From the NCBI GenBank assembly GCA_964248365.1, contig CAXTYC010000026.1, positions 10,658 through 74,657 on the forward strand: a stretch of DNA of 64,000 nucleotides, given 5' to 3'. The notes under the pieces were generated by a model. That model had not been told where the DNA came from. It did no database searches and saw only the letters and a list, made by a program, of their open reading frames with translations. Of the stretch, positions 1 through 64,000 are shown one piece after another (positions within the stretch are counted from its first letter, which is position 1; each line of letters opens with the position of its first letter). The position numbers and the translations under genes were made by a program. The DNA comes from an uncultured Chroococcidiopsis sp. (GTDB lineage: Bacteria; Cyanobacteriota; Cyanobacteriia; Cyanobacteriales; Chroococcidiopsidaceae).

Positions 1-326
1 TTCTCTGTGGGACGAATTTCCAATGCATCTAATTCTACACCTTGCTTTTTGGCGAAACCTTCTGCTGCTTTGGTTGGTTTACCATCTTTAAACGCCGCTT
101 GTGCGGGTGGACCTTTAATTTCTTCATCTCTATCTGGTTGCCCAGTTGGTAGATCTTTAATCAGAAGGGCTAGACGGCGGGGAGTACCGTAAACTTCTAG
201 GGCGCTACTTGTCAAGTTATTTTCGCTCAGACTTTGACCAATGCGCGATCGCCACTGTTGGATGGCGCTATCTACAAACGTTGCGGGTAATTCTTCTGTA
301 CCGACTTCCAATAAGAAACTAGACAT
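1..326 (-). CDS. glyS: Glycine--tRNA ligase beta subunit, 5' part (runs off window)
   Basis: Manual translation from ATG at 326: [25 protein letters not shown]..., the typical GlyS N-terminus; not in ORF track. Confidence 0.92.
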
Positions 327-764
327 AGCACACTGTTTTTAACCAAGAGGTTTTATTTTACTTCGATCCAATTTCAACAGTTTATCCTGCCTAGAATTCT
401 GATGTGTGCAACGCCAAAATATTAAATCTTTTGCAATTATCTACATCACCCACTAGTATGCCATCCCTCCGCATGGTGTAATACCCAGCTTCGCCCACCA
501 TCAATAATTTGGTGGGCATGAGTGGCATACTTTTGCAAGAGGTCTATTCTATTGCGATCGCACCTACATAATTTTGCTGATAGTTTCTTGTATTTATCTT
601 TACCAAATATACCGATGGAAGGAGATGAATTTGCTGAAAAACTCATATTTTAAATAATGGGATTGGGTAAAGTTTATACCATTTAAGCTTGTTCATCCAG
701 ATTTGAAGTAGCGAGGAGCGATTTTTGGCATCGCCCCTCGCCTTTTAGGAATCAGAAAGAGGCG

Positions 765-3071
765 ATGAAAGAGACGCGGGACAGCATTGCTGACATTTGG
801 GGTCAGCGAACACCTTATTTTGGTGATTGGTCAGTACGAGTAGACTCGCTTTTGCACGAAGAACCCGATACTTGGGTGCAATCTGCGTGTGTCCTTTGTT
901 CTAATGGCTGCGGGATGGATATTGGTGTCAAAGACGGGCGGATTGTGGGTGTTCGTGGGAGGGCAGTAGACCGTGTAAACAAAGGGCGGCTAGGTCCCAA
1001 GGGATTAAACGGATGGGTAGCAAATCATAGTAGCGATCGCCTGACTCATCCTTTAATTCGCCGCAACGGTCAACTTGAGTCAGCAACCTGGGACGAAGCA
1101 ATGAACATGATTGTCCAGCGTTCCAAAGAAATTCGAGACAAATACACCAGTGGGGCGATTGGATTTTATACCAGTGGGCAACTCTTCCTAGAAGAGTATT
1201 ACACACTGGGTATTATTGGTAAAGCAGGTTTGGGAACGCCGCACATGGACGGTAACACCAGGCTATGTACAGCAACATCAGCAGCAGCACTGAAAGCATC
1301 ATTTGGTACAGACGGGCAACCTGGTTCTTATACTGACATTGATACCACCGATGCTATTTTGCACGTCGGACACAACACTGCTGTCGCACAAACCGTGCTT
1401 TGGATGCGGATTTTAGATCGGCGGCAAAGTTCAAATCCACCGCTTCTGATTGTAGTCGATCCACGCGAAACCTACACCGCTAAGGAAGCAGATGTGCATC
1501 TAGCACCCCTCGTTGGTACTAATCTGCCGCTGATGAACGGGCTGTTAAATTTAATCATAGAGGCTGGGCAGATCGACAAAGACTACATTGATGCCCATAC
1601 CGTTGGCTTTCAAAACCTGAAACAAACCGTTAGCCAATGGACTCCACAGCGAGTGGAACAGGTGACAGGAGTACCAGCTGATAAGTTACGCGCGGCGGCT
1701 GAAATTCTTGGTTCTACCCCAACCTTGGTTTCAACCGCACTTCAGGGAGTGTATCAATCGATGCAGGCAACAGCTACGGCTGTGCAGATTAATAATTTAC
1801 ACCTAATTCGCGGTTTGATTGGAAAACCAGGATGCGGCATCTTGCAAATGAATGGTCAGCCTACAGCACAAAATACCCGCGAATGTGGTGCAGACGGAGA
1901 TCTGCCAGGATTCCGTAACTGGGACAATCCAGAACACATAGCACAGTTAGCACGAATTTGGAATGTAGATCCAGCAATTATCCCCCACTGGTCGCCACCT
2001 ACCCACGCCATGCAGATTTGGCGCTATGCCGAGCAAGGCTCAATTAAGATGCTTTGGATCAGTGCTACGAACCCAGCCGTATCACTGCCAGAGTTAGGGC
2101 GTATCCGGCAGATTCTAGAGAAAGACGATTTGTTCGTGGTTGTGCAGGATGCCTTTTTGACCGAAACTGCCTCTCTTGCTGATGTGGTTCTACCCGCCGC
2201 TATCTGGGGTGAAAAGACAGGATGTTATACTAATGCCGATCGCACTGTCCACATTTCCCATAAAGCAATTGATCCGCCAGGTATTGCGCGATCAGATCTG
2301 GAAATCTTTCTCGACTACGCCTGCCGCATGGATTTCAGAGACAAAGATGGCGCACCTTTAATTAAATGGCACGATGCCGAAGGAGCGTTTGAAGCTTGGA
2401 AAGAATGCTCAAAAGGTCGCCCTTGCGATTATAGTGGCATGAGCTACGCCAAACTCAGTCAAGGTTCTGGGATTCAGTGGCCTTGTAACGAACAGTTTCC
2501 CGATGGTACACCGCACCTATACACCGATGGTGTATTCAATACGAGTGCTGACTACTGCGAAACCTACGGTAACGACTTGGTAACGGGTGCACAGGTAACA
2601 CCAGAAGAATACCACGCCCATGACCCTAAAGGCAAAGCATTCCTAAAAGCTGCCCATTACCAACCCCCGCACGAGCAGCCAGATGAAGAATACCCGCTTT
2701 GGCTGACAACCGGGCGAGTCTTGTATCACTTCCATACTAGAACTAAGACGGGGCGATCGCCTCGACTGCAAGCAGCTGCACCAGATGCCTTCGTACAAAT
2801 CTCTAGCGAAGACGCAGCCAAATACAACATTATTGACGGTGACATGATTGAAATTACATCTCGTCGAGGTCGAGTAGTAGAACGGGCGCGAATTGGTGGT
2901 ATTGAACCAGGACTTGTATTCATTCCCTTCCATTATGGCTACTGGGATAATCCAGATCGCCTCCGTGCTGCCAATGAACTCACAATCACCGAATGGGACT
3001 CGGTTAGTAAGCAGCCACACTACAAATATGCCGCCGTGCGAATTCGTAAAATCGATCAGACTTGGGGCTAG
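765..3071 (+). CDS. Molybdopterin oxidoreductase, nitrate reductase (NarB/NasA)-like family
   Basis: 768 aa; CxxCxxxC N-terminal motif (CVLCSNGC), NTRLC Mo-ligand motif, C-terminal LTTGR...HFHTRTKT dinucleotide-binding domain. Confidence 0.85.
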   Translation: MKETRDSIADIWGQRTPYFGDWSVRVDSLLHEEPDTWVQSACVLCSNGCGMDIGVKDGRIVGVRGRAVDRVNKGRLGPKGLNGWVANHSSDRLTHPLIRRNGQLESATWDEAMNMIVQRSKEIRDKYTSGAIGFYTSGQLFLEEYYTLGIIGKAGLGTPHMDGNTRLCTATSAAALKASFGTDGQPGSYTDIDTTDAILHVGHNTAVAQTVLWMRILDRRQSSNPPLLIVVDPRETYTAKEADVHLAPLVGTNLPLMNGLLNLIIEAGQIDKDYIDAHTVGFQNLKQTVSQWTPQRVEQVTGVPADKLRAAAEILGSTPTLVSTALQGVYQSMQATATAVQINNLHLIRGLIGKPGCGILQMNGQPTAQNTRECGADGDLPGFRNWDNPEHIAQLARIWNVDPAIIPHWSPPTHAMQIWRYAEQGSIKMLWISATNPAVSLPELGRIRQILEKDDLFVVVQDAFLTETASLADVVLPAAIWGEKTGCYTNADRTVHISHKAIDPPGIARSDLEIFLDYACRMDFRDKDGAPLIKWHDAEGAFEAWKECSKGRPCDYSGMSYAKLSQGSGIQWPCNEQFPDGTPHLYTDGVFNTSADYCETYGNDLVTGAQVTPEEYHAHDPKGKAFLKAAHYQPPHEQPDEEYPLWLTTGRVLYHFHTRTKTGRSPRLQAAAPDAFVQISSEDAAKYNIIDGDMIEITSRRGRVVERARIGGIEPGLVFIPFHYGYWDNPDRLRAANELTITEWDSVSKQPHYKYAAVRIRKIDQTWG

Positions 3072-3156
3072 GGACTAGAGGCTAGAGGCTAGGGAACTAC
3101 CTCGAAATCTCCTTGATAGAAAGCTTCATACTTTGAATCGGAGACTAATATAATAT

Positions 3157-3614
3157 ATGCACCTTAGTAATTACCTGGGACTAGTCCATAACAGTGAACA
3201 GCAACTAGCCGATGCGTTTGCAACCATAGCAGACCATCATGGCGATGAACCTGACATCACCACATTGGTAAGCTTTTGTCAACATGGTCACAGCAACACG
3301 TCCAGGCACTCAAACCATTAATTGACCGCTATCAGGAACAAAAGAGTGAAGAACCAGCGCGACTGAGCCAGACATTGTTTTCAGAACCGCGCACAGGTAG
3401 CCTTGCCTTATTACGCGACCTTCATGATCTGTGGCTGCTAGCAAACGAAGTTTATCTGTGCTGGATAGTCCTTTCTCAAGCCGCCAAAGCACTACGCGAC
3501 AAAGAACTAGAAACAGCTTGCGAACAATTTGACCGACAAACTAAACAACAGATTGCTTGGCTACTTACCAGAATCAAACAAGCCGCACCACAAACACTAG
3601 TAGTTAGTCAGTAG
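3157..3614 (+). pseudogene. Small helical partner protein of the oxidoreductase, frameshifted
   Basis: ATG 3157 gives MHLSNYLGLVHNSEQQLADAF...GDEPDI and continues in the -1 frame (HHIGKLLSTWSQQHVQALKP...) to 3614; one base appears missing near 3257. Confidence 0.65.
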
Positions 3615-3722
3615 TCAGGAGTTGTGAAGTCAGAAGTCAGAAGTCGGAATTCTGAATTAATGATTCTCCCCTCTGCTCCCCTGATTCCCCCTCTCCCACT
3701 CTCCCCTTTGCCCCCCGCTCTC

Positions 3723-5240
3723 TTATCGCGGACGACCCAGAGTAGTGATATATAGAACCGCCTCATCAGCAGGAATACCTAGCACTTCATTAACCTGGTC
3801 ATCAAAGAAGCCACCAATGCCACTCACACCCAAATTAAGACGAATCGCGCCTAAATTTAATCTTTGCCCTAAATGACCAGCATCCATATGCAGGTAACGA
3901 TAAACGCGATCGCCATATTGTGCCACAGCTGATTTCAGATCCGCTGTATGAAATAGCACCGCCCCTGCATCCCGTCCTAGTTCTTGTCCCAAGCACAGAT
4001 AGTGTAACTCGCGCCGGAAATTTTTAAACCGAATTTGCCGCAGTTCTTGGGCTTTTGGCGCGTAGTAGTAGCAGCCTGACTCTAGCCCCATCACTCCAGA
4101 TACAGCAATAAACGTCTCAATTAAATTCAAGTCAAAATAATCTGGCTTGCCATCTAAACCTTGATCGATGTAGTGGTGGGGTTGATAGGTAAAATCTAAC
4201 AAAGCTAACACTTCATCTAAATTTAGATCTCCACCGCTATAAGCCCTCGTTGAACGACGATTGATAATTGTAGTTTCCAGCCCTTCTAGGTTTGCGCCCC
4301 AGTCAATGGGATAGGTAATAGTGGGAACCTTAAGACAGAAGGGAAAGTTATATTTATCTTCAGAAGGTGAGAGGAAAGATTTTTCTGTTATTACCTCTTG
4401 AATTTGGCTTGCTCGGTGGCAGTATCTTAGTAGTTCCCCATCTGGAATTTGGGGATAGTCACAAGAGGTAGCAGAGGGCAAAGCAGTTTGACTTGATGGT
4501 AGGTTTTGTTGTACGTCAAGTAAATCTGCCAAAGGAATTATAGCGATCGCCCCTTCCTGTTCGATATCAAGGTAAAGTAGCTCATTAACTGCTTCATCGA
4601 CAAAACCCCCAATTAGATGAGGTCGGTAATTAGTCAAAGATCCAGCCAACTCGATATTACCCAGCAGGTGTCCTGTATCCAAGAAAATCCGCCGATATGC
4701 GCGGTCTTGGTAACGCCAAGCCGAACGATAAAATACAGCAGTTGCTACAAGTGCCAGTCGAGTACTTTCTAAAGCCTGATGCCAGAAACAAGCCTTTTGC
4801 AAAGCTTGCCAAACTTCACTTGACCAAAAATGAACTAAGGAATGGCTTTGAGGCTGATAGTTATAAAGTCCAGCCGGCAAAATTGATGTGCCACGAGAAA
4901 TCAAATATACTTCGGCAGGATATAAACCCCCTGCTGATGGTGCAGCGCGTAGATAGATGGGATGTCCCATCATTGTTGGCACTTTGGCTGTCAAACCATA
5001 GCTGCAAAACAGTAGCCAGGATAACCTCTGCCATCCGATGCCTTCTGGATCATTCGTAAATACTTTTGGTTCTTCTTGAAGATAGGGCTTGAGGTCGAAG
5101 GTTGTGCCAATTTTGTATTCTTTAAATGGCACTGGCTGTTTAGACCAGTCTAATCCTTGACTTTTAGAGGCGATCGTCTCAGGATCGTATTTAGTTCGCT
5201 CGTGGTAGTGTTGAGCAATTGATTGGTGCTGTTCTAGCAT
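3723..5240 (-). CDS. SagB/ThcOx family dehydrogenase (tandem nitroreductase domains)
   Basis: 505 aa; RAAPSAGGLYP, RRSTRAY, DAGHLGQ, GIGGFFDD motifs. Confidence 0.88.
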   Translation of the reverse strand: MLEQHQSIAQHYHERTKYDPETIASKSQGLDWSKQPVPFKEYKIGTTFDLKPYLQEEPKVFTNDPEGIGWQRLSWLLFCSYGLTAKVPTMMGHPIYLRAAPSAGGLYPAEVYLISRGTSILPAGLYNYQPQSHSLVHFWSSEVWQALQKACFWHQALESTRLALVATAVFYRSAWRYQDRAYRRIFLDTGHLLGNIELAGSLTNYRPHLIGGFVDEAVNELLYLDIEQEGAIAIIPLADLLDVQQNLPSSQTALPSATSCDYPQIPDGELLRYCHRASQIQEVITEKSFLSPSEDKYNFPFCLKVPTITYPIDWGANLEGLETTIINRRSTRAYSGGDLNLDEVLALLDFTYQPHHYIDQGLDGKPDYFDLNLIETFIAVSGVMGLESGCYYYAPKAQELRQIRFKNFRRELHYLCLGQELGRDAGAVLFHTADLKSAVAQYGDRVYRYLHMDAGHLGQRLNLGAIRLNLGVSGIGGFFDDQVNEVLGIPADEAVLYITTLGRPR

Positions 5241-5378
5241 AGCAGTCTTTTGAAAACTTCCCTTTCTTCGATCTTTGCACTCCTGAGCGTATCTTGTCGT
5301 ATTAGGTGTAAAAAATACACAATCAAGGTAATTCGTAATTCGTAATTCGTAATTAAAAAACCAATTACCAACTACCTA

Positions 5379-6221
5379 TTACCTATTACCTATTATCATT
5401 CCCGTTATTTTTGCAACCATTTCTGAAGCTTTCTTAATTAAAGACGTGTTAATTTCAATTTGATAATTTTCATCTGGAAAAACTTGCGTCACAACTGTTT
5501 CTAAATCAGCATTACCTTTTCTCGCCCCCAAACCATTTATTGCACATTCAATTTGTCTCGCCCCACACTCTAAAGCAGCAATTGAATTCTCTACTGCCCA
5601 GCCTAAATCATCATGACAGTGAACTGAAATAATAGCTTTGTCTATATTTGGTACTTGATTGATAACAGTTTGAATTAGCAGGGAAAATTCTTCAGGTGAT
5701 GCTACCCCTAAGCTATCAGGAATACTAATCGTAGTAGCACCACTGTTTATCGCAACTTCAATTGCTTTACATAAAAAATCCCGTTGGCTTCTGGTAGCAT
5801 CAAAAGCACACCATTGTACATCCTCACAGTAGTTTCTTGCCAGACAAACACTGTGTTGTATTGTTTCTAATACTTGCTTTTTTCTTTCGTATTCTTGTTT
5901 TATATTTATGGTAGTATAAATATTAATCCTTCCTTTCTCAGCAGGTTTAATTGCTTTACTGACACTGATTATTTCATCTTCATTTGAGCTTGCCAGCCCA
6001 CAAATAATAGATTTTTTAATAATTGTAGATATTTTCCATACTTCATCAAAATCTTTTTCAAATTTACCAGGATAGCCAACTTCAATCACATCTACACCGA
6101 TTTCTTCTAGCAATTTTGCAATGCTAATTTTCTCCTCAATATTCATTTTCACACCTGGCGTGAGTTCTCCATCACGCATAGTGGTGTCGAAAATTTTCAC
6201 TTTGTTATTAGCTTGTGACAT
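5379..6221 (-). CDS. 2-isopropylmalate/homocitrate synthase-like protein, catalytic DRE-TIM domain only
   Basis: IFDTTMRDGE, HCHDDLG, NGLGARKGNA motifs; probable start MSQANNK at 6221; no LeuA regulatory domain. Confidence 0.75.
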   Translation of the reverse strand: MSQANNKVKIFDTTMRDGELTPGVKMNIEEKISIAKLLEEIGVDVIEVGYPGKFEKDFDEVWKISTIIKKSIICGLASSNEDEIISVSKAIKPAEKGRINIYTTINIKQEYERKKQVLETIQHSVCLARNYCEDVQWCAFDATRSQRDFLCKAIEVAINSGATTISIPDSLGVASPEEFSLLIQTVINQVPNIDKAIISVHCHDDLGWAVENSIAALECGARQIECAINGLGARKGNADLETVVTQVFPDENYQIEINTSLIKKASEMVAKITGMIIGNR

Positions 6222-6452
6222 ATTCAAGAGTGCTATATGTGTAGACAGAAAATAGCTTTCCATGCGAGCGCACAATATAATCATGATTTTCCTTTAGATG
6301 CTAAATCATCCTTGGTTTTTCTTAGCGTCTTTGCGTCTACTGGAGCGAAGAGGCTCCGCTCCGCGTCTATGCGTGACACTACCATCGTGATTTTATGCAC
6401 GGTATTTATCAAGCGATCGCCACCTGACTCTTCTAGGCGCACGTTGCTTAAT

Positions 6453-8222
6453 CTAACCTGCCCCCAACGCCCCAGAGTAAATCAAACCCCGCTGCATATC
6501 CAAAGTCAAAATTGCCCCGTCTCGAATCACTTCTGTTGCCTTTTTTACTCCCACAATTACAGGCACTCCCAATCGCAAGCCAATTACGGCTGCATGGCAA
6601 GTTAGACTCTCTTCTTCGGTAATAATCCCAGCTGCCTTACGAATCGCTTCGACAAAATCAGCACTGGTACGAGGTGCTACCAAAATATCACCTGGATTAA
6701 ACTTACTCACATCCATGCCACTGTAAGCCACTCTTGCCCGACCACTGACTGAACCTTGACCGATGCCAATTCCTTGACCGAGTAATGCCGTTACTACCTC
6801 TACCTTGATCAAGTCAGTCGAGCCTGAGATTCCCTGAAGTGTTCCTGCGGTCATTACCACTAGATCCCCTTCATACAATAGCTGTTTCTCTAGAGCCACA
6901 TTGAGGGCAGATTGGAATGTTTTACCCGCCGAAGGTAGATCCAGCACTAGCAACGGTTTCACACCCCACACCAGCTGTAACTGCCGTGCTACATCTACAT
7001 GAGGTGTCACCGCCAAGATAGGATTTTGCGGTCGGAACTTTGAAACATTGCGCGCTGTAGCGCCAGTCTTTGTCAGCGTCATAATTGCCGCTGCACCCAG
7101 TTGCGAGGCAATTTGCCCTACTGCTTGGCTAATCGCATTGGGAATAGAACGACGGGTATCGCTGCTTCTGTTTGGCGTTGCTGCGAGTTGTTGTTCTTGC
7201 TCGATCCGAGTGGCAATTCGTGCCATTGTTGCTACGGCTTCTACTGGGTATTTACCCACAGCGGTTTCATTTGAGAGCATTACCGCATCAGTTCCGTCTA
7301 AAATCGCATTTGCTACATCCGAGACTTCAGCGCGAGTTGGACGAGGACTATGAACCATGCTGTCTAACATCTGAGTAGCCGTAATGATGGGGATACCCAA
7401 GCGATTTGCTACGGTAATCAAGCGCTTTTGCAAGATGGGAACGTCTTCTGCTGGTAGTTCTACACCTAAATCACCTCTGGCAATCATCACGCCATCACAC
7501 AAGGGTAGAATTGCCTCCATTTGGTTGATCGCTTCGTGTTTTTCAATTTTGGCAATTACTGGCACTTGCTTGCCTGCATTGGAAATTAGTTCTTTAATTT
7601 CCAGCACATCCTGGGGGTTACGCACAAACGAGAGTGCTACCCAGTCTACACCCTGACCAAGACCAAATATCAAATCTTGACGGTCTTTTTCAGTCATTGC
7701 CTTAACTGATAGGTAAACACCTGGAAAGTTTACGCCTTTGTTGTTAGAAAGCGTACCGCCCACAACTACGCGACAATGCAATTCCTTTGCAGCACGGTCA
7801 ATCTTCTCCACCCGCATTTCTACTCGCCCGTCATCGAGGAGAATGGTTGCTCCGGCTGGTACTTCCTCTGCTAGGTAATCGTAAGTTACGCAGCTAATTT
7901 CTTGAGTTCCAACGATTGGATTACTCGTTAAAATAAAGCGATCGCCTTTATTGACGTAGATCGAATCGTTTTCAAACTTCCCTAGTCGAATTTTTGGTCC
8001 TTGCAAGTCTTGGAGAATACCCACAGGCTGATCTAGTTCAAAGGCAGTTTGCCGAATTAAGCGAATACTGCGCTGATGATCTGCATAACTACCGTGAGAG
8101 AAATTCAGTCGCAGGGTAGTTGCACCAGCTTCAATCAATGCCCTTAGCACCTCTGGGCTACTAGTAGCAGGACCAATAGTGGCAACAATTTTTGTTCGAC
8201 GTGAGGACTTTTGTAATTGCAT
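6453..8222 (-). CDS. pyk: Pyruvate kinase with C-terminal PEP-utilising domain
   Basis: RRTKIVATIGP, RLNFSHG, MIARGDLGVE, ATQMLDSM motifs. Confidence 0.97.
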   Translation of the reverse strand: MQLQKSSRRTKIVATIGPATSSPEVLRALIEAGATTLRLNFSHGSYADHQRSIRLIRQTAFELDQPVGILQDLQGPKIRLGKFENDSIYVNKGDRFILTSNPIVGTQEISCVTYDYLAEEVPAGATILLDDGRVEMRVEKIDRAAKELHCRVVVGGTLSNNKGVNFPGVYLSVKAMTEKDRQDLIFGLGQGVDWVALSFVRNPQDVLEIKELISNAGKQVPVIAKIEKHEAINQMEAILPLCDGVMIARGDLGVELPAEDVPILQKRLITVANRLGIPIITATQMLDSMVHSPRPTRAEVSDVANAILDGTDAVMLSNETAVGKYPVEAVATMARIATRIEQEQQLAATPNRSSDTRRSIPNAISQAVGQIASQLGAAAIMTLTKTGATARNVSKFRPQNPILAVTPHVDVARQLQLVWGVKPLLVLDLPSAGKTFQSALNVALEKQLLYEGDLVVMTAGTLQGISGSTDLIKVEVVTALLGQGIGIGQGSVSGRARVAYSGMDVSKFNPGDILVAPRTSADFVEAIRKAAGIITEEESLTCHAAVIGLRLGVPVIVGVKKATEVIRDGAILTLDMQRGLIYSGALGAG

Positions 8223-8374
8223 GAATGCAGTTGAAGTGGGAGGTATCTGGAATAATAGCGCTATTGTTCCAGATTTCGATATAAGAGTATAAATGAATTG
8301 CGATACATAAAACTTTAGTATTCTAGTGAAAGTATCACAATAATCCGCATTAATTTACAACAAAAGGAGTAAAG

Positions 8375-9262
8375 ATGGTCACGTCGGAGGCAACCAAGCC
8401 GCTGACAGTTCCCAAGGAGTTCCTTGCACCCCCTGGAGAATTTAATCCCACGTTGCTGATATTTTTGGCATCAGCTACCATGCTCGTGCTGTCAAACTGC
8501 GGCTACTGGCTCTGGGAATGGTCCCACTGGTGCTGTTTTTGCACTAACGTAATTGCCATACACATGGCAGGCACGGTAATTCATGATGCTTGTCATCAGT
8601 CCGCCCATCGTAACCGCGTTATAAATGCGATTTTAGGGCATGGCAGTGCCATGATGTTAGCTTTTTCCTTTCCCGTCTTTACGCGGGTGCATTTGCAGCA
8701 TCACGCCCATGTAAATGACCCCGAAAACGATCCAGATCACTATGTTTCCACAGGTGGTCCATTGTGGTTAATTGCCGTTCGCTTTTTATACCACGAGATT
8801 TTTTTCTTTAAACGGCAGTTGTGGCGCAAAAACGAATTATGGGAGTGGTTTTTGAACCGCTTGGTGATTGTTGCTATTTTCTACGTTTCAATTCAATACC
8901 ACTTTTTGGGCTACATTCTCAATTTTTGGTTTATTCCTACTGCCGTAGTCGGAGTTACTCTGGGACTATTTTTTGATTATTTACCCCATCGTCCCTTTCA
9001 AGAGCGCGATCGCTGGAAAAATGCCAGAGTATATCCTAATTCAATTCTTAACTTTCTGATCATGGGGCAGAATTATCACCTAATTCATCATCTATGGCCT
9101 TCTATTCCCTGGTATAATTACCAAAATGCCTACTATGCAACTAAACCCCTGTTAGATGAAAAAGGGTGTCATCAATCTTTAGGGCTGCTGCCCAGAAAAG
9201 ACTTTTTAAGTTTTGTTTACGACATTTTTTTAGGCATCCGATTTCATAAACATGGGGGCTAG
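8375..9262 (+). CDS. crtR: Beta-carotene hydroxylase
   Basis: Desaturase His boxes HDACH, HLQHH, HLIHH; conserved pyk-crtR-aroH-sppA neighbourhood. Confidence 0.9.
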   Translation: MVTSEATKPLTVPKEFLAPPGEFNPTLLIFLASATMLVLSNCGYWLWEWSHWCCFCTNVIAIHMAGTVIHDACHQSAHRNRVINAILGHGSAMMLAFSFPVFTRVHLQHHAHVNDPENDPDHYVSTGGPLWLIAVRFLYHEIFFFKRQLWRKNELWEWFLNRLVIVAIFYVSIQYHFLGYILNFWFIPTAVVGVTLGLFFDYLPHRPFQERDRWKNARVYPNSILNFLIMGQNYHLIHHLWPSIPWYNYQNAYYATKPLLDEKGCHQSLGLLPRKDFLSFVYDIFLGIRFHKHGG

Positions 9263-9372
9263 GGGCTAGAAGAGGATAGGGGGACAAGGAGATGGGGGAC
9301 AAAAAGAGGTTTATGCCGTGTTCTTTCCCCTTGTCCCCTTTTCCCTTTTACCTTTCCCCAGCCCCTATTCCT

Positions 9373-9795
9373 TCACCGATGATTTGACGGAACAACCGTT
9401 GGTGGTAATACACTATTGCACTGGGGTAAACTCCAATCTGGTCGCAAACTTTCAGCTTGCCTGAGATAGGTATGGTAAATCTGAGTGTGGGATGTTGGGA
9501 GGTTGACGTGGATTAATAACCGGATGCAGTGTTCTAGGCTTCCCTCAACGTGCATTTGGTGTACATCTAGCATTGCTACATTGTCCCAGTCCGGTCGCTT
9601 GCGCGCGATCGCGGCGGGGAAAATAGCATCTAAATCACGGGTGACTGTGAAAGTAGCGCTAATAATTTTGTTTGGATCGAGCTGATTTCGCGCTTCTAAT
9701 TCATCAAGCAGTTCCATTACTGCTTCTCGAATTGCCTCAATTGTATTTTCTGCAACAGTTGTTGCTCCGCGAATTGCTCGAACTTGCCACTCCAC
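9373..9795 (-). CDS. aroH: Chorismate mutase, AroH class
   Basis: VRAIRGATT, FPAAIAR, LRPDW motifs. Confidence 0.93.
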   Translation of the reverse strand: MEWQVRAIRGATTVAENTIEAIREAVMELLDELEARNQLDPNKIISATFTVTRDLDAIFPAAIARKRPDWDNVAMLDVHQMHVEGSLEHCIRLLIHVNLPTSHTQIYHTYLRQAESLRPDWSLPQCNSVLPPTVVPSNHR

Positions 9796-9973
9796 GTCAA
9801 TTCCTCCATGTTCTTAAATAGTTTTTATTTGTTAGATTTTAGTTTGCCCAGCAAAAAACATTATTTAATTATTACCAATTAATAACCATCGTTGTTAGTC
9901 GTTAGTTTTGATCTGTTATAGCCAAAGATTAACATTTAACAGCCAATCACTAACAACTAAACAACTTACTTAC

Positions 9974-10792
9974 TTAAGAGCGATATAGCCATAAAGGTAA
10001 ACCACTAGTAGATACTTCAAATTCAAGTCTTTCGAATTTGTCAGCTAAGCCAGATGCTACTTGACTATTGCCAAACAAGCGAGCCAAAAATGGTTTACGC
10101 TCTTCTAGGGTGTAGCACTTAGTTTTATCTGGGTCAAGCCCCGCCAATTCGGCAGCCCAGCGACGAGCATCTTCCTCGGTTCCCAATCGGTCTACAACAC
10201 CTAGTTCTATAGCTTGCTGTCCGGTGAAAATGCGACCATCAGCAAAACTTTTAACTGCGTCTAGGGCTAAATTGCGATTCTGAGCAACTGTTTGAACAAA
10301 CTGCTGATAACTTGTGTCAATTAATTCTTGCAGGATGTGCTGTTCTGGCTGGGTTAATTCGCGGTCAAAAGCCAAAATGTCTTTATAAGGACCAGACTTA
10401 ACTACTTTGAACGAAACACCGATTTTCTCCAATAGACGTTCTAGATTATTACCTCTGAGAATCACGCCAATACTACCTGTAATCGTACCTGGGTTTGCCA
10501 TAATGTGTTTGGCTCCCATGCCGATGTATACACCCCCAGAAGCAGAGATGTTGCCAAAGCTGGCGACAATTTTAACTTTTTCTTGTAGTCGCTTTAAGGC
10601 ACTGTAGATTTCTTGAGAATCCCCAACTGTACCACCAGGGCTATCTATCCGCAGCAATAGGGCAGGAAACCGTTTTTCCTCTACAGTTTTGAGAGCGTCT
10701 AGCACTCTTTTGCGGGTGGCGCTGGCGATCGCCCCATTAATTTCTATCCGAGCAATTTGTTTGCGAAAACGAGGCTTAAAAGGCCAAACCAT
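9974..10792 (-). CDS. sppA: Signal peptide peptidase SppA (S49)
   Basis: RIDSPGG, SASGGVY, TGSIGV, KSGPYKD; start MVWPFK at 10792. Confidence 0.93.
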   Translation of the reverse strand: MVWPFKPRFRKQIARIEINGAIASATRKRVLDALKTVEEKRFPALLLRIDSPGGTVGDSQEIYSALKRLQEKVKIVASFGNISASGGVYIGMGAKHIMANPGTITGSIGVILRGNNLERLLEKIGVSFKVVKSGPYKDILAFDRELTQPEQHILQELIDTSYQQFVQTVAQNRNLALDAVKSFADGRIFTGQQAIELGVVDRLGTEEDARRWAAELAGLDPDKTKCYTLEERKPFLARLFGNSQVASGLADKFERLEFEVSTSGLPLWLYRS

Positions 10793-10954
10793 GTGTAGTA
10801 CTTGTTTGCTGTCGTGAAGGAATAAATTTATACTAAGCCCAAAGCTCAAGCATACTAATCACCTGCTGTCAACTAGGATCTACCACGTCGGCAAAAGCAA
10901 CAGCAGGCTCTATAAATCTAGTTTGCCTTATAAATGTGTGTCTAGGTCGGGGCT

Positions 10955-11000
10955 GGAGGCTAGAGGCTAGAGGCTAGAGGCTAGAGGCTAGAGGCTAGAG
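10955..11000. repeat. Heptamer tandem repeat (GGCTAGA)n
   Basis: About six consecutive GGCTAGA units. Confidence 0.9.
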
Positions 11001-11059
11001 GATTTTGGGGACCTTGGATTAGATTTTCTCCTGTTGCCCCTTGCGCCCCTTGCGCCCCT

Positions 11060-11710
11060 CTACCCCCCAGTTCCCCCAGTTCCCCCAGTTCCCCTAGCTC
11101 CTAGCCCCTCATCCGACCCCCGTATCCGTGCTTTACCAGTAGCATCTAGCTGCATATTGCACTGACTGGAATTTTGACTAAAGTCGCAAGTATAAGAAGC
11201 CAAAAGTTCTTTTTGTTCGTTGAAGACTCTGAGGTTGTAACCGTAATCTCGTGCTACTGTGCCAAAGTGATTAACGAATTCGTAGCGCCCAATGTAGTCA
11301 AGCGAACTCCAATTTTGTCGATTTACAAATAGGTCGATGCGTCCAGCTGTTTCGCCTTGCGCCGGATAAGCTAACCAGTTATTGAGTACATCACCCCCAA
11401 ACTGTTCTTTCGCCCACCAGAGACTGGGAATTGTCAATCCTTCTTGAGATATAGTGTTGGATGTAATTACACGACCATCACGAATTGCCTCGGAGCCAGG
11501 GTTACCAGGTTCCAAGGGAGCCTGGGAAGGCTGTAGGATCGTTGGGGTTTGTGAGTGTGATGGTGGGGTTGGCAAAAGCGCGTAAGCGTTGCTTAACGAA
11601 GTTATCGCGCCTATGCTGACACCTAATAGCATCTGCGATGATTTCAGCCATGAATTCATCTTCTTTGGCACACTATACATTGCTAATTTGTCATTAATCG
11701 TTGTTACCAC
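11060..11710 (-). CDS. Conserved cyanobacterial hypothetical protein, probably exported
   Basis: 216-aa ORF; hydrophobic N-terminal segment, TIPSLWW motif; C-terminal GTGGTGG derived from a short repeat; start uncertain. Confidence 0.6.
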   Translation of the reverse strand: MVTTINDKLAMYSVPKKMNSWLKSSQMLLGVSIGAITSLSNAYALLPTPPSHSQTPTILQPSQAPLEPGNPGSEAIRDGRVITSNTISQEGLTIPSLWWAKEQFGGDVLNNWLAYPAQGETAGRIDLFVNRQNWSSLDYIGRYEFVNHFGTVARDYGYNLRVFNEQKELLASYTCDFSQNSSQCNMQLDATGKARIRGSDEGLGARGTGGTGGTGG

Positions 11711-11920
11711 AACTTTGACAAATTAGCAAGGTAGCCGCCGACTATACTGAACTCATACAGCAGCCCGTTTGATGTGTGTAATCTTCGATTGTGGCTGTAC
11801 GAGTGTTACTTGTCAAGCGCCTACGTCAGGATCAATAGCGTCTATGTCCTTTGCTGAATAACAAATGACTTTTGACTAATGACTAGCATACGCAGTATTT
11901 CATTTTTCCAAATGCGATGG

Positions 11921-12610
11921 CTACGCCCTTGATTTACTGGCTTTGATCACATTGCGGGTTCTACCCCAAATCGTGAGAAAAATAGTACCAGAAATCAAAG
12001 ACCCCAAAACTAACCTAACAGCATTTTTAATCAGAGCAAAGCTATTATTTGCTTGAGCGTCTGCTTCTGATTTTGTTGCTTGCTCAGCTTGGGCAATTTG
12101 TGCCAACACTTGTTTTTTTACTGCCTCTGGATTCCTAATTTGTAATGGTGCATTTTGAGGATTGAGACTACGCAAAACCTGAGTAATTTGTTCAGGCGTA
12201 TTAGCTTTGTTTAGCTGGGTTTTCAATTGCTGAATTTGAGTTGTCCTTTGCTGAATCTGAGATGACCTTTGAGAAAATTGCAAGTCATTTTGCTGCTGAA
12301 TCCGCCAAGCAGAACTGATAGCTAAAGGTATAAGTAAGAAAAACAAAACGGCAGCTACAACACTTGCCCAAGATAAAAATTTAAAAAACCGAAAGTTTTG
12401 TTCTCCAACTAATACCAACACTAATCCTATCAATGGCACAGGTACACGGTCAACTAGTTGATTTGCTAGCTGAAATTCCCAGCCTGGATCTGTAAAGCGA
12501 AAAGGAATAAAAAGCCCCAAAAGATCTAATAAAGACAAAGCTAATAAGCTATAGCCTGCTAAACGAAAAAGAGGAGCGAACCACTCTTGACTGCTATCTG
12601 ATTGTTTCAC
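11921..12610 (-). CDS. HpsJ-like membrane protein, cyanoexosortase A-associated
   Basis: Several TM segments, P.WEFQ...LVDRVPVPLIG motif, coiled-coil loop; follows exosortase genes. Confidence 0.75.
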   Translation of the reverse strand: MKQSDSSQEWFAPLFRLAGYSLLALSLLDLLGLFIPFRFTDPGWEFQLANQLVDRVPVPLIGLVLVLVGEQNFRFFKFLSWASVVAAVLFFLLIPLAISSAWRIQQQNDLQFSQRSSQIQQRTTQIQQLKTQLNKANTPEQITQVLRSLNPQNAPLQIRNPEAVKKQVLAQIAQAEQATKSEADAQANNSFALIKNAVRLVLGSLISGTIFLTIWGRTRNVIKASKSRA

Positions 12611-12701
12611 TTAAAAACACCATTAAATTAATAACTCGTAACTGATAACTGGTAACTGGTAATTGTCTCCCTCTTATTTATACTCTGTCCATATATAAGG
12701 A

Positions 12702-13388
12702 TCAAATTTGAGGAAAGCGGGAATGCCACCATTTGTACCAAGAAAACCATGCCTGTTCTAAAGTCGCATAGGCAGATTCTGGATCAGACTGATTTAAGGG
12801 TATAGACAAGTGCGTCCACAGGCAACGATTGTCACGCAGCTCTTGCCGTCCGAATATCCAAAGCAGTACACGTTGGAATTGCATATCATAGTGAACGCGG
12901 TTGTAGTCAAATTGTGCTGAAGTAAATGTACTACCCCCTTGTGGGTTGATACAAGCATTTAAATACGCCTGCTTTCGATGTGTAAAAACACCGTAGAAAC
13001 CAATTTGTTTATTTTGGCGTATATTCGGCATTGGTTGAGACGGCGGAAACACAATATCGGTATACTTTTCTATCAACTCCTTCATCTCCCCTTGTGTATT
13101 GACTTCATAGCGCATTTTGATTTCTAGGGGAATATCATTTTGCTTATAGCTATATTGCATTCCAGGTAGAACTAACTTCCCGTATGGAAGTTCATCGATA
13201 GTTCGATTGGGCAGAGATTTACTTGCCACAAACTGCCATTGCGGTAGGGGAACTGAGGAAGGAAAAACAAAACGAGTAACTGTTCGTCTGCCAATTCCAG
13301 GGTCAATAATTGTCTTGCCAAAAACGAATACCGCACTAGCAAATGTGAATACTAGCACAGGTATTCGCAGCTTTTTCTCAAGATTCAT
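12702..13388 (-). CDS. Cyanoexosortase A system-associated protein
   Basis: FPSSVPLPQWQ, ACINPQGGST, RCLWTHLS motifs; overlaps the exosortase stop. Confidence 0.8.
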   Translation of the reverse strand: MNLEKKLRIPVLVFTFASAVFVFGKTIIDPGIGRRTVTRFVFPSSVPLPQWQFVASKSLPNRTIDELPYGKLVLPGMQYSYKQNDIPLEIKMRYEVNTQGEMKELIEKYTDIVFPPSQPMPNIRQNKQIGFYGVFTHRKQAYLNACINPQGGSTFTSAQFDYNRVHYDMQFQRVLLWIFGRQELRDNRCLWTHLSIPLNQSDPESAYATLEQAWFSWYKWWHSRFPQI

Positions 13389-14263
13389 GATCCAGAAAGC
13401 TCCTTGGGCTGTTTGTTGTCAATATCTGTTTTCTGGCTGACAAAATAGCAGAACGCACCAAACAGCAGGGTAGAAATCAGAAAAAATATCTGAGAGCCAG
13501 TTCCTGTATGCCAGTATTTAAAAGTCCCAGGCTCAGAGTACGCGACTAGAGTAGCCATGATAGCGACGCGCACACTATTGACAATAAAAGCAATCAAAAC
13601 CGCAGCGAGGGGAACTAAGATTTTAGCGACTAATTTAGTGGGGAACATCACCAAAAAAATTACTGATAATTTTAATAGTGGGAATATACTTTCCCAGCCA
13701 GAACAGCCAGCAGCCACCTCTACGCTTCCGTTGGGAGGAAGGAAGATAAAAACTCCTTGGCGATGGACTTCATACCCTAAATAAGTTAGGATTGCCGTAG
13801 CAGTCTTAGCAGTGTAAATTGATAGTATACTAATTCGATCTACTAGTAAGTGTAATGGGGCATGGACAGCTAAGATAACTAGAAGTTCCTGCCAATATTG
13901 AGTCAATCCCTTAACTCCAGAAGCTAACAATGCTAGACCTAATCCAGCAATGAATGGACACAGGAAAAAAACTGAGTCAAAACTTGTCATCACTACGCTT
14001 CTGACAAGTACAAAAGCAATAAGTAATAAGCCGAAAAAGCTAGATAAAACGTCGCTTTTGAAGCTGAAAGTGTGGCGTTTTTCCCATAAAAGAGATAACA
14101 CAGCGCCCCAACCAAGAACACTCAAACTTGCCCCAGTCAAGTTTGGATCGCTTCTCCAAATCAGGTTCAAGTGAATAGCAATTAAACTGCCAGCGATCGC
14201 TAGTAACCAAAATTGTGTATTTTTTAGCGGTCTAAATTCCCCTAGGGAAGTAGCTTTGCTCAT
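13385..14263 (-). CDS. crtA: Cyanoexosortase A
   Basis: Multi-TM protein with exosortase catalytic residues V..GCSG, N..R, WH. Confidence 0.85.
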   Translation of the reverse strand: MSKATSLGEFRPLKNTQFWLLAIAGSLIAIHLNLIWRSDPNLTGASLSVLGWGAVLSLLWEKRHTFSFKSDVLSSFFGLLLIAFVLVRSVVMTSFDSVFFLCPFIAGLGLALLASGVKGLTQYWQELLVILAVHAPLHLLVDRISILSIYTAKTATAILTYLGYEVHRQGVFIFLPPNGSVEVAAGCSGWESIFPLLKLSVIFLVMFPTKLVAKILVPLAAVLIAFIVNSVRVAIMATLVAYSEPGTFKYWHTGTGSQIFFLISTLLFGAFCYFVSQKTDIDNKQPKELSGS

Positions 14264-14341
14264 AAAGTTATGAATATGAAGGATAAATTATGAATTATCA
14301 AAATTATAAGGTATAAATTTAACATTAGCATTCATAATTTA

Positions 14342-15472
14342 TCATCCCCACAGCCTGCGTCTAGGAGATCCATTCAGGCGATCATGAGTGTCAAACAGCA
14401 GTTTAGGAATATCTAGTTCTTCAGGACAGCGAGGTAAGCAGTCACCGCATTGCGTACACTTATTTGCTTTCATTCCATCGAACCAGTGACCAGCGTTTTC
14501 AAACATTCGATAACGATACTCGCCATACTCTTTCATATCGTAAGCAACAGCTAGATTGCGTAGTCGCAAAACTTCGGGAATATTGATTTTCTCTGGACAA
14601 GGTAAGCAAGCATAGCAAGAGCTACAGCGATCGCTGTGCAAAGTATCTGCTGCCACCGTCTCTAAATGCTGCAAAACTTCCACTTCCTTTGGTGTCAGTG
14701 GTTCATCCCGATCAGCTACACTTAAAGGTTCTATCAGTTCAGAAGGATTGGCTGCTCCCACACTCAGGGTAGTAATCCTCGGATCGCTCAGTAAAAAGCG
14801 GTAATTTAACTCTAAAGGTGAAAAAGGATAGCATAAGTCTTTAAGAATGTCTGGCGGCGTGTAAAGCCGTCCTCCCTTATCAGCGGGTGAAATGATAAAA
14901 ACACCCATATCCTTGGCGTGTGCTAGCTCAATTGCTGCTGCATTACGCTGAAAAAAGTAGTAATAATGCAGGTTGACAAATTCAAATAAATCTGTATTAA
15001 TTGCTGCTGTGATAATCTCTAGGGGAGCATGAGTAGAAAAGCCAACGTGTCGCACTCGACCATCAGCAACAGCTTCCCCAACGGCTTGCATACAGCCCTG
15101 ATCCCGCTGCACCAAGTCCAAATGTTCCCAGGTATTAATACCATGAATCGCTAGGCAATCGAGGTAATCTACTTCTAATCGCTCTAGCGACTCATCAATA
15201 TGGCGACGCATTAAATCGGCATCTGGCTGGGGAGAGATTTTAGTAGTAATGTAGAGTTGCGATCGCGGCACAAGCAACTCGCTTTTAAGCGCCGCACCCA
15301 GGTACAACTCACTTTTGCCATAACCTCTGGCAGTTTCTATGTGATTAATACCCAGAAATACAGCTTGTTGTATAGTCTGTCTAGCGTTTTCCTCCGAAGC
15401 CAGATAGCGCATCGTTCCCAAGGAAAACACTGACAACCACAAGTTCGTTTTGCCAAACTGTCGGTAGCGCAT
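14342..15472 (-). CDS. Aldo/keto reductase with C-terminal 4Fe-4S dicluster
   Basis: MRYRQFGKT start, HIETARGYG, CSSCYACLPCP and CTQCGDCLPRCP. Confidence 0.88.
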   Translation of the reverse strand: MRYRQFGKTNLWLSVFSLGTMRYLASEENARQTIQQAVFLGINHIETARGYGKSELYLGAALKSELLVPRSQLYITTKISPQPDADLMRRHIDESLERLEVDYLDCLAIHGINTWEHLDLVQRDQGCMQAVGEAVADGRVRHVGFSTHAPLEIITAAINTDLFEFVNLHYYYFFQRNAAAIELAHAKDMGVFIISPADKGGRLYTPPDILKDLCYPFSPLELNYRFLLSDPRITTLSVGAANPSELIEPLSVADRDEPLTPKEVEVLQHLETVAADTLHSDRCSSCYACLPCPEKINIPEVLRLRNLAVAYDMKEYGEYRYRMFENAGHWFDGMKANKCTQCGDCLPRCPEELDIPKLLFDTHDRLNGSPRRRLWG

Positions 15473-15669
15473 ATGTCTAGTGAATAGTAGGAGGGGCGGA
15501 TTTAAAAGAGTTATCTGTTTGCTCACAAGTATGCCTAATAAACCCGCCCGTACCCAAGTAGTGAGTAGGGAAAATGGTAAAGGTTAAAGATTTAAACTTC
15601 ATCCTTTACACTTCATCCTTTTTGCCTTTTCCCTCGCCACTTTTCCACTCGCCCCTCGCCACTTTGAAA

Positions 15670-16173
15670 TTAGGCTTCCCCCGCACTATAGCCGCCACCC
15701 TTGATTAAATCTTCAGGTCGGATATCAGCAAGAAATTCCCGAAAGGCTCGCTGTTCGGCTTCATCAGCTTCTCGATCAACGGGAATGGAAGCATCGGCTA
15801 GTACTTCTTCCATCACCCAAATCGGGGTGTTGGTGCGTAGGGCGATCGCGATCGCGTCGCTAGGACGAGCATCAATTTCTTTTTTCACCTCACCTTGACG
15901 GACACTCAAAATAGCAAAAAACGTTCCATCCTGAATCGAATGAATAATCACCTTTTCTAGGGACATATCCCAGATTTGGAGAATATTCACCATCAAGTCA
16001 TGGGTGAGAGGTCGGGGCGGTTTCTGATTTTCTAGCGCCCCAATGATCGCCTTTGCCTGGTCTTGATTTATATAGATTGGCAGCGCTCTTCGCTCTTGAC
16101 CATCTTTCAACAACACAATTGGACTGCGATTTACCGCATCTAAAGCAATGCCAGCGACTCTCATTTCAATCAT
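15670..16173 (-). CDS. Bifunctional nuclease family protein (DUF151)
   Basis: LPIYI, PPRPLTHDL, IDARPSDAIAIA motifs. Confidence 0.9.
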   Translation of the reverse strand: MIEMRVAGIALDAVNRSPIVLLKDGQERRALPIYINQDQAKAIIGALENQKPPRPLTHDLMVNILQIWDMSLEKVIIHSIQDGTFFAILSVRQGEVKKEIDARPSDAIAIALRTNTPIWVMEEVLADASIPVDREADEAEQRAFREFLADIRPEDLIKGGGYSAGEA

Positions 16174-16528
16174 TTGCGTAGCCTCTAAAATTTTCTAGGC
16201 AAAGGTAAGTAAGTAGACAGGGAAGGTTGTTACTGTATAGATAGGGATAAGAATAAAAATACTTTATAGCTTTATTGAATATAGCTTTAATAGAATTAAT
16301 TGCGTCCAAACACAGCAGCAATCACAAAGCTAACTCAAACGACTATAGCTAAGGATAGATTTCCAACCAACTCCTTATCTAAAAGTATGCCCTGATTTTA
16401 TGATGATTCTATTCAACTAGCTCTCACAACTTTTGCCAGATCCAAGTGATAAATTGAAGTAAATACAAGCTTTAAAGTATAAATCAGCCTCAATCAGTTA
16501 AATTCACTCAATTATTTGAAAAAAAGCC

Positions 16529-17188
16529 GTGTTTACAGGATTAGTACAAGCATTAGGAAAAATTCGCTCACTAGGAAGCTACGATTATGAAATTTCTTGT
16601 GAGAGTGAGCAAAAGGATGTAATTTTAAAAGATTTGGCGATCGGTGATAGCGTCGCTGTGGATGGCGTATGCCTAAGTGTAATGAAGATATTACCCCAAG
16701 GATTTATTGCCGCCGCTTCGCCCGAAACTCTTAGCCGTACTACCCTAGGACAACGGCAAATCGATGAGGGCTATGTCAACTTAGAAACTTCGCTGCGAGT
16801 TGGTAGTAAACTAGGGGGACATTTTGTTATGGGTCATGTAGACGGTACAGGTAGTCTACAAGCTCTAGAGCAAACAGCGACTTCTTGGGAAATGAGCTTT
16901 ACTACAACAGATGCGATCGCCCGTTACATCGTCCCCAAAGGAAGCATCGCCGTCAATGGAGTCAGCCTAACCATAGCAGACTATGATCCAGCACAAAACT
17001 GGTTCAAAGTAGCCGTAATTCCCCTCACTTATGCCGATACCAACCTGCGCTATCTCAGTCTAGGTAGCTTAGTAAACCTAGAAGCCGACATATTGGGCAA
17101 ATACGTAGAAAAGCTACACCATTTCAACCCCAACCACAAAGCAGCAGATATCACCCCAGCCTTTTTAATAGAACACGGGTACTTGTAA
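16529..17188 (+). CDS. ribE: Riboflavin synthase (alpha chain)
   Basis: MFTGLV N-terminus, GDSVAVDGVCL, GGHFVMGHVDG, KGSIAVNGVSLT. Confidence 0.95.
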   Translation: MFTGLVQALGKIRSLGSYDYEISCESEQKDVILKDLAIGDSVAVDGVCLSVMKILPQGFIAAASPETLSRTTLGQRQIDEGYVNLETSLRVGSKLGGHFVMGHVDGTGSLQALEQTATSWEMSFTTTDAIARYIVPKGSIAVNGVSLTIADYDPAQNWFKVAVIPLTYADTNLRYLSLGSLVNLEADILGKYVEKLHHFNPNHKAADITPAFLIEHGYL

Positions 17189-17391
17189 AATGAAAGGGGA
17201 AAGGGAAAAGGGAAAAGGGAAAAGGGAAAAGGGTAATTTCCCCCCAGATCCTCCAGCTTCCCCATCTTCCCATCTCCCACTTTCCCCCTCTTATAAAAAG
17301 TAGCTTGCCTCAAGAGCCTTCAACCCCCTGAGCAAGCTACCTCTCTAATCTCTTTCCTCTGCGTCCTCTGCGTCCTTTGCGGTTCGTTTCT

Positions 17392-18792
17392 CTAAAGCTG
17401 CTTTACCTCAGAAACCAACTTAGCCACCGCATCCTTAGCACTACCAAAAAGCATCGTAGTTTTATCCTTGTAGAACAACTCATTGTCTACACCAGCAAAA
17501 CCCGTACTCATACCCCGCTTAATCACGATAGTCTGCTTAGCTCGATCTACTTCCAGAATTGGCATACCATAAATCGGGCTAGCAGAATCGTGACGAGCCG
17601 CCGGATTGACTACATCGTTTGCCCCAATCACCAAAGCGACATCAGTTTGGTCAAAGTGATCGTTAATATCATCCATATCATACAACTGGGTATAAGGCAC
17701 ATTAGCCTCTGCCAGCAACACATTCATGTGTCCAGGCATTCTACCAGCAACTGGGTGAATAGCGTACTTAACATCTACTCCCAGCTTTTCGAGTTGATCT
17801 GCCAACTCGCGCACCGAATGCTGTGCCTGAGCTACTGCCATACCGTAGCCTGGAACAACCACGACAGAACGAGCATAGCCCAACATCATCGCGGCTTCTT
17901 CTGGATCTACACTACGGACAGTTTTATCAGTTTGAGCTGATCCACCAGCGCCACCAGCTGCCCCAACTTTCCCAAAAGCTCCAAACAGCACACTGAATAG
18001 AGAGCGGTTCATCGCCTTACACATAATCTCAGTCAAGATTAATCCCGACGCTCCCACCAATGCACCAGCGATGATCAACATATTGTTCATCACCACAAAA
18101 CCAGCGGCACTCGCGGCTATACCGGATAACGAGTTCAACAGCGAAATTACTACAGGCATATCGCCGCCGCCGATGGGGATGACAAACAGCACACCCAGGA
18201 GTAAGGAAACAGCAACCAGTGCCAAGAATATTGGCAGAAGGGGTGTACCCACAAAATAGACACCACCCACCACAAAGCCAATCAGGAGCAAAACGTTAAT
18301 CGGTTGCTGTAAAGGAAATGTAATCGGAGAGCCACTGATTAAACCTTGCAGTTTGGCAAAGGCTACCATACTGCCAGTAAAGGTGACACCGCCAATAAAC
18401 ACGTCTAGCAACATGGAGATATTGGCATCGAGGGGAATGGCGTGTGTGGTTCCCATTAGCCGCCAAAACTCCGCCACAGCTACCAAAGCCGAAGCAGCAC
18501 CACCCAATCCGTTCAACAAGCCCACCATTTGGGGCATTTCAGTCATTTGCACTTTATAGGCAACGATCGCTCCCACAAAAGAACCAATCGCCAACCCCAG
18601 CAGAATCATCTGGTAATTCAACACCTGCTGATCTAGCAGCGTTGCCACCACAGCTAGCAACATTCCCACAGCGGCAAGTAAATTGCCGTTACGTGCCGTC
18701 GCGGGTGATCCCAGCTTTTTCAACCCCACAATAAACAAAGATGCAGCAACTAAGTACGTCAGCTGAATCCCAGTCGGCAAAAACTCACTCAC
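17392..18792 (-). CDS. pntB: NAD(P) transhydrogenase subunit beta
   Basis: GGGDMPVVIS, PGYGMAVAQAQ, HPVAGRMPGHMNVLLAEA. Confidence 0.97.
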   Translation of the reverse strand: MSEFLPTGIQLTYLVAASLFIVGLKKLGSPATARNGNLLAAVGMLLAVVATLLDQQVLNYQMILLGLAIGSFVGAIVAYKVQMTEMPQMVGLLNGLGGAASALVAVAEFWRLMGTTHAIPLDANISMLLDVFIGGVTFTGSMVAFAKLQGLISGSPITFPLQQPINVLLLIGFVVGGVYFVGTPLLPIFLALVAVSLLLGVLFVIPIGGGDMPVVISLLNSLSGIAASAAGFVVMNNMLIIAGALVGASGLILTEIMCKAMNRSLFSVLFGAFGKVGAAGGAGGSAQTDKTVRSVDPEEAAMMLGYARSVVVVPGYGMAVAQAQHSVRELADQLEKLGVDVKYAIHPVAGRMPGHMNVLLAEANVPYTQLYDMDDINDHFDQTDVALVIGANDVVNPAARHDSASPIYGMPILEVDRAKQTIVIKRGMSTGFAGVDNELFYKDKTTMLFGSAKDAVAKLVSEVKQL

Positions 18793-19082
18793 GCTTTCAC
18801 CTCTTTTTTCTTGAACATTTGCAACATCCGATCTGTAACTAGGAAACCACCAACTACGTTAACGGTTGCCAGCACTATAGCAATCAATCCCAAAATCACT
18901 GACAAATTCCAGTCTTTGGGACCTGCAACCACCAAAGCCCCAATTACGGCAATGCCAGAAATGGCATTTGCCCCAGACATCAACGGAGTATGTAATGTCG
19001 GTGGTACTTTGTTAATTACCTCAAATCCGGTAAAAGATGCGAGGACGAATACGAAAAAAGCAGCAATCAATGTTTCTGTCAT
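18789..19082 (-). CDS. pntA2: NAD(P) transhydrogenase alpha subunit, membrane part
   Basis: VPPTLHTPLMSGANAISG, NVVGGFLVTDRML; start MTETLI at 19082. Confidence 0.93.
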   Translation of the reverse strand: MTETLIAAFFVFVLASFTGFEVINKVPPTLHTPLMSGANAISGIAVIGALVVAGPKDWNLSVILGLIAIVLATVNVVGGFLVTDRMLQMFKKKEVKA

Positions 19083-19273
19083 AGTTAAAAACTCCTTTTG
19101 GTAATTGGTAGTTGGTAGTTGGTGAAAGGGGAAAAGGGAAAAGGGAAAAGGTGAAAGGGTAATTCCTGGTTCCTGGTTCATAATTTTTCTTTTCCCCTCT
19201 GCACCTGAAGCTCCCCTGCTTCCCTACTCCCTACTCCAAAACGAACTACTCCCTTTCCCATTACCGATATTTG

Positions 19274-20440
19274 TTACCCTGCGGTTGCACCGCTGAAAGT
19301 TGCTAAAGCCTCCTTCACCCGTGAGTTGCGAATTTCCCCAGCATGGGTAATACAAGCAGCATCGATGATGTCGTCCTCGAAGTTCAGATTTAGGTTTTTG
19401 TCCTTAATCATGAGTTGGACTAGGGTAGAAAGGTTTTTGGCGTACAACTGGCTAGCGTGTACTGGTACTGATGAGGGTAGATTAATTGAACCAATAATGG
19501 TGACACCGTTACGTTGAACGTCTTTCCCAGGTTCAGTTAGGGCGCAGTTTCCTCCCTGTTCAGCGGCAATATCGACAATTACAGCACCAGGTTTCATCTG
19601 CGCTACCATTTCCTCTGTGACTAACAGCGGGGCTTTCTTGCCTGGAACTTGAGCCGTCGTGATTACTACATCTGCTTGCTTAATGTGTTCGGTTACAACT
19701 TCCTGGGTACGCTGCTTGCTAGATTCGGAAATTTCCTTGGCATATCCTCCGGCTGCGACTGTTTCTTCGTTCAGCTCGACTTCGATGAATTTGGCTCCCA
19801 AACTTTGTACTTCTTCCTTGACAGCAGGGCGGATATCAAATGCTTCTACGATCGCACCTAGTCGGCGGGCGGTGGCGATCGCTTGCAGCCCTGCTACACC
19901 AGCACCCATAATAAATACTTTAGCTGGGGCGATCGTGCCTGCTGCTGTTGTTAACATTGGGAAGTACTTGGGCAATGCAGCTGCTGCTATTAATACAGCT
20001 TTGTAGCCTGCAATCGATGCCTGGGATGACAAGGCATCCATGCTCTGCGCCCTGGTAGTACGGGGGATCATTTCTATACTAAAAGCCGTGATTCGGCGTT
20101 CTGCCAGCCGTTGCGCTACGGATGGTTCACCCAAGGGATTGAGAAACCCAATCAATACAGCTCCTTCGTGCAGCATATCAATTTCCGATCGCCCATCCTC
20201 TCGCTCTTGCGGTAATCCAACTTTGAGCAGGATATCTGCTTCATGCCATAAGGTAGCAGGATCGTCAATTATTTTTGCTCCTGCTGCTTCATACGCAGCA
20301 TCAGAGAAAAACGACCGTTCACCAGCTCCCGCCTCTACCCATACTTCTAGCCCTTGTTTAACCAATCGGGCAACTATGTCTGGTACTAAAGCGACACGAC
20401 GTTCACCAACTTCAATTTCTTTGGCAACCGCTATTTTCAT
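19274..20440 (-). CDS. pntA: NAD(P) transhydrogenase alpha subunit, soluble part
   Basis: GERRVA, RAQSMDALSSQ, GAGVAGLQA, GGYAKE. Confidence 0.96.
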   Translation of the reverse strand: MKIAVAKEIEVGERRVALVPDIVARLVKQGLEVWVEAGAGERSFFSDAAYEAAGAKIIDDPATLWHEADILLKVGLPQEREDGRSEIDMLHEGAVLIGFLNPLGEPSVAQRLAERRITAFSIEMIPRTTRAQSMDALSSQASIAGYKAVLIAAAALPKYFPMLTTAAGTIAPAKVFIMGAGVAGLQAIATARRLGAIVEAFDIRPAVKEEVQSLGAKFIEVELNEETVAAGGYAKEISESSKQRTQEVVTEHIKQADVVITTAQVPGKKAPLLVTEEMVAQMKPGAVIVDIAAEQGGNCALTEPGKDVQRNGVTIIGSINLPSSVPVHASQLYAKNLSTLVQLMIKDKNLNLNFEDDIIDAACITHAGEIRNSRVKEALATFSGATAG

Positions 20441-21475
20441 CTAATCTCCTTCTGGGAAACAATTGATTTCTTGATTGATGATGGTTAGATATCCTTGTTC
20501 TGTTAGGCATCCTCAGTGATTAGCTGATTATCCTTCGCCCACTCAAACTTAATTGGGTGATTTTCTACTTAATTGTAACGATGCAAAAATTTTTGGAGCT
20601 TCTAGAAAGCAGCCAATTTTTGCATCTTATTTTGCTTCCCAAAGTCTGAATCTGTGTCTTCAACTTTTCTTCTAAGTTGCCAGAGTGCAACTACTATCAG
20701 CTTTTGCTGGCACTACTGACCTCACCTTTTTATCATGCATTAGTAATCATTACATTAAATCTCTTAACGAGTCTAATTTCTGTGTAATTTTTATCTAAAT
20801 CTTTAAAAAGCTAATGTTTAAAGCATTAATTTAACTATGTCTTGATGAATATAGCTTAAGCTCGCAGGCGATCGCGCTTGTCAAACACCTCAATTTTTAT
20901 AACGAAATCTATAAGTTTATCTAAGATTAGACATGATAATTAATACTGATATTTAATAGGAGACCTATATAGTAGGGGCGGGTTTAACAAATATACCTGT
21001 AGGAATATAAAAATTTCAGTACAACCCTTATTACCCATGTCAAGAACAATAAAGGACAAGGAGGAAGTGGGGGAGCAGGGGGAGAGTGGGAGAGTGGGAG
21101 AGGGGGAGAATTGTTAATTTATACTTTTTGCTTTCATCCTTTTCTCTTTCGCCTTTCCCCTTTCACCTTTCCCGCAATACCTCTTTTCCCAACTACCAAT
21201 TATCAGTTACCAGTTCCCAATTCCCTATGGCACTTTTTGCCGTTGTTTACCGTCCGCTTTGGTAAAGTCATTTTTAGTAAAGTTTAGCTACGAACAGTTA
21301 GATTCACCCCAATTCCCAATTAAAACAAGTGCCTGAAGATAGAGGCGAAGGAAGGAGAGAAAAATTTTTCTTCTATGTCATCCATCCAAATGCACGAAAA
21401 GGGCAAATTCACAATTGCGAATTACTAATTGCGAATTGACAATTGTTTTGGTTATTGTTCTTCAAAGGAGCTTGT

Positions 21476-21988
21476 ATGCGACGCTTATTTGCCACTTTAG
21501 CTGTTTCTAGCTTGTTGCTGACTGGGTTCCCGATTATCAGCAATGCCCAGAGTTTACCTGGATTAACCATATTTAGCGGCGTTAAGCGTGAAAACGAACT
21601 GCCCTTTAAGTTAGATTTTGGCGGTCAAGTCAATGGTTGGGATCGCTACCGTTTGAGAATTCCAGCCAAAAAACTGAATTTGGCAGTTGCTCAGTTTTCC
21701 ATTACCTACCCAGATTATTACAGAGGCAAATTTGATAAGGATAAGATTGAGGTGCGCATTAAAGGTAAAAAAGTGCCGCTGCAACAGGTAGTTTGGGATA
21801 AAGATAATCATAAGGTGGACATTTATCCCCAAGAGCCAATTCCCGCAGGCAGCCGCGTTGAGTTGGTATTCTCAAATGTGAAAAATCCCAACTCTGGGGG
21901 AACTTTTTATTTCAACTGCAATATTCAGACTCCTGGAGATGTGCCACTGCTGCGTTACGTTGGCACATGGATTGTGAGTATTAGTTAG
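21476..21988 (+). CDS. DUF2808 domain exported protein
   Basis: Signal peptide; VFSNVKNP..GGTFYFN motif; usual position upstream of rpmH in cyanobacteria. Confidence 0.75.
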   Translation: MRRLFATLAVSSLLLTGFPIISNAQSLPGLTIFSGVKRENELPFKLDFGGQVNGWDRYRLRIPAKKLNLAVAQFSITYPDYYRGKFDKDKIEVRIKGKKVPLQQVVWDKDNHKVDIYPQEPIPAGSRVELVFSNVKNPNSGGTFYFNCNIQTPGDVPLLRYVGTWIVSIS

Positions 21989-22223
21989 GGCTAGGGGCGC
22001 TCGTGCGCTCGTGCGCTATGAGCGAGTTGCCCCACGTATACAAATATTATCTCCCCCTGCTCCACGCCAGTTTGCCCCTGCGGGGGTTCCCCCCGCACCT
22101 TTCTGGCTCCCCTGCTTCCTTTTGCTCCCCCTGCTTTCTTCTAGCCTAAGCGTCCCTGATTTGGTGATAAAATAGCAGATTGTGACTTTTTTAGCTGAAC
22201 AACTAACTGACGAGTACACAATT

Positions 22224-22358
22224 ATGAAGCGCACGCTGGAAGGAACCAACCGTAAAAGAAAAAGAACATCAGGGTTTCGCGCTCGGATGCGTAACCCAGA
22301 TGGTCAAAACGTAATTAAGGCTCGCAGAAGAAAAGGGCGTTATCGTCTTACTGTTTAG
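22224..22358 (+). CDS. rpmH: 50S ribosomal protein L34
   Basis: Manual translation [44 protein letters not shown]; below ORF-track cutoff. Confidence 0.97.
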
Positions 22359-22395
22359 CAGCCTTATTACATCAATGTTGCGATCGAGATCGCGT

Positions 22396-22812
22396 GTGGC
22401 TTTATCAAAAGCAAATCGGCTCTCTAGTAGACATGATTTCCAAGCAGTATTCCGGGCAGGAATTCGTCGTAATGGTTCTCACTTGACACTGAGAGCTTTA
22501 CGCGCGATCGCACAACCAACCTGCCCAGATGTGCTGGAAACAACACAATTAGCATCAAACACACAGCTTCAGCCAACCAGAATTGGAATCTCTATTAGCA
22601 CGAAAGTCAGCAAAAAGGCAACCGTTCGCAACCGCATCAAGCGGCAGCTACAAACTGCTTTTCGCCTCCTTTTGCCCCGAATATCATCTGGATGGCTTAT
22701 AGTGATCGTGGTTCAACCGTCGGCAGGACAACAAGAGTGCGTAACCGAACAATTTCTGCAAGAATTAGAGCAGTTGTTGGTAGCAGCCGAGGTACTCAAT
22801 GGGAATTCGTGA
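22396..22812 (+). CDS. rnpA: Ribonuclease P protein component
   Basis: KKATVRNRIKR RNR motif; follows rpmH; GTG start assumed. Confidence 0.93.
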   Translation: MALSKANRLSSRHDFQAVFRAGIRRNGSHLTLRALRAIAQPTCPDVLETTQLASNTQLQPTRIGISISTKVSKKATVRNRIKRQLQTAFRLLLPRISSGWLIVIVVQPSAGQQECVTEQFLQELEQLLVAAEVLNGNS

Positions 22813-23188
22813 AGAAGTCTATTATGAAGGCGGTCCTCATGTTGGGGATTTGATTATTAATTTGCTCGTGGGGCTAACACTGATTGGCTTACCTTTGACA
22901 GTAGGGGCGATCGTACGGGCATTGTGGCTACGCTACCGCATTACCAATCGTCGGATATCTGTAACCGGAGGTTGGATGGGACGCGATCGCACCGATATCA
23001 TTTACGCAGAAGTTGTCAAAATCGTCAAAGTGCCACGCGGCATTGGCTTGTGGGGTGATATGGTACTAACCCTTAGAGATGGTAGTCGCTTAGAAATGCG
23101 AGCAGTGCCTAAGTTCCGCGAAATTTACGACTACATCAATGAGAAAGTGCTTGCCAAAAATCCCAAAGTAAATGCAGGTGTTAAGTAG
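22799..23188 (+). CDS. Bacterial PH-domain membrane protein
   Basis: YRITNRRISV motif; conserved between rnpA and yidC in cyanobacteria. Confidence 0.8.
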   Translation: MGIREEVYYEGGPHVGDLIINLLVGLTLIGLPLTVGAIVRALWLRYRITNRRISVTGGWMGRDRTDIIYAEVVKIVKVPRGIGLWGDMVLTLRDGSRLEMRAVPKFREIYDYINEKVLAKNPKVNAGVK

Positions 23189-23350
23189 CGATTAGCGATT
23201 AGCTTTTAGCCATTAGCAACACTCATTGACGCGCCTGGTTACAAAGACACTTCTTAGCTAGAAACTGTTGACCAGCCCCGCGCTCGCCAGCTCGCCAGCG
23301 CGCCAGCGCGCCAGCTCGCCAGCTAACGGCTAACAGCTAACAGCTAACAG
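23186..23350. repeat. Dispersed repeat with inverted heptamer arms (copy 1)
   Basis: TTAGCGA/TTAGCTT arm, core GACGCGCCTGGTTACAAAGA, GCTAACA arm; inverted copy at 57232-57380. Confidence 0.8.
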
Positions 23351-23404
23351 TATCGGATAGATTAGATTAAGAAAGTTTAAATATTTCAGGTTGACTTCAC
23401 ACTA

Positions 23405-24562
23405 ATGGACTTTGGTATTGGGTTTCTTTCCAACAACGTCATGCTGCCGATCCTGGATTTTTTCTACGGGATCGTGCCAAGTTATGGACTGGCGATCGTA
23501 GCATTGACTCTGGTGATCCGCTTCGCACTGTATCCTCTAAGTGCTGGCTCGATTCGTAATATGCGTCGCACACGGGTAACTCAGCCGTTGATGCAAAAAC
23601 GAGTCAAAGAAATTCAAGAGCGCTATAAAGACAACCCTGCTAAGATGCAGGAAGAAATGAGCGCTGTTTACAAAGATTTTGGCAACCCTCTAGCAGGGTG
23701 TATGCCCGTTCTGCTACAAATGCCCGTCCTATTTGCTTTGTTTGCTACCCTGCGTGGTTCACCGTTTTCAGATGTAAATTACACTGTCAATCTACAAATT
23801 CTTCCACAAGAGCAAATCGAGCGAGTTCAGCCGCAAGCATTTACCACTGCTCCCCAAAACATATACATTGCCGATGGGGTTCATGCTCGCGTCAGCGCCA
23901 TTTTACCTGGGGGTAATCGGTTAGCAGTAGGTGATAAAACTAAAATCGAATTTCAAACCCCAGAAGGAAAACCCTTCTCGACGCTAACAGCAGAACATCC
24001 TGAAACAAACCTTGCCACTAAATGGAAGGTGACTAAGGGTGAAGAGCGGCTCAAACTAGATGAAAACGGCAATATAGAAGCTATCCAACCAGGAGATGCA
24101 ACAGTTCAGGCAATAATTCCCGGACTAGCATCTGATAAAGGCTTTCTATTTATTGATGCTTTAGGTCGGGTAGGAGCGTTTGATGAGGATGGCACAATCC
24201 ATTGGGACATTGTAGCAATGGTGATTGGCTTTGGTTTGAGCCTTTACCTGAGCCAAGTAATTTCCGGTCAAGGTTCGGTAGCTAGCAACCCCCAACAAGA
24301 TACGGTGAACAAAATCACCCCGATTATTTTCTCTGGGATGTTTTTGTTCTTCCCCCTACCAGCTGGGGTGCTGATGTATATGCTAATTGGTAACATCTTT
24401 CAAACACTCCAAAGCTACGTTGTCTCTCGTGAACCACTGCCAGAAAATCTGCAAAAGATTTTAGAGGCAGAGGAAAAAAAGACCAGCGATAGTAAAGGAC
24501 GCGAGACACTACCCTTTGAACCAGGACGTAATAAGAAAAAAGCTTCCGAGGGTAAAACATGA
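23405..24562 (+). CDS. yidC: Membrane protein insertase YidC
   Basis: [34 protein letters not shown]. Confidence 0.96.
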
Positions 24563-25074
24563 GTGATAGTCGAATGCAGCGCGGGATTGAGTGGCTGGAA
24601 AGACTATTGCCACTGATGGGAGTATCGACTGACGTTCAAGCTCAGATGGGGGCAGCTGGCGATCCTAGCGATCGCTCAGAACCTGAGAGCTACTGGTTGA
24701 CAATTAATGAAAATAACCTGCAACCAGAGCAAATTCAGATTTTGATTGGTGCTGACGGGAGCGTCTTAGATGCAATTCAGTATCTAGCTAATGCTACCTT
24801 GAACGTGAACCAACCCCCAGATCAGCAAGCGGCTTACACAATTGAGCTAGATGGATATCGCATCCGTCGGCAAGCTGAAATCGAAGCGATCGCAACAGCT
24901 ACCATTGAGAAAGTACGCGCCACTGGTCAAGAAGTGGAAATCAAATCTCTCTCTTCAGCAGAGCGACGGCAAATCCACACATTCTTGAAAGATTATCCAG
25001 ATTTGGAAACCTTCAGTCGGGGTAAAGAGCCACATCGTCATCTAGTCATCCGCCAAATGACGGCACAAAGCTAA
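24559..25074 (+). CDS. jag: Jag/KhpB family R3H RNA-binding protein
   Basis: ERRQIH R3H motif, [11 protein letters not shown]; follows yidC. Confidence 0.88.
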
Positions 25075-25160
25075 AATCTAAATAGTTACACTGGAAATGT
25101 AGCATTAGCAGCAACGCGATCGCTACGCCAAATCGTTCCTTGACATGGACTCCCACTCCT

Positions 25161-25667
25161 ATGGAGGCAATTTACATTCCCCAACTGCTCAAAGCGCGGG
25201 AGCAGACAGAGGTAATTCAAGTTGACGAGTTTCTGCCTGATCTGGAAACACTAACCCCAGTTCGTGGACGCATTCGCGTTCAACATCACGGGAATTACCT
25301 AGAAGTTTCTGCCCAGGCAGAAACGATTATTACTCTAAACTGCCACCGCTGCTTGCAACAGTACAACCATCGCTTGAGTGTAGACACGTTGGAAATCATC
25401 TGGTTAGACCCAGCAGCAGACCAACCATATGAAGGACCATTAGAGCGAGAATTGGCTGTAGAAGACTTAGTAGAAGCCCTACCGCCCCAAGGCTATTTTG
25501 ATCCAGGCGAGTGGCTTTACCAGCAATTATGCTTGGAAATTCCCCAGCGGCAGCTGTGTGATGCTTTGTGTGCAGGTATCCAAAGCGCAACATCAGATTC
25601 AAATCAATCAGTCGATCACCGCTGGGCATCTCTACTAGAAGCTTTGAAAAAACAACTCCCTAATTAG
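25161..25667 (+). CDS. YceD/DUF177 family protein
   Basis: CHRCL, LCDALCAG, D.RWASL motifs. Confidence 0.85.
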   Translation: MEAIYIPQLLKAREQTEVIQVDEFLPDLETLTPVRGRIRVQHHGNYLEVSAQAETIITLNCHRCLQQYNHRLSVDTLEIIWLDPAADQPYEGPLERELAVEDLVEALPPQGYFDPGEWLYQQLCLEIPQRQLCDALCAGIQSATSDSNQSVDHRWASLLEALKKQLPN

Positions 25668-25875
25668 TGGCTAGTGGCTGGTGGCTAGTGGCTAGGGGGA
25701 AGAAAGCACAGATAATCTAGTTAAGGAAAAAGTAATGAAAAGACACAATTACGAGAACTAATTACAACATCACCTAAACTAAGCATAAGAGAGCTTCTAC
25801 TCCCTAATTCCTATTCCCTAGCCCCCTAGTCTCTCTCTTTCTCTAGCCACTAGCCACTAGCCACCAGCCACTGAT

Positions 25876-27390
25876 ATGAGCTTCCGTGAAGAGTTTGCAT
25901 TATTGCTACGCGCCCGCTATCCCCTAATTTATATTCCCACCAATGAGGAGGAGCGAGCAGAAGCAGCAATTCGGCAAGAAGCTCAACTTCAAGGCAATCG
26001 CACTGTATATACCTGGGATTTTGTTGATGGCTACCAAGGAAACCCAAATGATGCTGGATTTGGTCGCCGCAATCCATTACAAGCTTTGGAATTTGTAGAA
26101 AAAGTTGCAGCATCTGCCCCAACAGTTTTTATTTTGCGGGACTTCCACCGCTTCTTAGAGGATGTTTCTGTTTCTCGTAAACTTCGTAATCTAGCACGGT
26201 TACTTAAGTCCCAGCCGAAAAATATAGTTTTACTGTCGCCTCGAATTGTCACTACGGAAGACTTGGGTGAAGTTTTAACAATTTTAGAGTTTCCTTTACC
26301 AGCAGCGGCTGAGATTAAAGCCGAAATAGAACGCTTGAACGCAGCTACAGGACAATCACTAGCTCAAAAAGTATTAGATGAACTAGTGCGTTCCTGTCAA
26401 GGGCTTTCGATTGAGAGGATTCGGCGGGTGTTAGCTAGGGCGATCGCAAGTCATGGTGAATTACAACCAGAAGACGTAGAACTGGTTTTAGAAGAAAAGC
26501 GCCAAACAATTCGCCAAACCCAAATTCTCGATTTTTACCCTGCAACAGAAAAAATATCAGATATTGGCGGTTTGGATAACCTCAAAGACTGGTTGCTACG
26601 CCGAGGTGGGGCATTTAGTGAACGCGCCAGGGCATATGGTTTACCCCATCCGCGTGGGCTGCTGTTGGTGGGAATTCAGGGAACAGGTAAATCTCTGAGT
26701 GCAAAGGCGATCGCTCATCACTGGCATTTACCTCTACTACGCTTAGATGTCGGGCGGTTATTTGGCGGTTTGGTGGGTGAATCTGAATCTCGTACCAGGC
26801 AAATGATTCAGGTTGCTGAAGCCCTAGCCCCGTGTATCCTGTGGATTGATGAGATCGATAAAGCTTTTGCTGGACTTGGCGGTAAAGGCGATGCTGGTAC
26901 TACTAGCCGCGTCTTTGGTACTTTCATTACCTGGTTAGGCGAAAAAACCTCGCCTGTATTTGTAGTTGCTACGGCTAATGATATTCAAGCTCTGCCACCA
27001 GAAATGCTGCGTAAAGGCAGATTTGACGAAATCTTTTTTGTCGGGTTGCCCAGCCAGGAAGAACGAAAAGCGATTTTTACAGTCCATTTATCTCGGCTGC
27101 GCCCTCATAATTTGAAAAATTACGATATTGAGCGCTTGGCTTACGAAACTCCTGATTTTTCTGGGGCAGAAATTGAGCAGACTATCATCGAAGCTATGCA
27201 TATTGGCTTTAGCCAAAACCGAGACTTTACTACAGATGACGTTTTAGAAGCTGCTAGCCAAATTATTCCCTTGGCAAGAACTGCCCAAGAACAAATTCAG
27301 TTTCTCCAAGACTGGGCTGCTGCTGGTAAAGCGCGTATGGCATCGAAACAGGGTGGTTTGAGTAGCCGTATTCAACGCCAATTCCAATGA
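25876..27390 (+). CDS. ycf46: Ycf46-like AAA ATPase
   Basis: GIQGTGKS Walker A, WIDEIDK Walker [13 protein letters not shown]. Confidence 0.88.
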
Positions 27391-27505
27391 ATTATTTGCG
27401 AGTAAGCTGGGGTGAAAAGTGCAAATATCTGCTAAGCTTGGACGATGATTCTGGCGATCTACATTATTCAATCTTGAAATCTTTAATCCAAAATCTAAAA
27501 TCGAT

Positions 27506-27973
27506 ATGACTTTGGCTGGTGTAGCAAAGTTTGTCATTGGGGTGAGCTTAGCGATCGCGCTTATGATTGGCGGTAGCGTCTTGGTTGGTTTGTACTTTAT
27601 GTACAAAGTCACGTCACACCCCCCTAAACCTGTATTTTCTAATGAAAAAGTAAATGAGAAAGTGGCGGCGAAAGCAAAAAATCCGCCACAGGTGACAACT
27701 AAACCATTACCAAGTGCAACTCCAAAACCAAGTGAAACCCTTCCTGCCCAGCCTTTAGCACCAGGAACCTACAAAGCTCGTGTCAATTGGTCACAAGGCT
27801 TGAGCCTACGAGCAGAACCGAGTGCAGATGCCCAGCGTATTGGGGGACTTGACAACAATCAACAAGTTGTGGTATTGGAGGAAAGTGCTGATAAAAATTG
27901 GCAGAAAGTTCGTTTAGCAGATGGCGAACAAGAAGGTTGGATTAAAGCAGGTAATCTAGAGCGACAGCAATAA
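27506..27973 (+). CDS. SH3 domain-containing membrane-anchored protein
   Basis: N-terminal TM, Pro-rich linker, LSLRAEP...WQKVR...EGWIK SH3b pattern. Confidence 0.8.
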   Translation: MTLAGVAKFVIGVSLAIALMIGGSVLVGLYFMYKVTSHPPKPVFSNEKVNEKVAAKAKNPPQVTTKPLPSATPKPSETLPAQPLAPGTYKARVNWSQGLSLRAEPSADAQRIGGLDNNQQVVVLEESADKNWQKVRLADGEQEGWIKAGNLERQQ

Positions 27974-28135
27974 TTTATTAGCTTTTAGCTATTAGCGATT
28001 AGCTTTTAGCGAGGTAGCAACTGATAGACTAATGAATATCAAAGACCACCATCTGCAAGGGAACTATGGATCAGCGCTTTGCTATCAGCATGCCAGCTAA
28101 CCGCTAATAGCTAACCGCGCGCCAGCTAATTGTCT

Positions 28136-28591
28136 TTATAGTGGTAATAATGCTCGTTGGCAAGTAGGACAAACGGCATGAATTGTCAGCTGACAATCGA
28201 GCAAATGATAGCCTTCTTTTTCTGCTGTTTTTGTCCCAATTTTTAAAATTGAATCGTTTTTAAATTCAATTGTTTTATTACAACGCACACAAATTAAATG
28301 ATGATGGTGATGGGGGTAGGGTTGATTAATTTCGTAATGTTTATGTCCTTCTCCTAATTCTAGTTCCCGCAGAATTCCCATCCGCGCCATTAACTTCAAA
28401 GTTCTGTAAATAGTAGACAGGCTGATTCCTGCTCCCTGGGTTTCTAGCTGATGATAGAGTTCTTCAGCACTAAGATGCTTTCCGGTGGGAAGTTCTTGAA
28501 AAACCTGTAAGATAATTTCTCTTTGGGGAGTTAAACGCCAACCTCGATCATTGAGTTCCGCCTTAAGTGAGCTAGCAGAATAGACAGTCAT
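28136..28591 (-). CDS. furA: Ferric uptake regulator FurA
   Basis: GWRLTPQRE, STIYRTL, HHHHHLICVRC, CPTC. Confidence 0.93.
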   Translation of the reverse strand: MTVYSASSLKAELNDRGWRLTPQREIILQVFQELPTGKHLSAEELYHQLETQGAGISLSTIYRTLKLMARMGILRELELGEGHKHYEINQPYPHHHHHLICVRCNKTIEFKNDSILKIGTKTAEKEGYHLLDCQLTIHAVCPTCQRALLPL

Positions 28592-28968
28592 AACTACCTT
28601 GTCAAGCAAGCTGCATTATTGATAAGTATAATCAATTATTGCTGTGATTGTCAACAAGCTAGGTTTATTGAGAATATTTTCCAACAGTAAGCAGCAAGAC
28701 CTGCTAGTAAGAGCAGATTATTTGACTAGAGAAAAAGTAAGGATGTAGCTTGCGGAAGCGTTGGGGTAGGCGGAAGGCAAAAAGGATGAAGGATGAAGGA
28801 TGGAAGGGGAAAGGGGAACTTGGGGTCACTCGCGTAGTGGGGATTAGGGGCAAGGGGAAAGAATTAAATATTCACTCCTCCACAACGTGGGTCGATCTTC
28901 GTGGGTCTCCTACACACTTCATACTTCACACTTCAGACTACATCCTTCATACTTCACACTTAATTTGA

Positions 28969-30234
28969 CTAACTTAAAGACTCTAAGTAGTCCCGTACTC
29001 GGTTGCGACGCTTCGGTTGGCGTAACTTTTGCAGCGCTTTGGATTCAATTTGCCGCACCCGTTCCCGCGAAAGATCCAAAGCCCGCCCAATTTCTGCTAG
29101 AGAATAGGAGTGTCCATCTCCCAAACCAAATCGCATTAGAATTACATCACGCTCCCTGTCAGTTAAATCTGCCAACAGGTGCTGCAAATCTTTATGCAGA
29201 GCTTCGCGCATTAAAACTTCTTCAGGGGAAATACTGTCATTTTCGAGTAATTCTCCTAACTCAGTGTCTTTTTCCTTACCTACTTTTGTTTCTAAGGAGA
29301 CAGAGCGAGGGACTCTTAAGAGGACTTCCCGAACTTGGGGAGGAGTCATTTCTAGCTCAAGGGCAATATCTTCAATCGTGGGTGTGCGACCTTTTTCTTG
29401 AGCTAGTTTGCGCTGAGCTTTCTTGATTTTGTTAAGTTTTTCCGTAATATGGACAGGTAGGCGGATTGTGCGGCTTTGGGTAGCGATCGCCCTGGTAATG
29501 CCTTGACGAATCCACCAGTAGGCGTAGGTGCTGAAACGATAACCCTTGGTCGGATCAAACTTTTCTACTGCCCGTTCCAAGCCCAAAGTTCCCTCTTGGA
29601 CTAGATCCAAAAGTTCCAAACCGCGATTTTGATACTTTTTCGCAACTGACACAACTAGACGAAGATTTGCCTTGATCATGTGTTCTTTTGCCCGAATGCC
29701 TTCGCTCTGAGCTTGCTCAAGCTCCTCCACAGTCAATCCGGCAATTTCAGCCCAGCGTCTTTTTCCCTTTGATAAAGCAGGTCTAAGTTCCGACACAGTT
29801 ATACCAGCAGTAGCCGCCCACCGTTCTAAAGAAGGGCGGTGTCCGAGTGCCGAGGTTAGACGCTCTTGGGCTTCGATTAAGCTGATATAAGTCGTGATTA
29901 CTTGGTCATCCTTCAAAGACTTGTCCAAACACAGCGATCGCATCCGCAAATAACGCTGGACTTTTTGGGCTTCGGAAACCTCTTCATCCCGCTCTAATAG
30001 GTGAACTCGACCAATTTCTTGCAGATACAGACGGACTAAATCTGTAGTGCGACGAGTAACACCAGGCTGTAGGCTGGCATTCTCGTTAGAGTCAATCTCC
30101 AGAGCAAGCAGGTCATCCATTGATAACTCAGCCTCATCGGCTGCGTAATCTGACTCAAAGCGCTGGGGCGACAATTGATTTTCGTAGGCTGTATCCGCGT
30201 AAAAAGAAAGTGCTTGCATAACGGTTCGTCTCAA
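28969..30234 (-). CDS. sigC: Group 2 RNA polymerase sigma factor SigC
   Basis: DLVRLYLQEIG, ANLRLVVSVAKKY, RFSTYAYWWIRQ; sigC-furA adjacency; start may be ATG 30219. Confidence 0.85.
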   Translation of the reverse strand: MRRTVMQALSFYADTAYENQLSPQRFESDYAADEAELSMDDLLALEIDSNENASLQPGVTRRTTDLVRLYLQEIGRVHLLERDEEVSEAQKVQRYLRMRSLCLDKSLKDDQVITTYISLIEAQERLTSALGHRPSLERWAATAGITVSELRPALSKGKRRWAEIAGLTVEELEQAQSEGIRAKEHMIKANLRLVVSVAKKYQNRGLELLDLVQEGTLGLERAVEKFDPTKGYRFSTYAYWWIRQGITRAIATQSRTIRLPVHITEKLNKIKKAQRKLAQEKGRTPTIEDIALELEMTPPQVREVLLRVPRSVSLETKVGKEKDTELGELLENDSISPEEVLMREALHKDLQHLLADLTDRERDVILMRFGLGDGHSYSLAEIGRALDLSRERVRQIESKALQKLRQPKRRNRVRDYLESLS

Positions 30235-30746
30235 TTGCTCCAGGTGACAAAGACTTCACTGGCGTTGCTTCTTGTTGCTTGTTGTTATTATTCCCAGTCA
30301 TTCCAGCCAACTAACAGCTCGCTGCTTAATCCTCTGCTAATTTTGGTACTGGTGTACGTGTTTTCCCTGATTCTTGCACCCTTTTGTAGTTTTTCCAACA
30401 CGTATTTAATAGAATTTACTTAGATATAGAGCTTGATTTCTCGCTCTAACAGGGTTGTTAGTTAACCAAACTCTTTTAATTTCAATAGTTTTTGTAGATT
30501 AAGCGCATTTGATAGAAATGTTTATTGTTACAGCTAAGTTAATCTACATTGCTGCTTAAATCATTTCCGGAGAAGATTGAGTTAGGAGCTAGGGGCTAGG
30601 GGCAAGAGGCAAGTTGCTAGGGGGCAAGAGGCTAGGGGGCAAGGGAGCAAGGGAGCTTTCTGGGGCTTTCTGGGAAGTTCTTTCAATCCAAAATCCTCTA
30701 GCTATAGCGCCTAAGCGCCTCTAGCCTTGCGAATTACGAATTACCT

Positions 30747-31727
30747 TTACTGGTTGTATTCGGGCTTGGGGTCGCGGAGCATTAGAGCCTCAAGTGCCTG
30801 TCCGGGGGTAATTTCGCGTTGCAGTAAGCGATAAACTTCAACTGTTATTGGTATATAAATTTCTTGCTGCTTGGCGCGTTGGATTAAAACTTGAGTAGTG
30901 TTAACTCCCTCGGCGGTTCCTTCTAACTGAGCGAGAATTTCTGGTAAGGTTTTGCCTTGAGCTAGCTGATAACCAACTTGATAATTACGACTCAAAGGAC
31001 TGTTGCAGGTTGCTAGCAAATCACCTAAGCCAGATAAACCATAAAATGTTTCTGTCAAGGCTCCCCAACTGTTACCGATCCGAATTATTTCTGTCAAACC
31101 ACGAGTTAACAAAGCGGCTTTAGCATTGGTTCCAAGTTGTAAACCATCACAAACACCAGCTGCGATCGCCATTACATTCTTCAACGTCCCGCCTAACTCT
31201 ACTCCCAAGGGGTCAGAATTGGTATAAACCCGAAATGTGTTGGAAGAGAAGACGGCTTGCACCGCCACAGCTGCCGTATGATCGTTGCTACCAACAACTG
31301 TTGCTGCTGGGTTCCCCTGTTGAATTTCTTTAGATAAATTAGGACCACACAGCACAACAAGGGGATGGGTAGGAAATGCGGCTTGCCAAATCTGAGATGG
31401 TGTTAAAGTAGTGGCGGGATCTAAGCCTTTGGTAGCTGTGACGAAAATTGTATTTGGTGAGACAGGTAAAGACTGAATTTTTGTTACTACTTCTGTTACA
31501 CCTTTCATCGAAACGGCAGATAAAACTATGTCAGCGCCTTGTATCATCGTCGCCAAATTACCATAGCGACGCGACCACAAACGCACGTCATGACCCCGCG
31601 CCGCCGCAAGCGTTGCTAAAGTGCTACCCCAAGCACCAGCACCCAAAATTGTTATACCTCGTTTTGAGTTTGTAGAAACGGGGTTTGAGGTAGGGGCGGG
31701 TTTTTTAAAGATTTTCTGTTTTGCCAT
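30747..31727 (-). CDS. gpsA: NAD(P)H-dependent glycerol-3-phosphate dehydrogenase
   Basis: GAGAWG, GGTLKNV, GLGDLLATC, SRNY. Confidence 0.95.
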   Translation of the reverse strand: MAKQKIFKKPAPTSNPVSTNSKRGITILGAGAWGSTLATLAAARGHDVRLWSRRYGNLATMIQGADIVLSAVSMKGVTEVVTKIQSLPVSPNTIFVTATKGLDPATTLTPSQIWQAAFPTHPLVVLCGPNLSKEIQQGNPAATVVGSNDHTAAVAVQAVFSSNTFRVYTNSDPLGVELGGTLKNVMAIAAGVCDGLQLGTNAKAALLTRGLTEIIRIGNSWGALTETFYGLSGLGDLLATCNSPLSRNYQVGYQLAQGKTLPEILAQLEGTAEGVNTTQVLIQRAKQQEIYIPITVEVYRLLQREITPGQALEALMLRDPKPEYNQ

Positions 31728-31754
31728 AAATATGTCTTTTCAACCCGCCCCTAC

Positions 31755-32642
31755 TCATAATTGATCGCCCTTGGTGCGGGGGTAAGTTTGCATTAATTCC
31801 CGCACTTGTTCAGCATGATAGGAACTGCGAGTTAGGGGTGAGGATACTACCTGGAGAAAGCCTAAAGATTCGCCCTCCTGCTTCCAAGCATCAAATTGCG
31901 TTGGTGGAATAAAGCTATCTACTTTTAAGTGTTTTTGACTCGGTTGGAGGTATTGTCCTAGAGTGAGAATATCGCAATCCACAGCGCGCAGATCTTGCAT
32001 CGCTTGCCGAATTTCGCTGTCGGTTTCTCCCAGTCCTACCATCAAGCCTGATTTAGTGTAAACCTGGGGAGCGAAAATGCGCGATCGCTTCAACAACTCC
32101 AATGTCCGCTCATAGTTGCCTTGGGGACGCACTCGTCGATACAGACGAGGAACTGTTTCTGTATTATGGTTGAGTACATCTGGCTGTGCCTGTAGAATCA
32201 ACTCTAAAGCATTCCAGTTACCGCACAAGTCGGGAATTAGTACCTCAATGGTTGTGTTGGGTGAAATAGTGCGAATAGCTTGAATACAACGGACAAACTG
32301 CAAAGCACCCCCATCTGGTAAGTCATCGCGGTTGACAGAGGTGATGACTACATGATTAAGTCTCATCCGTCGTATTGCTTGTGCCAGTCTTTCAGGTTCG
32401 GTTGGATCTAGGGGTTTAGGCTTTTTCTCAAAGTCAATGTCGCAGTAGGGACAGGCACGAGTACAAGCTGGTCCCATAATTAAAAATGTAGCTGTACCCG
32501 CGTTGAAGCACTCGCCAATATTTGGACAAGAAGCTTCTTCACAAACGGTATTGAGGGCTAAATCCCGTAAAATTTCTTTAACGTTGCCGACACGCTCCCA
32601 CTGAGGCGCTTTCACCCTTAACCAGTCTGGCTTAACAGTCAC
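31755..32642 (-). CDS. lipA: Lipoyl synthase
   Basis: [26 protein letters not shown]. Confidence 0.97.
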
Positions 32643-32763
32643 AATTGCTCTAATTACTCAAGTTGATTCAGTGTTATCTTAACAGGCTATGTAATTGCTA
32701 GGGGACGATTTTGTAATTTGTGTCCTAACATGATATCTTGGATCTGATTGCTCAATGCGGTAA

Positions 32764-32837
32764 CGGGATGTAGCGCAGCTTGGTAGCGCACTTCGTTCGG
32801 GACGAAGGGGCCGCTGGTTCGAATCCAGTCATCCCGA
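32764..32837 (+). tRNA. tRNA-Pro (anticodon CGG)
   Basis: CGGGATG...CATCCCG acceptor stem, anticodon arm CTTCG-TTCGGGA-CGAAG, GGTTCGAATCC T-loop; no encoded CCA. Confidence 0.97.
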
Positions 32838-32848
32838 TTGGTCTAAAA

Positions 32849-32907
32849 TGTCGATTATCAAATTATTTGTCTGCGATGACATATTGTTGTCCACAATTCA
32901 ATTGTCA
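32849..32907 (+). repeat. CAST left end: terminal TGT plus three TnsB-site-like repeats
   Basis: TGTCGAT-TATCAAATTATTTGTCT-GCGA-TGACATATTGTTGTCC-ACAATTCAATTGTCA, similar to V-K ends as recalled (TGTACAG-TGACAAATTATCTGTC...). Confidence 0.75.
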
Positions 32908-33007
32908 ATTATCAGCGTTTATTGTTCATTGATAATTGATAATTGTTCATTGATCGTTGATATGATAACTCCACCTTATTTATTTTGTAATTACTAAATC
33001 GGGGCAA

Positions 33008-33038
33008 TCCCGAAACATTGTGCGCCTTTCAACCCACC
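33008..33038 (-). CRISPR. Delocalised type V-K partial repeat plus tRNA-homing spacer (not an array)
   Basis: Minus strand GGTGGGTTGAAAG (3' end of V-K repeats) followed by GCGCACAATGTTTCGGGA, similar to tRNA-Pro 32786-32802 GCGCACTTCGTTCGGGA. Confidence 0.8.
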
Positions 33039-33057
33039 TTTTTCTTCAAAAGCTTTT

Positions 33058-33465
33058 GCTTTTGGGGGCGGAGTGTTTATTACTCTCGATCTGGAAGGGT
33101 TGAGGAGCGCAGTGATAGAATATTACCTTGGGGTAGAGTTGAGCGACGAGGAGCAGCGCTTGCTGTAAAGCAGCTTCATGCGAAGGAATCACAGGCGTGC
33201 ACTTCTTCGTGCGGTATCCCGACGCTTTATGTTGCAGTGGAATGGAGGATCGCTTTCGCTTGAACTTGTAGAGTTTGATCTGGACAGGGCGATCGCATCT
33301 CTAGAACAAGGTCAGCCTGTGATTCTGTGTATGGCTAGATCGGATTCATCAACGGATAGCAAGCAGATTTGTTGGGGTAGAGCGATCGCGCCACTACATT
33401 ACGTTTCCCGCCTTGCTAAGACAAAATCCTTCTTTCTTTGCATCTTTAAATCTAGGAGCAGATGA
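33058..33465 (+). pseudogene. Unidentified gene fragment with in-frame stop
   Basis: Frame of ORF 33178..33465 extends upstream through one TAA: ...VFITLDLEGLRSAVIEYYLGVELSDEEQRLL*SSFMRRNHRR... Confidence 0.4.
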
Positions 33466-33666
33466 GTGATTTGTATTTCTAATACTGCGGTAGCAGTTTC
33501 TCTAGCTTACCGACAGGAGAGCTATAACACAATCACGAGTTTTTTTGGAGATAAGGAATATGTTCAAGCGCAAGTTGAAGCATAAAAACGCACAACAGGG
33601 AATAAAACCTTTAATGTCTTCATTAGACCTACAATTGCATTGATTGAAAAGCCTGGTTGTTTTTTA

Positions 33667-33682
33667 TAGTACAAATATACTA
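33667..33682. promoter_or_regulatory. Possible LexA-box-like palindrome
   Basis: TAGTACAAATATACTA, one mismatch to the cyanobacterial LexA consensus RGTACNNNDGTWCB; just upstream of the ParB-MTase start. Confidence 0.4.
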
Positions 33683-33704
33683 ATTAGCTGTTAACTTAAT
33701 TAGT

Positions 33705-35093
33705 GTGATTGCAGTGATTGACCTAAAGTATCATCCCTATGTTTATCTTTTTCCTTGCTTAAACAAACAGGAGTTTGAAGACCTCAAAAAAGACATAGTA
33801 GCTAATGGACAGGGAATCCCTATAACAGTCCTGGCAAGGACAAACCTTATTCTAGATGGCAGGCACAGATACGAGATTTGCCGCGAGTTAGGTATCCAAC
33901 CAAGAATTGAATATATTGCGCTAACCGCGTCGCAGATATTGTGGAAGGTGATTTCCCTCAATGTTAGAAGGCGACATTTAAGTGAGAGTCAAAGAGCAGC
34001 AATTGCAGCAAAAATCGCAAATATGCAACAAAGCGGAGACGGTAGCAATCAATATGCTGTTAAAAAATGTAAAGCAATGCAAATCTACACTTTTGCTAAT
34101 TCAAAGGAAGTGCCTTTAAAAGAAGCCGCTGAAGCACTCAATGTAAGTAGGCGGACGGTAGCAAGTACGAGAACGACAATAAACTGTTTTCCTGAAGTTA
34201 TAGAATATGTTATCAATGGCGATATTACTATTTTTGATGCCTATAAGGTAAAAGACGAGTCACCTGAAATCAAACAGGAAGTTATCGCTCGGTTTTGCCG
34301 AGACAAAGGGGCAGGGCGCAGAACAAAAAGATTAGCTCAGTATCGCAAAGAAATTAAACAGGAAATTGCCAAAAAATCCTTAGAGAAAGTGGTGAACAGC
34401 GTTTTAGGGATTGAGGTTGATGAAACCCCTCGTGTATCTTTTGGTGATGTTTGGCAATTAGGGCAGCACACGCTCACTTGCTGTGACTCCTCAAATTGGA
34501 ATGCACCGCAAGCTAAGCTAGCTTTCGCAGACCCACCATACAACGCAGGTATAGCTGATTGGGACACAGGGTTTGAGTGGAATCATGATTGGCTGATTGA
34601 TAAAGCCGATACAGTGGTCGTTACACCAGGAGATGAATCTTTTGCTCATTTCTTGAGAAAAACCTCGATGCCCTACAAGTGCATGATTGCCCACTGGATT
34701 AAAAATGGTATGAGCAAAAGCCCAATGGGTTATGGCAATCACATCATTGCTGCTGTATTTTGTAAAGAATCTACTCCTTATAAAGTAACAGGGAAGCGCA
34801 ATCAAAACTACTCTGAAAGTATTATCAAAGCGATAGAAGCTGATGACACCGACCATGCAGGTAGAAAACCACTGGATTTTATTGTGACCTGGATTGACAG
34901 ATTAACCAATCCAGGGGAAGTGGTAATAAATCCATTTTTGGGGAGTGGAACCACTTTAATAGCTGCTGAACAGATTGGCAGGATTTGTCATGGTGCTGAA
35001 ATCAATCCTGAATACTGTGGTTTTATTTTAGCGAGATGGATTAGTTTAGGAAAAGAAAATCCCAAAAAAATTAGAAGCCTAGTTGACGCTTAA
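33705..35093 (+). CDS. ParB/Srx-like domain + HTH fused to an amino-(N6A/N4C) DNA methyltransferase
   Basis: ILDGRHR ParB motif, RRHLSESQRA, EAAEALNVS HTH; FADPPYN (motif IV) precedes NPFLGSGTT (motif I), beta-class order. Confidence 0.85.
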   Translation: MIAVIDLKYHPYVYLFPCLNKQEFEDLKKDIVANGQGIPITVLARTNLILDGRHRYEICRELGIQPRIEYIALTASQILWKVISLNVRRRHLSESQRAAIAAKIANMQQSGDGSNQYAVKKCKAMQIYTFANSKEVPLKEAAEALNVSRRTVASTRTTINCFPEVIEYVINGDITIFDAYKVKDESPEIKQEVIARFCRDKGAGRRTKRLAQYRKEIKQEIAKKSLEKVVNSVLGIEVDETPRVSFGDVWQLGQHTLTCCDSSNWNAPQAKLAFADPPYNAGIADWDTGFEWNHDWLIDKADTVVVTPGDESFAHFLRKTSMPYKCMIAHWIKNGMSKSPMGYGNHIIAAVFCKESTPYKVTGKRNQNYSESIIKAIEADDTDHAGRKPLDFIVTWIDRLTNPGEVVINPFLGSGTTLIAAEQIGRICHGAEINPEYCGFILARWISLGKENPKKIRSLVDA

Positions 35094-35118
35094 AAAATTA
35101 CGGTGCATCCTGGCATAA

Positions 35119-35996
35119 AACTATTATAAATCTGCGGCTCAACTAATAGTTCTCAGCCTATCGCAGGAATGAGACTTAAAAGTTGAGAGCAAATCCTTTT
35201 GTCTACTTGAGGTTGAAATTCATGAAACAGTAAGATATGCTTGTGATTCAAATCATTGGGTCATGTATGATGGCAGCTTTACTTCACTAAATTGGGATTT
35301 ATGTAAGTTTGCTGCATCTATGCCTGATGATTTGGATGGTTCACTAGATGACCCAGATTTTTTAGAATGGGAATTAGTAAAAGATTGTTATCGCCGCTGT
35401 TTACTAAGTGTTGACTCTGATTGGTTCACAATTTTCGGTCAGCCTGATGTCAAAGGTGTTAATCGTCTAATTTCACTAAGTAAAAAGGGTAACAGCAAAT
35501 ACTATTCTCGAAAGCTGAAAGCACTAAGCGGTATTACAGACAATGCTTTCCGTCCATCTGACAAGCTTATCTTGGGCTTGATTTTGCAGCCTGATGAATA
35601 TACATCTCCTGTTTCTTACGAGCAACTTTTTGAAGACTCTCATGGTTCAAAGGTTCCTGGCTATGGTAAGCCACACACAGGCAAGAATCACAACTTAGAA
35701 AAGCAGCACGATTCGGTAGAAGTAACTTTCAAGAATATGCGAATCGTCAACTTTCGCCCTTGGGCTTGGTCGCCTGTAATGACGATTCATTATAACAAAA
35801 CTGCTTGCAAGCTAGAAGAGGTTTTTGGAGTTGTCAAAGCTCAGACAAAAACCAGAAGTGTGATGAGCCAATGCCCTTATATCTTGCAGATTTGCTATCA
35901 AAACAAGCTTCAGCCGTTATTAAACTCTACGGCGAAATTAATGTTGGGCGTTATCCCAAACTCTTTAGAGCATTTCGTACTTCTGTAAGGAAATAA
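35119..35996 (+). pseudogene. NurA-like nuclease, 5'-truncated and frameshifted
   Basis: E...WVMYDGSF and LISLSKK motifs; in-frame TGA at 35170; -1 shift near 35865 restores VMEPMPLYLADLLSK, ending at 35996, 2 bp before herA. Confidence 0.6.
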
Positions 35997-35998
35997 TC

Positions 35999-37630
35999 AT
36001 GATAACCGACCTAAAACAAGATTTTGTTGCCACAGTCAATTCTTATAAAAAGGGTAAGTTACACGTTACCATCCTTAACCGTGCTAAAAACCGCAGCATA
36101 TCTGGCAAACTCTGCGAACTACTGATTAACTCCGACATAGGAAAACAGCGGGTTCTCTGCCGTATTAATCGTGTGGATATGACAAACGTTATCCACGAAA
36201 GTCTAGAGTTTCAGCAATTGCTTGCCGAGGATGGACATCTACCGTATTATTCGGGCGACTGCGATATTCTTAGTGCTGAAGTTGAGACAATAGCTTGCAT
36301 AAGAGCTTCTGACTTAGTTTTTTCCGCAATAGCTTGTCCTCCCAAATCTGGTACACAGTTACGAGTTTTACATGATTGTGAAGTAGCTGATTACCAAGTC
36401 GAAAAAACTCATCAAGCAGTGATTGGACACTTACCTGATGAGTCAGCAATGCCAATGTCAGTAATTAACCGCCACTTTAGCGAATGGGATAATGGTGGTT
36501 ACGGTGAGGCAAAACACACTTGTATTTTTGGTCAAAATGGTTCAGGAAAAACTGTTTTAGCCCTAGCGTTAATTGCTACTCAGCTTGCAGCTAATCCACA
36601 AAAAGGGTGCTTGATTCCAGATACTGCTGGAGATATTGCCAAAGGTGGCTCACATTCTAAGGGCGATTTTAAGTTCAACTTTATTGAGTTACTGGAAAGT
36701 GCAGGACGACATCCTGAATATATCGGTATTCAGGAAATCAGGTTAACTAGCAAAACCTCATTCAAGCAGCTACTTAACCCTGTCCTTAGAAAGGCTTTAA
36801 ATATGCATGGGGAAAAGTCAGAGCAGCTTGCTGACAGGGTAACAGAAGAGTTATTTGACCGACAAGTAGACCTGGCAGTTGCACAACCTAACCACATTCT
36901 TAACGCCGTCATTGACCGTATTGCCTCAATTTATACTGGTGCCAAGCGCAGGGAAAAAGAAACTGAGGCTGAAGAAATCAGGGATAATGCAGCTCAGAAT
37001 CGCTCATTTGTCCGAGCTTACACTAGTGGTGTGATGAAGTACTTTGAGGGAAAATACAGCATTGACGAGATTGTTCAAGGCTTCCTAGATAACGGGCGCA
37101 TAATCCTGCTTAATATGGCAACCATGTCTGAGTCAGAACAGCGATATGTAATGTACGAAGTCTTTAGTAAAGTCAAACGTAAGGCAGAAGAAGATTTCAA
37201 ACGTTATGGAACCACGCGCAATGGTTTAGTCGTCTTGGATGAGGGTCCACGATGGGCACCTCAAAGTGGTGATGATGAAGTTACCCAAGTAATTCGTGAC
37301 GCTTTTAACACCACTCGTAAGCTTGGCGTGGGTTGGATGATAATCTCCCAACGTATCACCGCGATTAGTAAGGATATTATTGCCCAGTGCCATACAAAAT
37401 TTGTCGGTCGCGGTATGGGTATCGGTGCAGACCGCGATTACATGAAAGAATTTTTCCGTGAGGATGGACTAGTCATGTACGACCAGTTAAGCCTAAGAGG
37501 CGGCTTCTACTGGCTTGTAACTGGGCATCAAGTCAACTACGGACAGGGTTCTCAATATGTCGCATTTGAAACCTTTAGTGGTGATTCGACGCAAGCGATT
37601 AAAAACGCTAATCCCCATATTTGGGAATAG
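35999..37630 (+). CDS. HerA/DUF87-family ATPase (helicase/translocase)
   Basis: GQNGSGKT Walker A, LVVLDEG Walker B, RKLG arginine-finger motif, ISQR sensor. Confidence 0.85.
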   Translation: MITDLKQDFVATVNSYKKGKLHVTILNRAKNRSISGKLCELLINSDIGKQRVLCRINRVDMTNVIHESLEFQQLLAEDGHLPYYSGDCDILSAEVETIACIRASDLVFSAIACPPKSGTQLRVLHDCEVADYQVEKTHQAVIGHLPDESAMPMSVINRHFSEWDNGGYGEAKHTCIFGQNGSGKTVLALALIATQLAANPQKGCLIPDTAGDIAKGGSHSKGDFKFNFIELLESAGRHPEYIGIQEIRLTSKTSFKQLLNPVLRKALNMHGEKSEQLADRVTEELFDRQVDLAVAQPNHILNAVIDRIASIYTGAKRREKETEAEEIRDNAAQNRSFVRAYTSGVMKYFEGKYSIDEIVQGFLDNGRIILLNMATMSESEQRYVMYEVFSKVKRKAEEDFKRYGTTRNGLVVLDEGPRWAPQSGDDEVTQVIRDAFNTTRKLGVGWMIISQRITAISKDIIAQCHTKFVGRGMGIGADRDYMKEFFREDGLVMYDQLSLRGGFYWLVTGHQVNYGQGSQYVAFETFSGDSTQAIKNANPHIWE

Positions 37631-37647
37631 ATGATTTCTAACCCAAC

Positions 37648-37680
37648 ACAAGCCCTTAAAACTTGTAAGGGCTTGTTTTT
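37648..37680 (+). terminator. Rho-independent terminator after herA-like gene
   Basis: ACAAGCCCTTA...TAAGGGCTTGT stem followed by a T tract. Confidence 0.75.
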
Positions 37681-37702
37681 CTTCTTCTAGTACTTGTAGC
37701 GC

Positions 37703-38030
37703 TTAAACCACTTTCTGCCACTTTATCATGTCCGCGAAGGGCATAAAGCAACGCTAACATATTCCATCTACCCCTAAAGCTGGGATTTTAAACCTTGCTC
37801 CGCAGTTTAGGCATTTTGACAGCAGGCTTAACTGGTGGCGATCTTGCTACCATTACCTTAAACTACCACGATGCTCCGGTGATAAGATGCTTGGGCAAAA
37901 CACAAGCTTCACACAAGCCAATAGGCTCTAGCTTTATGCCCATACCATCCGGCGGTAACATCTGGGCTAACCTATCTGCCCCTACTCCAACCACAACCGC
38001 TTTGCCCTAACTGCTGCCGAATAGGAGGAC
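37703..38030 (-). pseudogene. tniQ: TniQ (type V-K CAST) relic, C-terminal half
   Basis: Across frameshifts: PPIRQQL..AVVVGVGADRLAQMLPPDGMGIKLEPIGLCEAC ... DRHQLSLLSKCLNCGARFKIPALGVDGIC*RCFMPFADMIKWQKVV*, closely matching V-K TniQ zinc-finger regions as recalled. Confidence 0.88.
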
Positions 38031-38660
38031 TAGCAGACGTTCTACACTTGCTCAAAGTTAAAACTTGCCTCTTTTTCAGCACAAGGGGTTACGAAAAAGT
38101 TACGAAAAAGAGTCAGCCGTACCAAAGATCTATCGTTCCAACCCAAATACCTTGTGCATTTTGGTGCGCGACGTTTCGGGTAAGAGTACTCTTACAGATG
38201 CGCTCGCTTGGCTTTTTTGAGAATATTTGCAATAAGCCAGTATCCCAAGCCAAGCGGGTTCGGCGGCAAGAGTATTCTTCCCGCCGACACCGCGCACCAA
38301 AATGCCTAGTCTGACCAATTTTGAGCAGGTTTCATGCAGGGGCGCGATCGCGTACGTTTGACTGGATGTGTATCCAGGCAAAGTATCGAGTGTCAAATTA
38401 TTTGACCACTTGACATCTAAAACCTTGATCGAAAAGCTTGTCTCTTGATGAGGGCAAGGAATCCGATGTACCGACGGAAAACCCTGGAAATAAGCGATCG
38501 CACATCTTGAAAACTCAATTTTGTGCTAGTGTAGTAGAGATGAGAATAAAATTCGGTTGCAGCTTTTGTTTTTAGAATTGATAGGTTTTCCCCTTTTGGT
38601 CTTGACAGGCTTCTCTCCGAAATCTCAATCTCTACAACCCTCTGATTTTGGAGAAAATCT

Positions 38661-38960
38661 ATGTCAATTTATGTAGGTAATCTATCCTACGAGGTCACAC
38701 AAGAAGACCTCAACGCTGTTTTTGCAGAATATGGTTCTGTAAAAAGAGTTCAACTACCCACTGACCGCGAAACAGGTCGGATGCGTGGTTTTGGTTTTGT
38801 CGAAATGGGTACAGATGCTGAAGAAGAGGCTGCCATTGAAGCCCTTGATGGTGCTGAATGGATGGGTCGTAGTCTGAAAGTTAATAAGGCGAAGCCTCGT
38901 GAAGACAGGGGTTCGTCATATGGTGGTAATCGAAGAAACAACTTCTCTAGCCGCTACTAA
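38661..38960 (+). CDS. rbp: RRM RNA-binding protein (Rbp family)
   Basis: IYVGNL RNP2, RGFGFVEM RNP1, short Gly/Arg tail. Confidence 0.95.
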   Translation: MSIYVGNLSYEVTQEDLNAVFAEYGSVKRVQLPTDRETGRMRGFGFVEMGTDAEEEAAIEALDGAEWMGRSLKVNKAKPREDRGSSYGGNRRNNFSSRY

Positions 38961-38997
38961 GCTTTAAGGCTAAACGCTTTTAGCTTGTATATACAAA

Positions 38998-39099
38998 ACT
39001 GACACTTGAGGGTTTGCGATCGATGCCTTGCTCTCAAGTGTCAGTAACCAAATCTAATCTAATCTAAAGAGGCTTAGGCAGCAATGCTGGAGCCTTTTT
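38998..39099 (+). terminator. Stem-loops and terminator downstream of rbp
   Basis: 13-bp inverted repeat ACTGACACTTGAG/CTCAAGTGTCAGT, then AGGCT...AGCCTTTTT. Confidence 0.6.
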
Positions 39100-39147
39100 G
39101 TATTGGAGCGTCGCTCCTTGACTGGGACAATAATGAGAACGAGTCGC

Positions 39148-39339
39148 CTAGTGGTGGTACGCGCCAAACATGAGGGCAACAATTATCGGGATAATGATAG
39201 GGAGAGCAACTACAAGCCCCCATTTGCTAAACCGAATTTCTTCACCCTCAGATTTTAGAAATGCAATCCAGCCAACAGCTCCCATCAATATCCAGATACA
39301 CCCGAAGGCAATAAAAATAACAAATATTGAATTATCCAT
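39148..39339 (-). CDS. Small two-TM membrane protein
   Basis: 63 aa with two hydrophobic helices. Confidence 0.6.
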   Translation of the reverse strand: MDNSIFVIFIAFGCIWILMGAVGWIAFLKSEGEEIRFSKWGLVVALPIIIPIIVALMFGAYHH

Positions 39340-39635
39340 TTTCTTTCTTAATCTATACTCATTTTCAAAGCCAGCACTAGGTTAGCGCAAAAATTTCAGC
39401 GCAATAAACTCCTTGGATTAGTCAAGCTGTCGTGCATTTAATTTTCACACTTAGTTCCTGCTGGAGGCAAACCCCACAAGAAATTGATTATTTTAGAGGA
39501 TGCTTATCTGGATAGCCTTTTAGCTTAATAACCAACCCTAGGGTTAAGTCAGGATTTCTAGAACACCAAAGTAGCAGGTAAACTCAGATGTTGCAGCTTT
39601 AAAAATTTTTCCCCTAAGATACGGAGATTTAAGCC

Positions 39636-40277
39636 TTGGGTATAGAATTGCGTAGTTATGTATTTCTAGACAGCTTGCAGCCGCAACACGCGGCTTACAT
39701 GGGAACGGTGGCGCTAGGGTTTTTGCCATTGCCTGGTGATGCTTCCTTGTGGATTGAAATCTCGCCTGGTATCGAAATTAACCGGATTATGGATATCGCC
39801 CTGAAAGCTACCTCTGTACGTCCTGGGGTGCAAGTTGTCGAACGACTTTATGGGCTTCTAGAAGTTCATTCTAGCAAACAGGGCGAGACGCGGACAGCGG
39901 GGAAGGCGATTCTGGAGGCATTGGGAGTCCGTGAAAGGGAGTGTCTCAAACCGCACGTCATTTCTAGCCAAATTATTCGCAACATCGATCCCCACCAAAC
40001 ACAATTAATCAATCGCACCCGCAAAGGACAGATGATTTTAGCAGGGCAAACACTATATGTGTTAGAAGTTCAGCCAGCCGCCTACGCTGCTTTAGCAGCG
40101 AACCAGGCAGAGAAAGCCGCCTTGATTAACATTCTAGAGATTCAGGCTGTAGGCAGTTTCGGACGACTCTACCTGGGCGGACAAGAACAGGATATTCTGG
40201 CGGGTTCTAGTGCAGCGTTGGCGGCGATTGAAAATGTGGTTGGGCGTGAAAATCCTGCTAGTGGGCGCAAGGAGTAG
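39636..40277 (+). CDS. ccmP: Tandem BMC-domain carboxysome shell protein CcmP
   Basis: [41 protein letters not shown]. Confidence 0.88.
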
Positions 40278-40420
40278 CCAATGTATGTTCGTTAGAAAGC
40301 GCAATAGCCCTATTCATATCTTGCACCAGTATCTAATAGAGGCTGAGCCTCTATACAACGCCGTACCCAGTCTCAGACTGGGTACAAGGGTAGGGGAGGA
40401 TTAACTAAAGGAGATGTTGG

Positions 40421-41197
40421 ATGGCAAATATGGAGCATCTTGCGCTACTTGATCTGGGTGCAGTAAAATGGCTTGAGTGGAGAAACAAAAATATACAGAT
40501 AAAACCAGACTTTAGCGAAGCTAACCTAAAAGGAGCTAACCTAAAAGGAGCTAACCTCAGTGGGGCTAATCTCTACAAAGCCAGTCTGATCGATGCTAAT
40601 CTCCAACAAGTCGAACTGATCGATGCTAATCTGATTGAAACTCAACTGATTGGGGCAGACCTAAGTAATGCTAACCTGATTGGGGCAAACCTTAGAGGAT
40701 CTGACCTGAGACGAGCCGATCTTAGTAATGCTAACTTGATTGCAACTGAATTTATCGGGGCTAATCTTAGCGAGTGCGATCTGAGTGGAGCAAACCTTAG
40801 AAGGAGTAGCCTAGGTTATGCTAACTTGATGGCAGCTAACCTGAGCAATGCTAATCTGAGCAATGCTAACCTCTACGAAGCTGAACTGATCGGAGCTTAC
40901 CTTTACAGGGCTGATCTCCACAATGCCAATCTTAGCTCGTCTCACCTCGGTGGAGCTTATGTTTTCGGGGCTAACCTGAGTGAGGCTAATCTTTACCAAG
41001 CTGACTTTAGGTGGGCTAATCTGAGCAAAGCTAACTTCACAGGCGCTATTCTGAGCAAAGTTAACTTTAGAGGCGCTAATTTGAGCAAAGCTAACTTTGC
41101 AGGCGCTAATTTGAGCAAAGCTAACCTCGACGGGGCTAATCTGGGCAAAGCTGACTTCCAAGGGGCAATTATGCCTGATGGCACAATCCACGATTAG
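40421..41197 (+). CDS. Pentapeptide repeat protein
   Basis: Many A(N/D)Lxx repeats; GAIMPDGTIHD C-terminus. Confidence 0.92.
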   Translation: MANMEHLALLDLGAVKWLEWRNKNIQIKPDFSEANLKGANLKGANLSGANLYKASLIDANLQQVELIDANLIETQLIGADLSNANLIGANLRGSDLRRADLSNANLIATEFIGANLSECDLSGANLRRSSLGYANLMAANLSNANLSNANLYEAELIGAYLYRADLHNANLSSSHLGGAYVFGANLSEANLYQADFRWANLSKANFTGAILSKVNFRGANLSKANFAGANLSKANLDGANLGKADFQGAIMPDGTIHD

Positions 41198-41415
41198 GAA
41201 TTCGTAATTCCTAATTCGTAATTCGTAATTATCTTGATCTCCCCCTGCTCCTTTGCAGGCAAGATGCCTGCGCTACCCACAGCGAACCCTGCGGTCTCAA
41301 CGGGTAAAATTAAAAGCATAGCAGCTTACTCCTGTGCTTTGATGTTTAGAGACTTCGCTCTTCAAAACCCAGCACAAGAGTAATTTGCAAATTCCTCAAG
41401 AGGAAATTGAAGCTA

Positions 41416-41685
41416 TTAATTACCAGCAGGCTGCTGATCCATCATTTCAGCCCTCGCTTGATCTGCCGTTTTATTAAGATACACTGCTCGTTCATCTACT
41501 GTCCTAATCCATTCGACCGGAAACCAGTGGTGTTGCCCATCATCAGCGCTATGCTTGGTCAACTTGATGTACTTACCGCCTTCCACCTTGTCCACATTGC
41601 CAATATGCTCTTCTGATCCACCTGCCAAACCGCCAGGTCCGTCTGCGTAGACGGGCATATGTTCTTTAATGTTTGATATATCCAT
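41416..41685 (-). CDS. DUF2171 family protein
   Basis: IKEHMPV...HIGNVDKVEG..IKLTK..DGQHHWFPVEWI..VD pattern. Confidence 0.75.
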   Translation of the reverse strand: MDISNIKEHMPVYADGPGGLAGGSEEHIGNVDKVEGGKYIKLTKHSADDGQHHWFPVEWIRTVDERAVYLNKTADQARAEMMDQQPAGN

Positions 41686-41842
41686 CTTCAGCCTCTTCTT
41701 AATATATCTGGACTAACACGCAAGTCATACCCTGGAACTGGGTGACTTATGCTTTAGTGAAATAGATCCAGAGTATACTGCTTACAGGTGCAACTCCTCG
41801 TTCTACAGACAGATTAATAGAACTGAAATTTTGTCTGGTAAT

Positions 41843-41926
41843 GGGTAACTGGTAGTTGGTAACTGGTAGTTGGTAGTTGGTAACTGATAACTGATAACTG
41901 ATAACTGATAACTGGTAACTGGTAAC
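41843..41926. repeat. Heptamer tandem repeat (GGTAACT/GATAACT/GGTAGTT)n
   Basis: About twelve degenerate heptamer units. Confidence 0.9.
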
Positions 41927-42084
41927 TTCAGGTTGCAGTTGCTGCCGTTGTGCCAGTTGAAAGACCGGAATTTGAGTTTATCTATTTGTATAAATTATTA
42001 GGCACACTAAAGCAGGATAAATTAACTGTCTCTAGTTTTAGTGATGTTAAGTAGGTGTGTGGTGAGAGTGAGGAGAAAAAAGCG

Positions 42085-42231
42085 ATGTTTCAGAAACTAT
42101 TACTAGCAGCGACGATAACTTTGAGTGTCTATCTATTTTCGGGAGTCCGTTTAAGTGCAAATAACCAAAGTGCAACTAAAGCTTATCTGACAGAAATCCC
42201 AACTTTTTCTTATCCAAAGCGTGGAGTGTGA
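42085..42231 (+). CDS. Small exported protein (48 aa)
   Basis: AGGAG upstream; MFQKLLLAATITLSVYLFSGVRLSANNQSATKAYLTEIPTFSYPKRGV*. Confidence 0.55.
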   Translation: MFQKLLLAATITLSVYLFSGVRLSANNQSATKAYLTEIPTFSYPKRGV

Positions 42232-42574
42232 GGGTCAAATGCGGTTGGCGAGGATTTCGCCACTGTACATATTAAACCACATAGGGTAACAATGCTAGAT
42301 CCTGCAATTGTTAGCCATCTGGGGGTTACATTCCTCCATAACCTTTGATTTATCATGATTTCTTGACAAATTGAAGTAAGCAGCTATCTCTGGGTAGCTC
42401 TGGAAACTTAGTATTTTACTATGTAAATATAGCTCTATCTATTATCACAAGCAATTTTTTCCCTCAGTCTCCTTTGCTCAGAGGAACAGAGGGCATTTTG
42501 TCATATCCTAAATAGAAAGACAATATAAAATTTAAAGTATTTTTATTTACATATACTCAATTCGACTAGCGTAG

Positions 42575-42770
42575 TATTATCTTACTTGTAAGCAGTTACA
42601 CACTGCTAATTTTTGGCTGGTGGATTCTTGTAGCACCAGCTTTATTAGTTTTGCTGGTAAATGGTGTTGGACTGACTGCATTCTATCAATACGATCAATC
42701 TTTGAGAAATCGAATTGCTGAACGTCAATTGATCAAGGTTTACAAGGATGGCGATCGCAGTTTGCTCTAA
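42575..42770 (+). pseudogene. Fragment of CHASE2-domain sensor kinase
   Basis: LLVSSYTLLIFGWWILVAPALLVLLVNGVGLTAFYQYDQSLRNRIAERQLI; resembles the post-CHASE2 TM/linker region; no start or kinase domain. Confidence 0.55.
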
Positions 42771-42802
42771 TTCTTGAGTATTTGTACGGGAACCAGTGCC
42801 AG

Positions 42803-42954
42803 CCCAAGCAGACAACACGTACGCTCATAGGCGTACCATCTAACATTAGACCTCAAGACTCGTCCCAATTGCTACGAGGTCTAGTAAATATTGCTACTGC
42901 CATTCCGAGTTGCTGAGCAAGTGTTCGGGAGGCAAGGCTTATTTACTGCTTGGG
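42803..42954. ncRNA. Putative structured non-coding element (closing stem plus three hairpins)
   Basis: CCCAAGCA/TGCTTGGG, GTACGC/GCGTAC, TAGACCTC/GAGGTCTA, GTAAATA...TATTTAC long hairpin. Confidence 0.45.
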
Positions 42955-42967
42955 GGGTAGGGCGTTG

Positions 42968-45811
42968 CTAGTCGATATTTTGTGTCGCCCCGCTAATCGC
43001 ATCCAACAAGAACAAACCCATATCTTTATGCAGTGCTTCATTATGCTGCGGACACCTGGTTGAATGTAGACACCTTGGACAACCCGCTTCACAATCACAT
43101 TCGGCTGCTAGGGCAATTGATGCCGCCGCAAATTTAGGTAAGTCATAGAAAATAGCTTCTGCTGCTCCATTACCACCTTCACAAGTGTCAAAAAAGTAGC
43201 CAATTGTTTTAGTCTGTTTTTGCGTTGTAACTATTGCGTCCACATCCAAACTAGAGGATAAAACTACCAAAGGTACAGCTTTTACTATCTGGTGCTGAAT
43301 GCTGTGCAGTGCTATAAAATCAGCGCTGCTAGTCCACAATGAAAGATGAAGTTCTGGAATTTCACCACTTGTTGAGTTTATAAGTTCTTTCTTGTATTGG
43401 TTAGCTTGTACTTGCAGGGCTTTTTGTAGGGGTTCATTTATTTCCACTAGGAGGCAGGGTGCTTGGTATTTTGTCACGTAAGGCGGATCAAAAGCCACTT
43501 CTGACTGAAGCAAAGTCACTTCAGCGGTGGACAGAGGATGCTTGCACTTTTGACAAGTTTTTCCTTCAAGCGGTTTTTTATAGTTAGCGCAACGCTGGCT
43601 TTTACAAGTCATTCCATAGGCGCGTTTCATCAAACGATAACCTGTAACTGAATTAGTAATTTCTCCCCAAACCAGAGTTAATCTAACCCGTGCATCTTTG
43701 ATGTTGGTAGGGACAATCTTGGATTGTGCCAATGTAGAAAGTGGTTGAATATCTAGTTCCGATTCGGCAGAGGTAAATAAATCTATATCTTTACCTAAAA
43801 ACGTTAGTATTGCTTCTTGTTTCTCTTCGTTTAGGCTCTCGCTGCGGTAGGCGATTAACTCTCCGTTTTCATCTTGCACTGTATATATTGCCCCAGGAAA
43901 TACCTCCCGATGGGCAAGCATAAGAGACATAGTTTCTAAGATTTCGCCCGTATGCTTGTCAATTAAGGAAATTGAAGTTTGAGTGCTGCTTCTAATATTA
44001 ATCTCTCTGTGAGGATAACCCCTGCTCCAAAGTTTTCCGTTGCTCGTTATAAAAATTTTGTTTTGTTGTAAAAGAGAATCTGCAATTGCTAGGGCTGCTT
44101 TTCCAAAACGGGTATTGAGTTGATTTAAAGGCAGGCTACTTTCAACGCAACCGCATTCTAAATGTTTGCCTAGAATTGTTGGATAGTCAGGGTTAAAAGC
44201 AGCACGTTCAACTTCGCCGGACAGTAACTGTTCGGGATGCCGAGCGTAGAATACATCAATCGGGTTTTGTGCCAAGGGTAGATAAATCACAAGTCCGTGC
44301 TGTTTGCGTCCAGCTCTTCCCACTCGTTGCCAAAATGACATTAAGCTACCTGGAAATCCACGAAGCAAACAGCACTCTAGAGCAGGTAAATCAATTCCAG
44401 CTTCCAACGAAGAAGTAGAAATAATTACCTTGATTTGTCCGTCTAGCAGTTTTTGAATAATCTCGCGGCGGCGATCGCTCCTCAAGGAACTGTAAAACAC
44501 CGCCACCTTGCTTGTTAAATAACCATTTCCTTGGCGTTGTGCTTCCCTTTGAATTAACCCCAGTAAACCTTTGACAGCAGCACGGGAATTACAAAAGACA
44601 ATACCACTAAGGTTATGCTGCAACCAGGCTCCTACAATCTTAGCAGCTTCGACATTAGCTGCATTATTTGGAGCAAGGCATAATAAGGTACGCCCTGAAC
44701 TAGGAGCGCCACTGCGCTCAATTAGGTGTAGTTTTTCAGGTTCGTTAGTTCTGCCACTAAACCTAAGCGCCATTTCTTGGGGATTGCCAATTGTGGCACT
44801 AGAGCAGATAAATTGCAGAGCGAGGGAATTACCGCCAACAGTATCAACAGCTAGGCGCAGCCTCCGCATCAAATTAGCCACATGAGCGCCAAAAGCGCCA
44901 ACATAAGTGTGTGATTCATCAATTACTACCCAGCGCAACTGTTTTAAAAACTGTCTCATTCCTTCTTGTGATTCTCGCTGCCGCACATTGTAAAGATAGT
45001 AATGCAACAAGTCGGGACTGACTGCTAATATGTTTGGAGGATTGGGAATAAACAAGCGTATTCGTTCTTCTTTGGGTGTATCACCCGTCATTAATGCGAT
45101 TTTGAGGCAGTTGTTTGGCATCGCCTCCTTCAGCGATTGCAACTTTCCCATTTGATCGAGGGCTAATGCTTTAAGTGGGAAAATATATAATGCCGTTGTT
45201 TGCGGTTGCTCGATACACGATTCTAGAATAGCGAGGTTGTAGCACAGCGTCTTTCCACTTGCTGTCGGCGTGGTAATACTCAAGTCAAAACCAGCACGTA
45301 ACTTTGTCAGTGCTTCTAGTTGGTGAGAAAAAATGCTGACGATCCCGTTATTGTGCAACCCCAAACGCAAAGCCGGTGGTAAATCGTTGGGTATGGGGTA
45401 AACCATTCCTTGATTAGCATCTTTAATATCCACCGTCGTGATGGTTGCTATTAGTTCTTGAACTACAGACTGAAACGCCAAATGCGGGATTTGCCCAATG
45501 CGTTCGGAAATTGTTGCGGTTGCTGCACCCGTTTCTTCGAGCAACGGTGTTGTGGAAGAAATTCTGTTGGCATTACTCGGTTTAATCGATCCACGCGCGA
45601 TCGCTCTTTCCCAATCTCCAAATTGAGTTGGGTTGACTTCTTCAACAAACTTAGCAATTAACCGTCTGCCCAATATCCCCATTACTTCACCAACTCCATA
45701 CTCTGGCGAGTAAATATGCTTACCCACACTCAACCATTCGGGAGGAGGGGGAACAGTAGAGTTGGCGGCACGGATAATTGCGGCGTAATCAGTTGGTTTG
45801 TTGTCAGTCAC
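42968..45811 (-). CDS. DEAD/DEAH-box helicase with C-terminal DUF1998 (MrfA/Hrq1-like)
   Basis: TPTASGKT, VIDESHTY, SATIGNP, QRVGRAGR; FFDTCEGGNG and C.C..GCP.C zinc motif. Confidence 0.9.
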   Translation of the reverse strand: MTDNKPTDYAAIIRAANSTVPPPPEWLSVGKHIYSPEYGVGEVMGILGRRLIAKFVEEVNPTQFGDWERAIARGSIKPSNANRISSTTPLLEETGAATATISERIGQIPHLAFQSVVQELIATITTVDIKDANQGMVYPIPNDLPPALRLGLHNNGIVSIFSHQLEALTKLRAGFDLSITTPTASGKTLCYNLAILESCIEQPQTTALYIFPLKALALDQMGKLQSLKEAMPNNCLKIALMTGDTPKEERIRLFIPNPPNILAVSPDLLHYYLYNVRQRESQEGMRQFLKQLRWVVIDESHTYVGAFGAHVANLMRRLRLAVDTVGGNSLALQFICSSATIGNPQEMALRFSGRTNEPEKLHLIERSGAPSSGRTLLCLAPNNAANVEAAKIVGAWLQHNLSGIVFCNSRAAVKGLLGLIQREAQRQGNGYLTSKVAVFYSSLRSDRRREIIQKLLDGQIKVIISTSSLEAGIDLPALECCLLRGFPGSLMSFWQRVGRAGRKQHGLVIYLPLAQNPIDVFYARHPEQLLSGEVERAAFNPDYPTILGKHLECGCVESSLPLNQLNTRFGKAALAIADSLLQQNKIFITSNGKLWSRGYPHREINIRSSTQTSISLIDKHTGEILETMSLMLAHREVFPGAIYTVQDENGELIAYRSESLNEEKQEAILTFLGKDIDLFTSAESELDIQPLSTLAQSKIVPTNIKDARVRLTLVWGEITNSVTGYRLMKRAYGMTCKSQRCANYKKPLEGKTCQKCKHPLSTAEVTLLQSEVAFDPPYVTKYQAPCLLVEINEPLQKALQVQANQYKKELINSTSGEIPELHLSLWTSSADFIALHSIQHQIVKAVPLVVLSSSLDVDAIVTTQKQTKTIGYFFDTCEGGNGAAEAIFYDLPKFAAASIALAAECDCEAGCPRCLHSTRCPQHNEALHKDMGLFLLDAISGATQNID

Positions 45812-46311
45812 AAATCTGCGTTTCTGCTATTATTGAGCCATTTGTTAATTGTAAATATAAACAAGCAGCGGCTGTGGTGGCGATAAGCCCACGTTGCTTG
45901 TAACTAGCCAAAATTAGCCGTTGTACTACTGGCTCTATTAGTTCCGCTTGCAGCAGGAAGCAATGCCTGTCTTCTGCTGCAAGTCCTAAGAACGTGAATA
46001 ATGCCAGCTGGGTATCTATATTCAGATCCTGGGGCAATACCTAAATTCAGTGCGATCGCATCGCCGAAACTGGAACAAAAAAAGGGCAAAACATTCATTT
46101 ACAAACATTCTCTCAGAGGTCATTTGTGCGTACGATCGCGTTACCCTTGGGCGAAACCACAAGAAAAAGAGGCAATCGGGCGCAAAAACTGGGAATCAGT
46201 TATCAGTGAAAAGTAGAACAGTGAAAAGTAGAACAGACAAGCAGTTACCCAAATTGATAACTGATAACTGATAACTGACAATAGTCTCACAAATGCGATC
46301 GCAACTATCCT

Positions 46312-48118
46312 TTATTGGCAATGGTAAAGCTCATACTTAAAACCATTTGTCTTAAATCTGCGTTGGGAATCTACAACACAGTTTTGGGTATCTTTCTCTA
46401 ATTTGGCTACGGCGCGGGTAAAATTCACTATCCATAAATCAAATGGTCGTGGTAGCCCAGCCAGGGTTTTTGTAAGTGCAATTGTAGAGTTATTAGATAA
46501 TGGTTCTTGATCAGCTAAGAGAAATCAAGGGTAATTTTTTGCAGCATTTACTACCCAATTATAAGGATAAAAAAGACGTTTAAACTCATAACCCAACGCC
46601 ATCATTTCTCTTGTTTGTGCATGAGTTTTGTGAGCAGTAGCAATTAGGACTGTATTGTGAGAAGTATTTTGAATAATCGGAACTAAAAGATCTGCTCGTT
46701 CAATCTTTTGATAGCCAAAATTGTAAACTACAGTCAAAGCACCAAGAAAACCCAACAACCAACTTAGTATTACTACTTTTTTACCCTTTGCTTGGAGAAA
46801 ATGTAACAGAGATTGTTGGCAAGTAGACCATCCTAAATCCATCCTAGCTGCCAAATTAGTAGCATCCCAACAGATAGCAAATGCGGCTGCGATTACAACT
46901 ATAAAAGCTGGAAAATAACTGAAGTGATAACGAGCAGCGATGGATAAATCAGCACCGAGAGTATAAGTGATACCAAGAAAAAGCGCGATCGCTACCAAAA
47001 CATATCCACCTAATACAAGAGTTTCTAGGCGAGGTAGCGATCGCACAAGCCCAATTCGCCAGCCAGAAATTAAGCTTGCTAGTGTCCAGAACAGAAAAAT
47101 CAGCACCAAAGCACCACAAGCGATCTCAATCGGTGAACTTACTTCCTCGACGGGCAATAACCACAGCATAGTAATAATCCAAGCCAAGAATCTAGCGATC
47201 GTTTCCAGGCTGTTCTGGAAACGATTTCCATTAAAAATCCACTGCGTCATCTGATTATCTGGAATACTCCGCCAAGCAGGTAGCCAAACCAAGCCCCCCA
47301 CCAAAGTACCCGCAGCCACTGCATAGAGTCGCCATAAATATGGGTGAGGGGAAGCTGGGGGAGCTGGGGAAGCAAAAAGAAAATTTGTCTGTTTGCGCCT
47401 TTGCGTCTTTGCGTGACCAAAATCCAATTAAAACCAAAGCTTCGGCACACAGAGTAAGGGCGAAGAAGTAGTGAACAGCAATTCCCAAAGTGTTAACCAC
47501 CACCCAAGTTAATCCTACCCATATCGGCAGGCTCGTTCGACGATGGATAGTCCGCGTGGCTATTATCAAGCAAGACAAGGAAGCGATAATTAACAAAATC
47601 GCCAAAGTGTAATGACGGGGTTCTTGAGCTTGATAGATGCCATAGGGCGACACCGCCATCGTTGCTGCTGCGATTTGAGCAACTAATCGAGAGCGAAAAG
47701 CTAGCCAGCCTAAGCCAAAGATAGCTGGAATTGATACTACCCCCAAAATAGCACTAAGCGATCGCGCGGCACACAATGAAGCTAATCCATATTCTGTCGG
47801 AAATAGCCCCATCCACAGGTGATTCAGCATAAAGTAGACTGGGGGATGGGTACTCTCAGTCATTAAATTGTGAAAAACTGCACCGAGATCTTTCTGCAAA
47901 CGAGGTTGCAGCGGCATCAAGAGCGTATCTAGGGCGATCGCCTGATCGAGTGGTACGCTACTAAAACTATTTCCCAAGCTAAAAACCAGAGTGGCAAATT
48001 CATCTGACCAAGGTGATTTTGCCGTTAAATTGGTAAAACGCAAGGTAGCACCGATCGCTATCCACACCCCTAGCAGTGCAAAATGAAACCAGCCTGTATG
48101 GACGATCGCCTTTAACAA
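46312..48118 (-). pseudogene. Glycosyltransferase family 39-like membrane protein, disrupted
   Basis: WSDEFAT, ESTHPPVYF, QEPRHYTL; frameshift in or near a repeat insertion about 47340-47420; in-frame TGA at 46525-46527, after which FLLAD...RPFDLWIVNF...YELYHCQ* continues to 46312. Confidence 0.8.
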
Positions 48119-48178
48119 CCCATAGACCTCTCGAAACTATTGAAAATTAAAAATTAAAAATCAAAAAATGTAAATTCT

Positions 48179-48547
48179 CTAAGCATTGTTTTCTGCTGTG
48201 TAGCTATGAGGAAAAGTCTCTCCTACTTGCTCATAGTAGCGGCAACCCTCACACGGACCAGAGGGATTAACTGCACATCTGAGATAGCCGGAACGGGCAT
48301 TAAATCGGCAGCTAATATCGCCTATTAGATAACCAACTGAGTCTAGGTAATAGCGATCGCGCAGCGTCTGGGTAGGAGATTGGCTTGGAATTGGTGTGTT
48401 ATAACGCCTATGTGTCCTCACTCTATACCTGACGGTCATCGCTTGCCTTAACCTTGCTTGTGTCTGAGCTTCATTCCGGCGCATCATCCACAGGGAAAAC
48501 AGAGGTGGCATCAGTCCAACGGCAAAAATCCAAAGGGTTTCCAACAC
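48179..48547 (-). CDS. DUF6464-like cyanobacterial protein
   Basis: IGDISCRFNARSGYLRCAVNPSGPCEGC Cys motif. Confidence 0.75.
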   Translation of the reverse strand: MLETLWIFAVGLMPPLFSLWMMRRNEAQTQARLRQAMTVRYRVRTHRRYNTPIPSQSPTQTLRDRYYLDSVGYLIGDISCRFNARSGYLRCAVNPSGPCEGCRYYEQVGETFPHSYTAENNA

Positions 48548-48988
48548 TTAATTGTTACCTCTATGCAAACATTTAGATAAGTTACTCAATACCTACTACC
48601 AGGAAAGACGTAGCGGGGCTCGTCTCTACCATTTACCGCGTTCCCCTAACTACTGTCTTTCTTTAAATTTAAAACAGCTGCTCGATGTCGGAGTGTCTGT
48701 GCGAACAGTTGTGTCCGTCCGAATTAAATTAACTGTTCGGTGGCTAATACGGCACTAGCTTCGTTACGCTTGACATCAAGAACGATTAGTGGTAGATATT
48801 CGCTTATCTTTTTGGTTTGCTTTGGCTTGTTATGTAATTCGCTGTTGACAATTAATGCCGTTGGCGATCGCTTTCAACTTAAATATTGCTATTTCTAACT
48901 CGCCTGATTACTGATGTCAGTTCTTTCATACCCATTTGCGGCAAGCTACTAAAAGAGGGGCTAGCTCCAAGCCACCAGCCCCTTGAGA

Positions 48989-51781
48989 TTAAACTAGCTC
49001 CGAAGGCGCGGTCGGCGCTGGTTGAATTTGTGGTTGGAATTGGAACAGTGAGTATACCACATTGCGGCGAATGTTGGTCATCATGTCCAAAAATAGCTCG
49101 TATCCCTCGCTCTTGTACTCGATCAACGGGTCTTTTTGTCCATAGCCGCGCAGTCCCACTGATTCGCGTAGGGCATCCATTTGTTGCAGGTGTTCGCGCC
49201 AGAGATAGTCAATTTGCTGCAAGATAAAGAATCGCTCGGCTTGTCGCGTCAGTCCAGGTTGGACTTGCTCGATCTCGGCTTCTTTCATGTCGTAGGCATT
49301 TCGCGCCTGCTCATGTAGGAAGGTTTTGATTTCGCTGACAGAAAGATCGTCTAGTTGCTGTGGCTCTAAATCAGCAAGCAAATAGATAAATTCCTGTACT
49401 TTGCTCACTAGCTTAGCCACGTCCCAATCTTCCGATGGTAAGTCTGGGTTGATGTAGTAATCTACGATCTCATCCATTGTTTTTTCAGCGTACTTGATCA
49501 CCTGTTCTTTCAGGTCTTGACCTTCGAGTACGCGACGACGTTCAGCGTAGATAGCACGACGTTGGTTATTCATCACCTCGTCGTACTCAAACACCTGCTT
49601 ACGAATATCGTAATAGTAGGTTTCAACCTTTTTCTGAGCGCCTTCCAAGCTGCGGGTGAGCATCCCAGATTCGATGGGCATATCTTCTTCGACTTTGAAG
49701 GCATTCATCAAGCCAGCTACGCGATCGCCACCGAATATCCGCAACAAGTTATCTTGCAGACTGAGGAAAAATCTCGTAGAACCAGGGTCGCCTTGTCGTC
49801 CCGCCCGTCCCCGTAGCTGGTTGTCAATTCGGCGTGATTCGTGGCGTTCTGTACCAATTACGTGCAGACCACCTAGCGATACTACTTCATCGTGTTCTCG
49901 GCTAGTGAATTGTTCGTATTCGTGCTTAACTCGGTTGTATACTTCCCGCAGCTTTTGAATTACTGGGTCATCTGTAGGAGCTTTTTCAGCGGCGACAGCT
50001 ATTTTGTCTTCTGCCTCTAGTTCTGGTAAGCTGCGCTCTCCATACTCCTGCACCGCCAAATCTACTGCTTGTTTGAGCAGTTGTTCTGTTTCGCGCGTTA
50101 GGCTGGTGGGGTAAATTTGGGGCGACGCTTTCCATGTCTTGACTTTCCTACCTGGGACAAAGCCTTGACCGCTACCCGTTGAGGCTGGTATACCGGGAGT
50201 GCGTGGTAGGGCAAACATATCTTCTTCATCTGGCTGTACGATGCGGGGCATAAAGTACTCGCGCAGCTTCAGACGTGCCATGTACTCGGCATTACCACCC
50301 AAAATGATGTCTGTGCCTCGACCTGCCATGTTTGTGGCGATCGTCAATGTACCTTTTCTACCTGCTTGGGCAATGATTTCTGATTCCCGTTCTACGTTCT
50401 CTGGTCGGGCGTTGAGTAAGTTGTAGGGAATTCCTAGCTGGTTTAACAGCCCGCTGAGGTATTCGGATTTTTCAACGCTGGTAGTTCCCACTAGTACAGG
50501 TCGCCCCTGTTGATGCATTTCGGCGCATTCTTGGGCGATCGCTCTCCACTTTGCCTCTTCGGTTTTAAACACCATATCCGACCAGTCTTGGCGGCTTCTA
50601 CGTCGGTTAGTGGGAATGATTGTTACTTCGAGTTTGTAAATCTTTTCAAACTCTGCTTCTTCGGTCTTAGCTGTCCCTGTCATGCCTGCTAACTTGTTAT
50701 ATAGCAAGAACAGGTTTTGATAGGTAATCGTTGCCAGAGTCTGAGTTTCCGGTTGAATCTCTACTCGTTCTTTTGCTTCAATTGCCTGGTGCAGTCCATC
50801 ACTCCAACGTCGTCCAGGCAGTACCCGTCCGGTAAACTCATCCACAATTACTATTTCACCATTGCGGACAATGTAGTTTACATCCTTGAGAAACAGTTCT
50901 TTGGCTTTAATTGCATTAAATACAAAGTGCGCCCAAGGATCATTGGGGTCGAACAAGTCTGTTACTTCAAGTAAATTTTCTGATTCGGCAAACCCTTCAT
51001 CTGTTAGCAGCACGTTACGAGCTTTTTCATCTACTTCGTAATGATCTTCCTTGTTCAAGGCTGCTGCTATTTGGGCGGCTCGGAGGTATTTTTCTGTTGG
51101 TTTTTCAACTTGCCCAGATATAATCAGTGGTGTCCGCGCTTCGTCGATTAAAATTGAGTCTACCTCGTCAATGATGCAGTAGTTTAATGGACGTTGCACC
51201 ACATCTGCCATCGAGGTTGCCATGTTATCGCGCAAGTAGTCGAAGCCGACTTCACTATTTGTGACATAGGTGATGTCGCAGTCATAGTTTTTCTTACGCT
51301 CATTGGGTCCCATGCCTTGCTGAATTAGCCCGACACTCAACCCCAAGAAACGATGCACCTGTCCCATCCACTCGGCATCTCGCCGCGCCAGGTAATCGTT
51401 AACGGTGACTACGTGTACTCCTTTACCAGTTAGGGCATTTAAGTAAGCTGGTAGGGTGGCAACTAAGGTTTTGCCTTCACCAGTTTTCATTTCGGCAATT
51501 TGCCCTTGGTGGAGAATAGTGCCACCTAAAAGTTGAACATCAAAGTGTCGCAGCCCCAACACCCGCCGTGCGGTTTCCCGTACAGTGGCAAATGCTTCTG
51601 GTAGTAAGTCATCCAGGGTTTCGCCTTTTTCTAGCCGAGATTTAAATTCGGCTGTTTTGCTGGCTAGTTGGTCATCGGAAAGTGCCTGAATATCTTCCTC
51701 TAACAGGTTGATTTCTGTAACGTAAGGCTGGTATTTTTTGAGCTTACGAGCGTTTGGATCGCCCAGCAAGGTTTTCAGCAT
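48989..51781 (-). CDS. secA: Preprotein translocase subunit SecA
   Basis: [48 protein letters not shown]. Confidence 0.98.
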
Positions 51782-52223
51782 GGTTGGTTAAGAGAAAATT
51801 TAAGCAGTTATGAGTTTGTCTGTGCGGGTTTTTCAGCAATTGTCTGTCTGACTACAGATATTTCTGGTAAACCCGTTCGCATCCAAGTTTTGCGTTTTGA
51901 TTTTGCCATCACCAAGAGTTTGGTGGAAAGTTTTAGCTAATTGCTAACTTTTTTTCAAAATTTATGATTTTGCAGTTAGTTTTTGCTGATAGTCTTGATT
52001 TTAGACTAGATATATCGTATCATTTCCCTCTCTATAGGAAAGAGGTGGGTAGGCGAAGTCTTTTGGTAGAGAATTCCCAACTAGTGGAACCAGTGGAACC
52101 AGTGACTGGTGACTAGAGAAAACCAACCTTTATACTAAGAGTGTAAATTCTAGGATCGCGTCGCCACTAACCACTTTTCTAGCTAGTGGAACCACTGGTT
52201 CCACTAACCACTGGTTCCACTAG

Positions 52224-52787
52224 CTAAGGCGAGTTTTCCCATTCTGGGGTTAGGCGACGAAAGTTATATTCACTCGCGCTGGGATGACAACTAACACAGC
52301 TGCTAGCATTGACCGAGCGTGGTAGCTTGACTTTAGGATGCAAGGCTTTGAAATAGCGAGAGTCTTCTGTGCGAAATGGTATTTCTTCGTCTTTGTTGAG
52401 GGGACGGGAAAAAGCTCTAAGATAGTTCCACACTAGTAAGCGAGGTGGATCGATTAAAGGTTTAATCTGGACACCGTAATGCTGCGAGTCTTGAAGTACA
52501 CGTTGCCATGTTTGAGTGGGTAAAACAGCAGGTGGTACAGCAATATGGCAAGTAGCACAATTTTCTAAGTATAGTTGTTGCCCTAGTTGGTAGCGCGCTG
52601 GAACTGGATCAACTCCTGTGATGGTATCATTTGCCGATTTGGGGGTGGTTGGTTGGGCATTTGTTACCTGGGCTAAACCCCAGCCTATGACCAGACTCCA
52701 CAGCAACAGTAGCAGAAATAATAACCCTTGCGATCGCAAGAGTCGTCGCTGAGATTTTTGCTTTAATTTATTTAACATCCTGAACAC
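52224..52787 (-). CDS. Diheme cytochrome c family protein
   Basis: Two CxxCH motifs (CATCH, CVSCH) and N-terminal signal/TM segment. Confidence 0.85.
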   Translation of the reverse strand: MFRMLNKLKQKSQRRLLRSQGLLFLLLLLWSLVIGWGLAQVTNAQPTTPKSANDTITGVDPVPARYQLGQQLYLENCATCHIAVPPAVLPTQTWQRVLQDSQHYGVQIKPLIDPPRLLVWNYLRAFSRPLNKDEEIPFRTEDSRYFKALHPKVKLPRSVNASSCVSCHPSASEYNFRRLTPEWENSP

Positions 52788-53155
52788 TCGCCTTTCTTGC
52801 AGGCGAAAGCATCTGACACTTTGATATCATATGCGGACTTGCATTACCTTCAAGTTCTTGAGCCAGGAAACAAGTCAGACTAGCTGTGTTCATCAGTTAC
52901 AACGCCCATCAGGTCACATCCTTCCATTCTTGCTGCCTCTAGCAAACAAAAATGCTTTCTTGTCTAAAAACTTCACTAAAGGGCAAGTGACCAAGCAATT
53001 ATCAATTATCAACGATCAATTATCAATTAAAAGACAACAAGAGACAATGGCTAAAAGTTTGACTCCAATTGTGCTTGATTAGTTGATTGATAATTGTTAA
53101 TTAATAATTGATAACTGGGGTTCCCAATTTGATCCTAAGAGCAATTGGTGTAAAA

Positions 53156-53983
53156 TTAGACTTTAGAGCGATCTGTCAAAATTTCGTAGCCGCTGTCTGT
53201 CACCAAGACAGTATGCTCAAATTGAGCCGACAAAGAATTATCTACCGTTACAGCTGTCCAGCGATCGGCTAGTATGCGAGTAAGTTTAGATCCAGCATTC
53301 AAGATCGGCTCGATAGCAAGTGTCATACCTGAGCGAAGTTTAACATTAGGCATTTCACGGGTACGGAAGTTAAAGACTGATGGTTCCTCATGAAGATTAC
53401 GACCTACACCATGTCCTGTGAAGTCTTCGACTACAGCGAAACCATTTGCCTCCACATGATCTTGAATCGCACCTGCAATGTCGATTAAATAGTTTCCGGC
53501 TTTAACTTGTTCAATACCTTTGTAAAGGGATTCTTCTGCCACACGAATCAGTTTAGCCGCGTGGGGTGTGACTTCGCCGACTGGGATCGTAATGCAGGAG
53601 TCGCCATGAAAGCCTTGGTAGTAAGCTCCGGTATCTACTTTGATCACATCCCCCGCGCGGAGGATTTTTTTAGAATTGGGGATGCCATGCACAACTTCGT
53701 TATTAACACTGGCACAGATGGAAGCAGGAAAACCGTGATATCCCTTAAAGCTAGGAGTAGCACCCATTTCACGGATGCGCTTTTCTGCATGAGCATCCAA
53801 GTCCGCAGTCGTCATTCCAGGCTCTACCATCTCTGAAATCTCTTTCAGGACGGTTGCTACAATCAAAGCTGATTGGCGCATGATCTCAATTTCACGGGGT
53901 GATTTAATTTCAATTCCTCTGCGCTGTTTTTTGGAACGCCCACCTACCGCAGGTTGAGAAAGCAGATTGCTGAGAATATTCAT
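53156..53983 (-). CDS. map: Type I methionine aminopeptidase
   Basis: [30 protein letters not shown]. Confidence 0.96.
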
Positions 53984-54320
53984 GGATATAGGAGAAGTAG
54001 TTAAATTGATTAGTTATCGAACTAAAAAACAAAGGATGACGACTGAAAATCTTGTCAACACCAGCTAGAGTTGGCGCTAGATTACGATCGCTCGGTCGAG
54101 CAAGAGGATTGCTCAGGATAATTGATGTCACATCTATATTTTAAATTAACACTACTTCACTATTTAACTTGCTTCTATCGGTTCAGACGTTGGGGAGCTT
54201 TCGGGAGCTTGCGGGAGATGGGGAGATGAGGAGATGGGGAGAAATCCTCCCTATCTCCTCACCATCCTATCGGGTCATCCTCTTCTGGTTCCTCTAGCCC
54301 CTAGCCTCTCACTTTTTCCC

Positions 54321-57188
54321 TTACTCAACTGAAATGCTAGGTCCTGCTGTCACAACTGCTAAGTTATTTGGTTGTAGTAGCTGTTGAGCTGCAAGGTTAA
54401 CCTGAGCGAGGGTAACAGACTGAATTTTTTTGGTAAAGGAGCGTAGTTCCTCTGCATCCAGTCCATAAACTGTATTCATCAAAATTGTACTAGCCAGCTC
54501 GTCTGGATTGGCGAGGGAAACTGTGTAGTTACTAATGAGGGAGCGTTTAGCAGCTTTTACTTCCTCATCGGTGACACCAGATCGGTGGATCTGCTCAAGC
54601 AGGTTACGAGTACTAGCGATCGCCCTTAATGCATCTTCGGGAGCAGTTTGCATACTAATCAAGAATGGTCCTGGATGTCTGCCAGCCTGGAAGGTACTGT
54701 ATATACCATAAGTTAGACCCAGGCGATCGCGTATTTCTGTTCCCAAGCGACTTGATAGGGTATCGCCGCCCAAAATCTGATTGAATACCAATGAGCTGTA
54801 GTAGCGCGGATCTTTCCGGTCAATACCCTTGTAACCCATAAAGGTAATTGACTGAGTTTTACCAGGTAGAACGGGGTTAAGCTGTACGACTTTGGCAGGG
54901 AGGGGCGCTGGTGGATATGCTACAGTTGGCGGTTTACCACTGGCTTTCCAGGGGCTAAGTTGTTTTTCCAGTAGCGATCGCACTGTTCTAGGATCAAAGT
55001 CACCTAACAAAGTCAGCACTGTTTGATCCGGTCGGTAATGTTGCTGATAAAACTCCATCACATCCTGACGGCTGATGCTCTTGAGGCTTTGCTCAGTTGG
55101 GAATGTATGGAAGGGATGGTTTTGGGGATAAATTGTCTGTTGAAACAAACGCCGCGCTACCTGTCCTGGGTTGTCTAATTCCAACTTAAGTCTAGTTAAG
55201 GCACGTTGACGGGCAAGTTCTAATTCTTTGGTGGGAAAATTGGCATTTTCTACCACATCGGCAAATGTCCCAATTAAAACGGGTAGGTCAGTCTTTAAGC
55301 TATACCCAGCAGCAATTACTCCCTCGCGGCTGGCTTGAAAACCTAGATTTGCGCCTCGATCTTCTAATGCTTTTGCCAGTGTCAAGGCATCTTTATCCTT
55401 AGTGCCATTCATGAGGTTATCAGCCGTCAAGCTAGCCAAACCGCCCGCATTTGCCTGATCGAATTCTGTACCAGCTTTGATGTAACCGCTTAAGGTGACA
55501 GTAGGCGTACTAGGATCGGGTAGGAGTAATACTTGTAGCCCGTTGGAGAGTGTCAATTGCTCAGGTAGCGATCGCGCTGCTGGCGTTGTGGTTGTATCTA
55601 GCGGTGGCAGATACTTGGCTACCTGTGCCGGATCTACGGGTGGACCTGCGTTAAAGCTTTCTGTAGTTTGCCCAGTAGCTACTGCCTTTTGCCCTGCTTT
55701 TCCAGCCTGTTGGGTTGGCTCAAACATACCTACAGTGCTTTTATTGGGCGCGAGATAGTTTATTGCCACTCGCTTGACATCCGCTACACTTACTTTATTG
55801 AGTGCTGCTAGATAACGATCTGTATAGCGATAGTCTGAGGCAGTGGTTTGGTCGTTGCCCAGCTGCATTGCTTGAGAGCTAATATCGCGGTTATTCAAGA
55901 TGATGGTAGAGCGTACCTGTGCCTTAGCACGGTTAAGTTCTTCTGCTGTCACACCTTTTTCTTGTAGATCGGCGATCGTCTGTTGGAAAACTCTTTCAAT
56001 TTTTGTCAGTTCTTGTCCTGGAGCAGCTGTTGCTGAAAAATTGTACCAACCGCCTGCAATCAAATTAGCTGTACCGCCATCAGCCGCACTTGCTAAACCT
56101 GATTCCACCAAAGCTTGATAGATACGCGAATTGCGTCCCTCTGTCAAGATGGCATTCATTACATCCAGTGCTGGCACATCGGGATTATTCACATCGGGCA
56201 GCGGATACACTACTTGCAATATTGCAGCGGCTCCAGGCTCTCGCAGGACAATAGGTGAAGGGCGATTTTGAGCTGGGGAAGCAGGCGTTGCTGAGGAAGC
56301 AGGCGTTGCTGGGGTAGAGCCTCTAGCCTCTAGCCCCTCGCCTCTAGCCCCTGGCTCCTGACTCCTGACTCCTGACTCTTGATTTCTACTGGGTACTTTA
56401 GCAAAAACTTCTTTGATTGCTTGCAGCGTGGGTTCTGTTTGAAAATCCCCAACCACAACTAGGGTGGCATTATCAGGGCTGTAGTATTTGCGGTAGTACT
56501 CCCTTACCTGCTGTGAATTGAATTTCTCTACATCTGCTTTGGTTCCACCTACGGGTAAACCATAAGGTGTGTTTGGTAGCGCCGCCCGCATCAAAGCACG
56601 GTTAAGGCGATAATTAGGGCTATTTTCGTATCCCTGTAGTTCTGAAATTACTACACGCTTCTCACTTGCAAGCTGCTGGGCATTAATTAGCGCATTTTGC
56701 ATTCGGTCTGCTTCCAATGTCAGCAGCGCTTTGAGTTTGTTTCGCTCGACAGTACCAAAATAGGCTGTTTGATCGTAACTAGTGAACGCATTAGAATCAC
56801 TCCCCAGCGCACTAAATAGGCGACCAAACTGAATCGGACGGGTGGTAGTGCCTTTAAACAGCATATGTTCTAGCTGGTGGGCAATACCATTCACTCCAGG
56901 GGCTTCGTTCCGTGAGCCTACCCTATACCACACCTGTACACTCACTACGGGTGCTGTGTGTACTGGTTTTGTGAGGACAGTCAAACCATTTTCTAGTACT
57001 GTCTTGCGGACTTCTTCAGTTATAGAAAGTGATGGTTTTTCTGGGGATACAGGTGCTGTCGGTTGGGACACAGCAACAGCCGTTTGATTAAAAGTTGCTC
57101 CCCAGCCAAACAACAGCACTAGACTAAGGCATAGGGTGAATAGTGAAATGGACAACCGATGTCGGCGCAAATGAGCAAAAATAGACAT
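54321..57188 (-). CDS. M16 family (pitrilysin-like) zinc protease
   Basis: HQLEH inverted zinc motif, NAFTS.D.T.Y, two M16 halves, signal peptide. Confidence 0.92.
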   Translation of the reverse strand: MSIFAHLRRHRLSISLFTLCLSLVLLFGWGATFNQTAVAVSQPTAPVSPEKPSLSITEEVRKTVLENGLTVLTKPVHTAPVVSVQVWYRVGSRNEAPGVNGIAHQLEHMLFKGTTTRPIQFGRLFSALGSDSNAFTSYDQTAYFGTVERNKLKALLTLEADRMQNALINAQQLASEKRVVISELQGYENSPNYRLNRALMRAALPNTPYGLPVGGTKADVEKFNSQQVREYYRKYYSPDNATLVVVGDFQTEPTLQAIKEVFAKVPSRNQESGVRSQEPGARGEGLEARGSTPATPASSATPASPAQNRPSPIVLREPGAAAILQVVYPLPDVNNPDVPALDVMNAILTEGRNSRIYQALVESGLASAADGGTANLIAGGWYNFSATAAPGQELTKIERVFQQTIADLQEKGVTAEELNRAKAQVRSTIILNNRDISSQAMQLGNDQTTASDYRYTDRYLAALNKVSVADVKRVAINYLAPNKSTVGMFEPTQQAGKAGQKAVATGQTTESFNAGPPVDPAQVAKYLPPLDTTTTPAARSLPEQLTLSNGLQVLLLPDPSTPTVTLSGYIKAGTEFDQANAGGLASLTADNLMNGTKDKDALTLAKALEDRGANLGFQASREGVIAAGYSLKTDLPVLIGTFADVVENANFPTKELELARQRALTRLKLELDNPGQVARRLFQQTIYPQNHPFHTFPTEQSLKSISRQDVMEFYQQHYRPDQTVLTLLGDFDPRTVRSLLEKQLSPWKASGKPPTVAYPPAPLPAKVVQLNPVLPGKTQSITFMGYKGIDRKDPRYYSSLVFNQILGGDTLSSRLGTEIRDRLGLTYGIYSTFQAGRHPGPFLISMQTAPEDALRAIASTRNLLEQIHRSGVTDEEVKAAKRSLISNYTVSLANPDELASTILMNTVYGLDAEELRSFTKKIQSVTLAQVNLAAQQLLQPNNLAVVTAGPSISVE

Positions 57189-57231
57189 GAATTTTTTTTA
57201 CAGCAATCAGTAAAGAGTCATTAGTCAATGA

Positions 57232-57380
57232 AGCGATTAGCGGTTAGCTGTTAGCTGGCGCGCTGTTAGCCGTTAGTAGATCTTCTTTGTTTCTAGCAGA
57301 TGCTTATCTTTGTAACCAGGCGCGTCCATCAGTTGCTAAAAGCTAATCGCTAAAAGCTAATCGCTAAAAGCTAAAAGCTA
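57232..57380. repeat. Dispersed repeat with inverted heptamer arms (inverted copy)
   Basis: 57307-57326 is the exact reverse complement of 23228-23247. Confidence 0.8.
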
Positions 57381-57465
57381 TCAAGGTCAGTTGCCTGTGG
57401 ATAGGAGAATCGACATAGATTCTTAGACTTGACAAATTTCCCAAACAATGCATTATAACTGAAGT

Positions 57466-57906
57466 TTAGGTGGGTGTGAGCAAGCGGATAAATTCTAAGG
57501 GTAAACCATCAGCATCAGCAATAAAGGCAACTTCGTAAATGCCCTCGCCTATCTGTTGTTGTGTCGGTTCTAAAAGCACCTTCAATGGTTGATATTGCTC
57601 TGGTTGGTGGTTTTGGGCATCGGCAAAACGTTCTTGTATTGATGTTAACCAGCCAGGTAGATCAGTTGTGATGTTGCTCAGATCAAATGACAAATGGTAA
57701 TACCCTACATAATGCTCGTCTTCAAAAGCGTCGGGGGCTGGATGGGGCTGGGGAATTTGAATCAGTTCAATGCGTCCCCCCAGCCCTTCCATCCAACAAG
57801 CTAGGGTGTAGCCCGTCGTAAAGCGTTCCGAAACAGCAAAGCCTAACTGTTCGTAAAACGCGATCGCACGGTGAATATTAGCAGTACGAATTGAGGCGTG
57901 ATGCAT
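57466..57906 (-). CDS. VOC/glyoxalase family protein
   Basis: MHHASIRT, YYHLSF, FIADADGLPLEF. Confidence 0.88.
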   Translation of the reverse strand: MHHASIRTANIHRAIAFYEQLGFAVSERFTTGYTLACWMEGLGGRIELIQIPQPHPAPDAFEDEHYVGYYHLSFDLSNITTDLPGWLTSIQERFADAQNHQPEQYQPLKVLLEPTQQQIGEGIYEVAFIADADGLPLEFIRLLTPT

Positions 57907-58140
57907 AGGCGGGGCTAGGGACTAGGGGCTAGGGGCGCTGGAGTTGGGTAAAGGGTAAAGCTTGAAGGATAAAGGTTAAAGGGTGAAGGTAAAAGGTAAA
58001 AGGTAAAGGGAAAGGTTAAAGGGAAAGAATTAAATATTCTGTCTCCTGACTTGGAGTCTCCTGTCTTTTGTCTTCTGTCTCCTCCACACTTCATACCTCA
58101 TACTTCATACTTCATACTTCTTGTGCCTCTAGCCTCTAGC

Positions 58141-58650
58141 CTATTCAAACAATCGGAAATAAGGATATCTAACCGGAACGCCTGGTTCTTTCTCCAGGTC
58201 AAAATTAATCACTTCCCAACACGGTTCATCTTTTGGGTCGGGGCTAAATTCCACTGGTAAGCCATAGAGTCTAGGTCGAGACTGTTCTGATTGACCTTTC
58301 CAAGGTGTACTACGCTCTAAATACCCACTAATCAGTTCCTGATAACGACGGGCAATGATCACGCGGGTAGCGCGATAGCCTTGGGTATAAAGTCGGTCTA
58401 GGGCTTCGTGAATTTCAAACCGAATCCCATCTGGGTGCGTGTGTTGCCGATACCATTCGTTATTCCAACGTCGCCAGTGACGACTAGATTGGAGATGAAT
58501 CAATTCTCCTGTCTTTGGATCAGCTTCAAAAGCACCATGACGGGGACAAAGATAAGTATCCGTCAGCGTCAGCGCCGGAATTGGCTGGCGACAGTGGGGA
58601 CACGGAATTTCTGGACCAAAAATTGGGTACTGTAAGCTTGAATTTATCAT
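58141..58650 (-). CDS. Conserved cyanobacterial protein (TIGR02652-like)
   Basis: CPHC...YLCPRHG, HTHPDGIRFEIHEALD. Confidence 0.8.
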   Translation of the reverse strand: MINSSLQYPIFGPEIPCPHCRQPIPALTLTDTYLCPRHGAFEADPKTGELIHLQSSRHWRRWNNEWYRQHTHPDGIRFEIHEALDRLYTQGYRATRVIIARRYQELISGYLERSTPWKGQSEQSRPRLYGLPVEFSPDPKDEPCWEVINFDLEKEPGVPVRYPYFRLFE

Positions 58651-58995
58651 GAGGTGCGAAGAACCAGAATGTTTCTTGTTTTAAGCTAAAGGGCATTTAA
58701 CGCAGCATAATCTGAGATTTTGGCAAAACCCGTCAAATTCTCTCCTCTGCCCCTCTGCCCCTCTGCCCCTCTGCTGCCAACACAGTGCAATTTAAATGCA
58801 TAACAGCTTACCAGCATCATTAGTTTGGTTTTGACGCTCCAGGTTCAACCAGATGGAGACTTTTAGACCCACCACTGCCTCCTAGAGAGTTTGACATCGT
58901 GATATTCTTTCTAAAAGAGCTATTCCTTGAAAAAATCTAATTTCAAGGTTGAAAGCTGGAAATTTATATTTGATTAATATATAAATCATTCTACC

Positions 58996-59517
58996 GTGTC
59001 TGAGCCATCCTACTGGTCATTGCCCGATCTTTCGCCTGCTGCCTTTGTTGCTGCGAATGCTGTAATTGTGGGTCGCGTGGGGCTAGCACGAGGGGTAAGT
59101 ATTTGGTACGGAGCAGTTGTGCGCGGCGATGTCGAGCAAATTGAAATTGGCGAATGCACAAATATTCAGGATGGGGCAATTTTACATAGCGATCGCGGTA
59201 CGCCCACAATTCTAGAAGATCACGTAACGGTAGGGCATCGAGCTGTAGTACATTCGGCTTACATTGAACGGGGAAGTTTGATCGGTATTGGTGCTGTAAT
59301 TTTAGATGGTGTGCGGGTAGGATCTGGTAGCATCGTTGGTGCTGGGGCGGTGGTTAGCAAAGATGTCCCACCGCGAACTCTTGTAGTTGGTGTACCTGCA
59401 AAGCATCTGCGCGAAGTTTCCCCAGCCGAAGCAGCCGAACTAATCGAACACGCACGTCGCTATGAAAAGTTAGCCCTAGTTCATGCTGGCAAAGGTACGG
59501 ATTTGGGGTTTACTTAA
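58996..59517 (+). CDS. Gamma carbonic anhydrase family protein
   Basis: VVRGD, TNIQDGAILH, VTVGH hexapeptide repeats. Confidence 0.9.
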   Translation: MSEPSYWSLPDLSPAAFVAANAVIVGRVGLARGVSIWYGAVVRGDVEQIEIGECTNIQDGAILHSDRGTPTILEDHVTVGHRAVVHSAYIERGSLIGIGAVILDGVRVGSGSIVGAGAVVSKDVPPRTLVVGVPAKHLREVSPAEAAELIEHARRYEKLALVHAGKGTDLGFT

Positions 59518-59827
59518 CTAGGGGCTAGAGGTTAGGGGCTAGTGGAACTAGTGGAACCAGTGCCTAGAGGAAGCCTGCAGCAGGGTAAAGAGGTATTGCG
59601 GTAAAGGGTAAAGGTAATTCGTAATTAATGATTCTCCCCTGAACCCACTCTCCCCCTTGCCCCCTAATCCCCACAACGCGAGTGAACAGCGAGTTCCCCC
59701 TCTCCCTTTGCTCCCCCTGCTTTCTTCAAAGAGGGTATGGAAAATTTACCTGTTTCAGCTAACAATTAAAAATGAGAAAATGTGAAAAATCTTTAATCTC
59801 AACCCTATTAAGAGAGGAAAACGATTT

Positions 59828-59953
59828 ATGGACATCGATATGCGCGTTGCTTTTGTTCTACTACCAGTGATTGCTGCTGCAAGTTGGGCATTGTTTAATA
59901 TTGCCCCTGCTGCTATCAAGCAAATTCAAGCCTTTTTGAATAGAGAAGCTTAG
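59828..59953 (+). CDS. psbY: Photosystem II protein Y
   Basis: Manual translation MDIDMRVAFVLLPVIAAASWALFNIAPAAIKQIQAFLNREA*. Confidence 0.92.
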   Translation: MDIDMRVAFVLLPVIAAASWALFNIAPAAIKQIQAFLNREA

Positions 59954-60122
59954 ATCAGAGGGGCGCTGGGGCTAGGGGCTTGGGGCTAGAAGAAAGCCTC
60001 GGGGAGGCTGGAGGAGGCTGGGGGAGCTGGTTCCGTTTTTTCCTCCCCAGCCTCCCCAGCCTCCCAAAGCGCAAACCCTGCTCTCTTCTGGTTCCTCTAG
60101 CCTCTAGCCCCCAGCCTCTCCT

Positions 60123-60662
60123 TTAGCCAGTAGCTACTACTCGTTTGCGTAAAGATTCAGCACGGCGTTTGGCGGTATTATTTTGCGGTTGTAACTGTAG
60201 CACTTGCTCGTAAGTTTCCAATGCCAGAGCCGTCAAGTTTTTTCTCTCATAGGCGTGTCCCAAGTTATTAAGCGCTATAACATAATTGGGATCAATCCGC
60301 AAGGCTTCTTTGTAATTACGAATTGCTAAGTCGTACTGCTCTTGACCAAAGTAGCCATAGCCCAGCCCATTGTAGATTAAGGCGACGTTTACTTCATTGT
60401 CTGCTTCTTCTTGCTCCACTGCTTTGAGCGCCTTTTGAAACATGACGATCGCTTGAGCATACAGTTTTTTATTTAAATAAATCCCGCCTAACTCGAAATA
60501 CTCTTGAACTGTCCCTTTTTCTTTAGTCAGTTTTTTTTGCAATCGTGCAAGGGTAGTTTCCAGGCGGCGAGTTTTGAACACCTGGCGAAAAACAAACAAG
60601 CCAGCTCCAGCAAGCAGAGCCAGCAAAACCCCTAAATAGACAACTGCTAAATTATTATCCAT
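60123..60662 (-). CDS. TPR protein, Ycf37-like
   Basis: N-terminal TM, TPR repeats (YNGLGY, ALNNLGHAY); downstream of rplT. Confidence 0.8.
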   Translation of the reverse strand: MDNNLAVVYLGVLLALLAGAGLFVFRQVFKTRRLETTLARLQKKLTKEKGTVQEYFELGGIYLNKKLYAQAIVMFQKALKAVEQEEADNEVNVALIYNGLGYGYFGQEQYDLAIRNYKEALRIDPNYVIALNNLGHAYERKNLTALALETYEQVLQLQPQNNTAKRRAESLRKRVVATG

Positions 60663-60724
60663 TTGCTGCAAATATAGAAATGATTAAAGTTGTAGTTGGG
60701 TTGGGGCGTAGCCCGTATAATATT

Positions 60725-61648
60725 TTAATTATCATTGGTCGTGGGTGAAGTTAGGTTGGCTGGTGTTGATTTATCTAAGGGTAATCCCCAAAAAGCTGCT
60801 CGTTGCCGTAACCAGCCTGATGCTGAGTAATTTGCGATCGCAGCATTCACCTGTCGTCGTAATTCATCGTACTGCAATCCTTTCGGCATCACTACGCACA
60901 ACGGTTCAGCCGACAGCAGTGTCGGCAACAGTTGATATTGAGGATATTCTTGTACCCAGGCGGTCAAAACACTGGCATCGGCTGCGAATGCAGTTGTTTT
61001 CCCCGATTCTAAAAGTGAGTACGCCTGTTGGTACGAATCAACTCCCACTAGCTGCACACTAGGTAAGAAATACCGCACTGTCGCAATCGAGTCAGAACCT
61101 TTAAGGACGGCAATATTCTGGCTAGCAAGATCTTTCAACCGTGTGAGATCGCCTTTTTTAGTAATTAAGGCAGTGCCATCAAAGTAGTAGGGAGGGCTAA
61201 AGTCTACCAATCGAGCGCGGGAATTAGTTGATGTTACCCTAGCAATTGTCAGATCGACTTTATCCTCTAACACTACATTCATGCGATCGCTGTTTGCTAC
61301 AGGCTGGAATCTCACAGCATCTGGCTTGCCGAGCAAATCTTGTGCCAAGCGCTGGGCGATGTCAATTTCCAGCCCTTGCAGTCTACCTTTGGCATCACGA
61401 AAACCCAGAGGGCGCAAGTTATCTTTGACACCAACAACTAGATAACCGCGTTTTTTGATTTCTTTTAGTTCAGCAGCCTGACTTTTGAGCGAAAAAGGGA
61501 AAAGGCAAAGAAGTATGAAGTATAAAGTGTAAAGTGTGAAGTGTGAAGTGTGAAGTGTGAAGTGTGAAGGAGACAGAAGACAGGAGACCCACGACAGAAT
61601 ATTTAATTCTTTCCCTTTTCCCTTTACCCTTTCCCCTTTACCCTTCAT
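60725..61648 (-). CDS. Amino-acid ABC transporter substrate-binding protein (start uncertain)
   Basis: RGYLVVGVKDNLRPLGF, GLEIDIA, VDFSPPYY; first ~45 codons are repeat-derived. Confidence 0.85.
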   Translation of the reverse strand: MKGKGERVKGKGKELNILSWVSCLLSPSHFTLHTSHFTLYTLYFILLCLFPFSLKSQAAELKEIKKRGYLVVGVKDNLRPLGFRDAKGRLQGLEIDIAQRLAQDLLGKPDAVRFQPVANSDRMNVVLEDKVDLTIARVTSTNSRARLVDFSPPYYFDGTALITKKGDLTRLKDLASQNIAVLKGSDSIATVRYFLPSVQLVGVDSYQQAYSLLESGKTTAFAADASVLTAWVQEYPQYQLLPTLLSAEPLCVVMPKGLQYDELRRQVNAAIANYSASGWLRQRAAFWGLPLDKSTPANLTSPTTNDN

Positions 61649-61668
61649 CCTTCATCCTTCATCCTTTA

Positions 61669-62022
61669 TTATTTCGCTTCGCTTACCAGTTGGGCAACTT
61701 TGCTAAAACCAGCAGGATCGAGGACTGCCATTTGTGCCAACATCTTACGATTGATTTGAATATTGGCTTTTTTCAGGTTGCCGATTAGCTGACTGTAGCT
61801 CATTCCTTGAAGCCTTGCAGCCGCGTTGATGCGAGTGATCCAAAGGCGACGAAAATCACGCTTGCGCTTTTTGCGATCGCGGTAGGCATTCCGCAGTGCC
61901 TTCATTACCTGTTGATTTGCTGTGCGGAACAGAGTTGAGTGGCTCCCGCGAAATCCTTTTGCTAGTTTAAGAATCTTTTTGCGGCGTTTACGAGCGACAT
62001 AACCGCGTTTTACCCGTGTCAT
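61669..62022 (-). CDS. rplT: 50S ribosomal protein L20
   Basis: [21 protein letters not shown]. Confidence 0.98.
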
Positions 62023-62059
62023 AACTTAAATTCCTGAAAAATTACGGATTTGACAAATA

Positions 62060-62257
62060 TTACAAATATGGAAGCATTAAGCGCACGTTTTCTTCGTCGC
62101 GCTCATTCACCACTGCCATTTTCGACAAGTTGTTCTTACGTTTGGTAGATTTCTTTTCTAGGATGTGATTCTTGAAAGCTTTGCGACGTACAATTTTACC
62201 ACTGCCAGTGGCTCGGAATCTTTTTGCCGCTGCTTTACGGGTTTTGAGTTTCGGCAT
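62060..62257 (-). CDS. rpmI: 50S ribosomal protein L35
   Basis: [14 protein letters not shown] start at 62257. Confidence 0.97.
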
Positions 62258-62747
62258 TGATTTGGTTTTAATTAGACACAATCCGCAATAATAACATTTT
62301 TACTTGCTAAAATCAATTCTTTGAATTCTTTGCTTGCTGTTCTTAACACCTGTTGCAATTACCACCAAAAACTTAAGTTTTTGGCTCATAGCTCAAGTCC
62401 ATTAAAATGGACTGTAATCTTAAAAGTCTTCTAATGAAGATTTTGGCTATTGGAACACAAATTGATTTGTCAAGGGTAAGAGTAGGGTGGGCATTGCCCA
62501 CCATCATTTTTGTTTACTGTAGGGTAGACAATGCCCACCATCATTATTGTGACTGTATGCCACCCATGCCCACTATCATTATCTAGGATGCAAAGCATCG
62601 AAATTTTGGTTTCTGGTTCCCTAGCTCAGCCAGGGAAAAAAGAGGTTGGGCAAATATAGCCAAAAAAGGGTTGGCGAAATATAGCCCCCCTTCAAAATCC
62701 CTGTTGGCGAAATATAGCCCCCCTTCAAAAAAGGGGGGTTGGGGGGA

Positions 62748-64000
62748 TCAGCCTTCCATCTCCCCGATAATCTTCATCGTTTCCACACTAACAGTACACA
62801 CTCGTTGCAATAAGTCAACCACTTGCTCTTTATAATCAGTAAAACGGTAAGTATTAAACTTTGCTGCAATGGTTGGATCTTTGGGTTTCTTTTCCTTATA
62901 CTGATCCAAAATCCACTCTAGGGCAGAACGATTACCCAAACGATATTCCCAGGCAATTTTTGGAATACCTTCAAGGGTAGTTATATCATCTAAAAATATC
63001 GTTCCCTTGTCTTTACCTGCTTTTAATTTTGTTTTTGGGGTTCGGGCAGATTTATTCTGTTTATCTGTATGTTGCAATAGATTTTTCGTGTTGGTTGGGG
63101 CGGGTTTACCGTGCGTATGTGTAGTAGGGGCGGGTTTCCCCTGCATATCTGTAGGAATACGAGAAATTTCATTAAACCCGCCCCGACGAGAAATTTCATC
63201 AATCCCGCCCTGAATGTCATCCCCCACAGGTAAATCAATGCGTTTTAAACCAAATGGTGTGACAAATTCATAATTGATGTGTAAATCCATCAACTGTTTA
63301 CCCCAGCTAACCCATTTGTGGAAGTCATCGTAAAAGGGTAAACGGGGAAATTCGCGTTTCAAATTGAGTTCGTATTTTGTTCGATATACAGGATTGTGTA
63401 ATACAGCGTAGGTATAGTGGAAAATATCTGATTTGGTAATTGTATCGTCGCTGTAATGATTTTGGAATTGTTCTAATCCCCAGTCGGTAATATTATCAAC
63501 GCGGTTTCCTTCTTTGTCGTAGCGGTAGAGAGGGAGACATTGATTAGCTCCTGTAACGTGCAGTTCTGCAATACAATTAGTTGCTAAACAGTTAAATGGT
63601 CTATTACTACCAAAGCTTTTGAAAGTAATAAATTTATTTTCAGCATCATTCTCATCATAAATATTAAACCATTGATAAGTTCTGCCATTAAAGTGCTTAT
63701 CAAAATACAGATATTCCTTATAAAAAGGTCTGTAAAGGCTTGATTTGATGCTTTGTTCCTGAAACTCTTTTTGGATTCCTCTTTTAAAGTAGCTTCTTAA
63801 GTCCTCATCCCATTTGATTTTACCCGAAAATTCTTCTTGATTTTTATTGTTAAATTCACTTTGATAAACTTCTACAAAAAAATTCATCTTTTCAGCAAGA
63901 CTTTGCTTTGATAAATCATATACCCATTCATCACGCTGAGTTACCACACCTCTTGAAAATAGCTTAAATACTGCTTGTTCTGAATTTCCAGCTTTTACAT
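62748..64000 (-). CDS. Type ISP restriction-modification enzyme, C-terminal target-recognition part (runs off window)
   Basis: LYRPF, DIFHYTYAVLH.P.YR, LKREFPRLP, AWEYRLGNRSALEW; frame stays open to the window end. Confidence 0.85.
   Translation of the reverse strand, partial: VKAGNSEQAVFKLFSRGVVTQRDEWVYDLSKQSLAEKMNFFVEVYQSEFNNKNQEEFSGKIKWDEDLRSYFKRGIQKEFQEQSIKSSLYRPFYKEYLYFDKHFNGRTYQWFNIYDENDAENKFITFKSFGSNRPFNCLATNCIAELHVTGANQCLPLYRYDKEGNRVDNITDWGLEQFQNHYSDDTITKSDIFHYTYAVLHNPVYRTKYELNLKREFPRLPFYDDFHKWVSWGKQLMDLHINYEFVTPFGLKRIDLPVGDDIQGGIDEISRRGGFNEISRIPTDMQGKPAPTTHTHGKPAPTNTKNLLQHTDKQNKSARTPKTKLKAGKDKGTIFLDDITTLEGIPKIAWEYRLGNRSALEWILDQYKEKKPKDPTIAAKFNTYRFTDYKEQVVDLLQRVCTVSVETMKIIGEMEG

Follow-up and report, generated by a model that had tools for sequence, protein, structure and literature searches.

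A probable type V-K CAST relic at tRNA-Pro(CGG) in Chroococcidiopsis

The window that we analysed, a stretch of 64,000 nucleotides from an uncultured Chroococcidiopsis sp., contains a proline tRNA gene adjoined by an island of about 5.6 kb (Table 1). The island keeps the standard order of a V-K element, with a left end, its PAM spacing, a homing unit, and fragments of cvkR, tniQ and tnsB. The original prediction was of a V-K CAST relic with the published layout of tRNA, left end, guide, cargo and tniQ, and the layout that we find agrees with it. That prediction overlooked the cvkR regulator fragment and two scraps of tnsB, and the span that it gave, 32764..38422, has to be corrected at its right limit: the element ends at 38415, and 38416-38422 is a flanking repeat.

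Table 1. Features of the island and its borders, in window coordinates
Positions	Strand	Feature	Evidence
32764..32837	+	tRNA-Pro(CGG), homing target, host gene	ARAGORN, Rfam
32783..32802	+	GTA PAM (32783-32785) and 17-nt protospacer (32786-32802)	
32842..32848	+	left copy of 7-nt flanking direct repeat, TCTAAAA	
32849..32891	+	left end: TGT terminus and two TnsB-type sites	
32898..32960	.	short dispersed repeat where a third TnsB site would fall	BLAST
33008..33037	-	homing unit: 12-nt truncated repeat (33037-33026) and decayed 18-nt spacer (33025-33008)	
33065..33389	+	cvkR relic (MerR-type regulator), first 40 codons missing, frameshifted	tblastn E 3.6e-10
33705..35093	+	ParB-like/HTH/N6-N4 DNA methyltransferase, 462 aa, open frame	PF01555 E 9e-15
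35227..35993	+	NurA-like nuclease relic without residues 1-127 of 382; reading frame shifts near 35865	tblastn, ESM Atlas
35999..37630	+	HerA-like ATPase, 543 aa, open frame, Walker A and B intact	
37706..38029	-	tniQ relic, from about residue 59 to the end, frameshifts and stops	
38029..38080	-	tnsB scrap	79% over 52 nt to tnsB of L077, E 2.8e-4
38085..38343	.	structured dispersed repeat of about 260 bp, inserted in tnsB scrap	
38344..38383	-	tnsB scrap encoding a TLPGYT stretch	78% over 41 nt to tnsB of L118, E 0.016
38384..38415	+	outer 32 nt of a right-type end, reverse orientation, TAT for TGT	
38416..38422	+	right copy of 7-nt flanking direct repeat	

Perfect spacers for the protospacer in the tRNA gene exist in loci of the genomes G024 and G030 and in eight GTDB stretches. 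The GTA trinucleotide said to precede the left end by 63 nt is where it was reported, giving a GTN PAM within the 46-82 nt expected of such elements, at the top edge of the 48-63 nt range of 32 natural elements. The end with this TGT terminus scores 27.5 on a 23-nt end matrix seeded on other genomes, on which just 7 of 11.16 million genome positions reach 27.2 or more, all of them end-like; on a 43-nt left-end matrix the end scores 44.7 (natural range 41.5-66.5), and it is 86% identical to natural ends. Three TnsB-like repeats had been described behind this terminus: the end itself stands, as do two clear sites (32857-32871 and 32878-32891), but the third position scores -6.0 and enters a dispersed repeat, with 50 BLAST matches in the same genome falling within 32890-32970. 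End-like sequence is absent from 23 of 34 distinct downstream flanks of tRNA-Pro(CGG), while V-K-type ends are present in the other 11; it is therefore no regular part of the sequence behind this tRNA, and the suspicion that island-free relatives might share it finds no support.

The reported V-K repeat fragment with a tRNA-like spacer is genuine: its 12-nt repeat piece, on the reverse strand, is one match against 0.02 expected and is the sole V-K repeat piece in the window. The spacer matches the att site in decayed form, with three substitutions and one insertion relative to the tRNA target. The surrounding 104 nt (32961-33064) are 90% identical to the corresponding region of G024, whose spacer matches the target perfectly. 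From the homing unit the similarity passes at 33064/33065 straight to cvkR, which has 77% DNA identity to the cvkR of G010 over 327 nt; the tracrRNA and the CRISPR array are absent, and a deletion at this point removed them together with cas12k, fusing cvkR to the homing unit.

At the other side of the cargo, the frameshifted, reverse-oriented tniQ proposed at 37703-38030 is confirmed by tblastn (E 1.4e-21), which finds it in two frames with internal stops; the similarity spans 37706-37976 as protein and reaches 38029 as DNA. It is strong enough to dispel the doubt that the relic might not be TniQ at all. The two tnsB scraps are collinear across the repeat that separates them, a sequence with a fold z of -4.7 that is 95% identical to C7:116888-117147 and has partial copies on contigs C52, C28 and C17. 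A deletion at 38029/38030 took tnsC together with the 3' portion of tnsB and the 5' portion of tniQ, joining what was left of tnsB to tniQ. Together with half of tniQ, some 95 nt of tnsB are all that is left of the transposition genes, in the correct order and on the correct strand, which falls short of the gene set of a functional CAST. No tblastn match to cas12k was found in the window and no tnsC in the relic; the predicted loss of cas12k, tracrRNA, array and tnsC holds, while that of the whole of tnsB does not.

Deletion junctions lie at 33064/33065, 38029/38030 and about 35230. Contigs from an independent sample (run X1) have two of the large deletions too; they cover 32811-33654 and 36014-38080 with 32 and 38 differing letters of their own, so this arrangement is not an assembly artefact. 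With an end, a guide and gene fragments of V-K derivation in standard order at a tRNA att site, as in a degraded locus, we are confident that 32849-38415 is the relic of a type V-K CAST, an RNA-guided (Cas12k) transposon, at tRNA-Pro(CGG), one that was probably homed by its truncated repeat-spacer, decayed in situ and is probably immobile. The decay pattern is that of an ordinary fossil with a readable record. Degraded V-K loci are already in print and common, and as a fossil alone the relic matters little; its end, guide and pseudogene scraps nevertheless let the decay be read junction by junction.

The right boundary is not that of an intact element. No normally oriented right end precedes tnsB; instead 32 nt survive in reverse, joining mid-tnsB on the left and host DNA on the right. 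Read in reverse, they align ungapped at 28/32 to the right end of the G043 element and to the ends of mini-elements in G014, and score 29.7 on the end matrix (natural minimum 29.5), against at most 21/32 in any comparison shown and a score of -14.7 in the normal orientation. Four of 36 natural right ends contain the 5-nt spacer word of this end, no left-end spacer among 35 starts with it, and the tnsB match resumes precisely at the edge of the 32-nt end alignment. It is likely that the oddity was left by a later insertion and deletion. We lean slightly towards a pair of steps in which TnsB would have joined a right-type end, reversed, into mid-tnsB, after which a deletion at a shared GACA would have removed base 33 of the inserted end through the original terminus. 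This end could have belonged to the element itself, to a sister copy or to some small non-autonomous element; end-bearing mini-elements are present in this genome and in G014, and such small V-K-ended elements could be mobilised by CASTs or inactivate them. Against an insertion by TnsB, the terminus reads TAT and not TGT. Target immunity, as reported for V-K systems, speaks against self-insertion, and the right junction was seen in no independent sequence.

The same relic could have acquired its flipped end without TnsB, through a replication template switch between short inverted TGTC/GACA words of the right end, followed by a switch into tnsB at microhomology, an account that is possible though we think it somewhat less than probable. 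Candidate microhomologies exist at both joints, GACA on the host side and a 5-nt word on the inner side: two of 22 tnsB sequences, that of G043 among them, have here a 5-nt word matching the terminus of the end, so a microhomology join without TnsB is possible. The other deletion junctions of the island have overlaps of 1-3 nt, showing that illegitimate recombination has acted here. However, a join at the 5-nt word would come out 2 nt shorter than what is observed, the observed length being what a join precisely at the terminus would give; next to the terminus there is no copied host flank; and the terminal 8 nt differ by one base from the ends of the G014 mini-elements.

The flanks of the island add a second irregularity. 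They have a 7-nt direct repeat, whose last five and first five nucleotides differ at two places, and not a 5-bp target-site duplication. Two end-free relatives (L020 and L015) have TCTAAAA once, at the same offset behind the tRNA, and the right-flank sequence of the window occurs once at that offset in these two (11/11 and 10/11 nt), a match to the empty site that covers 11 nt only; none of the relatives examined has the tRNA-Pro beside the rbp gene. Among 29 natural elements surveyed, three have overlaps of 6-7 nt, against 1 of 812 shuffled pairs, while a clean 5-nt duplication is found in only five and 21 have 3 nt or fewer. This scarcity of clean duplications indicates that the pairing of ends in the survey often fails or reflects tandem arrays. 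That natural V-K junctions are often without the textbook 5-bp duplication bears on the processing of TnsA-less elements in polyploid hosts. The modal PAM-to-end distance is 61-62 nt, and the sole other element at 63 nt, in G373, also has a 7-nt overlap, which sits in a T run. We are evenly divided on whether the 7-nt repeat arose from a pair of insertions, one at 63 and one at 61 nt from the PAM, made on different chromosome copies that would later have recombined. It may instead be an ordinary 5-nt duplication (TCTAA) to which slippage in the A run next to the left end added 2 nt, which we consider a reasonable minority view: a homopolymer run lies against the left end in both 7-nt cases, and the right junction would then fall at the modal 61 nt. 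Yet simple extension of a run at the junction does not describe the two 6-nt cases, and the added bases restore the sequence of the empty site exactly.

Both oddities at one junction would follow if the flipped end were a cryptic right end, TnsB in trans having read a near-palindromic site backwards, cut one base off register and brought the already damaged element to this place with a true 7-nt stagger. In the normal reading TGT opens the boundary and a palindromic site lies at 9 nt rather than 8, and another CAST with similar end sequences was once in this genome. We regard this as improbable, given the normal-orientation score far below the natural minimum, the single site, the occurrence of 6-7 nt overlaps with normal ends too, and the 5-nt stagger described as characteristic of all Tn7 relatives. 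A bolder reading, which we find doubtful, has two parts. TnsB would have put a right end into the element's own gene for the transposase, either through a natural failure of target immunity or in an event caused by a family of V-K-ended mini-elements of about 250 bp, and the 7-nt repeat, like the other off-size overlaps of natural V-K elements, would stem from recombination of independent insertions on different chromosome copies. If it were true, the relic would be a sequence read-out of how V-K transposition products are processed in cyanobacteria.

We consider it very improbable that the island is still alive as a non-autonomous element and depends for its movement on helper genes at other places in the genome. 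Its left end is well preserved and a helper could have gone unassembled (the assembly has 102 contigs), but the search for genes able to act in trans, as the prediction had proposed, found no intact machinery in the assembly: all matches to tnsB, tnsC, tniQ and cas12k elsewhere are broken, that to cas12k outside the window being a single fragment on contig C22. The right end is, moreover, non-canonical, and the homing spacer has six mismatches when aligned without gaps, against two or fewer for the matches given by 32 of 35 natural left ends. Equally remote is the view that the island is no CAST relic but a Tn7-like element of non-CRISPR kind, or an island of integrase type, at the tRNA. In its favour are the missing cas12k, tracrRNA and array and a cargo cassette found in contexts without CAST genes, but it is largely refuted by the homing unit and cvkR matches; V-K-type tniQ and tnsB in standard order and a tRNA 3' end that is not duplicated also speak against it.

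A CAST relic of this kind has close counterparts in published systems. In Hsieh and Peters (2021, 10.1101/2021.02.06.429022), V-K CASTs likewise have a GTN PAM inside a tRNA and a repeat of about 13 nt with a 17-nt spacer near the left end; of 282 fairly intact cas12k genes, only 152 have a proximal tnsBCQ operon, the remainder being read as degradation, and the loci that lost tnsBCQ resemble ours in decaying with an end retained. That catalogue was seeded on cas12k of at least 500 aa; our relic lies outside it, and catalogues so seeded miss relics such as this one. We found no account of flipped ends or off-size duplications in the parts of that study that we consulted. The sections of Ziemann et al. 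(2023, PMC9938897) that we drew on give the order tRNA, left end, R* with anchor spacer, cvkR, cargo, tniQ, tnsB and right end, with a PAM-to-left-end distance of 46-82 nt, and note degenerated cas12k. Our relic shares this gene order and PAM distance, but its cvkR is fused to the homing unit by deletion and it has no cas12k, tracrRNA, array or tnsC. The nearest relatives by sequence are a second tandem element of G024 (locus L049) for the homing region, the G010 elements (L117, L118) for cvkR and the G043 element (L075) for the terminus of the flipped end; unlike the relic, the elements of all these genomes still have tnsB, tnsC and tniQ as open frames, with ends in the normal orientation, and those of G024 and G043 differ from it in cargo. 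The Tn6022 islands of Acinetobacter baumannii, as described in PMC11014353, are also Tn7-like, with insertions inside elements and end inversions read from duplication sequences, although they contain TnsA, are non-CRISPR and have 5-bp duplications.

The cargo was said to have been kept, but it is partly broken, with damage to the nurA-like gene. It is a conserved methylase-NurA-HerA cassette, predicted to be a DNA-processing unit (defence or DNA transfer). Restriction-modification genes are described as frequent in CAST cargo in the portion of Ziemann et al. (2023, PMC9938897) consulted. The tdtA operon of ICEth1 in Thermus thermophilus HB27, as presented in Blesa et al. (2017, PMC5365140), also has a nurA-like gene directly before an FtsK-HerA-type ATPase, with a PF01555 methylase, and lies in a tRNA-inserted mobile element, a likeness at the level of gene content. 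There, by the same account, the methylase is downstream and accompanied by a type IIG restriction enzyme, a XerC-type integrase and 47-bp repeats, whereas our island is carried by a CAST, has its methylase upstream and fused to ParB, and contains a damaged nurA. For a type IIG enzyme, a XerC-type integrase and 47-bp att repeats the island has no room or ORF. Its sole modification gene is the PF01555 methylase. In TdpABC, too, a gene for DNA modification reportedly stands next to a nuclease and an ATPase. One chain of the TdpAB complex (PDB 8wfd) is matched by the NurA-like model (E 4e-4), but TdpABC, according to An et al. (2025, as cited in PMC12914056), modifies DNA by phosphorothioation via tdpC and the cassette has a base methylase.

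The methyltransferase has Asn for Asp in motif I, an Asp retained in all 16 close homologues checked. The predicted fold of an intact NurA homologue (P0002) matches NurA 2ygk (E 1.3e-9). The cassette is a candidate defence or DNA-transfer module for whose study an intact copy is better suited. The HerA-like ATPase scores at most 30 bits on the NCBIfam HerA models, against cut-offs of 800 and more, which places it outside the known anti-phage HerA systems. PADLOC matched nothing for the nurA fragment; for the ATPase it returned mad8 (E 7e-18) and HerA (E 7e-11).

The locus beside tRNA-Pro(CGG) is, as judged from its sequence, a type V-K CAST relic that is ordinary in kind: it does not qualify as a working CAST but does qualify as a relic. 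Its flipped right end, its off-size flanking duplication and the mini-elements with related ends are modest, testable extras. The tRNA, identified by ARAGORN and Rfam, is the only one in the window, and the Rfam search of the window returned nothing besides it, the V-K tracrRNA model possibly being absent from that database. The original prediction placed a GTA PAM in the tRNA 63 nt ahead of a TGT-initiated end with three TnsB-like sites. The PAM, its distance and the TGT end all stand, and two sites are clear; the third, with a score of -6.0, does not stand and grades into a dispersed repeat. With an end matrix that had been seeded from other genomes and then tuned to 43 natural V-K loci, the left end scored 27.5, and values of at least 27.2 occurred at just 7 of 11.16 million positions in the genome, all of them transposon-end-like. 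Natural left ends have a homing match with 0-2 mismatches in 32/35 cases, at PAM distances of 48-63 nt. Comparison of 34 distinct tRNA-Pro(CGG) flanks also upheld the end: a V-K-type end is present in 11 and absent from the other 23.

Coordinates of the island's features and of related loci (the window and the C contigs are of the own genome unless stated)
Feature	Sequence	Position
tRNA-Pro(CGG)	window	32764-32837
GTA PAM	window	32783-32785
TCTAAAA, left copy	window	32842-32848
TGT start of left end	window	32849
Region similar to G024 homing region	window	32961-33064
V-K repeat piece, 12 nt	window	33037-33026
Switch to cvkR similarity	window	33064/33065
Frameshift in 241-aa ORF	window	near 35865
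260-bp repeat	window	38085-38343
HIP1 octamer in tnsB scrap	window	38344-38351
Flipped end	window	38384-38415
TCTAAAA, right copy	window	38416-38422
DEAD-box helicase gene	window	42968-45811 (-)
X1 contig, left	window	32811-33654
X1 contig, right	window	36014-38080
X1 contig, third	window	match from 35231
Copy of 260-bp repeat type	C7	116888-117147
Copies of 260-bp repeat type	C52, C28, L155	
Second decayed CAST	C22	3396-4975
Part assigned to second decayed CAST	C19	296-3201
Orphan left end	C51	2140-2328
Small V-K-ended elements	C4	250792-251019 and 251611
Small V-K-ended element	C11	~74800-75040
249-bp V-K-ended element	L152 (G014)	1501-1749
Tandem V-K CASTs, L049/L050	C35 (G024)	14857-46345
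tniQ + cvkR relic pair	L181 (G019)	5536-8304
Distant cassette	L144 (G038)	3064-10423

The predicted V-K repeat fragment with a tRNA-like spacer was recovered as a single occurrence against 0.02 expected. The region around it shares 90% identity with the homing region of an element from genome G024 whose spacer matches this tRNA perfectly over 17 nt, and the island spacer departs from the tRNA target by 3 substitutions and 1 insertion. Decay of the spacer fits better than another target, because the 90% identical stretch keeps a perfect spacer; inspection of the tRNA list gave no support for another tRNA. A resemblance of the spacer to an arm of the 260-bp repeat (14/18) was judged to be chance. 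Beyond the homing unit the similarity switches abruptly to cvkR, from about codon 41 onward, a gene overlooked in the first reading of the window and included in the V-K CAST layout of Ziemann et al. 2023 (PMC9938897). Over 327 nt the DNA of the cvkR relic is 77% identical to genome G010, and tblastn also detected the relic (E 3.6e-10). The simplest reading is that the array, the tracrRNA, cas12k and the first part of cvkR were lost together in a single deletion. Two HIP1 octamers lie in the cvkR relic and none in the cargo genes.

At the other side of the island, tblastn picked up the predicted tniQ relic as a V-K TniQ match in two frames (E 1.4e-21), which a Pfam TniQ profile search of the genome missed. 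The minus-strand order is host DNA, the 32-nt end, 40 nt of tnsB, the 260-bp repeat, 52 nt of tnsB and tniQ from about codon 59, so the loss of tnsB in the original prediction is correct for most of the gene, but these two scraps remain. They are collinear, and the 260-bp repeat was therefore inserted into tnsB. Dispersed repeats of this type are 200-260 bp long and fold strongly; their ends are conserved, their borders G-rich and their inner hairpins variable. No autonomous parent or transposase was seen next to the copies, and we take a possible IS607-type origin as a lead. At the repeat border, one tnsB scrap carries a HIP1 octamer where relatives have different codons.

Contigs from X1, a sequencing run on an independent sample, match the island on the left (32 differing letters, 11 gaps) and on the right (38 differing letters). 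They run across two of the deletion junctions, so X1 has in common with the island the deletion on the left as well as the one between tnsB and tniQ. A third contig matches at 99% after a first 163 nt that do not match, which hints that the nurA deletion is younger. The right junction of the island is known from this assembly alone, with no match across it in other sequence.

That junction carries the flipped end. Compared left-to-right and ungapped with natural right-end termini, its 32 nt agree at up to 28/32 positions with a mean of 21.8 (n=36), against a mean of only 15.6 in normal orientation, and the right-end matrix gives 29.7 reversed versus -14.7 normal. Its terminus coincides exactly with the start of the tnsB match, as expected of a TnsB-made joint, and we lean slightly towards the end having been joined into tnsB by TnsB, although the terminus is TAT and a 5-nt microhomology is present at the joint in 2/22 tnsB sequences. 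A template switch is a plausible but less probable origin, and use as a cryptic end is improbable. If TnsB made the joint, the CAST itself was not necessarily the donor, because small elements with such ends exist in the own genome (C4, C11) and in G014; the RNA-independent insertion described by George et al. is a possible route into tnsB. The small elements are TGT-ended, of V-K type and about 230-250 bp long; they were noted at L146, L147, L150 and L152 (G014), with several copies in G014, one of which is accompanied by a tandem 27-nt end fragment, and the end of the L152 element agrees with the flipped end at 28/32 positions. No tns genes were found near them by tblastn, and they are possibly non-autonomous elements moved by a CAST-type TnsB. 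In literature covering mostly open-access journals we found nothing on flipped V-K ends, no report of mini-elements with V-K ends and none of natural V-K duplication lengths.

TCTAAAA stands on either side of the island. The right-flank 11-mer is present once, at offset +4, in 2 of the 23 end-free flanks (11/11 and 10/11 nt), and this single copy in end-free relatives therefore makes the boundary correct and the duplication 7 nt. A 2024 review gives a 5-bp duplication as characteristic of Tn7 relatives. We paired 50 cas12k/tnsB loci by eye and took 43, excluding 3 for contig edges and leaving out 4 others; 14 of the 43, without a detectable end, were dropped before the count, and both ends were present in 29. 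Of these, 9 had flanks with 0 nt of overlap, 5 each had 1, 2 or 5 nt, 2 each had 3 or 6 nt and 1 had 7 nt, in a survey made noisy by tandem arrays and mispaired ends; among 812 shuffled pairs, overlaps of at least 5 nt occurred in 3 and of 6 nt in 1. Off-size overlaps are real and shared with other loci. Our preferred account is that the 7-nt duplication would be a chimera of two insertions, 63 and 61 nt from the PAM; slippage in the A run would explain it nearly as well. The available supplements of Ziemann et al. (PMC9938897), one scanned PDF aside, do not contain the keywords 'TSD' or 'duplication'. In G024, two tandem V-K CASTs at tRNA-Pro have a common 5-nt junction, whereas just 4 nt are shared between the outer flanks of the distal one.

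The original prediction raised a helper acting in trans. Queries of 18 reference proteins plus two profiles found no intact CAST helper gene in the assembly (102 contigs, 99.97% complete), the rest of the genome yielding no intact tnsB, tnsC, tniQ or cas12k. A second decayed CAST lies at tRNA-Arg(CCG), with a left end, homing unit and spacer, short array, tracrRNA-like region and a cas12k fragment preceded by an inserted transposase-like sequence; the part assigned to it on C19 has a frameshifted tnsB in three frames, broken tnsC and tniQ and an intact right end. An orphan, well-preserved left end on C51 has a degenerate tRNA-Val-like sequence and an integrase-like ORF as neighbours, and an inserted transposase-like sequence truncates it. 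An even smaller relic in genome G030 (L016/L051, tRNA-Pro) consists of a left end and a perfect homing unit, with no CAST ORF recognisable in the next 19 kb. Genome G019 holds a tniQ and cvkR relic pair with no cas12k, tnsB or tnsC matches within 12 kb; it lies near an rbp gene and is not in synteny with the window. Hsieh and Peters 2021 (10.1101/2021.02.06.429022) described a truncated guide, interpreted loss of tnsBCQ as degradation and called cyanobacterial post-transposition processing a mystery; the 2024 review reports target immunity for V-K systems. Outside the island, the window encodes a DEAD-box helicase of 947 aa in which an MrfA Zn-binding domain is combined with an HRQ1 winged-helix domain.

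The cargo is a conserved three-gene cassette of a methylase, a nurA-like and a herA-like gene. In 4/4 metagenome loci the methylase comes before the nurA-like gene, herA follows in all 3 that reach that far, and tblastn found no CAST genes in the four; ORF lists of G261, G229 and G038, read by eye, have the same order. The cassette is rare, the nurA-like gene occurring in 2/401 genomes of the order and the herA-like gene in 4/401 of the phylum, own genome counted, and no plasmid match was found for the NurA-like protein. The 241-aa ORF is the remnant of a 382-aa protein, frameshifted and without its first 127 residues. The model of an intact NurA-like homologue (pLDDT 80.6) matched NurA structures, with E values down to 1.3e-9, and more weakly a chain of TdpAB (E 4e-4). 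The gene content of the ICEth1 tdtA operon of Thermus thermophilus HB27 (Blesa et al. 2017, PMC5365140) is comparable: there too a nurA-like gene stands immediately ahead of a HerA-type ATPase gene, with a PF01555 methylase gene downstream. Methylase motif I has Asn in the island versus Asp in 16/16 close homologues, a change that may impair the enzyme. Literature from mostly open-access journals held no report of a methylase-NurA-HerA cassette as an anti-phage system. A distant version of the cassette in G038 lies near a 630-aa ORF that is TnsD/TniQ-like by eye, and from this neighbourhood the cassette may travel on other Tn7-like elements.
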